From contig PDIP01000039.1 of the NCBI GenBank assembly GCA_002811645.1, forward strand, positions 47,061-111,060: a stretch of 64,000 nucleotides of DNA, given 5' to 3'. The DNA is from Corallochytrium limacisporum Hawaii. Its lineage: Eukaryota; Protista; Pluriformea. The position numbers and the translations under genes are program-made. The notes under the pieces are model-generated. The model was not told the origin of the DNA and did not search any database. It saw only the letters and a program-made list of their open reading frames with translations. Shown one piece after another: positions 1-64,000 of the stretch; positions within the stretch are counted from its first letter, which is position 1; each line of letters opens with the position of its first letter.

Positions 1-511
1 AATAGTCCTTTTTTGAGAGTAGCAGGGACTCTTCGTTTGAATCAGCTATTTAAATATTTGTGCATGATTGTTAAAAAGAGCAAAATATAATGAAATAGAA
101 TGGAATCAATATAAGTTATTATACAATCAAGATTAAAAAAGATCCTCGGGAGTCAAATTTTTCGGAGTTTTGACCCTAACATACCAGACAGAGGGTGGTA
201 CTGAATTGGCTGTTAGAGTGCGCATTCCGAGCGGCCTGCTTGCCGACCAACGGGAAGGGGGGGTGTCTCCACCAAAGGTTCATCCGGGGGTGGTGGCGTT
301 GGATTGGTCTGCGCACCGTTGGGCTCATCATTGGTGGTTTTGTCTGAGGTCTTTCGCTTCGCTGCAGCTTACGAAAGTTAATCATGTCTACGTGCTTGTA
401 GCCCTTGAATGGAAGAAGAAATTGATTTACAGGGCTATTAGAGACCTGATTGAGATCTGAGACCTTCCGGAATAATCCCTCCTCGGTAGCATCGAATATT
501 AGCTTAAAGAA

Positions 512-1345
512 ATGTTCAAGAAACGGAAAAGAGCAGGGACCGGTGGTCGTTCTCTGGTCTTAGACCACGAAGAAGATCCTGCCGCTGCAGTTGATGTTAC
601 GAAAGAGAAATCCGAAGTCAAGAAAGGCATCAATGCAGTCGACGGAGCCGTCAAAAAGGCAAAGCTTGAAGTAGAGACAGGATGTACTACCTCTTCACCT
701 GCTAAGGCGGAGCTCTCGGAGAAACAAAATTCAGTCGATTCTGCAGAAGAAGGATCAGATGAGAACGGAAAGGTTGTGAATGAAGATGACCATATGAAAG
801 AAATTTTGGCTGAAGAGAGGAAAAGGATTAAGGACACGGGACAGATCACGAATGAATATCGGGGACAAAGAGCGTACGTAACTTTCGGCAGTGAGGGTCC
901 CAAGACGGCCAAAAGGTCTGCACAACAAGAAAATAGTACTCTGCGAAGAATGGAATTTGTTGACCAACAGAAGATTATCTGCAAGGATTTCAAGGAGACG
1001 GGATTTTGCGGTTTTGGTGACACTTGCCAATTCTTGCACGATCGCACGGACCTTTCAAAGGGCATGAGCATTGATCGCAACTGGGATGTTACATCTAGAA
1101 CCAGAGCCAAGACTATCAGCGGTGAAATGGATGTTGCACCGTCTGTGTGTCCCTTGTGCCGTCGTTCATTCCTGCGACCCGTGGTGACCGCTTGTCAGCA
1201 TTATTTCTGTGAAGGATGCATTATAAAGCGTGCGACAGAATCTAGTAGGAATGCTGTCTGCCCGGTTTGCAAAAAATCTTTGAACCTAGTCTTCAATGAT
1301 GCTAGTAAAGTGATCAAAGCAGAGCATCAGCGAGATAAACCTTAA
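512..1345 (+). CDS. RNF113A: Cwc24/RNF113A spliceosomal CCCH zinc finger + RING protein
   Basis: CCCH motif CKDFKETGFCGFGDTCQFLHDR followed by RING CPLCRRSFLRPVVTACQHYFCEGC...CPVC; N-terminal MFKKRK typical of the family. Confidence 0.93.
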   Translation: MFKKRKRAGTGGRSLVLDHEEDPAAAVDVTKEKSEVKKGINAVDGAVKKAKLEVETGCTTSSPAKAELSEKQNSVDSAEEGSDENGKVVNEDDHMKEILAEERKRIKDTGQITNEYRGQRAYVTFGSEGPKTAKRSAQQENSTLRRMEFVDQQKIICKDFKETGFCGFGDTCQFLHDRTDLSKGMSIDRNWDVTSRTRAKTISGEMDVAPSVCPLCRRSFLRPVVTACQHYFCEGCIIKRATESSRNAVCPVCKKSLNLVFNDASKVIKAEHQRDKP

Positions 1346-1522
1346 GGCGATGTACAAGTAAACTAAAGTGTAAAGAAGAAACTGCAATATAGCATTAAAT
1401 AAAGAACGCATTTCAAACTCTGACTGTGATTATTGTATTGTGCATTTCTCCGTATGTCTGGCACAGACAATCTTGCAAGCTTGCCATATCAAGATATCTT
1501 GGGGCCTAATCACCAACGAATT

Positions 1523-2023
1523 TCACAGCGATTCTTTATGTTTGGCCAAGACCTGCTTCCTGAACTCGATCTGATCGGCCCACAGTCCAGCGGCCTGGTT
1601 GTTCAAAGGACTGTCATTGTTGGGATCACCCAACAGACTCTGGAGTGACATCAGAATGGTGCGTACGTCATAAAGAGCGCTCCATTTCTCTTTGAGAATG
1701 TCTAAGCAAATGTTTCCGTGCTGATCGACGTTGGGATGGAAGATTGGGGTCACGAACTTGACGGTAGGTGCTTTGTAAGGATATTCCTGAGTGAAAATAA
1801 TAGAGAGCTTGAATTTAAGTCCCTCATAAGCTGTCTCGGAGGCTCCTTCAATGGTTCCCGCCCATTTGAAGAGGTTGCCATCCTCAGGGAAAGCAGAGAT
1901 TCCCTTTTCACCGCAGGTCATCAATGTCATCAGTTCCTGCTGGAGTCGCTTTGTGACAGAGGTTCCTCCTGCCTTGTTTCCATTGGCTCTGGAAGGCGAC
2001 TGAGCAGTAGCTGCTGAAGACAT
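1523..2023 (-). CDS. UBE2C: Ubiquitin-conjugating enzyme E2 C (UbcH10-like)
   Basis: [14 protein letters not shown] and catalytic [30 protein letters not shown]; first ATG (MSSAATAQ) at 2023, the ORF-track start at 2068 is TTG. Confidence 0.93.
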
Positions 2024-3252
2024 CTTTAAATCCTCTCGAAATCTAAGACTAAAACTAGTAATGTACAAACTACGCTGCCTGGAGTTCCCCCTGTGGTCCG
2101 CTACTATTGCAGTGAATCGCAGACATATCGTCAGCGTTTACAGATACATACCCTCTGAAATAGTGCTCCAGCTCGACAATATCCAAATTTTGAATTGATG
2201 TTCGTCGGCAAGGTAGAGTAAAGCACTTCATGATCACATTCTGCTTCCTCTCGTGACAAGCTATTCACACAAATCCCAGTAGCACCCACCTTCACCGCTC
2301 AGCAGTAGCGCAGGACACTGTGGCCCGGTCCCCCTCCCACCCAAGAGGGCCCAACACCTACCGACGGGTCTCCACAGCTTGCGATGTTTCCCCTCGTTCC
2401 CTCGCTATTGGGTCTCCACTCAGCACAGCTCACACATTTCACTTGGTCTCTCTCATTATTAAAATTCAATAGCAAATATTTTGCGCGCGAAATAAATAAG
2501 GGATAGTGGGTAGGGTAAATAGAGCGGAGTTGGTTCGTGGAAAAGATTGGTCCGGTTGGATCCGTTCCTCGCTAGTTCTTTCGCAGCGAGGGGCAAAGGA
2601 GTCCGCTCCATTTCTACCGACCCGTCACCAACGGTAACAGATAGGCTTTTGATGGCGATTCTGGAACATCTGCACTCCTCGCTACTACTCGGGAACAGAA
2701 AGGCGTTACATAATTTCATGGGAACGGATTGGGCAAAGTGGGCTTTCACCGATCTGTGCGAACCTCCGTTACAATATCCGCTCTGTGGTGACAGTAAATA
2801 AACTGAATGACCTAATATACTAATTATACGAATTAAGTACATTAGCATCCCCTCCCTTAATTTAATATACTCATGAATTCCGTCCCTGAACTAATCGCCT
2901 GGTGCTTCGTTTTTTATTTTGCTCGTCAGTGAGTTTTCTTCTGTGGACTGGCCGTGTTGTGGCAGCTGTACGTGACACAGCAGCCCCACGGGGCGTCCCG
3001 GTTGGGAGTGATCCAAAGTCCTCCACGTAGCAGTAGGTTTGGAATTAGAAACCCCACAGCAAGGACACATAGTTCGCCAAAAACAATTTGATGATGGTAC
3101 TACTTAAGCGACGCACTGTATCAGGATACCAGGCAATCATACTTTGTTGTACAGCTATAGCAAGTTTATGTTAATTGGAGCGGAATGTGTTGAAAATGCG
3201 GGCCACGTAGTTTGATTGCCATTGGGTTGAGGACTAGATAGCAATAAACACC

Positions 3253-5163
3253 ATGGAAAGATCGCCGAGTGGTAACCGACTGTTCCCAAATGGGGCTGGG
3301 GATAGTGGCGAACATACTGAAGGCATTCGTGAGAAGCAGAAACAGGCAGTCTTGCGGATGTTGAACTTGCACAAACCTATCAAGCACGGACAAGAACCTG
3401 TTTGGAAAGTACTCATTTTCGACCGTCAGGGACAGGATATTATTTCGCCATTGATCAAGGTGGGACAATTGCGTGAAATGGGAGTAACCCTGTATCTGCT
3501 GATTCATGGTGACCGGGAGCCAATCCCAGACGTACCTGCCGTATACTTCGTGCTACCCACTCACGAGAATCTACGTCGTATTGAGCAGGACATGAAGCAA
3601 AACATGTATGAAGCATACCATCTCAATTTCATTTCAAATTGTCCAAGAGCACAGCTAGAAGATCTTGCCAATTCTGCTGTAGAGGCGGACTCAGTGGCGC
3701 AGATTGCTGTTGTGTACGATCAGTACATCAATTTCTTGAGCTTGGAAGAAGACCTCTTTGTGCTTCGCCAGCAGCAACGGGAAGCCATCTCATACTATGC
3801 ACTGAACAACCCCGCTGCTAGTGACACGGATATTGTTTCGGGTATTGAACAGATCGTAGACTCCCTTTTTTCAGTGCTGGTCACAAGTGGCACCATCCCA
3901 ATCATTCGATGCCCCAAGGGAAGTGCAGCAGGCGATGTCGGTGAACGCCTATGCAAGAGACTGCATGATCACTTAAAGAACACCCGCGCAAATCTTTTTG
4001 CTGAAGCCATGTCAAGCATGGGAAACATTCAGAGGCCAGTTATGATCATTACCGATCGCGAAATGGACCTGGCGACCATGTTGCATCACACGTGGACATA
4101 TCAAGCGCTGGTCCATGATGTGCTTGATCTGAATTTGAACCGAGTTAATGTGGGAATCAAGATCGAGAATAATGTGACAAAGAAGAGTTACGACCTGGAC
4201 TCTGCATCAGATCCCTTCTGGAACAACAATAAGGGCAAACCGTTCCCGGAAGTGGCTGGGGAGATTGAGAGCGAGCTTAACGAGTACAAAAGCAAATCTG
4301 CACATATTACTGCTTTGAGCGGAGCCATGGGGAACCTCGACGATGCAGATGGCGGCTTTAGCAGTACACAGCAACTGACAAATGCCATCAGTGATCTGCC
4401 GCAGCTGACAGAATGGAAACGAAGAATTGACATGCACACAAATATCCTCTCAGCTCTGATCGAGTGCATCAAGGACCGGACCCTTGACACCTATTTTGAA
4501 TCGGAAGAAAAGCTGCTTGGCGGTGCAACCAACGTGCCCTTGGAATTTTTCGATGGCGGTACGCCGGAGGACCATGTACGTCTTTTGTGCATCTACTACA
4601 TCATGATGCAAGGGAATGTGGATCAGGCTGCCGTAGACCGATACATTGAACGTCTTCAGGATTCGGGCGCGGATCTTGCACCGTTCGAGTATTTGAAACA
4701 GATGCAGGAGATCAAGCGTATGACAGCTATGCCGTTGACAGATTCTCAGAATGTAGGAGGCGATGGAAGCAGTAGCTACTTCAGTAAGTTTACTTCGAAG
4801 CTAGTGGACCAAGGCAGTACCTTCCTCCAGAAGGGTGTGAAGAACATTTTGATGCCCGAGAAGGACCTGCCGTTGACCCGTCTGACGTCTGCAGTTATGA
4901 ACGGATCTCAGTCGATGAAGCAAGCAAATGACCTGCAGTACCTTGACCCCAGGGCACAGAATCCTGCTCAGGCGCACCGTGCCCGTAGCGCCCACAAGTC
5001 TGCAATGGTCTTTGTTGTGGGAAGTGGCAATTACGTGGAGTATCAGAATCTCATGAACTGGGCAAAGCATAATGAGCGTGATATTCGGTACGGCACCACT
5101 GAACTCCTGAACGCAAATCAGTTCATGAAGCAACTTGGTGCTCTCGGTCGACAGATTCAGTGA
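3253..5163 (+). CDS. SLY1: Sec1/Munc18-family protein Sly1 (SCFD1)
   Basis: WKVLIFDRQGQDIISPL, LREMGVTLYL, DREPIPDVPAVYFV, HHTWTYQALVHDVL, VFVVGSGNYVEYQNL motifs; 636 aa. Confidence 0.95.
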   Translation: MERSPSGNRLFPNGAGDSGEHTEGIREKQKQAVLRMLNLHKPIKHGQEPVWKVLIFDRQGQDIISPLIKVGQLREMGVTLYLLIHGDREPIPDVPAVYFVLPTHENLRRIEQDMKQNMYEAYHLNFISNCPRAQLEDLANSAVEADSVAQIAVVYDQYINFLSLEEDLFVLRQQQREAISYYALNNPAASDTDIVSGIEQIVDSLFSVLVTSGTIPIIRCPKGSAAGDVGERLCKRLHDHLKNTRANLFAEAMSSMGNIQRPVMIITDREMDLATMLHHTWTYQALVHDVLDLNLNRVNVGIKIENNVTKKSYDLDSASDPFWNNNKGKPFPEVAGEIESELNEYKSKSAHITALSGAMGNLDDADGGFSSTQQLTNAISDLPQLTEWKRRIDMHTNILSALIECIKDRTLDTYFESEEKLLGGATNVPLEFFDGGTPEDHVRLLCIYYIMMQGNVDQAAVDRYIERLQDSGADLAPFEYLKQMQEIKRMTAMPLTDSQNVGGDGSSSYFSKFTSKLVDQGSTFLQKGVKNILMPEKDLPLTRLTSAVMNGSQSMKQANDLQYLDPRAQNPAQAHRARSAHKSAMVFVVGSGNYVEYQNLMNWAKHNERDIRYGTTELLNANQFMKQLGALGRQIQ

Positions 5164-5535
5164 ACGAAAAGGTGATGAATAGAAAAGAATTGCATTTAGA
5201 ACTAGATCCGTGACTCTCTCTGTGTATACCTGTCTTTTTCATAGAATATCAGTCGCCAACCCTTCCCGCCCCTATTTGGTGGGCGGAGTTCCTAATGGTT
5301 TATACCGGCAAAGGGCGGGAGATGCTTTGCAGTGCACTGGAACCACGCTACCGGCAGGTATTCAGCTGGGAAAAGCCACAACACTGATCTCGACCCACAG
5401 AGACTCTGAGAACACACCTTTTAAAGAAATGAGCAAGGGAATCCATGAGCTTGATATGAAAAGCAAATTCGAAATACTTAAAACCATTGGTGGAATCTGA
5501 GTGACAGCGAAGTTATCTGCGTCTGACGATTCACT

Positions 5536-6171
5536 ATGGAGAACATTTCAGCCTTTAATCAACAACAGCGGAACCAAGAGACCTCGCAGAGTAGCAGCTG
5601 GATTAGTATGGACTTCTTGGAACGTGGACAGTCAAGTTCGGGAACTACTGGAGACGTCACTCAAGATGACAGCTGGTGGGGCAAACTTGCAGGAACTGCG
5701 CCGCCCCCACAGGAGCAGAGCTTTCTGGATCGCCAATGTCTTTCGCTCTCACGATTCCAGCGCTTAGTTGCCTGTGTGGCCTTCCTTATCTTTAGTGCAA
5801 CGAGTTTTGGTGCTGCATTAGTAATGCTGCCTACAATGGTGTTGGCACCGCGCAAGTTTGTTCTGCTCTTCACGTTCGGTAGCTTGTTCGCAATGTGCTC
5901 CTTTGCTTTCTTGTACGGACCAACAGCATATATTAAGCATCTGATGGAAAAAGACAAACTTCCTTTTACGATCGCCTTCATTGTATCTTTAGTGGCAACC
6001 TTGTACTTTGCAATGGGCATGCAGAGCACTATCCTGACGCTCATATCCTCCGTTGTCGAGATCGGATCACTGACATTTTTTGTCATGAGCTATCTCCCTG
6101 GTGGCACAGCAGGTGCAAGGGCAATGTTCGGAACCGTTTTAGGCGCTCTCAAGCGCATGATGTTTGGCTGA
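5536..6171 (+). CDS. SFT2: Vesicle transport protein SFT2 (Got1/Sft2 family)
   Basis: LSRFQRL, four hydrophobic helices, PRKFVLLFTFGS, SYLPGG near the C-terminus. Confidence 0.9.
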   Translation: MENISAFNQQQRNQETSQSSSWISMDFLERGQSSSGTTGDVTQDDSWWGKLAGTAPPPQEQSFLDRQCLSLSRFQRLVACVAFLIFSATSFGAALVMLPTMVLAPRKFVLLFTFGSLFAMCSFAFLYGPTAYIKHLMEKDKLPFTIAFIVSLVATLYFAMGMQSTILTLISSVVEIGSLTFFVMSYLPGGTAGARAMFGTVLGALKRMMFG

Positions 6172-6289
6172 AGAGGAGAAATAGATTCATTGGCATTAAA
6201 GAAACTACACACTTTATGATGTAAACATATACAGATCTCGCTATGGCTATGGGAGACCATTGAAATGATTAATTTCCACGACTAACCCT

Positions 6290-6751
6290 CTACTGCGCAG
6301 GTTGTTGCTGCTGTTGTTGTTGCATTGCCGCTGCTTTTTCCTGCAAGACCTGGTTAACAACAGTGATCTGCTCACCCTTTTGGTTGATAGTCTTTGCGAT
6401 CATTTCAATTTGCTGCTTTAGGTAGTCTAAACGACGGGTGTAGAATTCTGTGGCGTCTGACAAAGACTTTTCAAGGTAATAGCCAGTTCCCAGTTCGACC
6501 GTGACCTTGCTTGTATCCTTTATCTTGCCATTGATGTAGATCGAGCTTGTGAGGGGTATTAAGCTCTCCGAACCATTTGGTTTGTCCTTGATAAAATTGA
6601 TACTTTGCTTCGCGTGCTGCAGCCGAGCAGCAATGGATTGAAGCTGGCCCTCCGACTGCTGCAGATACTGCAGTTCTTGATCAAACTGCTGGCGCAGCTG
6701 CTGTAGCTGCGGAATCGCAAGCTGCATAAGATCTACTCCCTTGCCAGCCAT
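6290..6751 (-). CDS. PFDN5: Prefoldin subunit 5 (alpha-type)
   Basis: LIPLTSSIYINGKI...VTVELGTGYYLEK hairpin between coiled coils; 153 aa. Confidence 0.93.
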   Translation of the reverse strand: MAGKGVDLMQLAIPQLQQLRQQFDQELQYLQQSEGQLQSIAARLQHAKQSINFIKDKPNGSESLIPLTSSIYINGKIKDTSKVTVELGTGYYLEKSLSDATEFYTRRLDYLKQQIEMIAKTINQKGEQITVVNQVLQEKAAAMQQQQQQQPAQ

Positions 6752-7998
6752 ACTGAATGTGCCGTGTGTTCAGTGTGTTCGGACTAAATCACTATCCTTT
6801 TCTGACGGTTCTGAACGCTCTGCATGACACAACTTCAAGTAGGTTTCCGTATCATCGTTTGCCTCTAGTCGTCCCGTTGTCACAATCTCAGTCCGGTGAA
6901 ACAGAGCAGAAAGTGTGGAACTGCACCGTAATGGCAGCGGATAGCTAATGGCGACCATGGTTCCGCGTCGCCAGTCCATGATTGCCCTCTTCTCCTGGCC
7001 TACCGTTGTGCAGGAATACAATTGGGTGGCCGCGCGCCACTCTGACCAGACAACACGCTGCGCTTCCTCAACCTAGTGCGGAAGGAGGGGAACCGTTTGG
7101 CTGGCTTTTTTGGTTTTCTCGGCCTCGAAGAGAAAACGACTGGAACGCTATACCAGCCTGAATAACACTGATGCCCCTATTTAAGTTAATTCAAAATAAT
7201 GATAATCCTTTATTTTTCCCCTTTTTCTTTGTGCTTCCCCTTTTGTTCCTGGTCGAGCCTCTGAGGAGTTTGCTGCGATGGCGAATTGCTTTTCCCTGGA
7301 CGCCCGCCTTGGCGGGAAATGGGTGTGAGGCCGCGGTTTGGCAAGGGAACGGGTGCGGGTGCGATCCCCAATTTGGACCCCTTTTCTACTTTTTTTTTTC
7401 CCCTTCTTTACCTGTTCTTTTTCTGGGTGATAGTTGTTGGGTGCAATTTTTGGCTTTGTGCTCTGTCTTGAGAATCTGTTGTGCTGCCAAGAGGCGTGCT
7501 GTTGTTCAGCCTGCCAGCCCGCCAGCCTGTGTGTGCTCCCAGCCACGGCCCGCTCTCTAGGCAGCCAAATCGAAATGAGGAACCACCGCCGGGGGGGGGG
7601 GAATTTGTGAAAGAAGGCGGGGAGCAAATCCATAGGAAACGAAAGGGGCTTCTTCCGGCTTGGCTCTTGCGTTTGCGGTGTGTGCGTGACGAAAGACAAG
7701 CGGGCACGGACCGCATCGATTCCTAGTCATCCGTTTCACACACACACACCATCTAACCGCGTAGGGAGGACCGGTTGGCACAGAGATCTAAGAGCAGGAG
7801 ACAGACACCAGAAGCACCCCTTGGCACTAGCACGCAGCCCTGTGCTGCTGCTGCGGCTAACGGCTGCACAGCTTCAACATGATTTGATTTAGAGAACAAT
7901 GAGCGTAAGCTACTTGAGGAAAGCTGCTGCTGTGATTCACAATCTTTGGTGTGTACACTTAGTACGAGAACCTAAAGAACGAACGATTAAATACAAAG

Positions 7999-8373
7999 AT
8001 GGTTGACAGGAAAGACAATGGTCCCAAAGATGTGGACGTCAAGAAGATGCTCGGCCCCCTTGCTGGCCAGCTCACCCTGGGTGTCGTTGCAGGATACTGC
8101 TCTGGCTACGCTCTGAAGACAATTGGAAAGGGTCTTGCCCTGATCTTTGGCATTTCCTTTATCAGTCTGCAACTTGCCCAGTATAAGGGGTACATCAAGG
8201 TCGAATGGAGCAAGATTAACGACAAGCTCAATCGCGAGCTGGACCGCACTGGTGATGGTCGCTTTGATCAGGATGACCTCAAGTACTACATCAAGCGTGG
8301 TCTGGAGATCCTTCAGTACAACTTGCCTGGCGGCAGCGGATTCGTTGCTGGTCTCATGTATGGAATGAGCTAG
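7999..8373 (+). CDS. FUN14-domain mitochondrial outer membrane protein (FUNDC-like)
   Basis: QLTLGVVAGYCSGYALK, LQLAQYKGYIKVEW, GFVAGLMYG motifs of the FUN14 family. Confidence 0.88.
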   Translation: MVDRKDNGPKDVDVKKMLGPLAGQLTLGVVAGYCSGYALKTIGKGLALIFGISFISLQLAQYKGYIKVEWSKINDKLNRELDRTGDGRFDQDDLKYYIKRGLEILQYNLPGGSGFVAGLMYGMS

Positions 8374-8585
8374 ACGGAACGACCGCATAGTGAATCGCAG
8401 GTAGCTTAAGGATGACCGAGGTCAGAATAAAGTTGTATCCAACAAAGCATCCATATCCAAATACATGCTTATCTCAAGCAATGAGTCATTCAAATATCAA
8501 CGGAATAAACTCGGTTCTACTGGTTGATTATATTCAATGCATATCGCGTACATGTGTGGGATTGTAAATACATCTAAGCAGCCTG

Positions 8586-10451
8586 TCACACGTTGTCATC
8601 GTTGGCGTTTAGGGTCCTATTGGATCCAAACTGCACATGGACACCGCTGAGCCTGGCGTTCAAATTCGTCCGGAATGTCTTCACCTTCCTCTCAATGTCA
8701 TCCATATCAAGAACGCCATCCCCTGTCTCATCGAGCTGTCTGAACTGATTTCGGATCAGCCAGAGATCGTTCTCGCTGCAGCGACCAAGTTTCAGAAGTA
8801 GTCGAATTGTAAACTCGTATTCTGTGATGTGGCCATCACCATCAACATCGAGACTCTTAATGTACTCCGGGCTGAGCTCGGCAAAGAGGACTTGCTTCTC
8901 GAGCTTGGCCTGCTTGTATCCCAGCCAGGCGTCAGCGATGCTACCTAAGGCATTAGCAGTAATAACAACACCGAAAATGATGAAGAAGACGGTGTAGAGC
9001 TTGGATCCATCTGTTGTTGGGGAGAAGTCACCATAGCCAACTGTCGTGCAAGTCACTACGCCAAAGTAGATGGCGTCCAAGTAGTCCCAGTCCTCCCAGA
9101 TGAGGAGGAATGTACTGAATATAAGAATATAAATGATAAAGATCACGATAGCCTTAAGTGCTTGCCACACGTAGGAACTGATGCGCGGCATGTTCTCCGC
9201 GATCCGCGCCTGCATCATTTCTGCATTTTGAGTACTGTTCGCCGTCACACGGAGCCGGTCTCCAAGGCCCTCTTCCCCCTCGTCCTGATCAGTCCGCTCA
9301 TGGCCGACTGCTGATTCGGCCTTGTGAATGGCCTTCTTGAACGCTTCTGCCTGCTTGTTCAACAGGAACTCGGACAGCTCACCAAGACACAAACCAGCAA
9401 GACCGATGCCGCAGAAAATGTAAATCATGGTGATAATACGAGTACTGGGTGTGTCCGGACTGATATCACCGTATCCAACAGTGGTAATTGTGACAATGCT
9501 GAAGTAAATGGAATCAATAACGGTGAGATCCTGGATAACGCCGTACAGAATTGCGCTCAATATGATAAATACTAAGAAGATGCCCAGCGCAATGATAAGG
9601 AATCGCAAGTCCCTGACGTTGACCTCCAGAGGAGTCTCGTCCCGCTCGACGTCCTGCATATCAATGCCCTCGAGGATAGTGAAGGTGATTGTGTGGCTGG
9701 CGACGCTGGAACTTGATTCATTTCTTGTTACCTCCACTGTTCCATACACGTACCCGGCATAGTCACCTTTCTTGTTCTTGAGCTCGAACTTCTTCGGCGT
9801 AATTCCTTGCCCGGCCAATTCAAGAACTTCCTGTACATGAAGATGAGATTTTCCCACAAGATCATCTGTGCTAAAGGCATCCTGGTCATATACAGCAATC
9901 ATGAACCTGTCAGTTGCCGCGTTTCCCTTTTGCGGGTCCTTTGGTGGGTATACAAAGGTCAACACGTTGTGGTCCGCCCGAGTGAAGATCACGTTCGACC
10001 CGCCATTGCTAATGTGTTTTGTGCGATGAGAAACCCCGTACGGTTTCAACTTGATATAAACGTAAGGGTCCATGTAGTTGTACAGTAGACTCTTAGCGTG
10101 GTGGTCATCCATCTTGACCCCGGCCTGCTCAGCTGTGGCCTCCTCTGCCAGTTCAGGATGGCTACCGTACCATTCTTCTGTGGACTTTTTAGTTGCGGTC
10201 ATATCAGTCCATGCCTTGGGATTGAACCACTTTAGATCGCTTGTGGCGTCACCGACACCTAAAGAAACAGTGGAGGCCCTTTTCTGCTTTTCCTTCGACT
10301 CCATGTCCGGGAGGCTGTCACTGACCAGCGTAGTACGATTTCCATTGCCGGTGGCGGTAGTACTTGTGCGAGCAGACGACGACTCGACCGTCGGGCTGGT
10401 GGCCGCCGGCGAAATGGTGACCGGCAATTTGTCCTTGCTTGCGTCCGACAT
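8586..10451 (-). CDS. Two-pore-domain (4TM/2P) potassium channel, TPK-like, with N-terminal C2 domain and C-terminal EF-hands
   Basis: Two TTVGYGD selectivity filters each flanked by TM helices; C2 motifs DPYVYIKL and VYDQDAFSTDDLVG; EF loops DVDGDGHITEYE and DETGDGVLDMDD. Confidence 0.9.
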   Translation of the reverse strand: MSDASKDKLPVTISPAATSPTVESSSARTSTTATGNGNRTTLVSDSLPDMESKEKQKRASTVSLGVGDATSDLKWFNPKAWTDMTATKKSTEEWYGSHPELAEEATAEQAGVKMDDHHAKSLLYNYMDPYVYIKLKPYGVSHRTKHISNGGSNVIFTRADHNVLTFVYPPKDPQKGNAATDRFMIAVYDQDAFSTDDLVGKSHLHVQEVLELAGQGITPKKFELKNKKGDYAGYVYGTVEVTRNESSSSVASHTITFTILEGIDMQDVERDETPLEVNVRDLRFLIIALGIFLVFIILSAILYGVIQDLTVIDSIYFSIVTITTVGYGDISPDTPSTRIITMIYIFCGIGLAGLCLGELSEFLLNKQAEAFKKAIHKAESAVGHERTDQDEGEEGLGDRLRVTANSTQNAEMMQARIAENMPRISSYVWQALKAIVIFIIYILIFSTFLLIWEDWDYLDAIYFGVVTCTTVGYGDFSPTTDGSKLYTVFFIIFGVVITANALGSIADAWLGYKQAKLEKQVLFAELSPEYIKSLDVDGDGHITEYEFTIRLLLKLGRCSENDLWLIRNQFRQLDETGDGVLDMDDIERKVKTFRTNLNARLSGVHVQFGSNRTLNANDDNV

Positions 10452-13146
10452 GATTGGTTTTGTTCTCGTGTTCCCAGAAACCTTATGTCAACATCCGCAG
10501 TCAGAGCCATACCCGTCGCCATAGGCCCTTGAATTGGTCGATTTCTTTCTTACCTTCACCAGACCACTTCATTTCGTCTAGGGCATTCGACATGTCATGC
10601 GGAGTTTCGTCGATACTCTGCGTAGTTCGCCATCGGACAGGAGGCAGGGAAGCAAGACAATCGGCTACCAGAATGGAGAGACCGAAGAGGAAGGAATGTA
10701 ATGTTGGCAGCAGCCGGTGCCTAAGATTGTGGAAAGGCAGACATCTATCTAGCGGAGCGCGCAGAGATTCCAGCAACGGCGAGGCCATCCGTTTTCCTCC
10801 ACTCGCACCACACTTCCAGTTGGTCCATACAATATGTATAGAGTTTGAGCAAAATCTACCCGAAATCAACCCCTCGCGAAATTCTTTTCACAGGCACAGC
10901 GGACTGGGAACAGATAAGAACCGCAGAAACGGACACACGGTGGCACGGTGACGCTCTTTGAGACATATCTACCCACACGAAATCCCCCCCCCCGTCTTAT
11001 AGAAAATAACTGACAATGTTTTCAACATCCGAGGGAATTGGCATGAAAAGCCGAATTTCTACGCTCTCTCTTGGGGCTCGCGTCGCGTTTAAAGTGGGGC
11101 AGAACGAAGGGGCCAAAGGGGGGAGAAGGGGGAGGGGGGAAAGACAGCAGCCACTCCTCCACTTCCAAAGATGGCCTCTCCTCCTTCTTCGGGCACTGTG
11201 CAGAAAACGCCGTCGGTGATTGGTAGAGAAAGTATGAGGCACCGTCGCGAGAAAGTGAAATCCTTCAGACTCTCGCTCTCGCTGTTCACTGACTGCCACC
11301 CGACCAATGGCGGTCCAGGAGCTCATCGCTTTTTTTTTTCCCCTTTGTGAGGACCCACACTTCCGCGGACGGAGTGGCTCCCAAGGTTGGAGATGAAGGG
11401 ATGAGTCCGTCCGCTCCGCTGCGCTATTGGACCTTTAAGTCCAAAGGCAGTCTGACGTCTTTTTCAATCAAAACTCGAACTTTCCCTCTCTCTCTCTCTC
11501 TCTCTCTCTCCCCCTTCTCCCCTTTTCTAGGAATCATTCTACGTTGACTGCCACTTTGGCGTCTGACAGGTCCTGGGTTTCTGGTTCCTTTTTGTGGGCA
11601 ACCCACCGTTCTCCCTGGTCTTTGGTGGGGGAGCGCGCATGGTGGGAAACGACACCCCCTCTTTTGTCCTTTTCTTTTTTTTGGTTGTGTTGCTTAAGCT
11701 TTCCTCGCACAATTTTGCCCGCGGGTGGAGGACATCGGACATGGCGAGACGTGTGCAAGCTTAGGAGGAAAACGATATCACCCTGGCCTCCCCCCCTCTT
11801 TTTTTACACACACACACACTCACACACACACACACGGACGGCGCGCGCAACAGCCGTTGTCTGTGATTCATCTGTAGCCAGTTTTAGACACAGGAAGACG
11901 AAAGAAGAAGAAGAAGAAGGGGGGAAGGGACGGTGCAGCAGCAACTGGGCAGCCGCAATCAGCGACGAGGATTTTTTCGCTGTTGCTTCGTTCTGCTTCG
12001 GAATCTCGCCACCACACATCTCCCTTTCCCTTTTCCTTCTTCTGACATTGGAGGAAAGACGGCCCCGAGATCTGGCTTCTAATGGTCCACCCCCACCCCC
12101 TCCTTCCCCCGCCTTGGCTCCTGCTTGCCCGTTTTCCTTTTTTTTCCCTCTCTGCCTGCCTTATTCTGCGCTCCGATGCGCCAGGCGGCTGGCCCTCGTC
12201 TTCCTCTTTTCCACAGTACGGTTTTAATGTGTATGTCGTACGCATCGTCTGTCTTCCTGTTGGTTGGCAGTGGTGGAGAAATAGGAACGAGAGGAAAAAA
12301 AGGTCACGTATCGAAGATACGGAGACCCTCGACACCACAGCAGACGTTTGTGCGAACAGATGGATGGTGGCCTCAGTACGCAACCGGGTAACGGAAAATG
12401 TGTAGGCCCTAACCTTTTTTTTTTTCTGTTTGGTTTGCGCCCACAATAGACCTTACCTCTACAACCGACCAGTCCAGTCCCCTCTTCCCATTCCATCTCC
12501 TGCCCTGATGTGGGCGGAAGCTTGATCCTACGCTGTGTCGAAGGAAGACTGTGCCCTGGTAGGCCAGCCATTGGTGGTGGTGGTGCGTCGTATTACTTTC
12601 GGGACAATTTGGGTCCGCAAACATGAAAAGGTGGTCAAGCTCCTAACCAGCGGTGTCCCCATATTGTTCTGTTATGGGCATGACCTCCCTTAACAATGGA
12701 CGTGTACCCCAATACAAACCGAGGTCAGTTCAAAAGCAGTCACATCTGTCAACAGGAATGAAATGAGAAAGGTAGGGGCCTCACTTTTGTACATCTGGGG
12801 CCAGAAAATCAGGCCATTTAGTATATAAACAGAAAGCCCTGACGTCCCCCAGCATAAAGTAGGGTTCGCCGACCAACAATGGATTCCATTATGGCCGTGC
12901 CCTTGTGTTGGGGAGGAAGTTTTTTCCACATTTTCAAGGACTTAATATGACGAGTTTGTGCCTTGCTGATCTTGATAACGCACGCATAATGCGGTAGAAG
13001 CCTTCACTTTCTTTATTCAATCTCTAGTTTCTATTGTTACAAACCAACCTCCCGTGTACGACGAAGGTACGCACGTTGGTGCGCAATACTAATATCTAAG
13101 CCCACCAAGCGAGTGAGCTGAACAGCTCGACATGTGATGATTCTCA

Positions 13147-14907
13147 TCATGCTTCCCCGGGGTCATTGCGGCGAGGAGATGGATGGCGACGGCTAGAACT
13201 ACCGCTGTCCGAGTGTTCACTTCGTGACGGCGTCGTGGGTTCCGGTAAGCCAACCCTGTGGTAAAGATTCGCTCTCACTTGGGATGCACTGCGGGGCCCG
13301 GGTCTGTAGGGAATCTCATCAATGAGCAGGTAGGGCTCACCCTGGAATTCACGAGTGTCCAGTAGTGAGAATGTCGCGTAGCTTTGTACTGCCTGACGAC
13401 CAGCCAGAATGTCATCCACATCCTTACGAGTTTCGACTGCCATATCTTCCGGATACCAACGATACATAATAAGGCCCACCAACAGGACAGCCAGGGAGAC
13501 ATAATCGGCTGTGCTGAGCTGGTGCGTAGCTGGTCCCGCAAGAAAAGCCCATTCAAACAGGAAATCAGACAGAGCAACGCGCAGAGCAGATGCGATTACC
13601 GCCAGTGTAGCTGATCCGTGCTTAAAGACGTACAAAATGACAATATTGTACGTGAAATTGAAGATCACGAAGCAGGCAAAAACGTAGGGTGTCTCACTGC
13701 AGTGTGTGTCCAATGGGGTGGGGTTGATGCCACCGAAACACTTGGTTGCATTCCACATATAAGTGAAGAAAGTTGAGGGCGTCACGACAACACCGCCCGC
13801 AAATGCCTTGATGAAGATCAATGGTGAAGTCAAGAATCCAACCAGCAACTGGAACACAGCGATCCACGCATTGAAGAGCCAAATATCGGTGTCCACATTC
13901 TTGAGCTCCAACTCCTTGTACACATTCGATGCGGTGGCCGGAATGTTGCTCAACAAAAGCATACCAATCATGATGGAGAGCGTGAAGGGAGACACGCTAT
14001 CCATCGCGGACTCTTTAGTGTTGTCCAGACTTGGTAAGACAGCAACCACGACACCCGCCAAGATGAGCAAGACAGCGATATAGTGAGTCCAACGATAGCG
14101 TGCCCGAAGAAAGATTGCAGAGGCCAGCATGTTCACTGGAATCACAAACTGACTAAAAATTACCTGAAGGGGCCCCGGGAGAGTAGCTGCAGGAATTGTG
14201 GACAAGACATTCTGACCACAGTCGAAGCACGCCATAATTGCAAAGAGCTTCAATGGGGCCTCCTTTAGCATCTTGGGAGTGATAATCTTCCAATGATATC
14301 TCAGCAGCACAATTGGCCAGGCAATGCAGCAGAAAGCGCAGCATAGCGCCACAGTTCCCAAATACCAGGTGTACCGTTCCATATCATTTGCAAGTCGGAC
14401 ATAGAACACATAATCAATCGAGCGGGTGGCCACCAGGATCACCAACATAAGAGAAACCTTCAATTTCGACGGTCCTTCATCTTCTGCTTCCCGAATATTT
14501 GAGACACTGCCATCTGCAACATCCATGGCAGAGGAACTCGCACTTGCAAGCTGTGGAGCAGACACGTAGTAGTAGTTTTCCACTCCCTGTAGTAGAGGAG
14601 CGACTTCGTTCGCACTCGCATAGTCACTAATGTTACTACTCTCGCTCTTCAGCCTCGGTCTGGTAAGTCCTGCCTTCGATGTCTTTCTACGAATCTTGGC
14701 TTCCTTTCTTTCCAGTGCTCCCTGCCAAGCCAGAGTCCCTTCTATGTGTTCCGACGGCGTTAGTCTGCTGTATGGCGATACAGAGCTGGCGGACTGACCG
14801 TGTGTGTCAGCATCTCCATGCTGTATTGACCGGGTATGATCGATATTCCACGCCGACGAAGTGGCGTGGCTATCTTCAGTCTGTTTTTTCTTTGAAGAAG
14901 AGGGCAT
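13147..14907 (-). CDS. CRT-like (chloroquine resistance transporter/CLT family) drug-metabolite transporter
   Basis: About 10 hydrophobic helices after a long low-complexity N-terminus; LPGPLQVIFSQFVIPVNM, PATASNVYKE, NAWIAVFQLLVG, a Cys pair (KCFGGINP...HC), FNFTYN, KHGSATL resemble CRT/CLT conserved segments; first ATG at 14907. Confidence 0.8.
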   Translation of the reverse strand: MPSSSKKKQTEDSHATSSAWNIDHTRSIQHGDADTHGQSASSVSPYSRLTPSEHIEGTLAWQGALERKEAKIRRKTSKAGLTRPRLKSESSNISDYASANEVAPLLQGVENYYYVSAPQLASASSSAMDVADGSVSNIREAEDEGPSKLKVSLMLVILVATRSIDYVFYVRLANDMERYTWYLGTVALCCAFCCIAWPIVLLRYHWKIITPKMLKEAPLKLFAIMACFDCGQNVLSTIPAATLPGPLQVIFSQFVIPVNMLASAIFLRARYRWTHYIAVLLILAGVVVAVLPSLDNTKESAMDSVSPFTLSIMIGMLLLSNIPATASNVYKELELKNVDTDIWLFNAWIAVFQLLVGFLTSPLIFIKAFAGGVVVTPSTFFTYMWNATKCFGGINPTPLDTHCSETPYVFACFVIFNFTYNIVILYVFKHGSATLAVIASALRVALSDFLFEWAFLAGPATHQLSTADYVSLAVLLVGLIMYRWYPEDMAVETRKDVDDILAGRQAVQSYATFSLLDTREFQGEPYLLIDEIPYRPGPRSASQVRANLYHRVGLPEPTTPSRSEHSDSGSSSRRHPSPRRNDPGEA

Positions 14908-16034
14908 ATTCTCTAACACTCTATATACCTTGCGGCGTAATCCCCTTACATTGTTTCCTAAGTTGACAGTCGATCACAAATATATTTGTACTGCGATCTT
15001 GCGTTGTGCTACTATTGCAAACTGTCTACTTTGAAATTGTTTGTGTCAAAATACAATCTATAAGCCACCTTAATGCCATAAGTACCAATCTCGCCATGGG
15101 TTGGATACGCATTCATCGTCCATATGTCCAGGTGGGTCCTCCACAAACACATAGTTCCACCCCAAAGCCACTGCGGCACCCCTCTCCAACCCTCTCTCCC
15201 CACGCCCCAACAGCGCTTGACTGTGTATTTCAGAAGGTCGTCCTCCTTAACCTGCGAAACAGTACGTCAGCACCACCGGCTACACGAGTGGCCCTCCGGT
15301 GGTTTCCCTTTGTAGCGGGTCTCGCAAGGTGTCCCGCTCAAGACCTGTGCGGGGGTGTGGGGACCCCCTGCAAATGTGGCAGTCACTCCATCAAGATCCG
15401 CGATCGGAGGCAGTGACCAGAGAGGGCAGACGCTAGTGATTATATACCCCACTGCTGCCATTTTCTCCCAGTAGCTGTTTTTTTACTTGCGTGTATCCGA
15501 CACAAGTATTCATCCTCTCAAGCCCCAACATTGGCACTGTTTGTCTGTGTGCCTGGGTGGATCGTATTTCCTTCCCACAGTGTGGAGAGGGCCATACTTT
15601 CAGTACTGGGTCGGCCGCTGCAATGATCAACTACTACGGAAGTCTTTTTTATTACCGCACACACACTACCAACCCATCAACCGTATCACCAATTTGTGTG
15701 TCCCCAGCCGCCGGACCGAGACCGACCCTCCCTTCTCAACGCTCGGTCTCATCCCAGCGGCAGGGGGATCCTGGGCGCGAAAATTTTGGAGAGACCAGAC
15801 TGCCCTGGTGGTGTCCCTGCGTCCCATCCAGGAGAGTGTTCCTCCGCGACGTGTTTTACAGAAGAGACACTGGCAAATGAGAACCTCCATTTGTCTCCTC
15901 GCCGTGGTGCTGTACTTAAAGAACATCATAATGATTATGACTCTCTGAAGACAATAGCGCAATGAATAAGAGATCTCTGGAAGGCTATCGGGTTGAGGGA
16001 CTTACCGGAGGAGCTTCGCTAATGCATCACACAG

Positions 16035-17930
16035 ATGACTCATATGTTCAGCATACCCGAAGATGTCCCGGCGGACGTATGCACGTGCAATCGGAATAAC
16101 TGTGAACACGAGGAATGTTTTGATCATGCTGAAAAAGAAAATACAGAGTTGAAATGGACTGGCACCTTGGATCAACGACGGATGAAAGCAATGGAGCTCG
16201 CGGCAGAAGATCTTCTGAAATCTCTGGATCTGAAAGAAGAACAGAACATACTCAAAACCCTTCTACAGATAATGCGATCTCAGCGAACCGTATTGGGGCC
16301 TTCCGGCAATCGTGTCATTGGTAATGAGATGCAAAAAATAGCTGAGATGATAGGAATTCCAATGGCAGATCTTCTTGCCGAGACCGAGGTATATAGGCAG
16401 TCATATGAAACCGCGTTCCCGAAGAAAAGTCCCGGAATAGTAAGCAAACCGATGTCCAACAGCACCACAATGATGACAAGAACCACCGGTGTGAATTCAA
16501 GCTTTAACTCTGTCTCATCAAAGACCAATTCTCACTCAAGTAGACCTGGACTTGGTGGCGACTTTAGCCGACACATGCAGGCGGGATTCAACTACGGAAA
16601 GAAAGCAAGGAAGCAGCACTTCGAAAAGGACTCTAAGGCTGATTTTTCACCTCCAAGTCGTTCGGAACACCAGCCAATTAGGTCTCGGTTGCTCGCCAAG
16701 CGTGGGTCAGACAGCGACGACGAACCGCAAGATGTCAAACATAACGATTTCAAGACAGGAATGCAACAGTACCGGGAGGATCAGAAGCACACAAATGGTT
16801 CGAGACCTGGTGTTGATCAGCGTGCAGGACTCGGGTCTGGACCACCACGCAGGGTTCCATATTATGGATCGAGACCAGGACAACCGCATGAAATGCGCAA
16901 ATCTGAAACTGACAAACGACTAACTCATGCATTCAATCAGCCACACAACCCAAGCCGCAACCAAGGACTTGTGTCCAAAAAGAGAAAGCAAGAAGAAGAA
17001 GAGGTAATCGATGGGGACGACGAGTACAAGGGACTGGATCCAAAACTCGTTGAAATTATCAAGAACGAGATTCTGGACCTTAAAAAACCGATCACCTGGG
17101 ATGATATCGCTGGTTTAGGGCACGCGAAGAAGAGCATTATGGAGATCGTCGTATGGCCCATGCTGCGGCCGGAGGTTTTCAAGGGACTGAGAGCGCCACC
17201 AAAGGGTCTCTTACTATTCGGTCCACCTGGAACAGGTAAAACAATGATTGGAAAATGCATTGCAAACGAAGCAGGCGCTACCTTTTTCTCTATTTCTGCA
17301 TCATCCATGACTTCAAAGTTTGTGGGCGAGGGCGAAAAGCTCGTTCGAACTCTGTTCGGGGTCGCGAAGGTTCACTCTCCGGCTGTCGTCTTCATTGATG
17401 AGATAGATTCACTATTGACACAGCGGAGTGAGAACGAACATGAGAGCGCGAGACGGATTAAGACCGAATTCTTGGTTCAGATGGACGGTGTTGGAGGTGG
17501 CGACGAGCGTATCCTTGTTGTAGGCGCGACAAACCGTCCAACTGAGCTCGATGAAGCTGCGCGGAGACGCTTCGTTAAGCGTTTGTACATTCCCTTGCCG
17601 GATGGTGAGGCAAGACTGGCTATCCTGGACAATCTATTACAGCGGGAGGGCGCTAGCCTAACGGACGATGACAAACAAGAGCTAGTTGAGAAGACTGACG
17701 GCTATTCAGGTGCTGACATGGCCAATCTTTGTAAGGAGGCTGCCCTGGGCCCTCTGAGAGAGATTACGGATATTCGCAATGTCAACGCAAGCCAGATTCG
17801 CGCCATCGATATGCGGGACTTCAACTATGCAATGACTCAAGTGCGAGCCAGTGTGAGTGAAAAGGACCTTGATCACTACTTGCAGTATGCAAAGGACTTT
17901 GGCAGCATTGGTATGCCAAGTTCGGCCTAA
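16035..17930 (+). CDS. FIGNL1: Fidgetin-like 1 AAA ATPase
   Basis: [19 protein letters not shown], Walker A GPPGTGKT, Walker [30 protein letters not shown]. Confidence 0.9.
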
Positions 17931-18005
17931 CTGGCTCAACCTTATTGATAATTTCATGTGTATCAGTTTAATGTCGTGTCATGATTAATCTACATATGTT
18001 GCCAT

Positions 18006-19136
18006 TCATGCGTTTGCGATGTATGCCTCCACAGATGGCAGGATCACCTTGCGGGACACTACAAGGTTAAGTTGTTTGTATGCTTTAGGTACCTCAGGGT
18101 CATTCAGACTTTCGACAACAATTTTCTGCTCCCCCGTTTCTTGAAGATGTTTGATGAGTGCTTCAGTTAGATCGTTCTCACCACTGAAGAGGATCTCACG
18201 GTGGAACTGTTTCTTTTCATCGACAAAGCTGGACATAACAATGAGGGCATCTAGCTTATGCTTCGTCTGGAACTCAGCCATCACACGTTCCAAGCTTTTC
18301 CCATCACCGACCCGCTTCTTGAACTCTTCCACAGTTTCATTGATGCTCGAAATTCCTACTCTACTCCGACCATTCGGGCTTGTCTGCTTATAGTCCATAC
18401 GGAGCAACTGTTTAACACTGAAGGTGCTCGTATCGGCACGTGCTCTTTGCAGCTGGTCAAAGAAGTCTTGGTCAGACATCTTCTCGAGCACTCCCTTGCG
18501 CAAAATGTTTGCCATTGCTATATCCTTTTCGGTGGCGCGTTGCGCCTCCGGCTTCATGCAAGCCGTGTCAAGAAGAATGGTACCGTGGGCCATGGTGCAC
18601 AATTCATGTTCAGTTGTGATATCCCCAGACCAACTCTGGTTCAGTTCTTCCATGACCAAAGACGAGCATGATCCAACCTTCTCGATGATACGGACCGCCT
18701 GAGGATGGGCCCCGGCGTCTTCATGATGGTCGATGATTTTTGTAACCTTGTCTCCGATATTGCCGAACTTTCTGTGCAAGGCATTGTGGTCCAGGAGCAC
18801 GATTTCTAGGCCCGGCGCATTCACAAGATCTTCTGCTGGTAAGTCATCGATGAAGAATAAGTTTTCTGCATCCATATCACACTTTCGGAAGAGGAAATCA
18901 ATGTTGGGGCGCAAGTGGATATCTTCCATTGGAATCTGAACTACGGGAATATGTACTTCATTGTCACCCTTACTAGTCAGGAACCCGGTGTAGGCAGCGG
19001 CCAGCGCACTGACTACTGAATCTTGGTCTGCAGACTCATTACCAATATACACGCAGCAGCGACTCACTGTCTTCAAAAACTTCAGATCCTTTAACGTGCC
19101 CACACGGGCCAGAAACTGAGCCAGCGATCTCGTCAT
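18006..19136 (-). CDS. PRUNE1: Exopolyphosphatase Prune/PPX1 (DHH + DHHA2)
   Basis: GNESADQDS, LLDHN, IIDHH, VGSCSSLV, ILLDT, DYK, SRKVILP motifs. Confidence 0.92.
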   Translation of the reverse strand: MTRSLAQFLARVGTLKDLKFLKTVSRCCVYIGNESADQDSVVSALAAAYTGFLTSKGDNEVHIPVVQIPMEDIHLRPNIDFLFRKCDMDAENLFFIDDLPAEDLVNAPGLEIVLLDHNALHRKFGNIGDKVTKIIDHHEDAGAHPQAVRIIEKVGSCSSLVMEELNQSWSGDITTEHELCTMAHGTILLDTACMKPEAQRATEKDIAMANILRKGVLEKMSDQDFFDQLQRARADTSTFSVKQLLRMDYKQTSPNGRSRVGISSINETVEEFKKRVGDGKSLERVMAEFQTKHKLDALIVMSSFVDEKKQFHREILFSGENDLTEALIKHLQETGEQKIVVESLNDPEVPKAYKQLNLVVSRKVILPSVEAYIANA

Positions 19137-19821
19137 TTGCGCTGGCCTGGTTCCATGTCTGTATGGGGAACTTTAGCTCCGGCTGTGGGGTTCCCATACT
19201 GGCTGATCTAAGTCACCATCGCCTGTGGAAGGGGTCCATCCTTTGCTGTGTGGATGTGTACCCTGACCTACCTTCAAGCCTGGAAGAATGGATCTATCGT
19301 CCTATCTATGCCGTTCCTACCTTCCGCTACGATTCCGTGCTGCACCGTTCCAATCACCCTCCCTCGTCGTTCCCTTCGCTCAAATGCCGAAGTGTTTACC
19401 TGCACTCATGGCTCAGCCCGGTGGCAGAGGGATAGCCTCGCGTGTGTCCGCCTTCCCCAGAGTCAATATACGAAGCGATCGTACCCGGTGGCGAAGGAGA
19501 GAAATGGAGGGGCCAGCAGGTGGTATCCCTGAGACCCACCAGAAACTGCCCAGCAGCCACGGCAGCCACACCGCTGGCTTCCCTTGCCATCTCTGAAACA
19601 TTCTAGAGTACCCCACCACGCGAACCGACTGGACTAGCAAAATGTCCTTGGATTTGGTTTGTATTACATTCACTATGGAGAAGTGAAGATGAGTACATTC
19701 ACTATTGCCCCTCACAGGTGCAGCAAGTGCAACTGTAAACTGTTGTCCAGTGACCAGCTGAAGAAAGTGGTGATACAGAGATCTTTGCAGGCATGTACAT
19801 GATATATTCGTATGCAGTGTT

Positions 19822-21267
19822 TCAGAGTTTGGCCTTCTGCTGCACTTCAAAGTCGCTTGCCATATTGGACCACGACTTGATCAAATGGTGTGCGATGGCA
19901 TACTTAGGAGGGACCCAGTAGTTGCTTCGGTGGCCAAACATGTCACGCACCTCCTCCTTCGTAAACCACCGAGCGGCCTCAATCTCTTCTTCCTGGATGG
20001 TGATGGCTTCCGTCTCTGCAAACCCAATGCACCCAATCATCATCTGCATTGGATATGGCCAGGGTTGATTGCTGTGGTAACGCACAGGTCCCACAACAAC
20101 ACCAGTTTCTTCCTTGATCTCCCGCCGTACTGCAGCCTCTAGACTTTCGCCACCTTCGACGAAGCCAGATAAACAAGTGTACATTCCCGTAGGCATGCCC
20201 TTGTTTCGGCCAAGTAGACATCTGCTGCCATCCTTGCTGACCACCAAGGTGATGACGACGGGATCAGTTCGTGGGTAGTGCGTATTGGTCAAAACCTTAC
20301 GAGTTGGACACGCCGGATCCGTGCATTCCAGCTTGTGACCTGCCTCCACAACAGCGCTCTGGCTGCCACATTTTGGGCAGTAGACATGTGCCTTCTGCCA
20401 TTCTAGCAAAGCGCGCGCATAGGCAACTATGGACGCATCATACTGATTCAGATTGAACAAGCGACGATCGTGCACACCTGCGTAAATAGCATTCCGTGCT
20501 GCGGTGTCAAATGGCTTCTCCTGCTCAAAGGCCCAGAAGGTGTTGCCCCTATGTTCGTCGATGCCGAGAAAGACCCAGTGCTTCAGTGACATGACGTCAA
20601 CAGCCGGTTTCTGGCTGCGGAGGTCAAGCCCGGTTTGCCAACAAATTGCAACATTCTTGGATTCGACGCTGGTCGCGACCAAGGGGGCCCCGTCCCGGAA
20701 TACCAAGAACCGAGCATTCACCTCCTTAACTGCATTCTTTAGCCATGCCGCATCCTTCCGGTAGTCAGCAGAGCGATCAAAGGTAGTTTTCATGGCCGGT
20801 GAGAAAAAATTGGGCTTGCTAGGAGCAAGACCCACACTCAGCAGACGCTCCCTCTCTGACATAGTCTTGTCCTGTATGGAAAGGTCATCCTCATCGAGAA
20901 AAGATCCGCCAGTGGCTGCCTGCTTCAGGACTTGAACCACTCGCTTATGTCCCCAAAATTTAGCAACGTCTTCAGCAGTCTGTCCCGAATCATTGACAAG
21001 CAGTGGATCTGCACCGCAGCGGACCAATGTCTGCACCACGGCGACATTTCCTAGTCGCGATGCAAGCATTAACAATGTCCAACCTCTCATATCCTCTCCT
21101 GGCACAGTGTCCGGATCAATGCCATTACGGACCAGTTTTTCCACTGTCGCGCTCTCACCCCTGAGGACAGCGGCAGTTATTTGCCGGTCCCAGTTTGCTT
21201 GGTTCCTCATACTATTCATGGCTGGTTTCCGATTTCTGCTCCCTGCACCAGACCTTGTGCATGCCAT
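19822..21267 (-). CDS. NUDT12: NAD(H) pyrophosphatase / NAD-capped RNA hydrolase NUDT12 (ankyrin + NudC), PTS1-like end
   Basis: Ankyrin repeats (GWTLLMLAS, GQTAEDVAKFWGH), Zn knuckle CPKCG...CTDPAC, YPRTDPVVI, Nudix box GFVEGGESLEAAVRREIKEETGV, QPWPYP, C-terminal AKL. Confidence 0.92.
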   Translation of the reverse strand: MACTRSGAGSRNRKPAMNSMRNQANWDRQITAAVLRGESATVEKLVRNGIDPDTVPGEDMRGWTLLMLASRLGNVAVVQTLVRCGADPLLVNDSGQTAEDVAKFWGHKRVVQVLKQAATGGSFLDEDDLSIQDKTMSERERLLSVGLAPSKPNFFSPAMKTTFDRSADYRKDAAWLKNAVKEVNARFLVFRDGAPLVATSVESKNVAICWQTGLDLRSQKPAVDVMSLKHWVFLGIDEHRGNTFWAFEQEKPFDTAARNAIYAGVHDRRLFNLNQYDASIVAYARALLEWQKAHVYCPKCGSQSAVVEAGHKLECTDPACPTRKVLTNTHYPRTDPVVITLVVSKDGSRCLLGRNKGMPTGMYTCLSGFVEGGESLEAAVRREIKEETGVVVGPVRYHSNQPWPYPMQMMIGCIGFAETEAITIQEEEIEAARWFTKEEVRDMFGHRSNYWVPPKYAIAHHLIKSWSNMASDFEVQQKAKL

Positions 21268-21866
21268 AGTAATGGCTCAGTGTGGCAGAGAAGTACTCTG
21301 TCTTGAAGTACCAATGGAAACATCACGTTGTGTGAATAACCCACCCTTACCCAATACCAAGGCGTATACTACTAGTCGAAATGACATGAGATCTTCTTAA
21401 TCTACTTCATTTCTACGCAGTCGAATTGTCCACCCTCAGCTGATCTGTACCCTTCCGTCTGCCGGTTCGTGTAGCGCCCGTGCACGCTAAAATTAGCAAC
21501 CGGCTACGAGACTGGTAGATTATCTATGAAGCGTGGGGCCCCTCCCTTCACAACCTGCTTTCCTCCGTCACTGCCATCGAGAGCCAATAATTAGGCCCCG
21601 GATTCGGAGCTTGGCGAAGAGCACCACGGGTGGGTCTCCGCGGTGAGGAACCGAGAATTAGAACCCGTGTGCCAGACCAAGACAGAACACCTACTCCAAG
21701 GGACACGCATGTACGAAAGTACTATTTCAGTGGCACATTAAGCAAGGAGAACATGCTCAATACCATAAGCAGAATAGCATACTCACAATGAAATAGACAT
21801 CATACTTTGTACAGCATGCTACTGAAGACGTTTAGGATCCCAGTTCGTTGATCAGACGGGAACACT

Positions 21867-22631
21867 ATGACTGAACTTCAAGCCCAGATGGAAGAATGGG
21901 CTATGGAGCTGGAAATGCTGCAATCTATTTATCCTGACGAAGTAGAGTTGCTGCATGATTGGACAGATACAGATGACAACGGATTTCGCATTCATCTGCA
22001 CCCAAGGACAGGGGATGACGAGGATGCACGACTGCTGCTTATTATCCTGCGCTTCGACATGAAGAGAGCAGATGGAACAGTGAATGTAGACATTGAGAAA
22101 AGCCGTGGATTAGACCCAGACGAATACACAAAACTCTTGGTTAAATCGAGGGATGATTTGCTGGAAGGTAAAACCTTATACGAGTGCATTGAAGACGCAC
22201 AAAGTTATTTGACAGATTGTAATGATCGGCCGGGAGGGGTGTGTGCCATTTGTCTGGAACCATCTGATGCGAGACCTGAGATGAAGAAGACTTCATGCTA
22301 CCACCTCATGCACAAGCGCTGTCTCGGTAAATGGTTAAACTACATGACAGAGTACACTGAGAAGGGAGTGCCGTGCCCGGTCTGTGGCCGTCCCATTGAC
22401 GTCAGTGATGTTTCACCTGTACCGCCATTAGAGTCTGCATGGGACGCTAAAACCTCCCGGACAGCAGATATCCCAGACTCGATACGTACTTTGCAGGATG
22501 AGAGGGGGAAACTCTTTCAAATTCAAAGGGCTAAAGGTGGCATCATTGACAAGGATATGAGAGAGAATGTCTTTGTTCTCACATCATCTTCACATGGACA
22601 GCAATCAGAATCGAGTTCCGAGCGAATGTAA
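21867..22631 (+). CDS. RNF25: RWD + RING-H2 E3 ligase RNF25-like
   Basis: ELEMLQSIYPDE RWD start, SRGL, RING CAICL...CYHLMHKRCL...CPVC, C-terminal QRAKGGIID. Confidence 0.82.
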   Translation: MTELQAQMEEWAMELEMLQSIYPDEVELLHDWTDTDDNGFRIHLHPRTGDDEDARLLLIILRFDMKRADGTVNVDIEKSRGLDPDEYTKLLVKSRDDLLEGKTLYECIEDAQSYLTDCNDRPGGVCAICLEPSDARPEMKKTSCYHLMHKRCLGKWLNYMTEYTEKGVPCPVCGRPIDVSDVSPVPPLESAWDAKTSRTADIPDSIRTLQDERGKLFQIQRAKGGIIDKDMRENVFVLTSSSHGQQSESSSERM

Positions 22632-22901
22632 CCGCATTTGTAGTTAAAGAAATCTTTCATATAGTTAGCATCGACATAAACTCATAAAACATCACCATCC
22701 TGTATCCAGTTGCTATTAGAGAATCCAATACTTATGTATTGATGAACAGTTGTGTATGTAACTAAATCGACGTCACTTTCTTACTGTGAACTCGCTGATA
22801 CCTAGACCACTTGCAACAAACTATGGTGTGCCGAGTGTTCCGTCAAGGTCTGGAGACCGGCTGCTGGTTGTGTTTGCTGCCTGTATGGATGCAAATCAGT
22901 C

Positions 22902-24626
22902 TTAGAACTGCTTGACCTTTTCCTGGTATTGCGGATCATCCAGCTGCGGGTGATCATAGAAGGGTACCTTCCACCACAAGAGCCATGCGTTCCAGTAGAT
23001 ACCCCAGACCACCTTTAGAGTCATCAGAGGGTACCGCACCAGGACCCAGAGAAGGTTGGACTGAGTCACAGGCATTTCTTTAAGTGTCATGTATGCATGG
23101 AAGTCCATCTTACTAAGGGACTCTACTTTGGGGGACTCCCCGTCAGCGGTCATCTCTTCCTTCGGAATAGCATGCATTTTCCAGCTCACGTAAGCCTTTT
23201 CCTTAGGCTCAGTGTAGCCGATAGTGTACACATAGTTCATGGACATGAACGGGCTGACATGCATCTTCTTTTTCTGCATGTCGACAAAGGGACCGTCAGG
23301 GGCGTTCTGGGCCACCACAGGATGTACATACCAGCACTTCTCTCCCCACGGTGTGTTGGTGATCTCGCTGACCATAGCGACAAACTTATCTTGCTCATCA
23401 TAGCAATAATAGTAAGATACCGGATTAAAGTGCAACCCGAAATAAGACCAGTGGGTCAGCAGAAACACCCTACCTTGCCCCAGATCAATACCTGTCTCCT
23501 TCAGTACACGTTCCTTGACCTTCGCAGGCTCTAGGTACCAACTCTTCTTGAAATTGGCAACTGCAAACTTACTACCAAAGTTATCGTTTGATGAATAGAG
23601 CCAGTAGTCGTCAAACATGAAGTCAATTTCATCGTTTAGCTCTATGTACATCATGTACATGTCATACTTGAAAGCCCACTTCGTGGGGCTAACACGGTTA
23701 TGGTAGACCTGACCATAGTAGATTTTGTTCTGCGGGTACTTCAGAAGGCGCTTTTCGAGAACCTTCCAGTTTGGCTCCTTCAGGTCCCAGATAATACCGA
23801 AAGCTTCCATTATCTGCAGAGCATTGTACGTCATGTCAATCTCATACCAGCGTAAGCCGGCACGGCTCATGGCGGCATACGCATGGTGATTGTTATGCCA
23901 ACCCTCTCCCAGTGTCACCAACGCCAGCCAGAAGTTGTTGCGCGTGTTATCGTCCGTGCGATAGCGTTTCTCTCCCCAGACATGTGCAAGCGAGTTAATG
24001 GTATACGTAAAGTGCCACAGCAGAATCTGGGCCACAAATACTCCCCAGATGAACACAGAAGGGCCGCCAAAGTAACCCATTGCCGCAGCAAAGAATAGAA
24101 AGGGCACGTAGTGGTATCGCTCGACAAACCAAAGTTCAGGGTACTTTTTTATGTCACGAATGTAGGTCTCTGGGGTGTGAGAGTACTCATCACTGAGCAG
24201 AAACCAACCAAAGTGGCTCCACAAGAGACCATGTCGCACTGGAGAATGGGCATCTTCTTCCTCCTCAGAGTGGCGATGATGGTGACGGTGCCATGCAGCC
24301 CACCAAAGGGGACCCTTCTGCAGGCACATGCACCCGAGTATGCTAAAGACAAACTGTGCTGGCCGGCTGGTACGGAAGCTGCGATGGCTAAAGTACCGAT
24401 GGTACAAGCCAGTAATGAAGAACATGCGTATCTCCACACTCAGCAGGCAGACTACGAGCATCTTCCAGCTGAAAGGGACAAAGAATGGTGTGACAATACC
24501 AAGAAGATGGAGGCCAAAGAAAGTGGCCGTAGCCATATCTAAGCTCACTGTTATCTCTTTCTGCTTGTGGACCACATCCCTGGGGACTCCCATTGTCTTC
24601 TTCGTGACCATGGCTTCAGCAACCAT
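22902..24626 (-). CDS. Fusion: bacterial-type membrane (delta-9-like) fatty-acid desaturase + DUF1365 (UfaO-like) domain
   Basis: His boxes HRYFSH, HRHHH, HNNHH (~23780-24530); DUF1365 motifs YYGQVYHNR, FGLHFNPVSYYYCYD, EITNTPWGE, KMHVSPF, IYWNAWLLWWK..PFYDHP (~22940-23725); single open frame; first ATG at 24626. Confidence 0.9.
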   Translation of the reverse strand: MVAEAMVTKKTMGVPRDVVHKQKEITVSLDMATATFFGLHLLGIVTPFFVPFSWKMLVVCLLSVEIRMFFITGLYHRYFSHRSFRTSRPAQFVFSILGCMCLQKGPLWWAAWHRHHHRHSEEEEDAHSPVRHGLLWSHFGWFLLSDEYSHTPETYIRDIKKYPELWFVERYHYVPFLFFAAAMGYFGGPSVFIWGVFVAQILLWHFTYTINSLAHVWGEKRYRTDDNTRNNFWLALVTLGEGWHNNHHAYAAMSRAGLRWYEIDMTYNALQIMEAFGIIWDLKEPNWKVLEKRLLKYPQNKIYYGQVYHNRVSPTKWAFKYDMYMMYIELNDEIDFMFDDYWLYSSNDNFGSKFAVANFKKSWYLEPAKVKERVLKETGIDLGQGRVFLLTHWSYFGLHFNPVSYYYCYDEQDKFVAMVSEITNTPWGEKCWYVHPVVAQNAPDGPFVDMQKKKMHVSPFMSMNYVYTIGYTEPKEKAYVSWKMHAIPKEEMTADGESPKVESLSKMDFHAYMTLKEMPVTQSNLLWVLVRYPLMTLKVVWGIYWNAWLLWWKVPFYDHPQLDDPQYQEKVKQF

Positions 24627-25606
24627 ACCGACTTCCTGTATCCAGATGTCCCTGTCTGTTTGTATCTCTGAGATAGTTGTATGTCTGTACCGTCCCAACA
24701 GGAACCAGCTGCAGGGATGGCTAGTTCATGGCGCTAATCGAACAAATAAAATTGACTCCATAGAAGTTTTTCGTTTCGGACTCACCCAATGAGAAACACC
24801 GAAGATCGGATGTCATAGAGACCCCTCAGAGGCCCAAATACCCATTGCCGAGATCAGTTCTGACCAGTTCGCTTACATATCACCAGATAACCCAAGACAT
24901 TCCCCTCTGGTGTCATCAGTTGATGAGCAAGACAACTCAAAGCATTCGATGACATGGGCCCAAACTTGTGATCCTTCGGATATCGTATCAAGAGAGATCA
25001 GTGGTGTCTGCAACCAGAGAAACTTCACAACAGCGCTATTAGAGCATCCAGTTTCCGTTTGAATTCGTCAGTGGCGAGAATCGCGGGACGGGGCCAGAAG
25101 GGTGGGGGAAGGACACTTCGATTGCTCACCAAACTTCCTCTCCCCCATCGCCCTTCCGCTCAGGGCGGGTTGGGGGACTTCCTCTCCGGAGGAGACTCTG
25201 AATTTAAACAGTGGAAAAAGTTCCGGTCAATGATCGCGTGTGCCACGCACAGTGGTCGCATCAGGAAGCAACAACGTATTTCTGTTAAAACACCGGGCCA
25301 CAAAATATCACCGTAAGATGAGGAATACTGTTTCCTATTCGGATCGATGAACATCCAGATATGTGTCCAAGCATTGAACAGTGTGGCGGATCGCTTCCTT
25401 GCGCTTCTGTGGGTGTGGATGTCCCCTATTTTGATACCGTTTGAAGTGTATGAGAGGTGTTCCAATAAATGCGTACCATCTACCAATGGCTCCTCCATGT
25501 TTCTTCCTTCCCCCACCCCCCCTCCCTCCCCCCTTGTCTTTTTCATTCAAGCAAGTCCGAGTGAGATAGATACAGTGGGAGACAGAGAGAGAAACGAAGG
25601 TCCTTT

Positions 25607-25843
25607 NNNNNNNNNNNNNNNNNNNNNNNNNNNNNNNNNNNNNNNNNNNNNNNNNNNNNNNNNNNNNNNNNNNNNNNNNNNNNNNNNNNNNNNNNNNNNN
25701 NNNNNNNNNNNNNNNNNNNNNNNNNNNNNNNNNNNNNNNNNNNNNNNNNNNNNNNNNNNNNNNNNNNNNNNNNNNNNNNNNNNNNNNNNNNNNNNNNNNN
25801 NNNNNNNNNNNNNNNNNNNNNNNNNNNNNNNNNNNNNNNNNNN
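25607..25843. other. Assembly gap (N run)
   Basis: Run of n, with a G-tract on its right flank. Confidence 0.99.
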
Positions 25844-27936
25844 GGGGGGAGTTGAGGGGAGGGAGCGCAAGCATGGGTTGGTGGTACTGGGTCATAGCTT
25901 TCGATCTTACAAGGGTTGCGACAGATTTTTGGGGCGGGCACCTCTGGCACACTTTGACGATTGCATAGCCGCCCTGCCTCGTCACGACCTTTGCACGCAC
26001 GCACAGTTTTCGAAATGGGAACTGGAGACCGCAGCAGCAGTTCGCAGTTTGCGTCCCTCCTAGCTCACCACTGAAGTCGTCGTGTCTCCTCTCCGCATTT
26101 CACAAAAGCGTGAACTTCAGTTGGAACTGTTGAACATTCAGTAGAAACCGACCGGTACTTGACCGTCCCTGACAAATCGCGCGGTATGGGCCCACCTGGC
26201 TCCAAACAGCCCCGGGGTTTTGACTTACGAGAAGGGAGGGCGGAGCCAGTCAGCAGCTGTGACTGTTTTGCGAATCGGAGGGCTCGGAGATCCAATGGTA
26301 GGGTACCTGGCCAAGGGAGAAGAGATTGGGCGCGGAAATTTTGAAGGGCGCTCGGTATTGAAAGTTTTCGTAAGTTCGCGTTGGCCTCCTCGCCGCCTCA
26401 AACAGTTCAGCTGCACGGAGGAAAAGGGGCCAAGGGAGCAAAAAACCTTCCTTTCGTGGGCAAAATCACACCAGAGATTTTGTCGGGTTCGTTGTGTTTT
26501 CCTTTTTTTTTTTTTGGTCCTTCCCACTTTCACCTGCCTTTCCGAACTTTTGTGCGCAGAATGCTCTGTGGACCCATGTCAGCGCCTGTCAGTCCTGTCA
26601 TTTTGTTGCATTGACTACAGTTGTATGGCAGTCTGACTGAGCACGATGGCCTGGATATTTCATCGGTGACCGGTCGAGGCGAGAGGCACACAGCGCAAAA
26701 CGGCGGACCTAGAAAGAGGGTCGCGGTGGGCAATTTACCACCGGGTCAGACAGCGATGTGGCTTGTTATTGCAATCAAAAAGTACCGGGACGCAGTGCCG
26801 GGTGAAAGTGTGAAGCAAAGTTGTGTTCTTCAGATCCAAGGGCACGGTTATTTGACACCAATCCTGCTTATTGGTGTTCTTCAGCAGGAAGCATCATGTT
26901 TGAATGAAAGAACATTGTCAACGATATGATGCAAGCACGGGTGTTGATGCGCGGAGGTAGCAAAATATGGTCAGGCTGTACGGGTTAACTATTGAACAAT
27001 GTCCAAAGTCGATGGGCCGTCGGCACTGCGGACAGGTGTTTGACAGCGGAGGTCTGTGTGACACCCACTGTTTCGTCCGGTACATACTCAGTGTCCAGCG
27101 GCTATTTGTCTCCTGCGTACGAAGGTGCCCTCTGTATAGATGCTGGACCCTCCCCCTGCGGCCCCAAAGGTCATCCCACCTTGCCTGTGGCGGCAGGGGA
27201 CGGAATATTCTGCTGCCAGAGGGTGATTGTGAGACGATAGGCCAAGGAAGTAAACACAAGACAAATGGTTCAGAGGATTGCGTATCCACTGCTCGGCATC
27301 TGCCCAGGAACTCGGACATGATGGCCTATCACAACCATAAAACGGAGAATGGCGTTGGACGATGAAGCGCTGACTGCCATTGACCGGATTGCAATTGACC
27401 GATGGTGACAGGTAACCGGTGGGATCGTCAAAATGTGAGGAACTGTTACCACTTTTCTTAGTCCTGAACAGACAGGCAAAGGTGGACAATTCAGTGTATG
27501 ATGTGGCCGCCATCCTTGCCATAGATCTTCACCGAATGAAACATATACATCATCGTTCAACAGTGCCTGGACTAGTCACTAGTGTTCCCTATGAAGTTGA
27601 TGTCCACGTTGAGATTTCGAGGGGTGAGTCAATCACGAAATTTTGATTTTCGTTAATACTCTATTAAGGAGGCGTCGAAAATCAGTTGGTACAATTTGGC
27701 TTTGAAAAGCAGCTATAGTCAAGGTATTGGCATACCTTGATTTCAGTAACTGATCAGAATCAAGAATTCCGAACCCACTTGCACGAGCGCTCGCCGCATC
27801 CACTGATGAGGGTACCCGGGTCTGACCAGCAGAGGTATCTCGGACCCTGAAACCCTGTCACTCCTCACACACCTATTGCCCTTCAAAGACTGAAGTACTA
27901 ATCTTGCAAGCATGTAAGGCACAAAATAGACACAGG

Positions 27937-29052
27937 ATGTTGGCCAAGGTAGCAGGAGTGAGTGTCCTAGTGGCCGCAATGGTGACCATGATCGGCTTGC
28001 GGGCGAGCCTATTGGGTATCGGAGTGGGCTGGATCTTAGTAGCCGCTTTCAACGACGACATTAATCTGTGGCTACTAATGCTAACAGCAAAGGAAAGGAA
28101 TGAAACCGACCGGTGCGTTAAGTCATGGAAGGCTCGAACAATCACGGGATCAAGCGACCTGTATCACCCAGAGTCTAGTGCGAGGGACTTTCTGAACATG
28201 GACAACGGTCGAATCGTGCAGCATCAGTGGATGAATTTTGGTTTATGGGAGAGGAATGTCAGATCAGCAACTTTCTATGGCTCGTCAGAGGCGCTGGCGG
28301 ACAAGCTGATGGATGTGGCAGGGATGGACTCTGCGAGTCTCAGTACGGACATTCGCATCGCAGACGTGGGTTGTGGTGCAGGTGACTTTGTGTTCCATTT
28401 GCGCCGTGCTGGGTATAGAAATATCACAGGCATTGACTTCAGCCAGGCACAAATCAATCTCGCGCGGGATCGATGGCAGGCCAGGATGGGCAGCGAGGAA
28501 GTAAAGTTTCTGAGAGGCGATGCAGCACAGCTCAGCAAAGTTGTTAAGTCAGGTACCACCTTCACGCATATTTTGTGTCTGGACTCAGCGTATCACTTCC
28601 GCACACGGGCGCACTTCTTGAAGGAATCCTATGGCTTACTTGACAAACGCGGTGGCGTGCTCGGTGTTGTAGACTTCGTCATCGATTCAGAAGCTTACAA
28701 TTCATTGACAACTGTCAATCGAATTGTTTTTGGACTCTTCCTACGTTTGCTTTCCACGGTGGGGGTCATTCCGATGGAGAACCAATGCGATTTACATACC
28801 TTGCAGCAACAATGGCGCGATGCTGGTTTCAGGGACCATCTTGAGGTCGTAGACGTCACCGCTGAAGTCTTCCAGGATGGCTTCGGACTGTGGATCTGGA
28901 GCCACGCGTTTAAAGTCCGCAGTGTCGCGTTCTGTCTGTCCCTGCTGCCATATCTAGGTATCTCCTGGCTCTTGCGGACCAACTGGAGAGGTGGTCAACC
29001 TGTCATCCGATGTTATGCAATTACGGGGCGTACGTCAGAGGTGAAGCAATAG
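27937..29052 (+). CDS. Membrane-anchored class I SAM-dependent methyltransferase
   Basis: N-terminal hydrophobic segments, WMNFGLW, motif I IADVGCGAG, ITGID, LCLDSAYHF, GGVLGVVDF; first ATG at 27937. Confidence 0.85.
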   Translation: MLAKVAGVSVLVAAMVTMIGLRASLLGIGVGWILVAAFNDDINLWLLMLTAKERNETDRCVKSWKARTITGSSDLYHPESSARDFLNMDNGRIVQHQWMNFGLWERNVRSATFYGSSEALADKLMDVAGMDSASLSTDIRIADVGCGAGDFVFHLRRAGYRNITGIDFSQAQINLARDRWQARMGSEEVKFLRGDAAQLSKVVKSGTTFTHILCLDSAYHFRTRAHFLKESYGLLDKRGGVLGVVDFVIDSEAYNSLTTVNRIVFGLFLRLLSTVGVIPMENQCDLHTLQQQWRDAGFRDHLEVVDVTAEVFQDGFGLWIWSHAFKVRSVAFCLSLLPYLGISWLLRTNWRGGQPVIRCYAITGRTSEVKQ

Positions 29053-29110
29053 GAAACTTTAGAGTCCAACTGGGAGCTCTTGTAATATATTATCCAATGT
29101 AATGGGTGTG

Positions 29111-32100
29111 TCACTGTTCTGTTGCAGCTTGAGGAGACGAAACCCTAGCGGTAGAGACTTCGCCGTCATGGGGTGACTGGCCATTCTCCTGGGCCATGAC
29201 CACTTGAGGATGTTGCTCGAGGGGAGCAGTCGCTTGCTGCTGTAGCTGCTGAGAATCCTGGGTTCGCGGTCCCGCCGCGTTCATTTGCCTGGCGTTGTCA
29301 TTAATCTGCTGCATGACAGAGGTAAAGGCCGCAAAGTTCCTGCGGCCATCACGATATGATTGTGCGGTGTTCATTTTCAGTCCGAATACACCAAACAGAT
29401 GTTGGGCACTGAGGCGATCGCCATCCTCCTTGTCATCCACCACGCCGTCTGCGGCCTTACGCTTGAGCGCAGCAATTTCTTCAACCCTGGTCTCAACCGA
29501 GTCCTTGGTCACTATCTTGTACACACGCACAGGTTTGGTTTGACCAATTCGATGCACCCGGTTGATGGCTTGGTCCTCCACTGCAGGGTTCCACCACCCA
29601 TCAGTCAGAATGACATGGTTGGCAACCGTGAGATTCAGCCCATATGCAGCGGCCTTGATTTGGCAAAGCACGACTTGTTTCCGATCATTTGTTTTGAACT
29701 CACGGATCACTTCCTGCTTCTTCTGGAAGGTGAGAGTGCCGTCGTAGCGAACCCATCCAATGTCCTTTTCATCCAGCATTTGAGAGAGCAGGGTCAGCAT
29801 CCCAGAGCTGAGGGAAAAAACCAGAACTTTCGGATCGTCCTCATCACCAACCTCAAAAATGCGATGAAGAATACTGGCAACCGTTCTCAGCTTCGCGCTG
29901 TAGAAATTGTGCATCAAAGTCTGCCTGGACTCTTCGGCCATTTGTCTGTGATATTCTGCCTGTTCTGCTGCATGCTCCTTTCCAAGCTCTTCTACGGAAA
30001 CGGAGCTGGGGTCATCCGGACGCTGATGATGGCTCAAAGAACTCCTCACGTCCATCCATCCAGACGTTTCTAGTTTTCTGCTTTCTCCTTCAATCCCTTG
30101 CATGCTCCTCCTGGGGATCCGCCGCGGAGTACGTTGCGGTGTCGAAGAAACGGACAAGTGACTATGGAGAGGCATGAAATCTTCTTCGAGCATAACTTCC
30201 AATAAGCCTGCCGTCTTGGTAATAGAAGAATTACATGAAGGACACCCAGGGTAGCCCCAACTTTGTAAGCATGAGTCATGAAGGAAGTGCCCACACTCGA
30301 GTGCCGTTGCACGGATCAAGTCTGTCATGATTTCCACACAGACAGGGCATTCAGCAGAAATTTGACCTGACCTATTCATTCTTGGTTGAAGCGCAGCATA
30401 TCCTGTGGCTGAGAAGAAAGCTTTTGCTTTCTCACGAACAGAACGTTGTTTTTCTAAAACGGCCATGCTTTCTTCATCTTCATGAACTACATCCAGACTC
30501 GCAGAGGTTACATTGTCCTTCCCCGCTTGGGGATTGCCTTCATCGTCCATGTGAAGCTGCGGTCTCGAACTTCCGTCTCTTTTGAATGACGCCACCTTCT
30601 CCTTCTGTGCGCTTAAACTTGCTCTTTTGCGCTTATAGCGTGCAATAGAATCCTTACGACCCCATTCCTCTAAGGACACCTCATTTTGTCTATAATGGAC
30701 GACCCGTGCGTGGTTCACAGCTGCCCGCAATTGACTGATGCGAACGAAAATCAAATTTCGCGATTCCGTTCCCAACGTTCCATTGTATACATGCTGAGCA
30801 AATTCATATTGAGCACCCAGTTCAAGGTGCTTATAGTAATCTCTTTCCTCAGGGGTCAACTCATTATCGATCCACTCATATTGAGCATCCGTGAACATGA
30901 TGGAAGCATCACAGTTTCCATCCCGAAGAAATTCCTTTGTACGGCGCATCATGATGGCAGCAAGGGCATGCCTGAGCTTCTTCACAGTTTCCCCCTGGAA
31001 CTTCTGATTTTCGATTTTCATTTCCGTCAGCCTGCTGACTGCCATCTGCGGTGTGCACTTCATGTCCATGAATACTCTGCCGAAAACAACAGGGGAATTG
31101 AATGGTCGGTACCGCAGGAATCTGAACAGAGAATACAGATCATGAACCCCATTCTCTACGGGGGTTCCTGTCAGACACCACCTGTGCTTTCCTTGGAGAC
31201 AGTAGACAGCTGTACTACTTTGTCCCAAGGCGTCTTTGATTCTGCTAGCCTCGTCGAGGATAATTCGGTGCCAAAATACTCGAAAGATGTTACCTGCTTT
31301 CTCCACATCAAACTCGTAAAGTTTTCTTTTGTTGGTCTGTGATTCCTTCGTCTCACCTCTGATGGCCGGCATGTTCAGGCGCAGAGTCTCATAGGAAACA
31401 AGAACGAAATCCTGGGATGCCAGAAATTCCGGCGGTGCCATCGTGTGAACTCCTGAACGATATAAATACACCTTGTGAGCACCGCTCAAGCGGCTGTGAA
31501 TCTCTTCCGCCCATTGATCTATGAGGGTAGCTGGCATGACGATTAGGTTTCGGTAAGGCGCTCTAGTCAGCTTCTTTTTCACTGAAAGACTTGGCAGATT
31601 GCTAATGTCTTTGACCGGCGTGGGTGTGTTCGACTCTACACCGGACAGTCTCGTGTGCCTCGGTTGTCTAGCCCTCAAATTGTGCCATCGTTCATCCTGT
31701 CGCGTAAGATCCCGTACAGCTTTTTGTGCCTCAATTCGATTTTTCCCAATCTTGTTCGATGCTTGGTCCCGGAAGGTGGAGATTACTCTCTTGGCGACTC
31801 CGTCCTTCTCTGCACGACTCGGGGGATTGAGCAAACAAAGGGATAGCATTTGAATTGTCTTACCAAGTCCTTGTTCATCTGCTAAGATACCGCCATGTGG
31901 TTCTCTCTCTCTCTTTTCCATACTTAACATCCAGCCAACACCACTCTTTTGATGACTTAAAAGGTCAACCTTTAGCCCCCGAGGTGTCTCAATCGGGATG
32001 ACATCTTCCTTCATCATGACACCCTTAGCCAGTTCTGCTACAACGTCACCATCCACTACCTCTTGATTGCTGTCGTCTACTTGATCGCGAGGTCTTTCCT

Positions 32101-32203
32101 CAGCTTCGGTGGGAAGCCCCAGTTCACAGGAACCACTATCGTGGTGGGCGATCCCACCGGCCACCAAGGCGGGACCACCCATCACAGTCCCCGCGTTGCT
32201 CAT
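29111..32203 (-). CDS. SNF2-family ATPase with inserted RING (Rad5/Rad16/Uls1/HLTF-like)
   Basis: GGILADEQGLGKT, IILDEAS, LTGTPVEN, MMRRTK, RING CPVC...CGHFLHDSC...CPSC, GLNL, WWNPAVEDQAINRVHRIGQ. Confidence 0.9.
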   Translation of the reverse strand: MSNAGTVMGGPALVAGGIAHHDSGSCELGLPTEAEERPRDQVDDSNQEVVDGDVVAELAKGVMMKEDVIPIETPRGLKVDLLSHQKSGVGWMLSMEKREREPHGGILADEQGLGKTIQMLSLCLLNPPSRAEKDGVAKRVISTFRDQASNKIGKNRIEAQKAVRDLTRQDERWHNLRARQPRHTRLSGVESNTPTPVKDISNLPSLSVKKKLTRAPYRNLIVMPATLIDQWAEEIHSRLSGAHKVYLYRSGVHTMAPPEFLASQDFVLVSYETLRLNMPAIRGETKESQTNKRKLYEFDVEKAGNIFRVFWHRIILDEASRIKDALGQSSTAVYCLQGKHRWCLTGTPVENGVHDLYSLFRFLRYRPFNSPVVFGRVFMDMKCTPQMAVSRLTEMKIENQKFQGETVKKLRHALAAIMMRRTKEFLRDGNCDASIMFTDAQYEWIDNELTPEERDYYKHLELGAQYEFAQHVYNGTLGTESRNLIFVRISQLRAAVNHARVVHYRQNEVSLEEWGRKDSIARYKRKRASLSAQKEKVASFKRDGSSRPQLHMDDEGNPQAGKDNVTSASLDVVHEDEESMAVLEKQRSVREKAKAFFSATGYAALQPRMNRSGQISAECPVCVEIMTDLIRATALECGHFLHDSCLQSWGYPGCPSCNSSITKTAGLLEVMLEEDFMPLHSHLSVSSTPQRTPRRIPRRSMQGIEGESRKLETSGWMDVRSSLSHHQRPDDPSSVSVEELGKEHAAEQAEYHRQMAEESRQTLMHNFYSAKLRTVASILHRIFEVGDEDDPKVLVFSLSSGMLTLLSQMLDEKDIGWVRYDGTLTFQKKQEVIREFKTNDRKQVVLCQIKAAAYGLNLTVANHVILTDGWWNPAVEDQAINRVHRIGQTKPVRVYKIVTKDSVETRVEEIAALKRKAADGVVDDKEDGDRLSAQHLFGVFGLKMNTAQSYRDGRRNFAAFTSVMQQINDNARQMNAAGPRTQDSQQLQQQATAPLEQHPQVVMAQENGQSPHDGEVSTARVSSPQAATEQ

Positions 32204-32649
32204 GACTATCTATTTAGCTTTTTTCTCCATTCTTCCATACCAACTTGTTGCATGACCAACTCCTGTATACATAGTATGTAACCACGTGAACGTCGTGCCT
32301 CATAGCCCAGATTCCAAATACCTGCATCTGCGCCTTGGTCCTGACGTGGCAAATTCGACTTCGTGTTTGAGACCCTTCCCGGAGAGGGAGGGGGAGTGTA
32401 GGTAGGGAGCTACTGAAAGTTTCGCGCCGAGCACCTGAGGAGGTTCGAAAGTGAAGGGCTTCCGCTTAGGCTGGTCGGAGACATGGGCAAACAGCAGCCG
32501 GCTATTCCCCGCAATCGCCCGGGTCGCGTGTGGTCAAAGTGTCTGTACTGAGAGGCGAGAGATACAAGTTTGACAATTTCGCTTTACAGCAAGTGTTAGA
32601 ATGGTTGACTGAGATGTAAGATATATGTTATATTGATCACGAAGTCCCT

Positions 32650-34386
32650 TTACAGAAAGATTTCCTCGTAGTGCATGATGAGGAATTCACATAAATTATT
32701 CTGATTAACCATGGCCATCACACTGGGTGCAGCGTCACGGTCGCCAGCAGGTCGAGTTAAATTCGGTCCAAATATGACGGACAGATTCTTGGGGTCCATC
32801 TTGTTCTCTTCGTGGAATGAGGCGACCTTGTCCAAATGGCCGATGACAGCCTGAAGGGTATCAATGTGACACTGAGGCATCTTAAAAATTTCTTCCCGGA
32901 TCATCCGCAGCTTGTCTTCGTCTGTCTTGGCTTCTACACCCTCAATCATTGCCGAATAGTGATATGATGGAATCAATGGTTCCTCAAGGTTGCGCAACAG
33001 TGTCTTCAGGCAACCACACACTACATTCATGTCTGTCTCAGTCTCCGAAAAAGTGATTTTCTTACCAGCAGCCACACTTGCCATGATGTCCTGCACCATT
33101 GCGGCTGATCCCGATCGTCTGTAGACACCAACACTAGTCAGTCCATGCAATTCGACCCACTTAATGCACTGATTCAAGAAAGGTGGGATCTGCCAGCCAG
33201 CTGGCGTATCCTGGGGAATCAATGACTCTAGAGACACTAGTTCTTGATGCTTTGAGGGATCCACAATTTTGCTAACCTCCGCCTGCGTCGGTCGTTTCTC
33301 GATAAATTCATTCAAGCTCGCCTTGACTTTCTTCTTGTTCTCACTCTCGACAGTCTGCCGTCCGACGGATGCGGCGCGGAAACGGCCACGAATTCCTGGG
33401 TTGGGAGCGAGCATGAACATGGGCAAAGGGGTGGACAATGATCGTACCCGACCGTTCATGGCTGTGGTCCATTCATCAAGCCCTTCCCCATCTTTGCTCT
33501 TGCTGGTCTTTGCTGCCAGTGCCAACATGGGTCCCTTATTCTCTGAGTGTGCGACGAAGACAAATGCGTCGTGCTTCTGGTCTATCTGCCCCCTTTCCAC
33601 ATCAAAATCATTCAGGTTCAACGAAATGACAGGGCGTGCCATTTGGCTCGCCTTTACTTTCTCCCAACTGCCCTCTTGGATGAGTGCAAGTTGTTTACTA
33701 ATCTTGTCATCCTTGTACAGTTCCATCATGTTGTCCCGCAGAATGGCATAGGTATCTCGCCACCCCGGGACCTTTCCAGTAGATGTTGACTTCGACAAGA
33801 GACGGTATTTCATCCATCCTTCCCTAATACCACTCGTCACACTGAGCTTTTCGCTGCTTATTGACGCATGCAAGAGCGGCTCATCCAGGTGCAGATTTTC
33901 TTGGGAGTCTGCCGGCTGAGTATTTTCAAGGTCCAGCGTTGAAAACGCCTCGACAATACCACCGGTTCGAGGTGACCCCTTGGTCGCCCGTGTGGCGAGA
34001 CTCTCAATAACTCCATCAGCCGAAGACAGAAGACGAGAACTCATTTGAACGAAATGATTTGCCTTTACATAACCCTGTTTCCCTGAGCTGGTTTCCACCT
34101 CATACCAGTCGTCGCTTGCGCGCTCAATCACCAAGACCTGTTCTCCTTTTTCGACACCAACATGATGCGCTTCCTTTGACTTGAATGTCTCCACACACAA
34201 CAGGGTCTCTCCTGGCTGCACCGGTGCTGTCTCCCGCAGTGCATCGGTTCCGAGACTCGGGATGGGAATCGGCTGTCCCCGGCTCTGCCGCCGGCTGTTC
34301 CTCGGAGAGGTTTTCATTGCCATTTTGGATCTCTGTTCACTGTAACATGCTGTGTTCAAGTCACCAGGTTTCAATCTTTCTTTCAT
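32650..34386 (-). CDS. SH3-PH-RhoGAP (ARHGAP9/12/15/27-like)
   Basis: SH3 (ASDDWYEV...GYVKANHF), PH (REGWMK...WRDTYAIL...W), F-x-x-KRPT linker, GAP (GVYRRSGS, LKTLLRNLEEPL, ENKMDPKNLSVIFGPNL); first ATG at 34386. Confidence 0.88.
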   Translation of the reverse strand: MKERLKPGDLNTACYSEQRSKMAMKTSPRNSRRQSRGQPIPIPSLGTDALRETAPVQPGETLLCVETFKSKEAHHVGVEKGEQVLVIERASDDWYEVETSSGKQGYVKANHFVQMSSRLLSSADGVIESLATRATKGSPRTGGIVEAFSTLDLENTQPADSQENLHLDEPLLHASISSEKLSVTSGIREGWMKYRLLSKSTSTGKVPGWRDTYAILRDNMMELYKDDKISKQLALIQEGSWEKVKASQMARPVISLNLNDFDVERGQIDQKHDAFVFVAHSENKGPMLALAAKTSKSKDGEGLDEWTTAMNGRVRSLSTPLPMFMLAPNPGIRGRFRAASVGRQTVESENKKKVKASLNEFIEKRPTQAEVSKIVDPSKHQELVSLESLIPQDTPAGWQIPPFLNQCIKWVELHGLTSVGVYRRSGSAAMVQDIMASVAAGKKITFSETETDMNVVCGCLKTLLRNLEEPLIPSYHYSAMIEGVEAKTDEDKLRMIREEIFKMPQCHIDTLQAVIGHLDKVASFHEENKMDPKNLSVIFGPNLTRPAGDRDAAPSVMAMVNQNNLCEFLIMHYEEIFL

Positions 34387-37173
34387 GGAGTGCAAATAAT
34401 TCTGCAGACTACTTGTTCCGTTTGTGGTCGTGTTACTGAAATGAATAGATGTTTACTATGAAGGTTGTGCTACCCTCAGCAGGTCAGGGGGTTCGGAAAT
34501 ACCACGGCCACCACTGTGAATGGATTAAAGCCTAGAGGTGTTACGTGGTGCCAGGCTCTTCAACGCGTCATCGTTGTTGACAAAATTACCGGTGACCGGG
34601 CCGTGCTCATAAAGTTCTCCTATTTTTAACACATCATGCTAAAGAGGCCCGCTAGACGTCAGAAACAAGCAAAAACACATAAGGCGCACACACAACACTA
34701 AGAACTCAAGTGCCAGTACGTCTCCGGCCTCTTGCGGGGTGACCCGGTGTTGCTGATGTTACCCGCCGAGGGCATGGGCTGCAGTACTGAAGCTACGAGC
34801 CCGTCCGACCCTTCCTTTGTACACCCACAAAGCACCGGATTTTTTCGCAACTCACTCCCTCTTCCCTTGCCCTTTCTTGAACTCCCGCTTTCTTCTTCGT
34901 TTTATTACCCATTCTCGCACTCCGCTCAGTACTCGGGATCACCGGTGGATATTTCTCGCGGCTGTGTCTTTCTCGATAGTGAAACCTCTGCGTTTCCTGC
35001 GAATGGCAAGAGCTTATCCCGGAAAAGAAAGTTCTTGTTCTGATGTCTTTGTGTGGGGTACTTTTTTTTTTCTTTAACTCTTTTTTTTCCGCTACCGCGT
35101 TCCAGCTATCCTTAAATTGAATAGTGAGAGTACTAAGTTGCTGGCGTATCTCTGATGGATCTCAGGAGTCTCGAACGAGGTTGGCTCAGTCGAATAGCTG
35201 TGAACATGGACACTTTCGAATTAGTCAGGTATATGTCATTGCACTTGTAAAATTTTCGAGATGAAGAGTATAGTGAAGGGGGCAGGGACCGGAGAGACGA
35301 CCTGTGAGTAGGGGAATTCCCTCTTCCGTGCCACACCTGGGACCAGTAAGAGACTCCCGATTGACCGATCCCTTTGTATAGTGAATGTATGGAGTGGGTG
35401 TGTTCCATGCCCGCGTTCGGAACATTCTACTGTCGACATTGGAAGTCGGGTTTCCGGTGCTCGTTGGAAACGAAGAGACCAAAGTGAATACTCAATATAT
35501 GATAAGACCGTGGTCAATTTGCCCACAGCTCAATCGATTGTTGCAATGTCCGGCAAATAGGTGGTCCATCAAAATCAGCAGTAGCGACAAATTTGGACAG
35601 ATTTTTTTAAAGCGGAATCATTCGTTTTTGTATTGTCATTGGTCAGTTGAAATAGGTACATTCAGTATATAAAAGTACCAAGTGCAAAAAGGGGACACCA
35701 ACGAAAGAAAAGGAAAAGTGAAACGAAGAAAAGAGAAAGAAATTTTCTTCTCCTCTCTCCTCCCTGCTGCCTGCCACGTCTGATAGGTACTGGACATATC
35801 ACTTGCTTTCAAGCAGTTCTGCACCTTGCGCCATAGAACTCGGGCGACCAATCGTTTGACCCCTGCGCTAGGCGAGAAGCTGTGGTGGGTTCATTCACCA
35901 CAGAAGTTGGCCCTTCTCCGTTGGTTGGGACCATAACCCGACGAGAAAGTAACATCACACAAGATGGTACATTGGTTGTGCACATTCGGCGAGGCTACGA
36001 CTCACCGCGCTCTGTGTCTCCGGCAGCGAGGGAGTTTTTCCCCGCTGTTGGGGTAAGAGATTGAATACTCAATATATGGGTATTTGACGAAAGAGGGGGG
36101 GGGGAAATTAAAGTCTACAACGTACCGCTCTGAATTTTGCGGTACGTCCTCTGCTGATTTGGTTCAGTGCTGAAGAGGGGAAGCAATGGTGGCGGTTTTC
36201 TTCTCCACCTTTCGGCTGCAACCGGTACGCACTACCGTACGCAAAATGCCGTGGATTCAGTACCAAATCCAGAGATTGATTTTTCAGGAGACCATTTCAC
36301 GAATCTGCAACTACGTCATTTCTTTGAAATCAATTCAACAGCAGAGAAAGGACCAGAAGGTACGGATATCTCCCAAAAAAAGAGAGAGACACACACAGGA
36401 AGTAAAAAAGAAAAGGTGAAATTGTATGAAGAAGGAGGTATAGGACCTGTTTAGGAAATCACTCGATGCGGTAGAAGCGGCAAAGGAAAAGAACGACGAA
36501 AGCAAAAGGGGGAGAGGGGGATTTTGGGCAACCGCGTATACAGTGCGTGGTAGTGGGTCCCGGGAGGATGGATTTGTTACAGTGACTTCACTACTCCTGC
36601 TGAAATGAGAACCCCAGGACCCGATTATAGCAGCTGGAACCGCTGCCGCGGTGGTTTTGAGTTTGGCTGCTCCTGAAAATCATTTTAGTCAACCAAAAAA
36701 AATGAGTCCGCTGGCCGTCTCCTCGGATATCTACGGAAAGCGGTTCACCGAAGAGACTTCTTCCGCTACTCTGAGTATGGAAAGTCCGGCACAGAGCAGT
36801 AGCCGTTTGTTTTTTATTCCAGTGAGCACACGTTAAGTTTTGGCGCAAGTGTGGCGCGCAGCTCGCCGACAACTTTTCCGGCATCGTCGCTACCTTCCTG
36901 CTCTCTGCAGTACATAAAGACAGAGAAGAACAAGGGGCCGAACAGTGATGAGGTCACGCACTGCCAGAAACAGAAAGCCGACCATTTTTGGAGTTGGGTT
37001 CCACACACCCCCACACGCACACGAGAGCACACCATATACGCCCACCGCCCTACCGGAATAACACGAAGCCGAAGAGTATTTTTTTCCGACCGTACGTTTC
37101 AGTACACAGAGACCACGGTGATCCGCCGACACCAGACGGCAACAACAGAGGTTCAGTAAGAGGAAGGGGGGGG

Positions 37174-37235
37174 NNNNNNNNNNNNNNNNNNNNNNNNNNN
37201 NNNNNNNNNNNNNNNNNNNNNNNNNNNNNNNNNNN
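37174..37235. other. Assembly gap (N run)
   Basis: Run of n flanked on both sides by G-tracts. Confidence 0.99.
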
Positions 37236-38886
37236 AAGGGGGTGGGGGGTGTGGGAGGGAATGCGGAGAGGAGTTGGGGGGGGGAGCGGTTCAGATCTCT
37301 CCACGTCCGCCACACATGGATGCAGCAAGATGTCTCGAAAAGGCTATTGCAACAAGCAGTGTGATCGATCCGTGTGCGGATAATCAATGGGATTCTCATT
37401 TTCCCAAGCTCGGTGATCCTAGTCTACCGTTGTAAAAGCACTGATATTTTGACACGAGTCTTGTGCCCTCGCGAGAGCGCGGACACTTATATAATCCACA
37501 CGCTCACGAAAGCAGACGGGACACTGCCAGCGGAGGGGGCCCGGGGAGGGGGGGGGCCAATCGGTGGAACGAGGAACCTGTAGCGAGCCAGATATCAACC
37601 AGAGGCCGAAGGAACAGAACGGCAGAAGAGTTACAGACGTTGGCTAAAGTGGGTTGCTTCAGCAGCGCATGACTTGTATCGGCAAAGACTAAAATAAATA
37701 ATCGAACCTCAAGAACTGGAGAAGCTGGTCAGGCACAACAATGCAGAGCGGTTCTGGCTGGTTTGCACTCTGTTCGGGTCCTAATTTTTGTAGTGCAAAT
37801 GAGGTGACCCCGTGCACTAAAACCGCGCAATTGGAACTTACTGGTTACCCCCTCCCCGCTCCCCCCAGCGGGTTCCCCGAGAAGGGAAGGTGCTAGCCAT
37901 AACCGGCTCCCATTCCAAATCTCTTTGGAAAATAAAGGGACGGCACCTTGGAAAAAGCCATGAAATCATCTCTCCCTTTCGCTGTATCGCTTTACCTGCT
38001 CTGGGATCGCCTCACCTCGGGGAGTCTCGGACCGTGTCCGCTCCTCTCTCCGTCTGTGTTTCTCCGCGCACTATATATTTAGTATGGCAGTGAACGGCTC
38101 CGCTTAGCCGTGCACGAGTTGCGGATGCGAGCACCCCAATGTCGAAACTTGTAGCCATTGCCGACCTGGCGCATTCAAATCAGGCAAGACTCCCTACCGT
38201 TCTCTCGCTTTTGATATACTTATTAGAGAATCCACCAAAACTCGGGGCACCCTAGGCAAAAACCCGCCCTCGGGTCACCCCACCACCCCCCCCCGGGGGC
38301 GCCCCCCGGGCGACAGCGGGTCCAGACAGCGGAATCAAGCTTTTCGCCTACCCCCGACTCCTCTTCCGGCTTCCCTCGCTACTGCGCTCATACTAAACAG
38401 CTGTCAAGTTTTTATGACCTGACGACGTTGTGGTTTGAAACATCTCCTGTGCCAAGCGCCTCTCGCTGTGTATATCTATTTCTGGTTGGCACTCCACTGC
38501 CAGGAAATTGGAGATTTCGCGCCTGGTACAATTACTATGGAAAATAAAGGGACCAAGGGCTGCCCTCCCCCCCGCTTATTTCCGTTCGGGCCGCGGCCGT
38601 TGGTGAGCACTATGGCAGCGGCTCGGTGGCCAACCCCCGCTGTGGTATACCCAAGAAACCGAAGCCAGGGTGCTGTGCAAACCACCTAAGCACGCAAGCG
38701 ATGCCGGCTGCTAGGAGAGGAGACGAACAGGGTTGCACACCGTAGGTGCTTAAGGCACCGAACTCGGAAATAAGCAGAATCTACGCCTGCGCAGTGCTTA
38801 TATCTGACGGGTATGTGCTTATGACCATATGGCGGTCTGGTAACACTTGTCGTTGTTTTGTGATAACCCCACGGTGAGGAAGCGCA

Positions 38887-40353
38887 ATGAGGAGCCTTTC
38901 AGATGTTCATGGCTTGTTTGGGTCCTCCAAAGTGCTCGGAATTGATCTTTCTGCTTTGGAATCGGAGCCAAGCACCTATGAACGGGACCGGGAGACCGTA
39001 TTGAAGATATTTTCAAGGTTACCACAGGGGCAAGCCTTTCAATTGGTGAAGGACGTGGTCCAGAATGCTAGACCTTCACTGGTGCAGGAAATTGCGGATT
39101 CCATGCAACCTCTGGTACGCCGTGACTTTCTTTCATTGCTGCCAGAGGAGATCGCTTTTCGCATCCTCCTAGAAATGGATTTTCACAGCCTTTTGACCGC
39201 TGCCTCGGTTTCAAGAAATTGGAATCGCTTGGCCACTGACGATCGGCTTTGGCGTCGCAAGTGGGATTCCGTTGGCTGGCGGTTATCTCGCGGCGAAAAG
39301 CATCTCCGCCGCAAGGGGCTACTTTCGTGGCGCACAGCCTATGTGTCTCGTCTGAAACTTGAGCGGAATTGGGCCAATGGAGAGTACGTGGCCCAATCAT
39401 TGGTGGGTCACACTGATGGTGTGAGCTGCATGAAGTATGCTGACAAGACTCTGGTGACTGGTGGACATGATAAAGTTCTCAAGGTCTGGGACCTTGGAAC
39501 CGGATTGTGCATTCGTACTCTAGAGGGCCACGACCACTACATCACATCTGTGCAATTGACACCGCGCTCACAGTTTGGACCTGACGACCAAGGCGCGGTA
39601 GCGTATTCGTCTTCATGGGACGGAACGATCATCGCATGGTCTCTTGGTACAGGTGAACAGATTGCGCGAACAAGACCGAGTGATATGAACATCCCCGTAC
39701 TAACGCTGAGTTTGAAAGGTCGGTGTCTTGTTGCAGGGCTGATGACGGGTTCCTTGGTTGTTTACGACACGGATGGTCTCCGGCAGACGCGGACCATCAG
39801 GGCCCACAATGTAGCAGTGAATTCCACAGACTTAGATGCCAACTGGCTCGTTGCCGGAGCAGCGGACGGTGAGATCGCTGTCATGACCGCACGGACTGGT
39901 GCCAATCATCGTCGTCTGTCGGGCCACAGGGCGGCTGTAACGAGCATTGTGCTACAATCAAAGTACGGTCGATGCCTGTCTGGATCCTGTGACCAGACCA
40001 TCCGCGTTTGGAATATCGAGACTGGCGAGGCTTTCATGGTCTTGAATGGTCACACAGCAGCGATCCATTCCATCTCTGTCGAACATGACCGACTCGTGTC
40101 TGCCTCGGGTAATGGTACTCTGATGATATGGGACCTGCATGGAGGCCAGAGGATGCACACTATTGATGAACATCGAGCGTATGTTAGTGGAGTTCAATGT
40201 GACTGCTACCATATTGTCTCCTGTTCAGGAGACCGGACTATCAAAGTGCTCCACTTTGCACCGGATGCCCCTTCGTGGGCCCCAGGAAGCCATCGCCCAC
40301 GCGCCCGTCGTGTTTCATCTCATTGCAGGATCAGCATCCAACCCATTGTGTGA
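38887..40353 (+). CDS. F-box/WD40 SCF substrate adaptor (Cdc4/Met30/beta-TrCP class)
   Basis: F-box DFLSLLPEEIAFRIL...VSRNW...LWR followed by about 7 WD repeats (GHTDGV...WD, GHDHYI, GHRAAV, GHTAAI). Confidence 0.9.
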   Translation: MRSLSDVHGLFGSSKVLGIDLSALESEPSTYERDRETVLKIFSRLPQGQAFQLVKDVVQNARPSLVQEIADSMQPLVRRDFLSLLPEEIAFRILLEMDFHSLLTAASVSRNWNRLATDDRLWRRKWDSVGWRLSRGEKHLRRKGLLSWRTAYVSRLKLERNWANGEYVAQSLVGHTDGVSCMKYADKTLVTGGHDKVLKVWDLGTGLCIRTLEGHDHYITSVQLTPRSQFGPDDQGAVAYSSSWDGTIIAWSLGTGEQIARTRPSDMNIPVLTLSLKGRCLVAGLMTGSLVVYDTDGLRQTRTIRAHNVAVNSTDLDANWLVAGAADGEIAVMTARTGANHRRLSGHRAAVTSIVLQSKYGRCLSGSCDQTIRVWNIETGEAFMVLNGHTAAIHSISVEHDRLVSASGNGTLMIWDLHGGQRMHTIDEHRAYVSGVQCDCYHIVSCSGDRTIKVLHFAPDAPSWAPGSHRPRARRVSSHCRISIQPIV

Positions 40354-40437
40354 TCATGTCTGTCTCAATACAAGACTTTCTCTATATTCTTTATTTAACG
40401 GTGGCGCATGGTTTCCTTTTTGAATAGTCTATGCATT

Positions 40438-41316
40438 CTAGTTGAAGGTCTGGCGGAAATAGTCATGCTCAAGAGCCTTCTCTGCACTAATACGCCAGCT
40501 TGGAGGGTACTGTAACATCTGCGCTAGCAGATCTTGGCCAAGAGGATCCAGGTTCGGGACAATCTCTTGCCACGGTAGCGTAGGGTATTTGGGTAGGTCC
40601 GGGGTATACTCTTGCAAATCGCTAACACCCCTCCACGTGTCTTCTGTGGGCGTTCCTAGAATCTTGAATATTTTGTTCAATTGGTCCTGCACCGAGGAGC
40701 CAGGGAACATGGGGCGACCGTTATTAGCCATTTCGGCAAAAATACACCCGGCCGACCACATATCAATTGAAGTTCCGTAGCGCTGAGATCCCATTAAAAC
40801 GTCTGGTGCCCGATACCACAAGGTGACAACTTCATACGAGTAACCACGAACAGGAATACCAAATGCCCGTGCAAGACCAAAATCAGCAAGCTTCAGCTCT
40901 CCCCGTTTGTTAATAAGAAGATTCTGTGGCTTCAAATCTCTGTGCAGGATGTGGAATCGGTGGCAGTAGTCAATACCCCGCAGCAGCTGCATAAGGAACG
41001 AACATATCGTTGCTGCGGGCATTACTCCTGCGGGACAGCTATCCATCCACTTCTTCAGATCCTGCTCACAGTACTCAAAAACGAGAGTCAACTTTTTATC
41101 TGTATGAAGCACATCGTAAAGCATGACAATATTCGGGTGCTTGAGTTCCTTCAAAAGGGAAATTTCGCGGATGGCTGTGCAAGGCACACCTTCATCTTCA
41201 CTGTCCAATCGAATTCGTTTCAATGCAACAATTTCTCCTGTGTCCGAATTCTGTGCCTTATAGACAATACCGTAGGTGCCCTCACCTAGTTTGTCGATCT
41301 TTTGATATTTATCCAT
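40438..41316 (-). CDS. CDK5: Cyclin-dependent kinase, CDK5-like (PCTAIRE helix)
   Basis: [60 protein letters not shown]; 292 aa with no N-terminal extension. Confidence 0.88.
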
Positions 41317-42868
41317 GGTTTTTGATCTCTATGCTGGATGGTGCTGCTATGGTACACCACTGAAGAACTAATTGCTTCTGCTTGGTTAATTGAGTTTACA
41401 CAGAAACTGACACACCATGAGCTTTTGTCTATCTTAAGCTGGCAAAGTTTTATAGCTCGGACTCGGCGAACCCAGGCGGAGACGAAGCACTGACCTCTGG
41501 TCCTACTCATTCGGTCGAAGCACCTCCCATCCCTTACTGCGGGTTAGGTTGGTAGTAAATCCCCGAGCAGGTCAGAATTTTATCACAGTCCGCGTCGCCT
41601 GGTTCATTAACTGGTCCGGCGTTCCGAAAAATTGGGATGGCGGCAGTGGCTAGTGCATGGAACAACAGCGGCGGAGTATGGTATCTCGCCTCACCATCTT
41701 TCCTGCCTCAAACTCCCCATACAATGACTACTGGAAGGACACAAGGTGGTCATATTCCTACAAATACGAAACGAATCAAAATTCGTAAAATCCACCCCAC
41801 CGATGTCCGGTACATTTTCTATGGGTTCTGTACGTTCCGGGTACTTCAGTACCGGGTATGACCCCCGCATGGCTAAGAGTTGTGCAGAGCGCCCTGAGTC
41901 CCCCGACCAGAGACCGTGTCTCGAGACTCTATGCCAAGCGCACAACCACCGTCAGCCCGTCTCCTGCTGTTGAGAGCAATGCCCGTTTCCCAGATTTCAA
42001 TACATTCACCATGAGCAAATAGTTCATTCCCATGGTTCACCGCTCGAATGCACGCAAAACAAAAACAAGAAAAAAAATTGGACCGTGGTGTGGCCCAGAC
42101 CGAGACCTTGCAGTACAGGGCTGTCCAGTACTCAATTAATGGTAGGTCTGAAATAAACAAAAAAAAAACAGAGCTGGGGAGGGGAACTCCTCGACCGGCT
42201 TTTCGCCCAGAGACAGGGATACTAGTTGGTGACCCACCTCCTATACAACAACATGGCAGGCACACGGGGGTGTGCTGTGGCCATCCGCAGCGAGTTTGCA
42301 AAGGAATCACACGTGTGTTCAGTATTAGATACATAGGAAACACTCCGTGCGCTGCCACCGTGAAGGGAAGAACAGCCAATTACCCAGACGATGGTTTCTC
42401 TCCCTTTTTCTTTTTTTTTTTTTTGTTTTTCTGCGTTTTCGGTACTAAAACTACCGCTGGGGGGAGGACGGCCTTGCGTTGGTAAAGGGGGTGTGGGGTT
42501 GTTTTGGTGCTTCCTGGACTTGACGGGGAGAACCCCCCCTCTTTGGGGCACCATGCACCGTGTGCTTCGCAGCACACACCATTGGCCTCACGAGTGGCTA
42601 CAGCTGGTGTTATGTTTTTTTTTGGGTTCAGTATGGCATTTCGACCACAAGGCCGAAGTTTTTGTGAACGAAGCGCGCCATTAGAACTACTTGCTGCCTG
42701 GTAAATACAACAGCGTTCCCGTATCAGGGCCACTAATGCATACGTCATAAAAAGTGTTCGATGATCACAAAACACATGGCTACTATAAAAACAAACAAAC
42801 AAAATATACTCTTGTTTGGGAACAGCATCCAAGTCTTCGGTTCAGAATAATTTCAGACAGACTTAAAT

Positions 42869-44618
<1,750 letters not shown>

Positions 44619-45651
44619 GTGCCATGAACGGCTTGATGAAGAATGGTAGTTCCCCTCATCTTTAGATAGAATAAGCCACCAATAAGGTAACATCCTCTAG
44701 TCAAACCACACCGAGATGTTGCGTTTGATGGCAGCACACAGCACTGTTAACTGATGGCATCCACATTTCACAATGCAACATTTCAAAACTTCCAAAATAC
44801 AATTGCTTACTAAGAGTCAACATAGTAACTACCACAGGCAAGTGAGTGAACGGCCATTGCCGTTCCGTACCCCCATTAATCAGATACGATGGGATCCAAG
44901 GTACTCAGTCGTCGAACAACTGCCCGTGACTGTTCACTGCGCAACTACTGAGCATTACGCCTACGTGTCGATACCAAACAACTGATTTCGACCAGGTCCT
45001 TGCCTCCCGCATTTTCCCAATGCCCCCCCGCCTGCTTCCGGTTTCCCTTCCGGGATCTCGGCCGGGGATCGATTGGGATACGGGAAAGAAAAAGCAGTTG
45101 GTTGGTACTGCCCCTCGCGGGCCAGTATAATGCGTTGCCTACTGTGAGAGCAGCGGCCAGAAAGACACGTGATTTTTTGGTAGTTTGGTGCTGCATCGCA
45201 GACTGTCGAGCTGGGAGATGCATCTCTTATTTGACAAATTGATGGGAAGTGTGTTTCTTCGGCATGCATTTGTCATTAATTTAGTATTGATACTGCTCAG
45301 TTCTTGTGACAATCCAAATGTCCAACCGCACTTTGGTGGATGCTGGAGGTCGTGTCCACCGTTCGCTCAGAGATTCTTGGATTTCAACATAAGCAATTTC
45401 GCGTATTTAGCACATAGACCTATAACACTTCGCAACTCTACATATATTTAGTATCAATTATACGATCTCAGATAAGGAAATTCCCCGTACTACCCAAGGA
45501 TGCTCTCGAGACACCGGTGCCGCTCGCTGCCAGACACGAAGCGCTTCCCCCTTCCCTCACCCCCCTCCCCAACCGCCCGAGCGGGTAAGGAAAGGGAGAA
45601 ACAGGAACCAAACCCCTTCCCCCTCCCTCTCCCCCCCCCCCCCCCCTCCCT

Positions 45652-45850
45652 NNNNNNNNNNNNNNNNNNNNNNNNNNNNNNNNNNNNNNNNNNNNNNNNN
45701 NNNNNNNNNNNNNNNNNNNNNNNNNNNNNNNNNNNNNNNNNNNNNNNNNNNNNNNNNNNNNNNNNNNNNNNNNNNNNNNNNNNNNNNNNNNNNNNNNNNN
45801 NNNNNNNNNNNNNNNNNNNNNNNNNNNNNNNNNNNNNNNNNNNNNNNNNN
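45652..45850. other. Assembly gap (N run)
   Basis: Run of n between two near-identical AACCAAACCCC-poly(C) flanks. Confidence 0.99.
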
Positions 45851-46948
45851 AACCAAACCCCCTCCCCCCCCCTCTTCCCCCCCCCCCCCCCTCCTTCCCA
45901 TTCCCTTACCTTTTCTGGGCCATGATGCAAAACACCAACGACGTCCCATCTGTCTCTCACCCTCCCCACTCTCACTGTGCCCCTCTCTCTCCGGGTAACT
46001 TTTTGATGCATTTTAATTTTCTTGTTGTGTTACTTTTCTTCTTTTTGGCCTGTGCTTTTGTGTCTTCCACACTGCTTGTGAACGGTGCGCGGTGTTTCTT
46101 CCGGCCGCAAAAAAAAAAAAATGGGGACCCGACCGAAGCGCGCCACCCGTCCGTCCTCCCTCCCTCCCGGCCCCTGGTCCTTTTCCTACCCTCGTCTCCC
46201 CCATTTTTTTTCCCCGTTTTTTTCTTCCTCCCCCCCTCCCCCCTTCCCTCTTTTCTTTTTGATCGGACAAGGGAAAAGGCTCGATCCAAGAGATGCATTG
46301 CCAAGGGCCGACAAAGCAACAAGAGAACCCCCCTCCCTTCCCCATTCTTCGGGTCCGTTCTGATTGGTGGCGGAGAACCGGCAACAGATAAATAGGTCGG
46401 TGAAAGCCATTGGATTGGGCGTTGAGTAGTTAATATACTTCTGTTTTTCCACGACTTTGTGTATATGTGCCTGTTTTATCGCATGTTTTCTGAGCGGGAA
46501 CGGGAGAGTGGAAAGCGGGTCCGAGGGGAGAGTACGTACGCAGGAGTGATGTGTTCGTGACATCGGGCTAAGACTCCTCAAATAGTCATCACTCTATAGA
46601 ACACATCCGTGATGGGTTTGTGTGGAGCGAAGACAAAGCGACGACGTAAGACCCGCAAGCTTGCTGTTTTGCATACCTTTGCACAACTTTGGGGGTCTTG
46701 GAGCGCAGGACTACTACAGTGGTTTCTGGGAATGTGGTATGGTTGCGCCGGGATCAGGTGACTTGCCCAGGACAAACCGATCTGGTATTTTCGCTGCAGC
46801 TAGTCAGCCTATTACCGTCTAATATTCAGTCTATTATTGTTTTACCGGCGACCAAGCGGAAAAGTAAAGAATAATGCGGGTTATGCAGTTTGGATTGCTT
46901 TTACTTTAACAGAAGAGACAGAGTCTATCTTAATATTCACGATAGACA

Positions 46949-47674
46949 ATGTCCGAAACCGTGACGCAGATTGCAGGAATATCTGTGGACGACATTCTTG
47001 CAAGTCGGGCTCGTCCTCGATACAGTCCGAAAAGGAGACAGAAAACTGTTTCAGATATGCGTTTAACTTATCCACAGAGTCTACGACTTCGGGCATTTTT
47101 GCTCTTTACGATCGGAGGGAGCCTGTGCTGGGCCATGCATCTGCTGCAATTGCAGCACGGCATTACAGAGTACCCTGAGATGGGTCTTTTATTGCCCTCA
47201 ACATGGTGGGTTTTGCCCGCCACAGGATTAGGTTGTGTGTTCATGGGTCTAGCATATCCTGTCCTTGACCAGTTGGTGGATGCCGAACCACCAATTCAAC
47301 GGGATTGGGGCACAGTGATGCGCAGCGTCGGGTTGTTTCTCTCGGTGGGTTATGCATCAGCAAAACTACCCCTGGTCGCGAACGTACAACTGGCGATTGC
47401 ACTGACAGTGTCGTCGTTGACCTCTTGGTATTTATTCGATCGCACCTTGCGGGGTCTTGTTTTCAACGTAATCGCCACCATTGTCGGTACTGTCTGGGTT
47501 CAGATTATGGTCGCACTAGGATACTTCACCTACACACAGCCTGACTTTTTCTGGGTCCGGTCATGGTTCCCTGCCATCTTGTTCGCAGGGGGGATCTGTT
47601 TTGGTACGCTAGGACGTCAGCTGGCTGAAGACTTGGGTCCTACTGTCACACAAAAGCCCGTCAAGAAGGATTAA
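46949..47674 (+). CDS. INSIG: Insulin-induced gene (INSIG) sterol-sensing ER membrane protein
   Basis: Six TM segments; WGTVMRSVGLF, YASAKL, WYLFDRT, YTQPDFFWVRSWFPAILFAGG..GTLGRQLA. Confidence 0.92.
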   Translation: MSETVTQIAGISVDDILASRARPRYSPKRRQKTVSDMRLTYPQSLRLRAFLLFTIGGSLCWAMHLLQLQHGITEYPEMGLLLPSTWWVLPATGLGCVFMGLAYPVLDQLVDAEPPIQRDWGTVMRSVGLFLSVGYASAKLPLVANVQLAIALTVSSLTSWYLFDRTLRGLVFNVIATIVGTVWVQIMVALGYFTYTQPDFFWVRSWFPAILFAGGICFGTLGRQLAEDLGPTVTQKPVKKD

Positions 47675-50600
47675 GACCCTCGGATTGGTCCTGGGGATCA
47701 TCATCGCATACCAACCTAGTCGGACATGTTGCATTAGCATCGTCCCCGTTTTTATTTTTGCTTTTAGACTTAGATTATCAATTTCCATAGATCATCATTT
47801 GCCAACCTTCACCACTGCTCTTCTCTGCGTACCGATGCTTGCTTCAAGACATCCCAAGAATCCTTCGATCGACGCCAACGGGATCCCATGGTTCCACAGG
47901 AACTCTTGTCCACCAGCCCAAGCACTGGCGTATCATTTTCCACGGGGGGGATCCCCGGCTCTATTCGATATACTTGTATATACGAAAATGGTAGCCGTTC
48001 TTTTGTCGCTGTCCGCGTCCGCCTTCTTTTTCCCTCCCCTCTCCTCCCTCTCCTCCACGAACCACCCCCCCCCCCTTCCCCCTTTCTTTCATTCTCCCAA
48101 GGGGAGAAGGGAGGAGGGGGCAGGGAGACGCGTCTCCCTCAGGTATCCTTCGTTGCTCATTCCTCAATCATGCTGCCTTCATTGTCTTCTCCATTCATTC
48201 TCTTCTCAATTCAGTCGTGCACAGTGACATCCAAATCGTGCGGGACGCAGGCATGTGCGGGTAGAGCCATTCGCAAGGATTGGGCATCTTATATACTGAA
48301 CATATGAGGAATTAGGAAGATGGCTGCAATAAGCCGAAGAGGCATTGTTCGATTGTGTATGGGACTCCCCTAGGCCACTGCTTCCCCTTTTTCTTACGCG
48401 CTTTACCTCCCTTTTCCCGCAGGAATGAATTCACTCAGCATCTTCAAAAAACCAGCAACCAGAGAACACGGGACTATGAAGAAAAAAAGTAAAAAAGGCA
48501 CAAGGTTGACAGAAGGCGTAGCGCCTCCCCCCCCCCCCAATAATCGCTGTCGGTGCCTTGGATCAGCGGCAGAAGTGCACTGGCACCCGTGAAAAGAACG
48601 AGGCGCATCGGGGGCAGGACGCCAAAAGGAAAAAAAAAAACAAAAAATAAAGCAGGACAGCAGATTAAGCAACAAAAATGAAATACATCGCCCAATACGA
48701 CAAAAGTCTTAGATGGATATTGGAAGTGATTCAGATTAACCTATTGGGCATAGATGTTGATTTGACAAACAAATTAGAGACCATTACAATCGATAGATTC
48801 CGACGTTTGTTGTGGCCACTTTGGCAGGAAGATCGAGCAGAGAACACTGGGCCACCGCTGCGGAGACCCTGGCGGGAAGGCGGTACATTTACTACTGCAC
48901 GGCAGCGGGAAAGAGACTCGGGAACCCGTCCTCAGTCCGTACGAGCACAAAGCACGTAGGCAGCAAATGGAAAGAGAACCCATGAGCAACCAGCCCTCTC
49001 CCGGCAGTGGCTCCCGTCCGGGCCTCTCTGACAGTATTGAATGTACCGACCTTTGAAGAACAACAAACCGAGATCTCTCCGATTTCCCTTTTTCGTTTCG
49101 GCCCGCGTAGGGCTTGACGCAATCGATACCCAACCCCCCAACCCCCGGCGGGGCGGGGGGACCTTTGTGGAACGAGGGCACCGGATGCTTTGGACGGACG
49201 CCCAAGGAGTCCTCCGCGCGGGGGAGGGAGGGCGAAAAAATGCTAGCCACGGGTAGCAAACCTAGGGCCTTAGCATAACACACACACACGCACACATTCA
49301 CCCCCAGAAAAAAAAAAGGAAAGACACAGCGCCGCGAAGAAAAAGCAACACATAAACATTAAAACAAAAGAAAAAAAACAAAAGCACCAAAAGCGACGGG
49401 AGGATGGGAGGCAAACTACCCCACCAATGTGCTACGTACGTAGTGTGTGTGTGTGTGTGTTCCGATACAAAATGAACCCGGCAGGAGAACAACAATTGAA
49501 GAAAAGAAAAGAAAAGAAAAAAACGAATTCGTCACTGCAATTGCAAATGCGTACGGCGGCGGCGGTGTTTGAAACAATCTCCAGCGCCTTTGGGGAGAGT
49601 TCGGAAGAGGAGAAGGAAGAAAGGACCGGGGTGTGACGGACGGGAGGGGGGGGAGGGAGGGGACCAACAACCGAAACGAAGAGAGAGAGAGACACAGAGA
49701 GTTGGTGTCAGCGGAGTTTTGGCCGCTGTGCAGGAGCATCTTTTCGTGGCAAATGGTCGCTCCCTTTTCCCTTTGTTAACCGCTGCTTTACGGGAAAAAA
49801 ACCACAGAGCCCTAATTCTGAACGTTAAACAAAAAAAAAGAGAGCGAGCGAAAAACAAAAAAAAAAAAAGAGAAAAAAAATTGGGGAGACGATTGTGTCG
49901 GTTCCGTACGGCGACCACGCAGGATGAGCATGCGGAAGAGGGGCCAGGCTAGTAAGGCCGTCAGGATGCAGAACTGGTGCGCCGGAAAGAAAGGGGGGGG
50001 AACTCAGTCGCGCTACCACACAGGTGTTCCACACTCAGACCGGCGACCCTGCGGGCTTAAGTGAACCAGAGTCTGGCAAGCACAGCAAGGACAGTGGCGG
50101 AAGAACGGGGAAAACAGAAAGCAAAAAAGACCCCAAGAGTTAGCAAAAGCGCATCGCCCCCCGTTGTACAGTCCCTTCCCGGAAATCGAGATCACCAGCG
50201 ACAAGGGTGTTCGGACTCCAATGGCCTTGTTCTTCCGCGCAACATTTTACTTCGTCTTCCTTAATGGTGGTATGGGTGGTGTAGATGGCTCATATGTACC
50301 CAAGACGTAGAGATAGTAAGAGTGAAGATAGTGCAATGGATGTCAGAGGTTTCGATTAATTTGCACAGTTTTTTGTCGATGGTTGTTTGGTATGGTATGA
50401 AAGAACATTTATCGGGTGCTCTCCTGCACATGTCTGTTGTGGTAGGCTTGCGACTCGGAGTACCAGTCCTAGACTTATAAACAGAGCGAATTATGTAGCA
50501 AAGATCGGAGTGTTCAATTACTTAATATAGTTTTCGGAAGTCAGAACAACAGTCCCTCGTTTGCCATACACACCGCCCTCGCGTGCCCCAATGGTGAAGG

Positions 50601-50682
50601 TGATTGGGTGCACAAAAACGAAAAACAGGAGTCAGTATCAATAACGTGTTTCTAGTAGATTCCACCAAAAACTTCGTGAAGA

Positions 50683-51711
50683 ATGACTGACGACAAGGAG
50701 AAGAAGGAAGTCCAGAAGGAGGAAACGAAGGCGGAACCTGAGGTCGAGGCGACTGAAACTCCCGCTGACAATGAAGAAGCTGGTAAACAGACCTCTGAAG
50801 CATCCACAGTAGAAACGGCAGACACACCAGACGAAGAATCGGGTGTTAGCAAATACAATATTTTCATCCGTGGTCTGGGACCGAACGCCACTGATGAGAC
50901 CCTGCAGAATATGTGCAAGCAGTTTGGTGGCATTGCAAGCGTAAAGGCCATCATTGATAGACCTACGAACAGATGCAAGGGGTACGGCTTTGTTCAGTTC
51001 AAAACTCAGGAAGCCGCTAAAGAGGCCCTCACCCAGCTGAAAAATGAGGGACATGCAGTCAGTTATGCGCGCGCAAGTCTTGGTGAGAACAGAAGTCGTG
51101 AGGAAACCAACACCAATCTGTACTTCGCCAACCTGCCGAGCTACTGTACCAGTGACATGATTGAGGAGCTGTTAAAACCATTCGGCAAGGTGGTAAGCAC
51201 TCGTGTACTTGTGGACGACCGGGGATACAGTCGTGGCATTGGATTTGCTCGCATGCAATCAAAGGAAATTTGCGAGGAGATTATTCAAAAAATGAATGGA
51301 CAGCGCATGTTCAACAGCACAGAACCGATTCAATGCCGTTTCGCAGAGAACAACTCCCGCAAGCGCAAGCCACGGATGCCGATGGGAGGACCCATGATGC
51401 GCCCCCCGATGGGCATGCCTTACCCTGGCTATCCGCCCATGATGGATCCGGCAATGGCAGGAGCACCCAATGCTGCTGCGGCCGCGCAGTATGGCATGCA
51501 CGGCATGCCTATGCAGTGGGCAGGACCGCCTCGGGGTATGCCCGGGGGCATTCCTCCTGGCGCGGGAGCACCCGCGGGCTATGCCACCATGCCAGGCTAT
51601 GCTCCCCAAATGGTGCGAGGCCAAGTACAGCAACACTCAGGAGGTCAAGGAGGCCAAGGTGGCTACTCTGGTGCCATCAAGATGCAGCAAGGAAACTCTT
51701 CAATGGAATGA
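50683..51711 (+). CDS. Two-RRM RNA-binding protein RBMS/MSSP/Shep family
   Basis: NIFIRGL...KAIID..TNRCKGYGFV; TNLYFANLP...VVSTRVL...SRGIGFARM; Pro/Met/Gly-rich tail. Confidence 0.88.
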   Translation: MTDDKEKKEVQKEETKAEPEVEATETPADNEEAGKQTSEASTVETADTPDEESGVSKYNIFIRGLGPNATDETLQNMCKQFGGIASVKAIIDRPTNRCKGYGFVQFKTQEAAKEALTQLKNEGHAVSYARASLGENRSREETNTNLYFANLPSYCTSDMIEELLKPFGKVVSTRVLVDDRGYSRGIGFARMQSKEICEEIIQKMNGQRMFNSTEPIQCRFAENNSRKRKPRMPMGGPMMRPPMGMPYPGYPPMMDPAMAGAPNAAAAAQYGMHGMPMQWAGPPRGMPGGIPPGAGAPAGYATMPGYAPQMVRGQVQQHSGGQGGQGGYSGAIKMQQGNSSME

Positions 51712-51927
51712 AAGATGGAAGATGATTTAGCTCACATTCTGAACCATGACAAACATGCAAGAGATCCACTTAGATGTGCTTGCAGGTCCCGCGAATTCCG
51801 AATGGCAAAATCCGAAACAAAAATAAACATGAAACCAAAAAGGACAACGTTCAACAAAACACTTAATTGCTATTGTAGAATTGGGGCAGTTGGGATGTAA
51901 TGCTAGAAAGAAATTAGGCAACGGTAA

Positions 51928-53142
51928 TTACTGCTTCTCAATAACGGCAGCAGCACCCATACCGGTACCAATGCACATGGACACAACACCGTAGCGCTTG
52001 TTGGTGCGGTGCAGTTCGTTCATGAGAGTAGCAATCTGGCGAGAGCCAGTGCATCCCAGGGGATGGCCGAGAGCAATAGCACCACCGTTGGGGTTCAGTT
52101 TCTCCTCGGGAATGTCCAGCTTCTGTATGCAGTAGGTGGCCTGGCTGGCAAATGCCTCGTTGATCTCGTAGACGTCGACGTCCTTGACGGTCAAGCCGGC
52201 CTTCTTCAGGGCCTCGGGGATGGCGTAGGCGGGACCAATGCCCATCACCTCAGGGGGCACACCAGCCACGGCGTAGGAGCGGATCACGCCGATCACGGGG
52301 AGACCCATCTTCTCGGCCACGGAGCGGCGGGCCAGCAGGACAGCAGCGGCACCGTCGGACACCTGAGAAGAGTTACCGGCAGTGGTGGAGCCATCGGGCT
52401 TGAAGGCACCCTTGAGCTTAGCAAGACCAGCGGGGGTGGTCTGGGCACGAATACCGTCATCCTTGGAGACCACGGTGACAGAGCCGTCCTCGCCCTTCAC
52501 GGTGACGGGAACAATCTCAGCATCGAACCAACCGTTCTGTTGGGCACGGGCAGCCTTCTGGTGGCTCTGCAAGGCCATCTTGTCCTGTTCCTCGCGGGTC
52601 ACGCCGTACTTTTCGGCAACGTTCTCGGAGGTGAGACCCATGGGGATCATGGTGTCCTGGGCCAGCTGGGACTCGAAAACTTCGGGGGCGATCTGAGTGG
52701 GGGCACCAGCACCCATTGGAGTAGAAGTCATATGCTCGACACCAGCACCAATACCGATGTCGATGGTACCGGCCTTGATGGAACCAGCGATGTTCATGAC
52801 AGCCTGCAGACCGGAACTGCACTGGCGGTTAACGGAGCTCACGGAGCTGGTGTAGGGGAAGCCAGCCATGAACTGAGCCCAGCGGGCCTGGACGGCACCG
52901 GCACCGTTTTGCTGTACGTTACCCACGCACACATCCTCGACCTGCTCGGGACGGACGCCGCCCTTGGCGCACACCTCTTTCAGGACAGGGGCGAGCATGC
53001 CCTCGACGGTCATGTCCTTAAGACCACCACGACGGGCCTTGCAGATGGGGGTGCGCAGAGCGCTGACGATAACGACATCATCGGGGCTGTTGGCAGTCAG
53101 ACCGAGGTGGCCGGCCATACGCTTGACACGATCAGTAGCCAT
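51928..53142 (-). CDS. ACAA1: Peroxisomal 3-ketoacyl-CoA thiolase with PTS2
   Basis: PTS2 [37 protein letters not shown]. Confidence 0.96.
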
Positions 53143-54197
53143 TGTTTCGTTGGTTGAAATTCCCGTTTCTCGTTTTAGCTGGAGAACACAATGTGAACGT
53201 ACTTAGTCTTCACTATAGTTAATTTCATGGTTGTCTCAAGTAGGTGACTAGCAAAGTCTAAATTTGGCCCGGAACAATGTTAACGCGAGACCATCCCATG
53301 GTCCGACAACTCCACATGCGTTGTTGCGCATCCGGCAGCACTCCCAGCGGACGCTACAACGGTAAATGTACCACACTTTTTATCTCATCTTGTCAGAAAA
53401 CCCCGTTGAACGGAAGGAGCAAGACCCCAGGCGCAACGGAACGGGCAGCAAAAAAAAAGGACTTGTGTACCCAAAAAAATCTCGTGGTCTTTCCGGAACG
53501 CTTCCGTATTCCGCAGAACTTCCAACCCAGTACATACATAACCGATGATATTTTCTCGGCCTCCCAACCTCTCCCCCTTTCTCGCCTTGGAAAACCCCCC
53601 CCCCAAAAAGCCCTGACTGTTCCTTGGCTGCTGTGGCATGAGCTAAATATAGCACTCCCGGCCAATTTGTACACTGGCAAGGCCTAAAGGTACCAGATTT
53701 GCTGTTGAAAACCGGATCAGCTGGGCTGGGACCGTCAGGGAGAGCTACCGATTTCCTCGTTTCCTATCTGCACCATGTTTTGTCCCGGTTGCTTTGTGCT
53801 GTTGACTTGGTGGAGTGTGTACAAAGGAGAAGTCCCTGTTCCTAGCTCCATGGAGGTTCTTCGACGACGGACGCTGCAGTGGGCAGACATGCCCAGGTGG
53901 GTTTTGTCGCCTTTGTTTCTTTCTTTCATGGTCACTGTGTTCTAGGAGAACCGATCTTTTAACACAGAGGTCGCTCAATGCCGTGTTAACCTGACTGTCA
54001 CGAGAGAGGACAATATAAATATGAAAGTGGCTCCAAGGTGAATCTAAATCAACGACAAGCATTGTAACTGGACTATGGACACCCGATAAACATGCCCCAT
54101 AAATCTCAAGTAAGATACAAAAACTTAGGACTGATTTTTGATTTTAGCTTTGATCCTTTTACTGTGAATCTGAAGTTGGGTTTCTGCCCCGTGGGTT

Positions 54198-54215
54198 GGT
54201 CTCCCCGGGGAGACC
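54198..54215. repeat. Perfect 18-bp palindrome GGTCTCCCCGGGGAGACC
   Basis: Sequence equals its own reverse complement; lies ~280 bp upstream of the enkurin ATG. Confidence 0.85.
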
Positions 54216-54495
54216 GTTTGAAAGGGGGTAAAGCGGCCCCGTAGGGACCCCAGGGGGGCGGGTCGGGCCGACCCACTCGTCGCGGGTAGTGTAGAGGTCA
54301 AGCGAGTCCTTTGGGAAGAGTCACCAAGGTTGGTAAGTGCGTCCTCATGTGTGAGCTTTCCTCCGTGGAGATATGTCAAATGTGTGAAGTATCAGGACGC
54401 TATTTGAAACTTCGCTGTGCAAAAATAGCCTGCGAGTCCCGTAGTCCATTGGGAAGACTATTTCACTGGGTGCGGCACATACGCACCCAGCAACG

Positions 54496-55221
54496 ATGGA
54501 GTCAGTATACGATCTGGCCCGGGAACAAGCGGCCATACAATCAAAGAAACCCACCACATATCAATCCCAGTATGCTGATCAGGTGCGTCAGGATATGGCG
54601 ACTTCGAAGAGGGCAGGTGCGCTCTTCGGTCCATACAACAAAAAGGTAGTGGGTCCCACGAAATAGCTTAGGAAGCACACAAACGCCGCTCCAGTTACGC
54701 CAACTCACTATCCTTTCAAAACGAATGTTATTCAGTGCAAAGTGGCAGCTAAGGATCGTGGCCCTATGCGCTCTGGCAAGGAACCCAAGAAAGATTTCCT
54801 GAAGACGAACATAGCGAAGGTGATGGCACCAAGTACGCTCAACAAAACCAAGACAAGCAAGGGAAACACACACACCATGGACGGGGACGGAGTTGGAAGG
54901 GTACCGTAGTATCTCACAGAACGAAAGGCTCAGGAGCAGCGTGAAGCAACAGCACTGCAAGAACTTACCGAGCAGGAAGATCGGGTGCGTCTGAGTCGGC
55001 AGGTTCTGCCCAGTAGCCTCCAGGACATGTTCTTGCAAGAACTTAAGATCAAATGGGGAGAGACCAACTCTGCATACAACCAGCTATCCCTTGTGCCCGA
55101 TTCAGCCGTAAAGCTGCAAAGACAAGAAGACTTTGAAAACTTCATGAAGCTACTGGAGCACTACATTGAAGAACTAGAGACCTTGTGTCGTTCTGGTCGA
55201 CGGATGATCGCCATCCAGTAG
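54496..55221 (+). pseudogene. ENKUR: Enkurin (flagellar/ciliary protein), full length, two in-frame TAG codons (54664-66, 54907-09); pseudogene or recoded gene
   Basis: Manual translation: MESVYDL...KKPTTYQSQY...FGPYNKKVVGPTK*LRKH...KKDFLKTN...GRVP*YLTERK...LQELKIKW...YNQLSLVPDSAVKLQRQEDFENFMKLLEHYIEELE; colinear with enkurin motifs as I recall them; no frameshift over 241 codons. Confidence 0.82.
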
Positions 55222-55333
55222 TCAGCAAACAACTAACTATAGTCTGCCATGTACCAGGCACTAATGATTGTAAAACTTTTGCTATACTTCATATTCTGTA
55301 GTTTTTATACTTGGACTCCTAATCGCACCATGA

Positions 55334-56488
55334 TCACATTTTCTTGAGTACATCAGGAGGCATGCTCAAAACAGGAATGTCGAAGACGTCCGACATATCA
55401 CGGCAGAGCATAACGCAGTACGTGACGAGGTCGACATGAGAGGCCACAAAGCCAGCAAACCAGACAATAGACAGCGGAAGCAAGTCCATAGTGACTGCAA
55501 CAGCCATCGCCAGAGCAATGAGGTGACACCGATCGAAGAATTTCAAAGGGGTACGTGTCATGTGGGCTACAACCAGCTTGGTGGTTAACTTGGCCATCAT
55601 TGCACCAATGGTCAGGATCCAAATTGCGGGGTATACCTGTACCACAAAGTCTTCCCAGTCACCCTTAGCCTGTAGGATAGGAACCATGCAGATGAAGACA
55701 GGAATCATGGGGGTGTAGACCGAGGTGCCCGCAGTTGTGGGCTTTGTATCGGGCATTCGCACTATGGAGACGAAAACCCGCAGGATCATTACTGCCGTGC
55801 CCCCGAGGAACATAACCAACAGGATTTCTCGTCCGCTGTACCCAAAGATTTTGTTCTCAAAGAAATCCGGTCCGTACGTCGCTGCCAGCAGGTGAGTCAC
55901 AAAGATACCAATTTGAGCTTCAGTGACATCCACCACGCCGAACTCTACGTGGCCCATGCAGTATGCAAACCAGTGAGAGCAGTAGAATGCAAAAGAAATC
56001 TCAAGCATGGCCCAGAAAGCCAGGCTCCAGTCACCATACTTCAATGCAGTGACAACGCCAAGGACGAGGAAGCCTGTGCTTATGGCATCACAGCCGTGGT
56101 CGAACAGTTCTCCCAGCGGAGTTCCGGTGCCGGTGCGACGCGCGTGCTTTCCATCAACAGCGTCCAAAGATTGATATATGAACAATCCCACACCACAGGC
56201 CATATAGGCATGCCAGGGTGCACTCTCCGTGCCCCAAGGTGCAAAACATGCAAGATAGAGCGTCGTTCCAATGTTCACGCTGAGACCGAACAGCGTAATG
56301 GCATTGGGCGCGAGCCACATGGGAATCCATTTGAGCAAGATGTTCCACCAATAGCACAGGACATATTTTGACAACAGACTATGGTCCTGGCTTGCGTACT
56401 TGTGCTGTTGAATACCCTTGACCTGAGCTACAGTCAGCAGCTTCAGATCGGGATGCCGCTGCTGCTCCGCTTTCCTTCGAACCGACAT
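55334..56488 (-). CDS. Choline/ethanolamine phosphotransferase (CEPT1/CHPT1 family)
   Basis: HKY...D.S, WLAPNAIT, CDP-alcohol phosphotransferase motif DAVDGKHARRTGTGTPLGELFDHGCD. Confidence 0.93.
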   Translation of the reverse strand: MSVRRKAEQQRHPDLKLLTVAQVKGIQQHKYASQDHSLLSKYVLCYWWNILLKWIPMWLAPNAITLFGLSVNIGTTLYLACFAPWGTESAPWHAYMACGVGLFIYQSLDAVDGKHARRTGTGTPLGELFDHGCDAISTGFLVLGVVTALKYGDWSLAFWAMLEISFAFYCSHWFAYCMGHVEFGVVDVTEAQIGIFVTHLLAATYGPDFFENKIFGYSGREILLVMFLGGTAVMILRVFVSIVRMPDTKPTTAGTSVYTPMIPVFICMVPILQAKGDWEDFVVQVYPAIWILTIGAMMAKLTTKLVVAHMTRTPLKFFDRCHLIALAMAVAVTMDLLPLSIVWFAGFVASHVDLVTYCVMLCRDMSDVFDIPVLSMPPDVLKKM

Positions 56489-58318
56489 AGCTCACTTAAA
56501 CGCAGTTCGGTCGGCACTATACTATGTGGAGATACCGCGCCATGTTTATGCCCTTGCCTACGTGATCTTCTATACCTGCCAATTGGAAAGATTGTCACAC
56601 ATGGTGTTTGCTGTGAAATTCGAGGCCTGTAACACTATCGGCCCGTGCAAGATAGTCTCACTTGTGGCATTTCTTCCATCTGCGTCACAGTGTGACAACC
56701 AGAGTTACTGACTCGTATTCCCAAGCCTTGGTGCAGGCCTCCAGCGGAAGCTCTGTGACTGGGAAACAACCACAGAGGAGGGAGGGGTGGCACGGGGGTG
56801 GTTAAGGGGGGGCGGTGGGTGCAGTTCCAATTCTAGCACAGCTGGCGACGTGTACAGCGGCAAAGCAGGCGAGAAGGGTTTCGGAAAGTGCAAAGAGCGG
56901 CTTCAGCACGGGGGCCGAGTAGTTCCAATCTCGCGGGGCCGTGCTGCCGCCTGTGGCCCGGCGAAAACCTTGCAGTGCACAGCCGAGCAGTACTACCCCG
57001 GTCCTTGTTTGAGGGAGCAAGAGCGAATGGAACGTGGGGCGCTTGTGGCATACTGCAGCAATAGAATCTCTACTACGGAAATTCTGCCGCCCCCAGTTCA
57101 AAAATCCTTTGCTCACCCAGATCAAGAATTTGGGCTTGTCTCGCAGGACCACGTCCCGCTGTGCGGTCTCCTCGTTGCCCCTGCGCACTCCCGTACATTT
57201 AATATGACGGATCTCGGCTCGTAAACAAAAGTACAAGCAGGGCGAAGTATTCCGGATTGCGGCCAGGGGGGGGGGTGTGGGGGAAAAAGGCGGGTAAGAG
57301 GCACCAATGTATATCCGGACATTTGGCAGTTACTCCCTTTCTCACCGACGAATGAAAAAAGATTTCCTGTTACCCCCGCCGAGACTTGGGCCAAGGTCCC
57401 CTGTGTCCGCAAAGGCGTAATAACAGTCCCGTCGGTCTCCTTTCTTTGTTTTTACGCGACGGACAGACCTGAACAACCGAGGCCTCTCAACTATCCTCAC
57501 AACCCCCCAACCCCCCTTCTCCCGGGGTGCCAAGCAGGGAGACAAATGAGAGACAGAAAGGGAGAGAGAGGGGAGGGGGGGGGGCGGTTGTTTCGAATGG
57601 TGGGTCTCTCGGCATGGGAGGCAGAAACACGTCCATTCTCACTCCCACTATTAATGAAATTCCGTGTAAGGAGTGAGCGTTGAAGCCAAAAAAAAAACTA
57701 CAGATTAGAAAGTGTTTTCCAGCAATTGCCAAACACTCGTTCACAGGGGCGAGGGTGTGTGGCCAAACCCCTCCGTCGGTCCCTCCCTGTTTCGTGAGTC
57801 CGGGTATTACATTCGAAATGAAGAAACAACAGAGAAAACCAGCTTCAGTTGTGACAAGAGTGTGACCGCCTGGAGAGCACTGGGGCGGAGGTATACAGGC
57901 GGAAATCGTAGACCCCAAACACTTAGTGTGGTTGGGGAAGGCGGTGCCGGGACGGTGGCAATTTCCCCTCCCCCGAGACTCCGGTGTTATGTTCCGGGGT
58001 CGCCATGGAAGACGTGTTTCTCTGCAGGGCCGAACCCGAAAAGTTGGGTGCTCTCGTCATAACCAGGTGACCGCACAGTTGGAGTACGACTCCAAAAAAA
58101 GGAACCTTCCGAGAGACTTGTGTGACTGGCTTCTAGGTGATTTCTCTGCATGGTACTCGAGGCATACATCATATGGCATTACGCAGTGGTCTGGAATGGA
58201 ACTGTGTGGAAAAGCGAGCGTTCGTGTTGAAACCAGGAGACGAAAATATAGACTCGGTGTCAGATAGCAAGCCACGGTTTACAAAATGGTATAGAGCGTT
58301 TAAGGTCATGCACACAAG

Positions 58319-59491
58319 ATGGTGAAAGGATCACATGAAGAAAACCCGCTTCTCAATGCGGGTGAGAAGCGCAGTGAGGAAGTGAAGGCGGAGATGGAGA
58401 GACAACGCGGCACAGCAATGAAGGTTACCATACTGTGTGCTCTATGGTTTACATTCTCTGCTATTACAAACAATGTCGGCAAGGCTGTCTATCAACATTT
58501 CCCTTTCCCGATCACTTTGACGATGGTGCAGGTCATTTCAGTGTGGTTGTACATGGAAATCTGTGTTAATGTATTCGGTGTGTCCGAGTACCAAAAAATT
58601 CCAAACAGGGAACAGTTGTATCGGTACATTTTACCTCTCAGTTTTGGAAAGGTAACCAGTAGTGTGTTTGCACAAATAAGTATTATGTTAGTTCCTGTCA
58701 GCTATGCACACACTGTCAAGGCTATGGCCCCGATTTTCGCAGTCATTTTTGCTCGCGTGGTGCTCGGGGAAATGCAGACAACAGGAGTATACCTATCGCT
58801 TCTACCAATCATTGGCGGTGTACTCATTGCTACGGTATCAGAGATCGAATTTAACATTGTCGGGATGTTGGCAGCACTCTTTAGCATCATTATCATTGCT
58901 CTGCAGAACGTGTACAGTAAGAAGGCTATGAAGGACAAGGCGTTTGATCATCACAACTTGCTGATGCACACATCTTACTACGCCAGTCTAATGCTTCTGC
59001 CGTACTGGTTACTAACTGAAGGCAAGCAAATGTACTATCTGGATGGACCCCTACTGACAGATACTGAGGTGAGCATGAGTTGGGTAGTGATGATGCTCAT
59101 GATCAACGGCTTCTGCAACTTTGGTCAGAGTATGATGGCGTTCAGTGTGCTCAGTGTCGTATCTCCTGTAACCTATGCGGTCTGCAACACAACCAAGCGT
59201 GTGGTGGTTATCACATCTGCAATGATCATCTTCCAGAACGTCAGCTCTTGGATAAATGTGCTTGGTATGGCAACTGCAATCTTCGGTATCTTCTTGTATA
59301 ACCGGGAAAAGATCAAACAGAGGGTTACATCGAAGCGGGAAAAGGAGGTTCTTCCCTGGAATTCTCTGAATGCTCGCACAAATGGTGTATCTCTTCGGAA
59401 GACCGAAGATGGGAACCCCATGGGCATAATGGATAGCATGAAGTCCTTCTTGAATCCCCGGCAAGGAAGTTCTCATGTTGCTCAGGACTAG
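58319..59491 (+). CDS. SLC35E1-like (triose-phosphate transporter family) solute carrier
   Basis: FPFPITLT, VPVSYAHTVKA, YLSLLPIIGGV, ALQNVYSKK, VSPVTYAVCNTTKRVVVI. Confidence 0.88.
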   Translation: MVKGSHEENPLLNAGEKRSEEVKAEMERQRGTAMKVTILCALWFTFSAITNNVGKAVYQHFPFPITLTMVQVISVWLYMEICVNVFGVSEYQKIPNREQLYRYILPLSFGKVTSSVFAQISIMLVPVSYAHTVKAMAPIFAVIFARVVLGEMQTTGVYLSLLPIIGGVLIATVSEIEFNIVGMLAALFSIIIIALQNVYSKKAMKDKAFDHHNLLMHTSYYASLMLLPYWLLTEGKQMYYLDGPLLTDTEVSMSWVVMMLMINGFCNFGQSMMAFSVLSVVSPVTYAVCNTTKRVVVITSAMIIFQNVSSWINVLGMATAIFGIFLYNREKIKQRVTSKREKEVLPWNSLNARTNGVSLRKTEDGNPMGIMDSMKSFLNPRQGSSHVAQD

Positions 59492-59631
59492 GTTTTGGGT
59501 CACGTGCGTGCCGGTCTGATTGCCTGCTACTGGGCGTTATAGTTATTACCAAGTTAAAGAAAGGATATAGAACAAAAGTAAGTTGGATTTGAAAGGTATA
59601 GAATCCTTTATGATGGATTTTTTGGACACTC

Positions 59632-60174
59632 CTATTCTTGGAACTCGGCGATCATGTCGATCTCGACCGCAACACCGAGAGGGAGAGCAGCAAAACCAGC
59701 TGCCACACGGCAGTGAACACCCTTTTCGCCGAAGATCTCGCCAAGAAGATCAGAACAACCGTTGAGGACTTGAGGCTGCTCGACAAAGTCGGGGGTACTG
59801 TTTACCATTCCGGTGACCTTTACAATGCGCTTAATCTTGTCCAGGTCTCCGAGCTCCTGCTTGAGGGTTGCAACCATACCCATAGTTACAGTACGTGCAA
59901 TCTGGTAGCCTTCGTCAGTCTTCATATCAGCTCCAAGCTTACCAGTGATCAGACTACCATCCTCATTGAAAGGAATATGGCCCGCAAGGAACAGCAAATT
60001 GCCGCTGCGGACGCAGGGAACATAGTTTCCCTTGGGAGGGCCTGGCTTAGGGATCTTCAGGCCCAGCTCTTCAATTTTAGCTTCAATGCTCATGCTTCTG
60101 GAAGAAAGGAGAATAGTGGAGCGATTAACAAGCGAATAAGTGGACCGCGTCTGGAGAATTCGCAGGGTGTTCAT
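59632..60174 (-). CDS. Rid (YjgF/YER057c/UK114) family protein with predicted mitochondrial presequence
   Basis: ELGLKIP...GNYVP..RSGNLLFLAGH, NGCSDLL.EIFGEKGVHCR, LPLGVAVEID; Arg/Ser/Thr-rich acid-free N-terminus. Confidence 0.88.
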   Translation of the reverse strand: MNTLRILQTRSTYSLVNRSTILLSSRSMSIEAKIEELGLKIPKPGPPKGNYVPCVRSGNLLFLAGHIPFNEDGSLITGKLGADMKTDEGYQIARTVTMGMVATLKQELGDLDKIKRIVKVTGMVNSTPDFVEQPQVLNGCSDLLGEIFGEKGVHCRVAAGFAALPLGVAVEIDMIAEFQE

Positions 60175-60834
60175 TGAATACGAGGATCGTCAGCCGCTGG
60201 AATAGTGTACGGGGGTTAGGCTTAGGGTACAAGTTCTGAGTCATTCAGGCACGGGTTGGAACTCTTGTACCTCGTTCGATCGATCAGTTCTCCACACACG
60301 GTACTGAATGAAGTCAAAACAATGACATCAGCAGATTCCTGAGGTCTTATCAAAGCAGCAGTATCCGTCAGCATCAACATCTCATCCCACCGCCCCAGCT
60401 TGATGACGAAGTCGGTGGGTAGGGTTGCGCACTGTGACTGACTTCCCCGGTGGGCCCCGCGACAGCTGTGTAACACAGCAGAGGGCATCAAACAATCCAG
60501 AGAGGGAAAACAAAAAACAGTCATATTTGCGTTGCCCTTCCCTCCAGGAGACGAAAAGCCAGTGCGAGCTGTTGTTGTAGTTCTCCCAAGGCCTCTCGGG
60601 CCGACCGCTCACCACTGGCTGGCTCTGAAGTCAGTGCGGAGCAAAGTTTCCCACCGGAGCCCCTCCGCCGGGGACAGTTTTATACCCAATGTTGGTAGCT
60701 GGCACCTGACGATTATTTCTGTTGGGGGCTAATTTTCTGCACTGCTAGTAGTGCGGGAGGGTACTAAGCCCGTACGGACGTTGATTGGGCTGGCTACGTT
60801 ACAACTATTTCGGGAAGCGTCATGGAACTGTCCA

Positions 60835-61600
60835 ATGAGCAAGCTGTCAGAGCTTACTATGTCCAACACAATTGAACGAAATCTTCACACAAGACTACAT
60901 GAAAGGATGTGACACAGAGTCTTTAAACCTTCAGCGGCAAATGAGTATGTGCGTAATTGCTATAAGTCCTTCAGACATTCTTTGAAGCTAACAATGAGAA
61001 TCTGACAATGGTAGACTTGCTCATAAGGAGCTTTTAAAGACTATTATCGATTCAGAGGGTGCTGTGCAACAGGGAGTCAAGGCATATCAGGCATTCTGCA
61101 ATAGCCATGCCGTCTTGAAGGACCTGTTGGGACAGCTGGCAAAGAGGACTACCTGCTTTGTACTCTGACGATCGTAGAATGCTGAAACGGGTTCGATTTT
61201 TCTCAAGTTTCTTGTCTTGATGTCGATGTCATTGACTCAGATGGTAGTATTGAGTCCCAAAACCTGGGACATCATTATTGAAACAAGCACTGCAAGAATG
61301 CACGCCAAGACATTGCTGAGCAGGACTGGCCTAGTGGACAAACTGGATTTGATGACTTGGATGTTTTGCTAATGATCTGGAAGAATAGTGACCATACGAA
61401 GTGATAGCATAGGATGGTATTGTATGGAAACATGAAAAAGAATTGACACCAGAGGCCTTTAAGCATCACCAGTCCTGGGCTGCAAATAGAATGCAATAGC
61501 TCGGCATTTGCGATGCTTTGGATTCAATGCCTTCCTTTAACCGCAAGGTCAATTGCACGCAGACCCAAATCTTGGCCGGAGGTACAATTGGGGATCTCGT
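60835..61600 (+). pseudogene. Possible decayed gene with a retained intron-like element (60945-61014)
   Basis: GTATGT 60945, GCTAAC 60987-92, TAG ending 61014; spliced frame reads ...SAANE/LAHKELLKTIIDSEGAVQQGVKAY... but has several stops and apparent frameshifts; family not recognised. Confidence 0.35.
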
Positions 61601-62009
61601 GAACGACAGAACTTAACCCAGTATGTGAATATTAAAGGAGGTACGAACTCTATTGTCCAAGTTCCTGGATACCGGGTACGGATATGGGAGGGTAGGGCGG
61701 AGGGAGAGCCAAATTTTGCGCTATACTCCCCAACGAGTACCCCCGCTCGAGCAACGGAAGCGGCCGCGGCCATACCTGTTACTTTTACGATGGGATTAGC
61801 ACGCCGACTCTATGAGGGTACTCGGGACGTTTGAGTGGCCGATATGATTCATTCAACCTTTAGCGCTGTATTTATGCTAGGTGTGGCACCATGGCAGACC
61901 CAGAATGATGTTGAGTGAAAATGTAAACGAATAAAGTATGAACGTCATGTAGGACATTTGCAAAACAGACGACTCACATGAGCATTACAAATACAGTAGC
62001 GTGCTGACA

Positions 62010-64000
62010 ATGCTTTCCAAAGCCTTGATTGGACCTCTTTTTGCTGCTACTGCTACAATAGCGGAAAATGACATCGTTGTCCGTGATCCAGGGGTCGTGG
62101 AAATTTGCCGAGCTGTTCTCGAAGATGATCTCACATGCGACGCTAATGAAACTTGTGAGTCGGACGATCAGCCCGTGGGTTTCAACTTCGAGCACGCCAT
62201 TTGTCTTGCAACTGGGCGCCAGGAGACAGTACCTGCCTTGTTTGCAAGTAGCCGGCAAATCAGTGAAGAGTCAGTGGGGGAACTTGTGACAGTGACGACT
62301 TCTAATGCTTGGGTTCCTGAACAGGAGTTGGCGTTGGGTGGTCGCAAGTTCAGGCTCCTGAGCCGTGTTACAGCACTGAGTTCGACGTACTCGGCACTGG
62401 AGCTATCAAGCGGCTCAGGCACCACTTATTTCATTGATAACCCAACCACAGAGATTCAGAGCATCACTGGCCCATCTGTTGGTGGCTATATATCTGAAGG
62501 AGGTGAGACGACTGCATACACCGCCCTATCAAAGGAGACCACCATCGGACTACCTCGCGGCGGACTCGAGTTTGCATCGTGGGATATTGAGAAAATCACA
62601 GTTCCGCAAATTTGGGGTGGCACTCTCGAAGTTCCTCAAGCAGGGATGGTCACGACGTCGCAGAATCGAGAACGTCTCCTGGAGCTTGGAGCGGAGCAGT
62701 TTGGCGTGAAGAATGAAGTGATGGACCACAACCTCGTACGTCGGTACCGATTGAAACATCGATTTGCCGCTGGTGCATTTGGCGAGATATGGCGAGCACT
62801 GGAGGTTGACGGAGATTCTGTTCGCGACTATGTACTCAAGAGAATGTTTTTGGAACGGGGATCGTACGTATTTTATAGCGGACTAAGGGAAGCGTTTTTC
62901 AGTCATAAGGTCCGTGGTTTTGATACTGTTGTGCCCTGCGAGGAGATTGTTCTGGCCGAACCAGATGGAACTGTCGAGATGTTGTCTTTCAGTGAGCTGC
63001 TGGACCTTGCAAGGATGCAACCTGGTCGAGCCGGGCTGGAGATGTGGTTGCTGTATCCATACGGTGGAGTATCGTTGCATCGAATGCTTTATGATCTAAC
63101 GGATGAGGGTGGTTTTCTGCACTGGCAACGCTCGGAAACTTGGAGAAGGCTACGAGACGGAAAGCATGGTTTGAATTTTTTGAAAAATCTCATGCGTGGT
63201 CTATTTGAAGGTGTGAAGGATGTACACAGTCAAGGGATTCTGCACCGAGACTTAAAGCCAGATAACATTTTGATCGGAGTGGATGCAGGGGGACAGCAAC
63301 TCAGTGGAAAAAGGTCTAGGACTGCGAAATCCCGAGTGAGGCTGGTTGATTTTGGCTCTGCAGTGGCATTTGCTGATGGTCCTGCGGGCACTGCCTATGA
63401 TTTGAACGCTATCCTTTACCCGATACAAGGACCGTCTACTGCGGAGTCTACATTACAGTACGCTCCCCCAGAAGTCACTTTCGGAATCACACCTTTCTCC
63501 TACTTCTATCCAGAAAGCTATGATATGTGGTCCCTTGGTGTGATTCTATTGGAAACCATCTTGGGTACGCCATCAATCTATGACCTAAGTGATCGTGAGA
63601 TGGCCATCCTCAACAATCGGCTTCCAACTGGTATGCAGGCTTCGGAGCGGCAACTGTACGCCACATATCGGTCGCTGCAATTGCTCTGTGTTGCACCTGT
63701 GAATGCATCACTGAACGCGTTCCTGAAATTGAACAGTGGCGTCCTCACCGACGATGAGACCTTGATGTATTGTGATGAGACGACGATGCAAGAGCGAATC
63801 AAACAGTTGGACACCCTGCACCAGGGTGCTCCAAGCGCCTCTGCTGTAGATCTTCTGCGTCACTTGTTGAGTTGGGACCCTGCACTCCGCCCTAACGCAG
63901 CTAGGGTTCTGGGACAACACGTGTTCTTCAACAAGGTAAACTCCTCCCTCGTACAATCAGAAATTGCTGAGTGGGATGATCTGTTGGAATGCCATGAATG
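62010..64000 (+). CDS. Ser/Thr protein kinase with N-terminal extension, 3'-truncated by the window end (absent from the ORF track)
   Basis: Open frame from ATG 62010 to the end: FAAGAFGEIW, YVLKRMF..RG..VFYSGLRE, HRDLKPDN, LVDFGSA, YAPPE, DMWSLG. Confidence 0.88.
   Translation, partial: MLSKALIGPLFAATATIAENDIVVRDPGVVEICRAVLEDDLTCDANETCESDDQPVGFNFEHAICLATGRQETVPALFASSRQISEESVGELVTVTTSNAWVPEQELALGGRKFRLLSRVTALSSTYSALELSSGSGTTYFIDNPTTEIQSITGPSVGGYISEGGETTAYTALSKETTIGLPRGGLEFASWDIEKITVPQIWGGTLEVPQAGMVTTSQNRERLLELGAEQFGVKNEVMDHNLVRRYRLKHRFAAGAFGEIWRALEVDGDSVRDYVLKRMFLERGSYVFYSGLREAFFSHKVRGFDTVVPCEEIVLAEPDGTVEMLSFSELLDLARMQPGRAGLEMWLLYPYGGVSLHRMLYDLTDEGGFLHWQRSETWRRLRDGKHGLNFLKNLMRGLFEGVKDVHSQGILHRDLKPDNILIGVDAGGQQLSGKRSRTAKSRVRLVDFGSAVAFADGPAGTAYDLNAILYPIQGPSTAESTLQYAPPEVTFGITPFSYFYPESYDMWSLGVILLETILGTPSIYDLSDREMAILNNRLPTGMQASERQLYATYRSLQLLCVAPVNASLNAFLKLNSGVLTDDETLMYCDETTMQERIKQLDTLHQGAPSASAVDLLRHLLSWDPALRPNAARVLGQHVFFNKVNSSLVQSEIAEWDDLLECHE

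Follow-up and report, generated by a model that had tools for sequence, protein, structure and literature searches.

Furan fatty acids are potent scavengers of radicals and singlet oxygen, and to our knowledge the bacterial proteins UfaM, UfaD and UfaO are the only furan enzymes to have been characterised. Their biochemistry is that of methylated furan fatty acid synthesis (PMC7380195). UfaO is, as a first-pass annotation of the DNA studied here had stated, a DUF1365 protein, and its representatives RSP1090 (Rhodobacter/Cereibacter sphaeroides) and RPA2570 (Rhodopseudomonas palustris), which form furans in an O2-dependent manner, are the only DUF1365 proteins with biochemical characterisation; Rhodobacter forms furan fatty acids without any operon desaturase (PMC7380195). 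A eukaryotic version of the same module is found in Arabidopsis as AtUFAO1 (AT1G30130) and the UfaD+UfaM-like AtUFAMD1 (AT3G23510), and the plant homologues sit on lipid droplets (PMC10940516). In Chlamydomonas, singlet oxygen co-induces CFA and DUF1365 genes (PMC4067076).

We analysed a 64,000-nucleotide stretch of the genome of the marine holozoan protist Corallochytrium limacisporum (hereafter the window). One ORF in the window was claimed to encode a three-His-box desaturase without cytochrome b5, followed directly by a complete DUF1365 domain, and the ORF list, Pfam and a motif check all bore this out. The features of the gene, all on the minus strand, are as follows.

22713..24750, minus strand: transcript-like contigs (X1, 22713-24712; X2, 22752-24750)
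22902..24626, minus strand: coding sequence of the desaturase-DUF1365 fusion, a single exon with its stop codon at 22902-22904 (ORF list, Pfam)
23742-24626, minus strand: whole desaturase module, residues 1-295 (Pfam, SCD1 alignment)
23820..24470, minus strand: FA_desaturase domain, residues 53-269 (Pfam)
24384..24401, minus strand: His box 1, HRYFSH, residues 76-81 (motif check)
24276..24290, minus strand: His box 2, HRHHH, residues 113-117 (motif check)
23982..23996, minus strand: NSLAH, residues 211-215, contributing the Asn and ninth His ligand known from desaturases of the SCD type (motif check, SCD1 alignment)
23883..23897, minus strand: His box 3, HNNHH, residues 244-248 (motif check)
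22944..23723, minus strand: DUF1365 (UfaO-type) domain, residues 302-561 (Pfam, alignment, beta-barrel model)

The fusion resembles UfaO in carrying a whole-profile DUF1365 domain with all family-invariant residues, and in its genetic partners, a flavin desaturase of the amine-oxidase type and a methylase resembling CFA synthase. In contrast, UfaO is a stand-alone protein of ~250 aa from a bacterial operon, whereas in the fusion the DUF1365 domain makes up the C-terminal half of a 574-aa membrane protein, groups in a eukaryotic clade of its own and has a predicted activity. AtUFAO1, which we compared by its description in PMC10940516, has DUF1365 only, with no desaturase mentioned, and it is absent from the 150 nearest relatives of the fusion's DUF1365 domain. 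Literature searches found no description of a desaturase-DUF1365 fusion.

The protein is encoded by a single stop-free ORF (22902-24626) that yields 574 aa from its first ATG. A longer form (22902..24698, minus strand; 598 aa) opens at an upstream TTG, and the ATG at 24626 is the first within the RNA-like contig. Two public runs from two studies (X1 and X2) each gave one 2.0-kb contig whose ends match the gene borders, implying a 5′ UTR of at least 86 nt and a 3′ UTR of ~150-190 nt. As to whether one transcript crosses both halves, one contig spans them without a stop; the RNA label of these runs is a guess, and we call the contigs transcript-like. The adjacent gene has its own separate contig, at a depth ~15-fold (X1) or 4-fold (X2) lower than that of the fusion, and no transcript-like contig from either run covers the intergenic DNA at 24822-26000. 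The fusion gene in the second run, from the other study, shows 0.3% sequence differences. Its neighbors are an RWD-RING gene and a Rad5-like gene, and its GC content is 49%, compared with 50% for the window.

In the N-terminal half, Pfam FA_desaturase (PF00487) matched residues 53-269 (E = 3.2e-20; 73.4 bits against a cut-off of 29.7), and no Cyt-b5 domain was found in the fusion by Pfam. All nine di-iron metal-ligand positions are kept (eight His in the three boxes, plus NSLAH), and HRYFSH, HRHHH, NSLAH and HNNHH agree in pattern with the motifs of four bacterial desaturases and of the genome's own Ole1-like gene. This half aligns with mouse SCD1 (4YMK; E = 9e-25) and is ~50% identical to bacterial acyl-CoA desaturases, its best sequence matches. 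Hydrophobic stretches at residues ~27-76 and ~185-204, together with model helices at 31-49, 54-80 and 173-216, give two membrane hairpins (four helices). In type the N-terminal module is thus bacterial: an SCD/DesA-like acyl desaturase, predicted to be active, that crosses the membrane with four helices. It shares family, three His boxes, the N...H motif and hairpin topology with bacterial DesA/DesC-type delta-9 desaturases and with SCD1, but it alone has a C-terminal DUF1365 domain, and its score against the NCBIfam DesA equivalog NF049918 (94.8 bits) is far below the cut-off of 400, making it DesA-related rather than an equivalog. Fungal Ole1, like the fusion, is a eukaryotic membrane delta-9-type desaturase with a fused C-terminal domain (a predicted type in the fusion); that partner is cytochrome b5 in Ole1 and DUF1365 in the fusion. 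The same genome has a separate Ole1-like desaturase with Cyt-b5, only 32% identical to the desaturase of the fusion.

The C-terminal half matched Pfam DUF1365 (PF07103) at residues 302-561, over positions 1-234 of the 235-position profile (E = 8.7e-59; 199.4 bits against a cut-off of 25), so that an HMM scan places both domains above their Pfam cut-offs. An alignment of 70 DUF1365 sequences has 12 invariant columns, and all ten residues that we checked are present in the fusion (H309, R311, N424, P426, W427, K453, H456, S458, P459 and Y467). The domain was modeled as a beta-barrel (pLDDT 93.6; the full-length fusion model has a pTM of 0.77). Foldseek of this model against the PDB returned nothing at E ≤ 0.001, and the DUF1365 sequence had no PDB match, even by profile. 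The best VIA-align Z scores, to a designed barrel (7.4), the OlmO spirocyclase (7.3) and nitrobindin (6.3), lie within the stated background and therefore indicate a closed beta-barrel fold only, with no function assigned. By analogy with SCD1 topology, the UfaO-type barrel should lie on the cytosolic side, as should the desaturase active site.

The first-pass annotation had proposed searching the genome for UfaD-like and UfaM/CFA-like genes, and a search found both domains in one fused gene. This AO+CMAS (UfaD+UfaM-like) gene encodes 913 aa (EukProt Clim_evm17s134), lies on contig C143 (the gene corresponds to L020:5634-8372), unlinked to the desaturase-DUF1365 gene, and is 40-47% identical to plant UfaD+UfaM-like proteins. 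At three loci with related fusions, an amine-oxidase-type gene is instead head-to-head with the fusion: the full AO+CMAS gene at L038, the oxidase part and the start of the CMAS part at L039, and the oxidase part only, ended by the end of the contig, at L001. A tblastn search of the window found no AO+CMAS remnant beside the fusion. We also considered a membrane-anchored SAM methyltransferase at 27904-29052 (plus strand) as a member of the system and rejected it: its profile hits were all to generic class-I methyltransferases, with CMAS (E = 0.003) falling short of the cut-off, natural-product methyltransferases are its closest relatives of solved structure, and the 3.2 kb separating it from the fusion include an assembly gap, leaving the link unsupported.

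The same four domains are neighbors in bacteria, where operons had been claimed to join this desaturase subfamily to a flavin oxidase, DUF1365 and a CFA-like methylase. The claim holds. In a sample retrieved with 10 bacterial DUF1365 sequences, and biased to kin of one Burkholderiaceae protein, 41 of 80 bacterial species loci show the order desaturase, AO, DUF1365, CMAS on one strand; among the 54 DUF1365 loci that are at least 14 kb long, 35 do. At both loci whose surroundings were checked, the operon adjoins paired genes for an ECF sigma factor and a ChrR-like protein. Operon-linked desaturases turned up only when the search began from DUF1365; P0011 and P0005, the stand-alone bacterial desaturases nearest to that of the fusion, do not adjoin DUF1365, and their gene contexts were uninformative. 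One operon desaturase is 46% identical to the desaturase half of the fusion. In a free tree the fusion desaturases fall outside the sampled operon-desaturase clade, but an AU test did not reject a clade of the two (p = 0.73). Bacteria also have AO-DUF1365 and DUF1365-CMAS fusions (Rosetta-stone proteins), in which members of the same four-gene module are joined in other pairings; unlike the desaturase fusion, these group with bacteria in the DUF1365 tree.

The desaturase-DUF1365 architecture is not peculiar to Corallochytrium. A profile of the fusions' N-terminal halves detected desaturase remnants before DUF1365 in 12 other cluster representatives. In a quick DUF1365 tree of 64 rows, in which several degenerate members are on long branches, the 13 fusions and four named Amoebozoa fall within a 23-row clade (SH-aLRT 99), apart from the 41 bacterial rows; 13 of the 23 members of this eukaryotic clade (Amoebozoa and eukaryotic metagenome contigs) have the fusion. 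The desaturase halves of seven fusions likewise form one clade (SH-aLRT 96) in an equally quick tree, and there the Corallochytrium copy has the shortest branch, 0.9-1.0 changes per column against 2-10 in the degenerate copies. All 12 related fusions have lost at least three of the nine metal ligands, compared with none in Corallochytrium, and all 12 keep every invariant DUF1365 residue. In the nearest stand-alone relatives (Cavostelium and Soliformovum), a single hydrophobic helix stands in place of the desaturase module. Judged from these trees and alignments, the fusion is old and shared with amoebae, and among known fusions its desaturase half is intact only in Corallochytrium. The first-pass annotation had read the fusion as horizontally acquired, but an acquisition specific to this lineage is unsupported: both halves group with eukaryotic homologs in which the fusion is common, which goes part of the way to refuting the annotation on its own terms.

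Our preferred explanation, whose chances we put at about even, is that an operon of four genes collapsed long ago into two fusion genes and that Corallochytrium holds the only known intact desaturase-UfaO. As part of it, we take the fusion to be a real, intron-less and apparently expressed nuclear gene of a holozoan protist, encoding a putative membrane enzyme with two catalytic modules. The ancestor would have been a bacterial stress operon encoding, in order, a desaturase, a flavin amine oxidase (UfaD-like), a DUF1365 protein (UfaO-like) and a CFA-synthase-like methylase (UfaM-like). In eukaryotes, these four genes would have become desaturase+DUF1365 and AO+CMAS, often head-to-head, but on different contigs in Corallochytrium. 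All of the chemistry that follows is inferred, from the individual steps and their regiochemistry to the final product. Acting on acyl chains of membrane lipids, the desaturase module would introduce a cis double bond, the CMAS domain of the partner would methylate that bond and shift it, the flavin domain of the partner would produce a conjugated diene, and the DUF1365 module would close the furan ring using O2. The pathway would be expected to yield methylated furan fatty acids or closely related oxygenated acids. It is plausible that the di-iron desaturase feeds the pathway in this way. That it replaces the flavin step, as had also been proposed, is unlikely, because this genome still encodes the flavin domain, and bacterial operons carry that domain alongside the desaturase.

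A more far-reaching form of this explanation is possible, but we hold it only tentatively. Here the operon would have been captured early in eukaryotes and resolved into two divergent fusion genes, delta-9-type desaturation would be an integral, hitherto unrecognised first step of the furan pathway, and the module would have decayed to a pseudo-enzyme anchor in most lineages, Corallochytrium alone keeping it intact. The di-iron module may then also help the ring-closing barrel, which has no cofactor, to obtain O2 or electrons.

Alternatively, the protein could be a monofunctional UfaO-like enzyme whose desaturase module serves as a four-helix membrane anchor or scaffold, the intact His boxes being the ancestral state before decay. 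The decay seen in the other fusions bears on this alternative in two ways. With ligands lost in all 12 and the DUF1365 invariants kept, DUF1365 function needs no active fused desaturase, and a single helix takes the place of the module in Cavostelium and Soliformovum. Yet if an unused module decays, as it did in every other lineage, then its retention in Corallochytrium argues for use. An Ole1-type delta-9 desaturase with cytochrome b5 is already encoded in the genome and could make the fused desaturase unnecessary as a source of substrate for the pathway. On the other side, the Corallochytrium copy has the shortest branch of the fusion clade, and conserves not only the nine ligand positions but also the remaining domain, at ~50% identity to active-type bacterial desaturases. 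On balance, we consider an anchor function rather unlikely.

A second alternative leaves both fusion proteins active but changes the product to a non-furan fatty acid (cyclopropane or cyclopropene, mid-chain methyl or methylene, conjugated or oxygenated), with another role for DUF1365. Enzymes of the Sterculia type reportedly synthesise cyclopropane fatty acids, and in the light of work from 2002 the product of the module need not be a furan (both as cited in PMC4067076). The authors of the UfaO study themselves allow for a different DUF1365 function in oxidation reactions (PMC7380195), and the fold matches of the domain are non-specific barrels only. However, the two characterised proteins, RSP1090 and RPA2570, both form furans with O2 (PMC7380195), and AO, DUF1365 and CMAS are linked to one another just as they are in the proven pathway; we therefore judge a non-furan product unlikely. 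Finally, the nearest matches of the desaturase half are acyl-CoA desaturases of bacteria, and introns are absent from the gene. Even so, we regard it as very improbable that the gene is contaminating bacterial DNA, was transferred horizontally very recently, or arose when an error of assembly or gene modeling fused two neighboring genes, given a eukaryotic contig with eukaryotic genes on both sides, a host-like composition, recurrence in a second study's run, one contig joining both halves without a stop, the same architecture in 12 other proteins, and a DUF1365 half that groups with Amoebozoa, away from bacteria.

Returning to the two fusion genes and their proposed origin in one operon, the desaturase emerges as a conserved fourth member of the module: roughly two thirds of the sampled long bacterial loci include it, and eukaryotes have it joined to DUF1365. 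This suggests that the pathway can start from saturated chains. With an intact desaturase and UfaO on a single natural chain, the Corallochytrium protein is a convenient construct for reconstitution and structural work. Its family forms a graded series, from a predicted active enzyme through a pseudo-enzyme anchor to a single helix, and is a clean case of domain decay after fusion. The furan-type module now extends to a close unicellular relative of animals.

The minus-strand frame is open from 22902 to 24698 and, read from its first ATG at 24626, encodes a stop-free protein of 574 aa. The first-pass annotation described a three-His-box desaturase without cytochrome b5, directly followed by a complete DUF1365 (UfaO-type) domain, and the ORF list, motifs and Pfam agree: both domains are matched, DUF1365 over nearly its full profile, and the Pfam scan finds no cytochrome b5 domain in the fusion protein.

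22902-24626, minus strand: desaturase-DUF1365 fusion
Residues 53-269, minus strand: FA_desaturase (Pfam, E 3.2e-20)
Residues 302-561, minus strand: DUF1365 (Pfam, profile positions 1-234 of 235, E 8.7e-59)
H309, R311, N424, P426, W427, K453, H456, S458, P459, Y467: DUF1365 invariant residues kept
21867-22631: flanking gene, RWD+RING protein of eukaryotic type
29111-32203: flanking gene, 1030-aa ORF

The desaturase half contains HRYFSH, HRHHH, NSLAH and HNNHH, a complete set of nine metal-ligand positions, and aligns with mouse SCD1 (4YMK; E 9e-25); the fusion scores 94.8 bits against the NCBIfam DesA family, below the cut-off of 400. In the DUF1365 half, all ten residues checked, out of 12 invariant columns in a 70-sequence alignment, are kept. 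The window lies in contig C185 of the assembly searched (24.1 Mb, 286 contigs). The fusion is a real gene of the eukaryote, and its GC content (49%) matches that of the window (50%).

Two public runs, from two studies, contain the fusion stretch, and their contigs were placed on window positions 21500-26000. A single 2.0-kb contig per run (X1, 22713-24712; X2, 22752-24750) covers the entire ORF with short flanks, and 24626 is the first ATG within X1. The neighbouring gene has its own 0.94-kb contig, about 15-fold (X1) or 4-fold (X2) lower in depth than the fusion's, and intergenic positions 24822-26000 have no cover in either RNA-like run. Because contigs end at gene borders and depths vary gene by gene, these look like transcriptome assemblies. 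One RNA-like contig per run thus spans both halves, but the RNA label of both runs is a guess, so the evidence for one unspliced mRNA across both domains is strong but not final. The second run differs from the window ORF at five sites: three synonymous, I159M and I334T.

Several other features were seen nearby. A two-codon upstream ORF (ATG AAC TAG; about 24727-24735, minus strand), roughly 100 nt 5' of the start codon, lies within X2 and outside X1. Divergent from the fusion gene is a SAM methyltransferase of 382 aa whose N-terminus is hydrophobic (27904-29052, plus strand), with an assembly gap of Ns (25607-25843) between the two genes; further gaps lie at 37174-37235 and 45652-45850. This methyltransferase matches only generic profiles (Methyltransf_25/11/31), with CMAS below cut-off at E 0.003, and among solved structures it is closest to natural-product methyltransferases; neither profile nor solved-structure comparisons tie it to the lipid module.

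Searched exhaustively with the DUF1365 half, 1.84 billion cluster representatives yielded 79 matches at E ≤ 1e-30. The nearest relatives are eukaryotic, from five Amoebozoa (Cavostelium, Soliformovum, Trichosphaerium, Stenamoeba and Pyxidicula); the Cavostelium and Soliformovum proteins are stand-alone DUF1365 domains preceded by one hydrophobic helix. A full-length word search yielded two further fusions, P0002 and P0003, and a DUF1365-only search added P0121 together with several 440-454-aa proteins. Using a profile made from the N-halves of clear fusions, we sought desaturase remnants N-terminal to DUF1365 and detected them in P0265, P0220, P0271, P0300, P0177, P0122, P0123, P0168 and P0311; Pfam fails on most of these. 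In total, 13 desaturase(-like)-DUF1365 proteins were collected, the window's included, the relatives being mostly metagenome proteins. The key new fact is the ligand table: each of the 12 fusion relatives has lost three or more of the nine ligands (in P0002 the motifs read, for example, YRHYH / YSPSP / YNKHH), whereas the window's protein has lost none. P0121, the fusion nearest to the window's by its DUF1365 half, has low-complexity runs and is found on contigs L021-L023 (Logan runs SRR10663363/65/68); its contig is compact, with 31% GC and short intergenic spacers, and its source could be a compact eukaryote instead of a bacterium.

The two halves were placed in separate trees, all by 'quick' searches. 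In the DUF1365 tree (64 rows), the 13 fusions, four named amoebozoan non-fusions and six other proteins form one clade (SH-aLRT 99); the other 41 rows are separate, of bacterial type where the source is known, and include AO-DUF1365 and DUF1365-CMAS fusions (AO, flavin amine oxidase, UfaD-like; CMAS, CFA-synthase-like methylase, UfaM-like). In the desaturase tree (47 rows), a single clade (SH-aLRT 96) within bacterial-type acyl-CoA desaturases unites the N-halves of seven fusions; in it the window copy, on the shortest branch, is sister to the others. Branch lengths of the degenerate copies are 2-10 changes per column, and long-branch artefacts among these copies are possible; such an artefact would not account for the short-branched window copy grouping with them. 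Since both halves are placed concordantly, the trees favour one old fusion event, after which the desaturase would have decayed repeatedly. A recent horizontal acquisition private to this lineage is not supported: the DUF1365 half groups with Amoebozoa and the desaturase half with other fusions, and the fusion is common there.

In both of two blindly chosen bacterial DUF1365 loci, a desaturase (DES) lies in the same gene string as AO, DUF1365 and CMAS, and the string, which also includes DUF2878, DUF1295, SnoaL and SDR genes, adjoins genes for an ECF sigma factor and a Cupin_7 (ChrR-like) protein.

L040, 904-2132, and L041, 646-1948: divergent ECF sigma / Cupin_7 (ChrR-like anti-sigma) pair beside the DES-AO-DUF1365-CMAS string

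This pair recalls Rhodobacter, where furan fatty-acid levels are controlled by ChrR (PMC7380195). The L040 desaturase and the desaturase half of the window's fusion share 46% identity. Among 80 species-level bacterial loci scanned around DUF1365, a sample biased to relatives of one Burkholderiaceae protein that takes in Acidobacteriota, Planctomycetota, Gemmatimonadota and Nitrospirae, 41 have the same-strand order DES > AO > DUF1365 > CMAS, as do 35 of the 54 loci that span 14 kb or more; the bacterial operon invoked in the first-pass annotation therefore holds. When operon desaturases were added to the tree, they formed a clade (SH-aLRT 98) with the fusions outside, at an unresolved base. 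An AU test did not reject a joint fusion and operon clade (p 0.73); under that constraint the tree scored 9 log-likelihood units above the free one, so descent of the fusion desaturase from an operon desaturase is compatible with these alignments.

The window's genome has only one DUF1365 gene in a genome search. The UfaD-like and UfaM/CFA-like genes sought as its partners are also present there, fused as one ORF on contig C143 (EukProt entry Clim_evm17s134), with the architecture of Arabidopsis AT3G23510 (PMC10940516). The 'Clim' prefix is the one used for gene models of Corallochytrium limacisporum, which NCBI classes in Opisthokonta. An AO-type gene stands head-to-head with the fusion, 1-2 kb apart, in three metagenome contigs.

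L020:5634-8372 (G000:C143, window's genome), plus strand: AO+CMAS gene, 913 aa; Amino_oxidase 44-468, CMAS 615-891
L038: full AO+CMAS gene, 6046-9045, minus strand; fusion, 10001-11896, plus strand
L039: AO-type gene head-to-head with fusion; oxidase part and start of CMAS part
L001: AO-type gene head-to-head with fusion; oxidase part only on the contig

Genes typical of eukaryotes (Ras, BEACH/WD40, ribosomal protein S3Ae, ENTH) are present on L038 and L039, and the oxidase gene is broken into exon-like pieces on L001 and on L039. Over its full length, the L038 partner shares 40-43% identity with the AO+CMAS protein of the window's genome. Other loci are uninformative or unpaired: L002 has just 73 bp 5' of the fusion, and L021 is a short, compact contig. 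In the window's genome the two genes sit on separate contigs, with no AO+CMAS remnant in the window. The picture is of an operon whose four genes collapsed into two fusions, often kept as a divergent pair. An EMP24/GOLD gene (L020:8675-9346) lies tail-to-tail directly downstream of AO+CMAS, and L039 has EMP24-type ORFs about 3-5 kb past the 3' end of its oxidase gene, which may be a synteny trace. The genome has nine FA_desaturase matches, among them a canonical Ole1-type delta-9 desaturase with C-terminal cytochrome b5 (G000:C239; L037:1318-2619, plus strand; 433 aa), which shares 32% identity with the desaturase half of the fusion.

The DUF1365 half is modeled as a closed beta-barrel followed by C-terminal helices (pLDDT 93.6), and it superposes on predicted models of bacterial DUF1365 proteins at TM 0.82-0.85. 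Neither sequence profiles nor Foldseek found a solved structure resembling it. VIA-align matched it to ten-stranded ligand-binding barrels (a designed barrel, OlmO spirocyclase, nitrobindin, Rv2717c) at Z 6-7.4, inside the tool's stated background, and these matches point to no more than a barrel for a hydrophobic ligand. For the full-length model, pLDDT is 91.3 and pTM 0.77, so the relative placement of the domains is uncertain. In SCD1, both termini and the di-iron site are cytosolic; by analogy, the C-terminal DUF1365 half would face the side of the desaturase active site.

The UfaM/UfaD/UfaO pathway (PMC7380195), DUF1365 in eukaryotes and the plant UfaD+UfaM fusion (PMC10940516) were already known, as was the fact that singlet oxygen induces CFA and DUF1365 genes together in Chlamydomonas (PMC4067076). 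In the searchable literature we found no account of the desaturase as a regular operon member, of the desaturase-DUF1365 fusion family or its decay series, of the fusion head-to-head with AO+CMAS, or of such a fusion with an intact desaturase in a holozoan.

The Rhodobacter pathway runs from UfaM, which adds a methyl group to cis-vaccenate on phospholipids, through UfaD, which introduces the conjugated diene, to UfaO, which forms the furan with O2 (PMC7380195). The desaturase is linked to this module by shared bacterial operons, by fusion to DUF1365 in eukaryotes and by the intact ligands of the window copy, and from these three links we propose that it supplies substrate while DUF1365 closes the ring. 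There are two main rivals. The desaturase module may be a mere anchor, as in all the fusion relatives; alternatively, the fusion and AO+CMAS may make a product other than furan, since plant AO+CMAS enzymes are reported, in work cited in PMC4067076, to make cyclopropane acids. That the di-iron desaturase stands in for the flavin step, as suggested earlier, is unlikely, because wherever the desaturase is found the flavin domain is kept too. In the proposed furan route, the N-terminal desaturase would provide a cis-monoene on membrane lipids, the unlinked AO+CMAS protein would work between desaturation and ring closure, and the C-terminal DUF1365 module would perform the ring closure itself.
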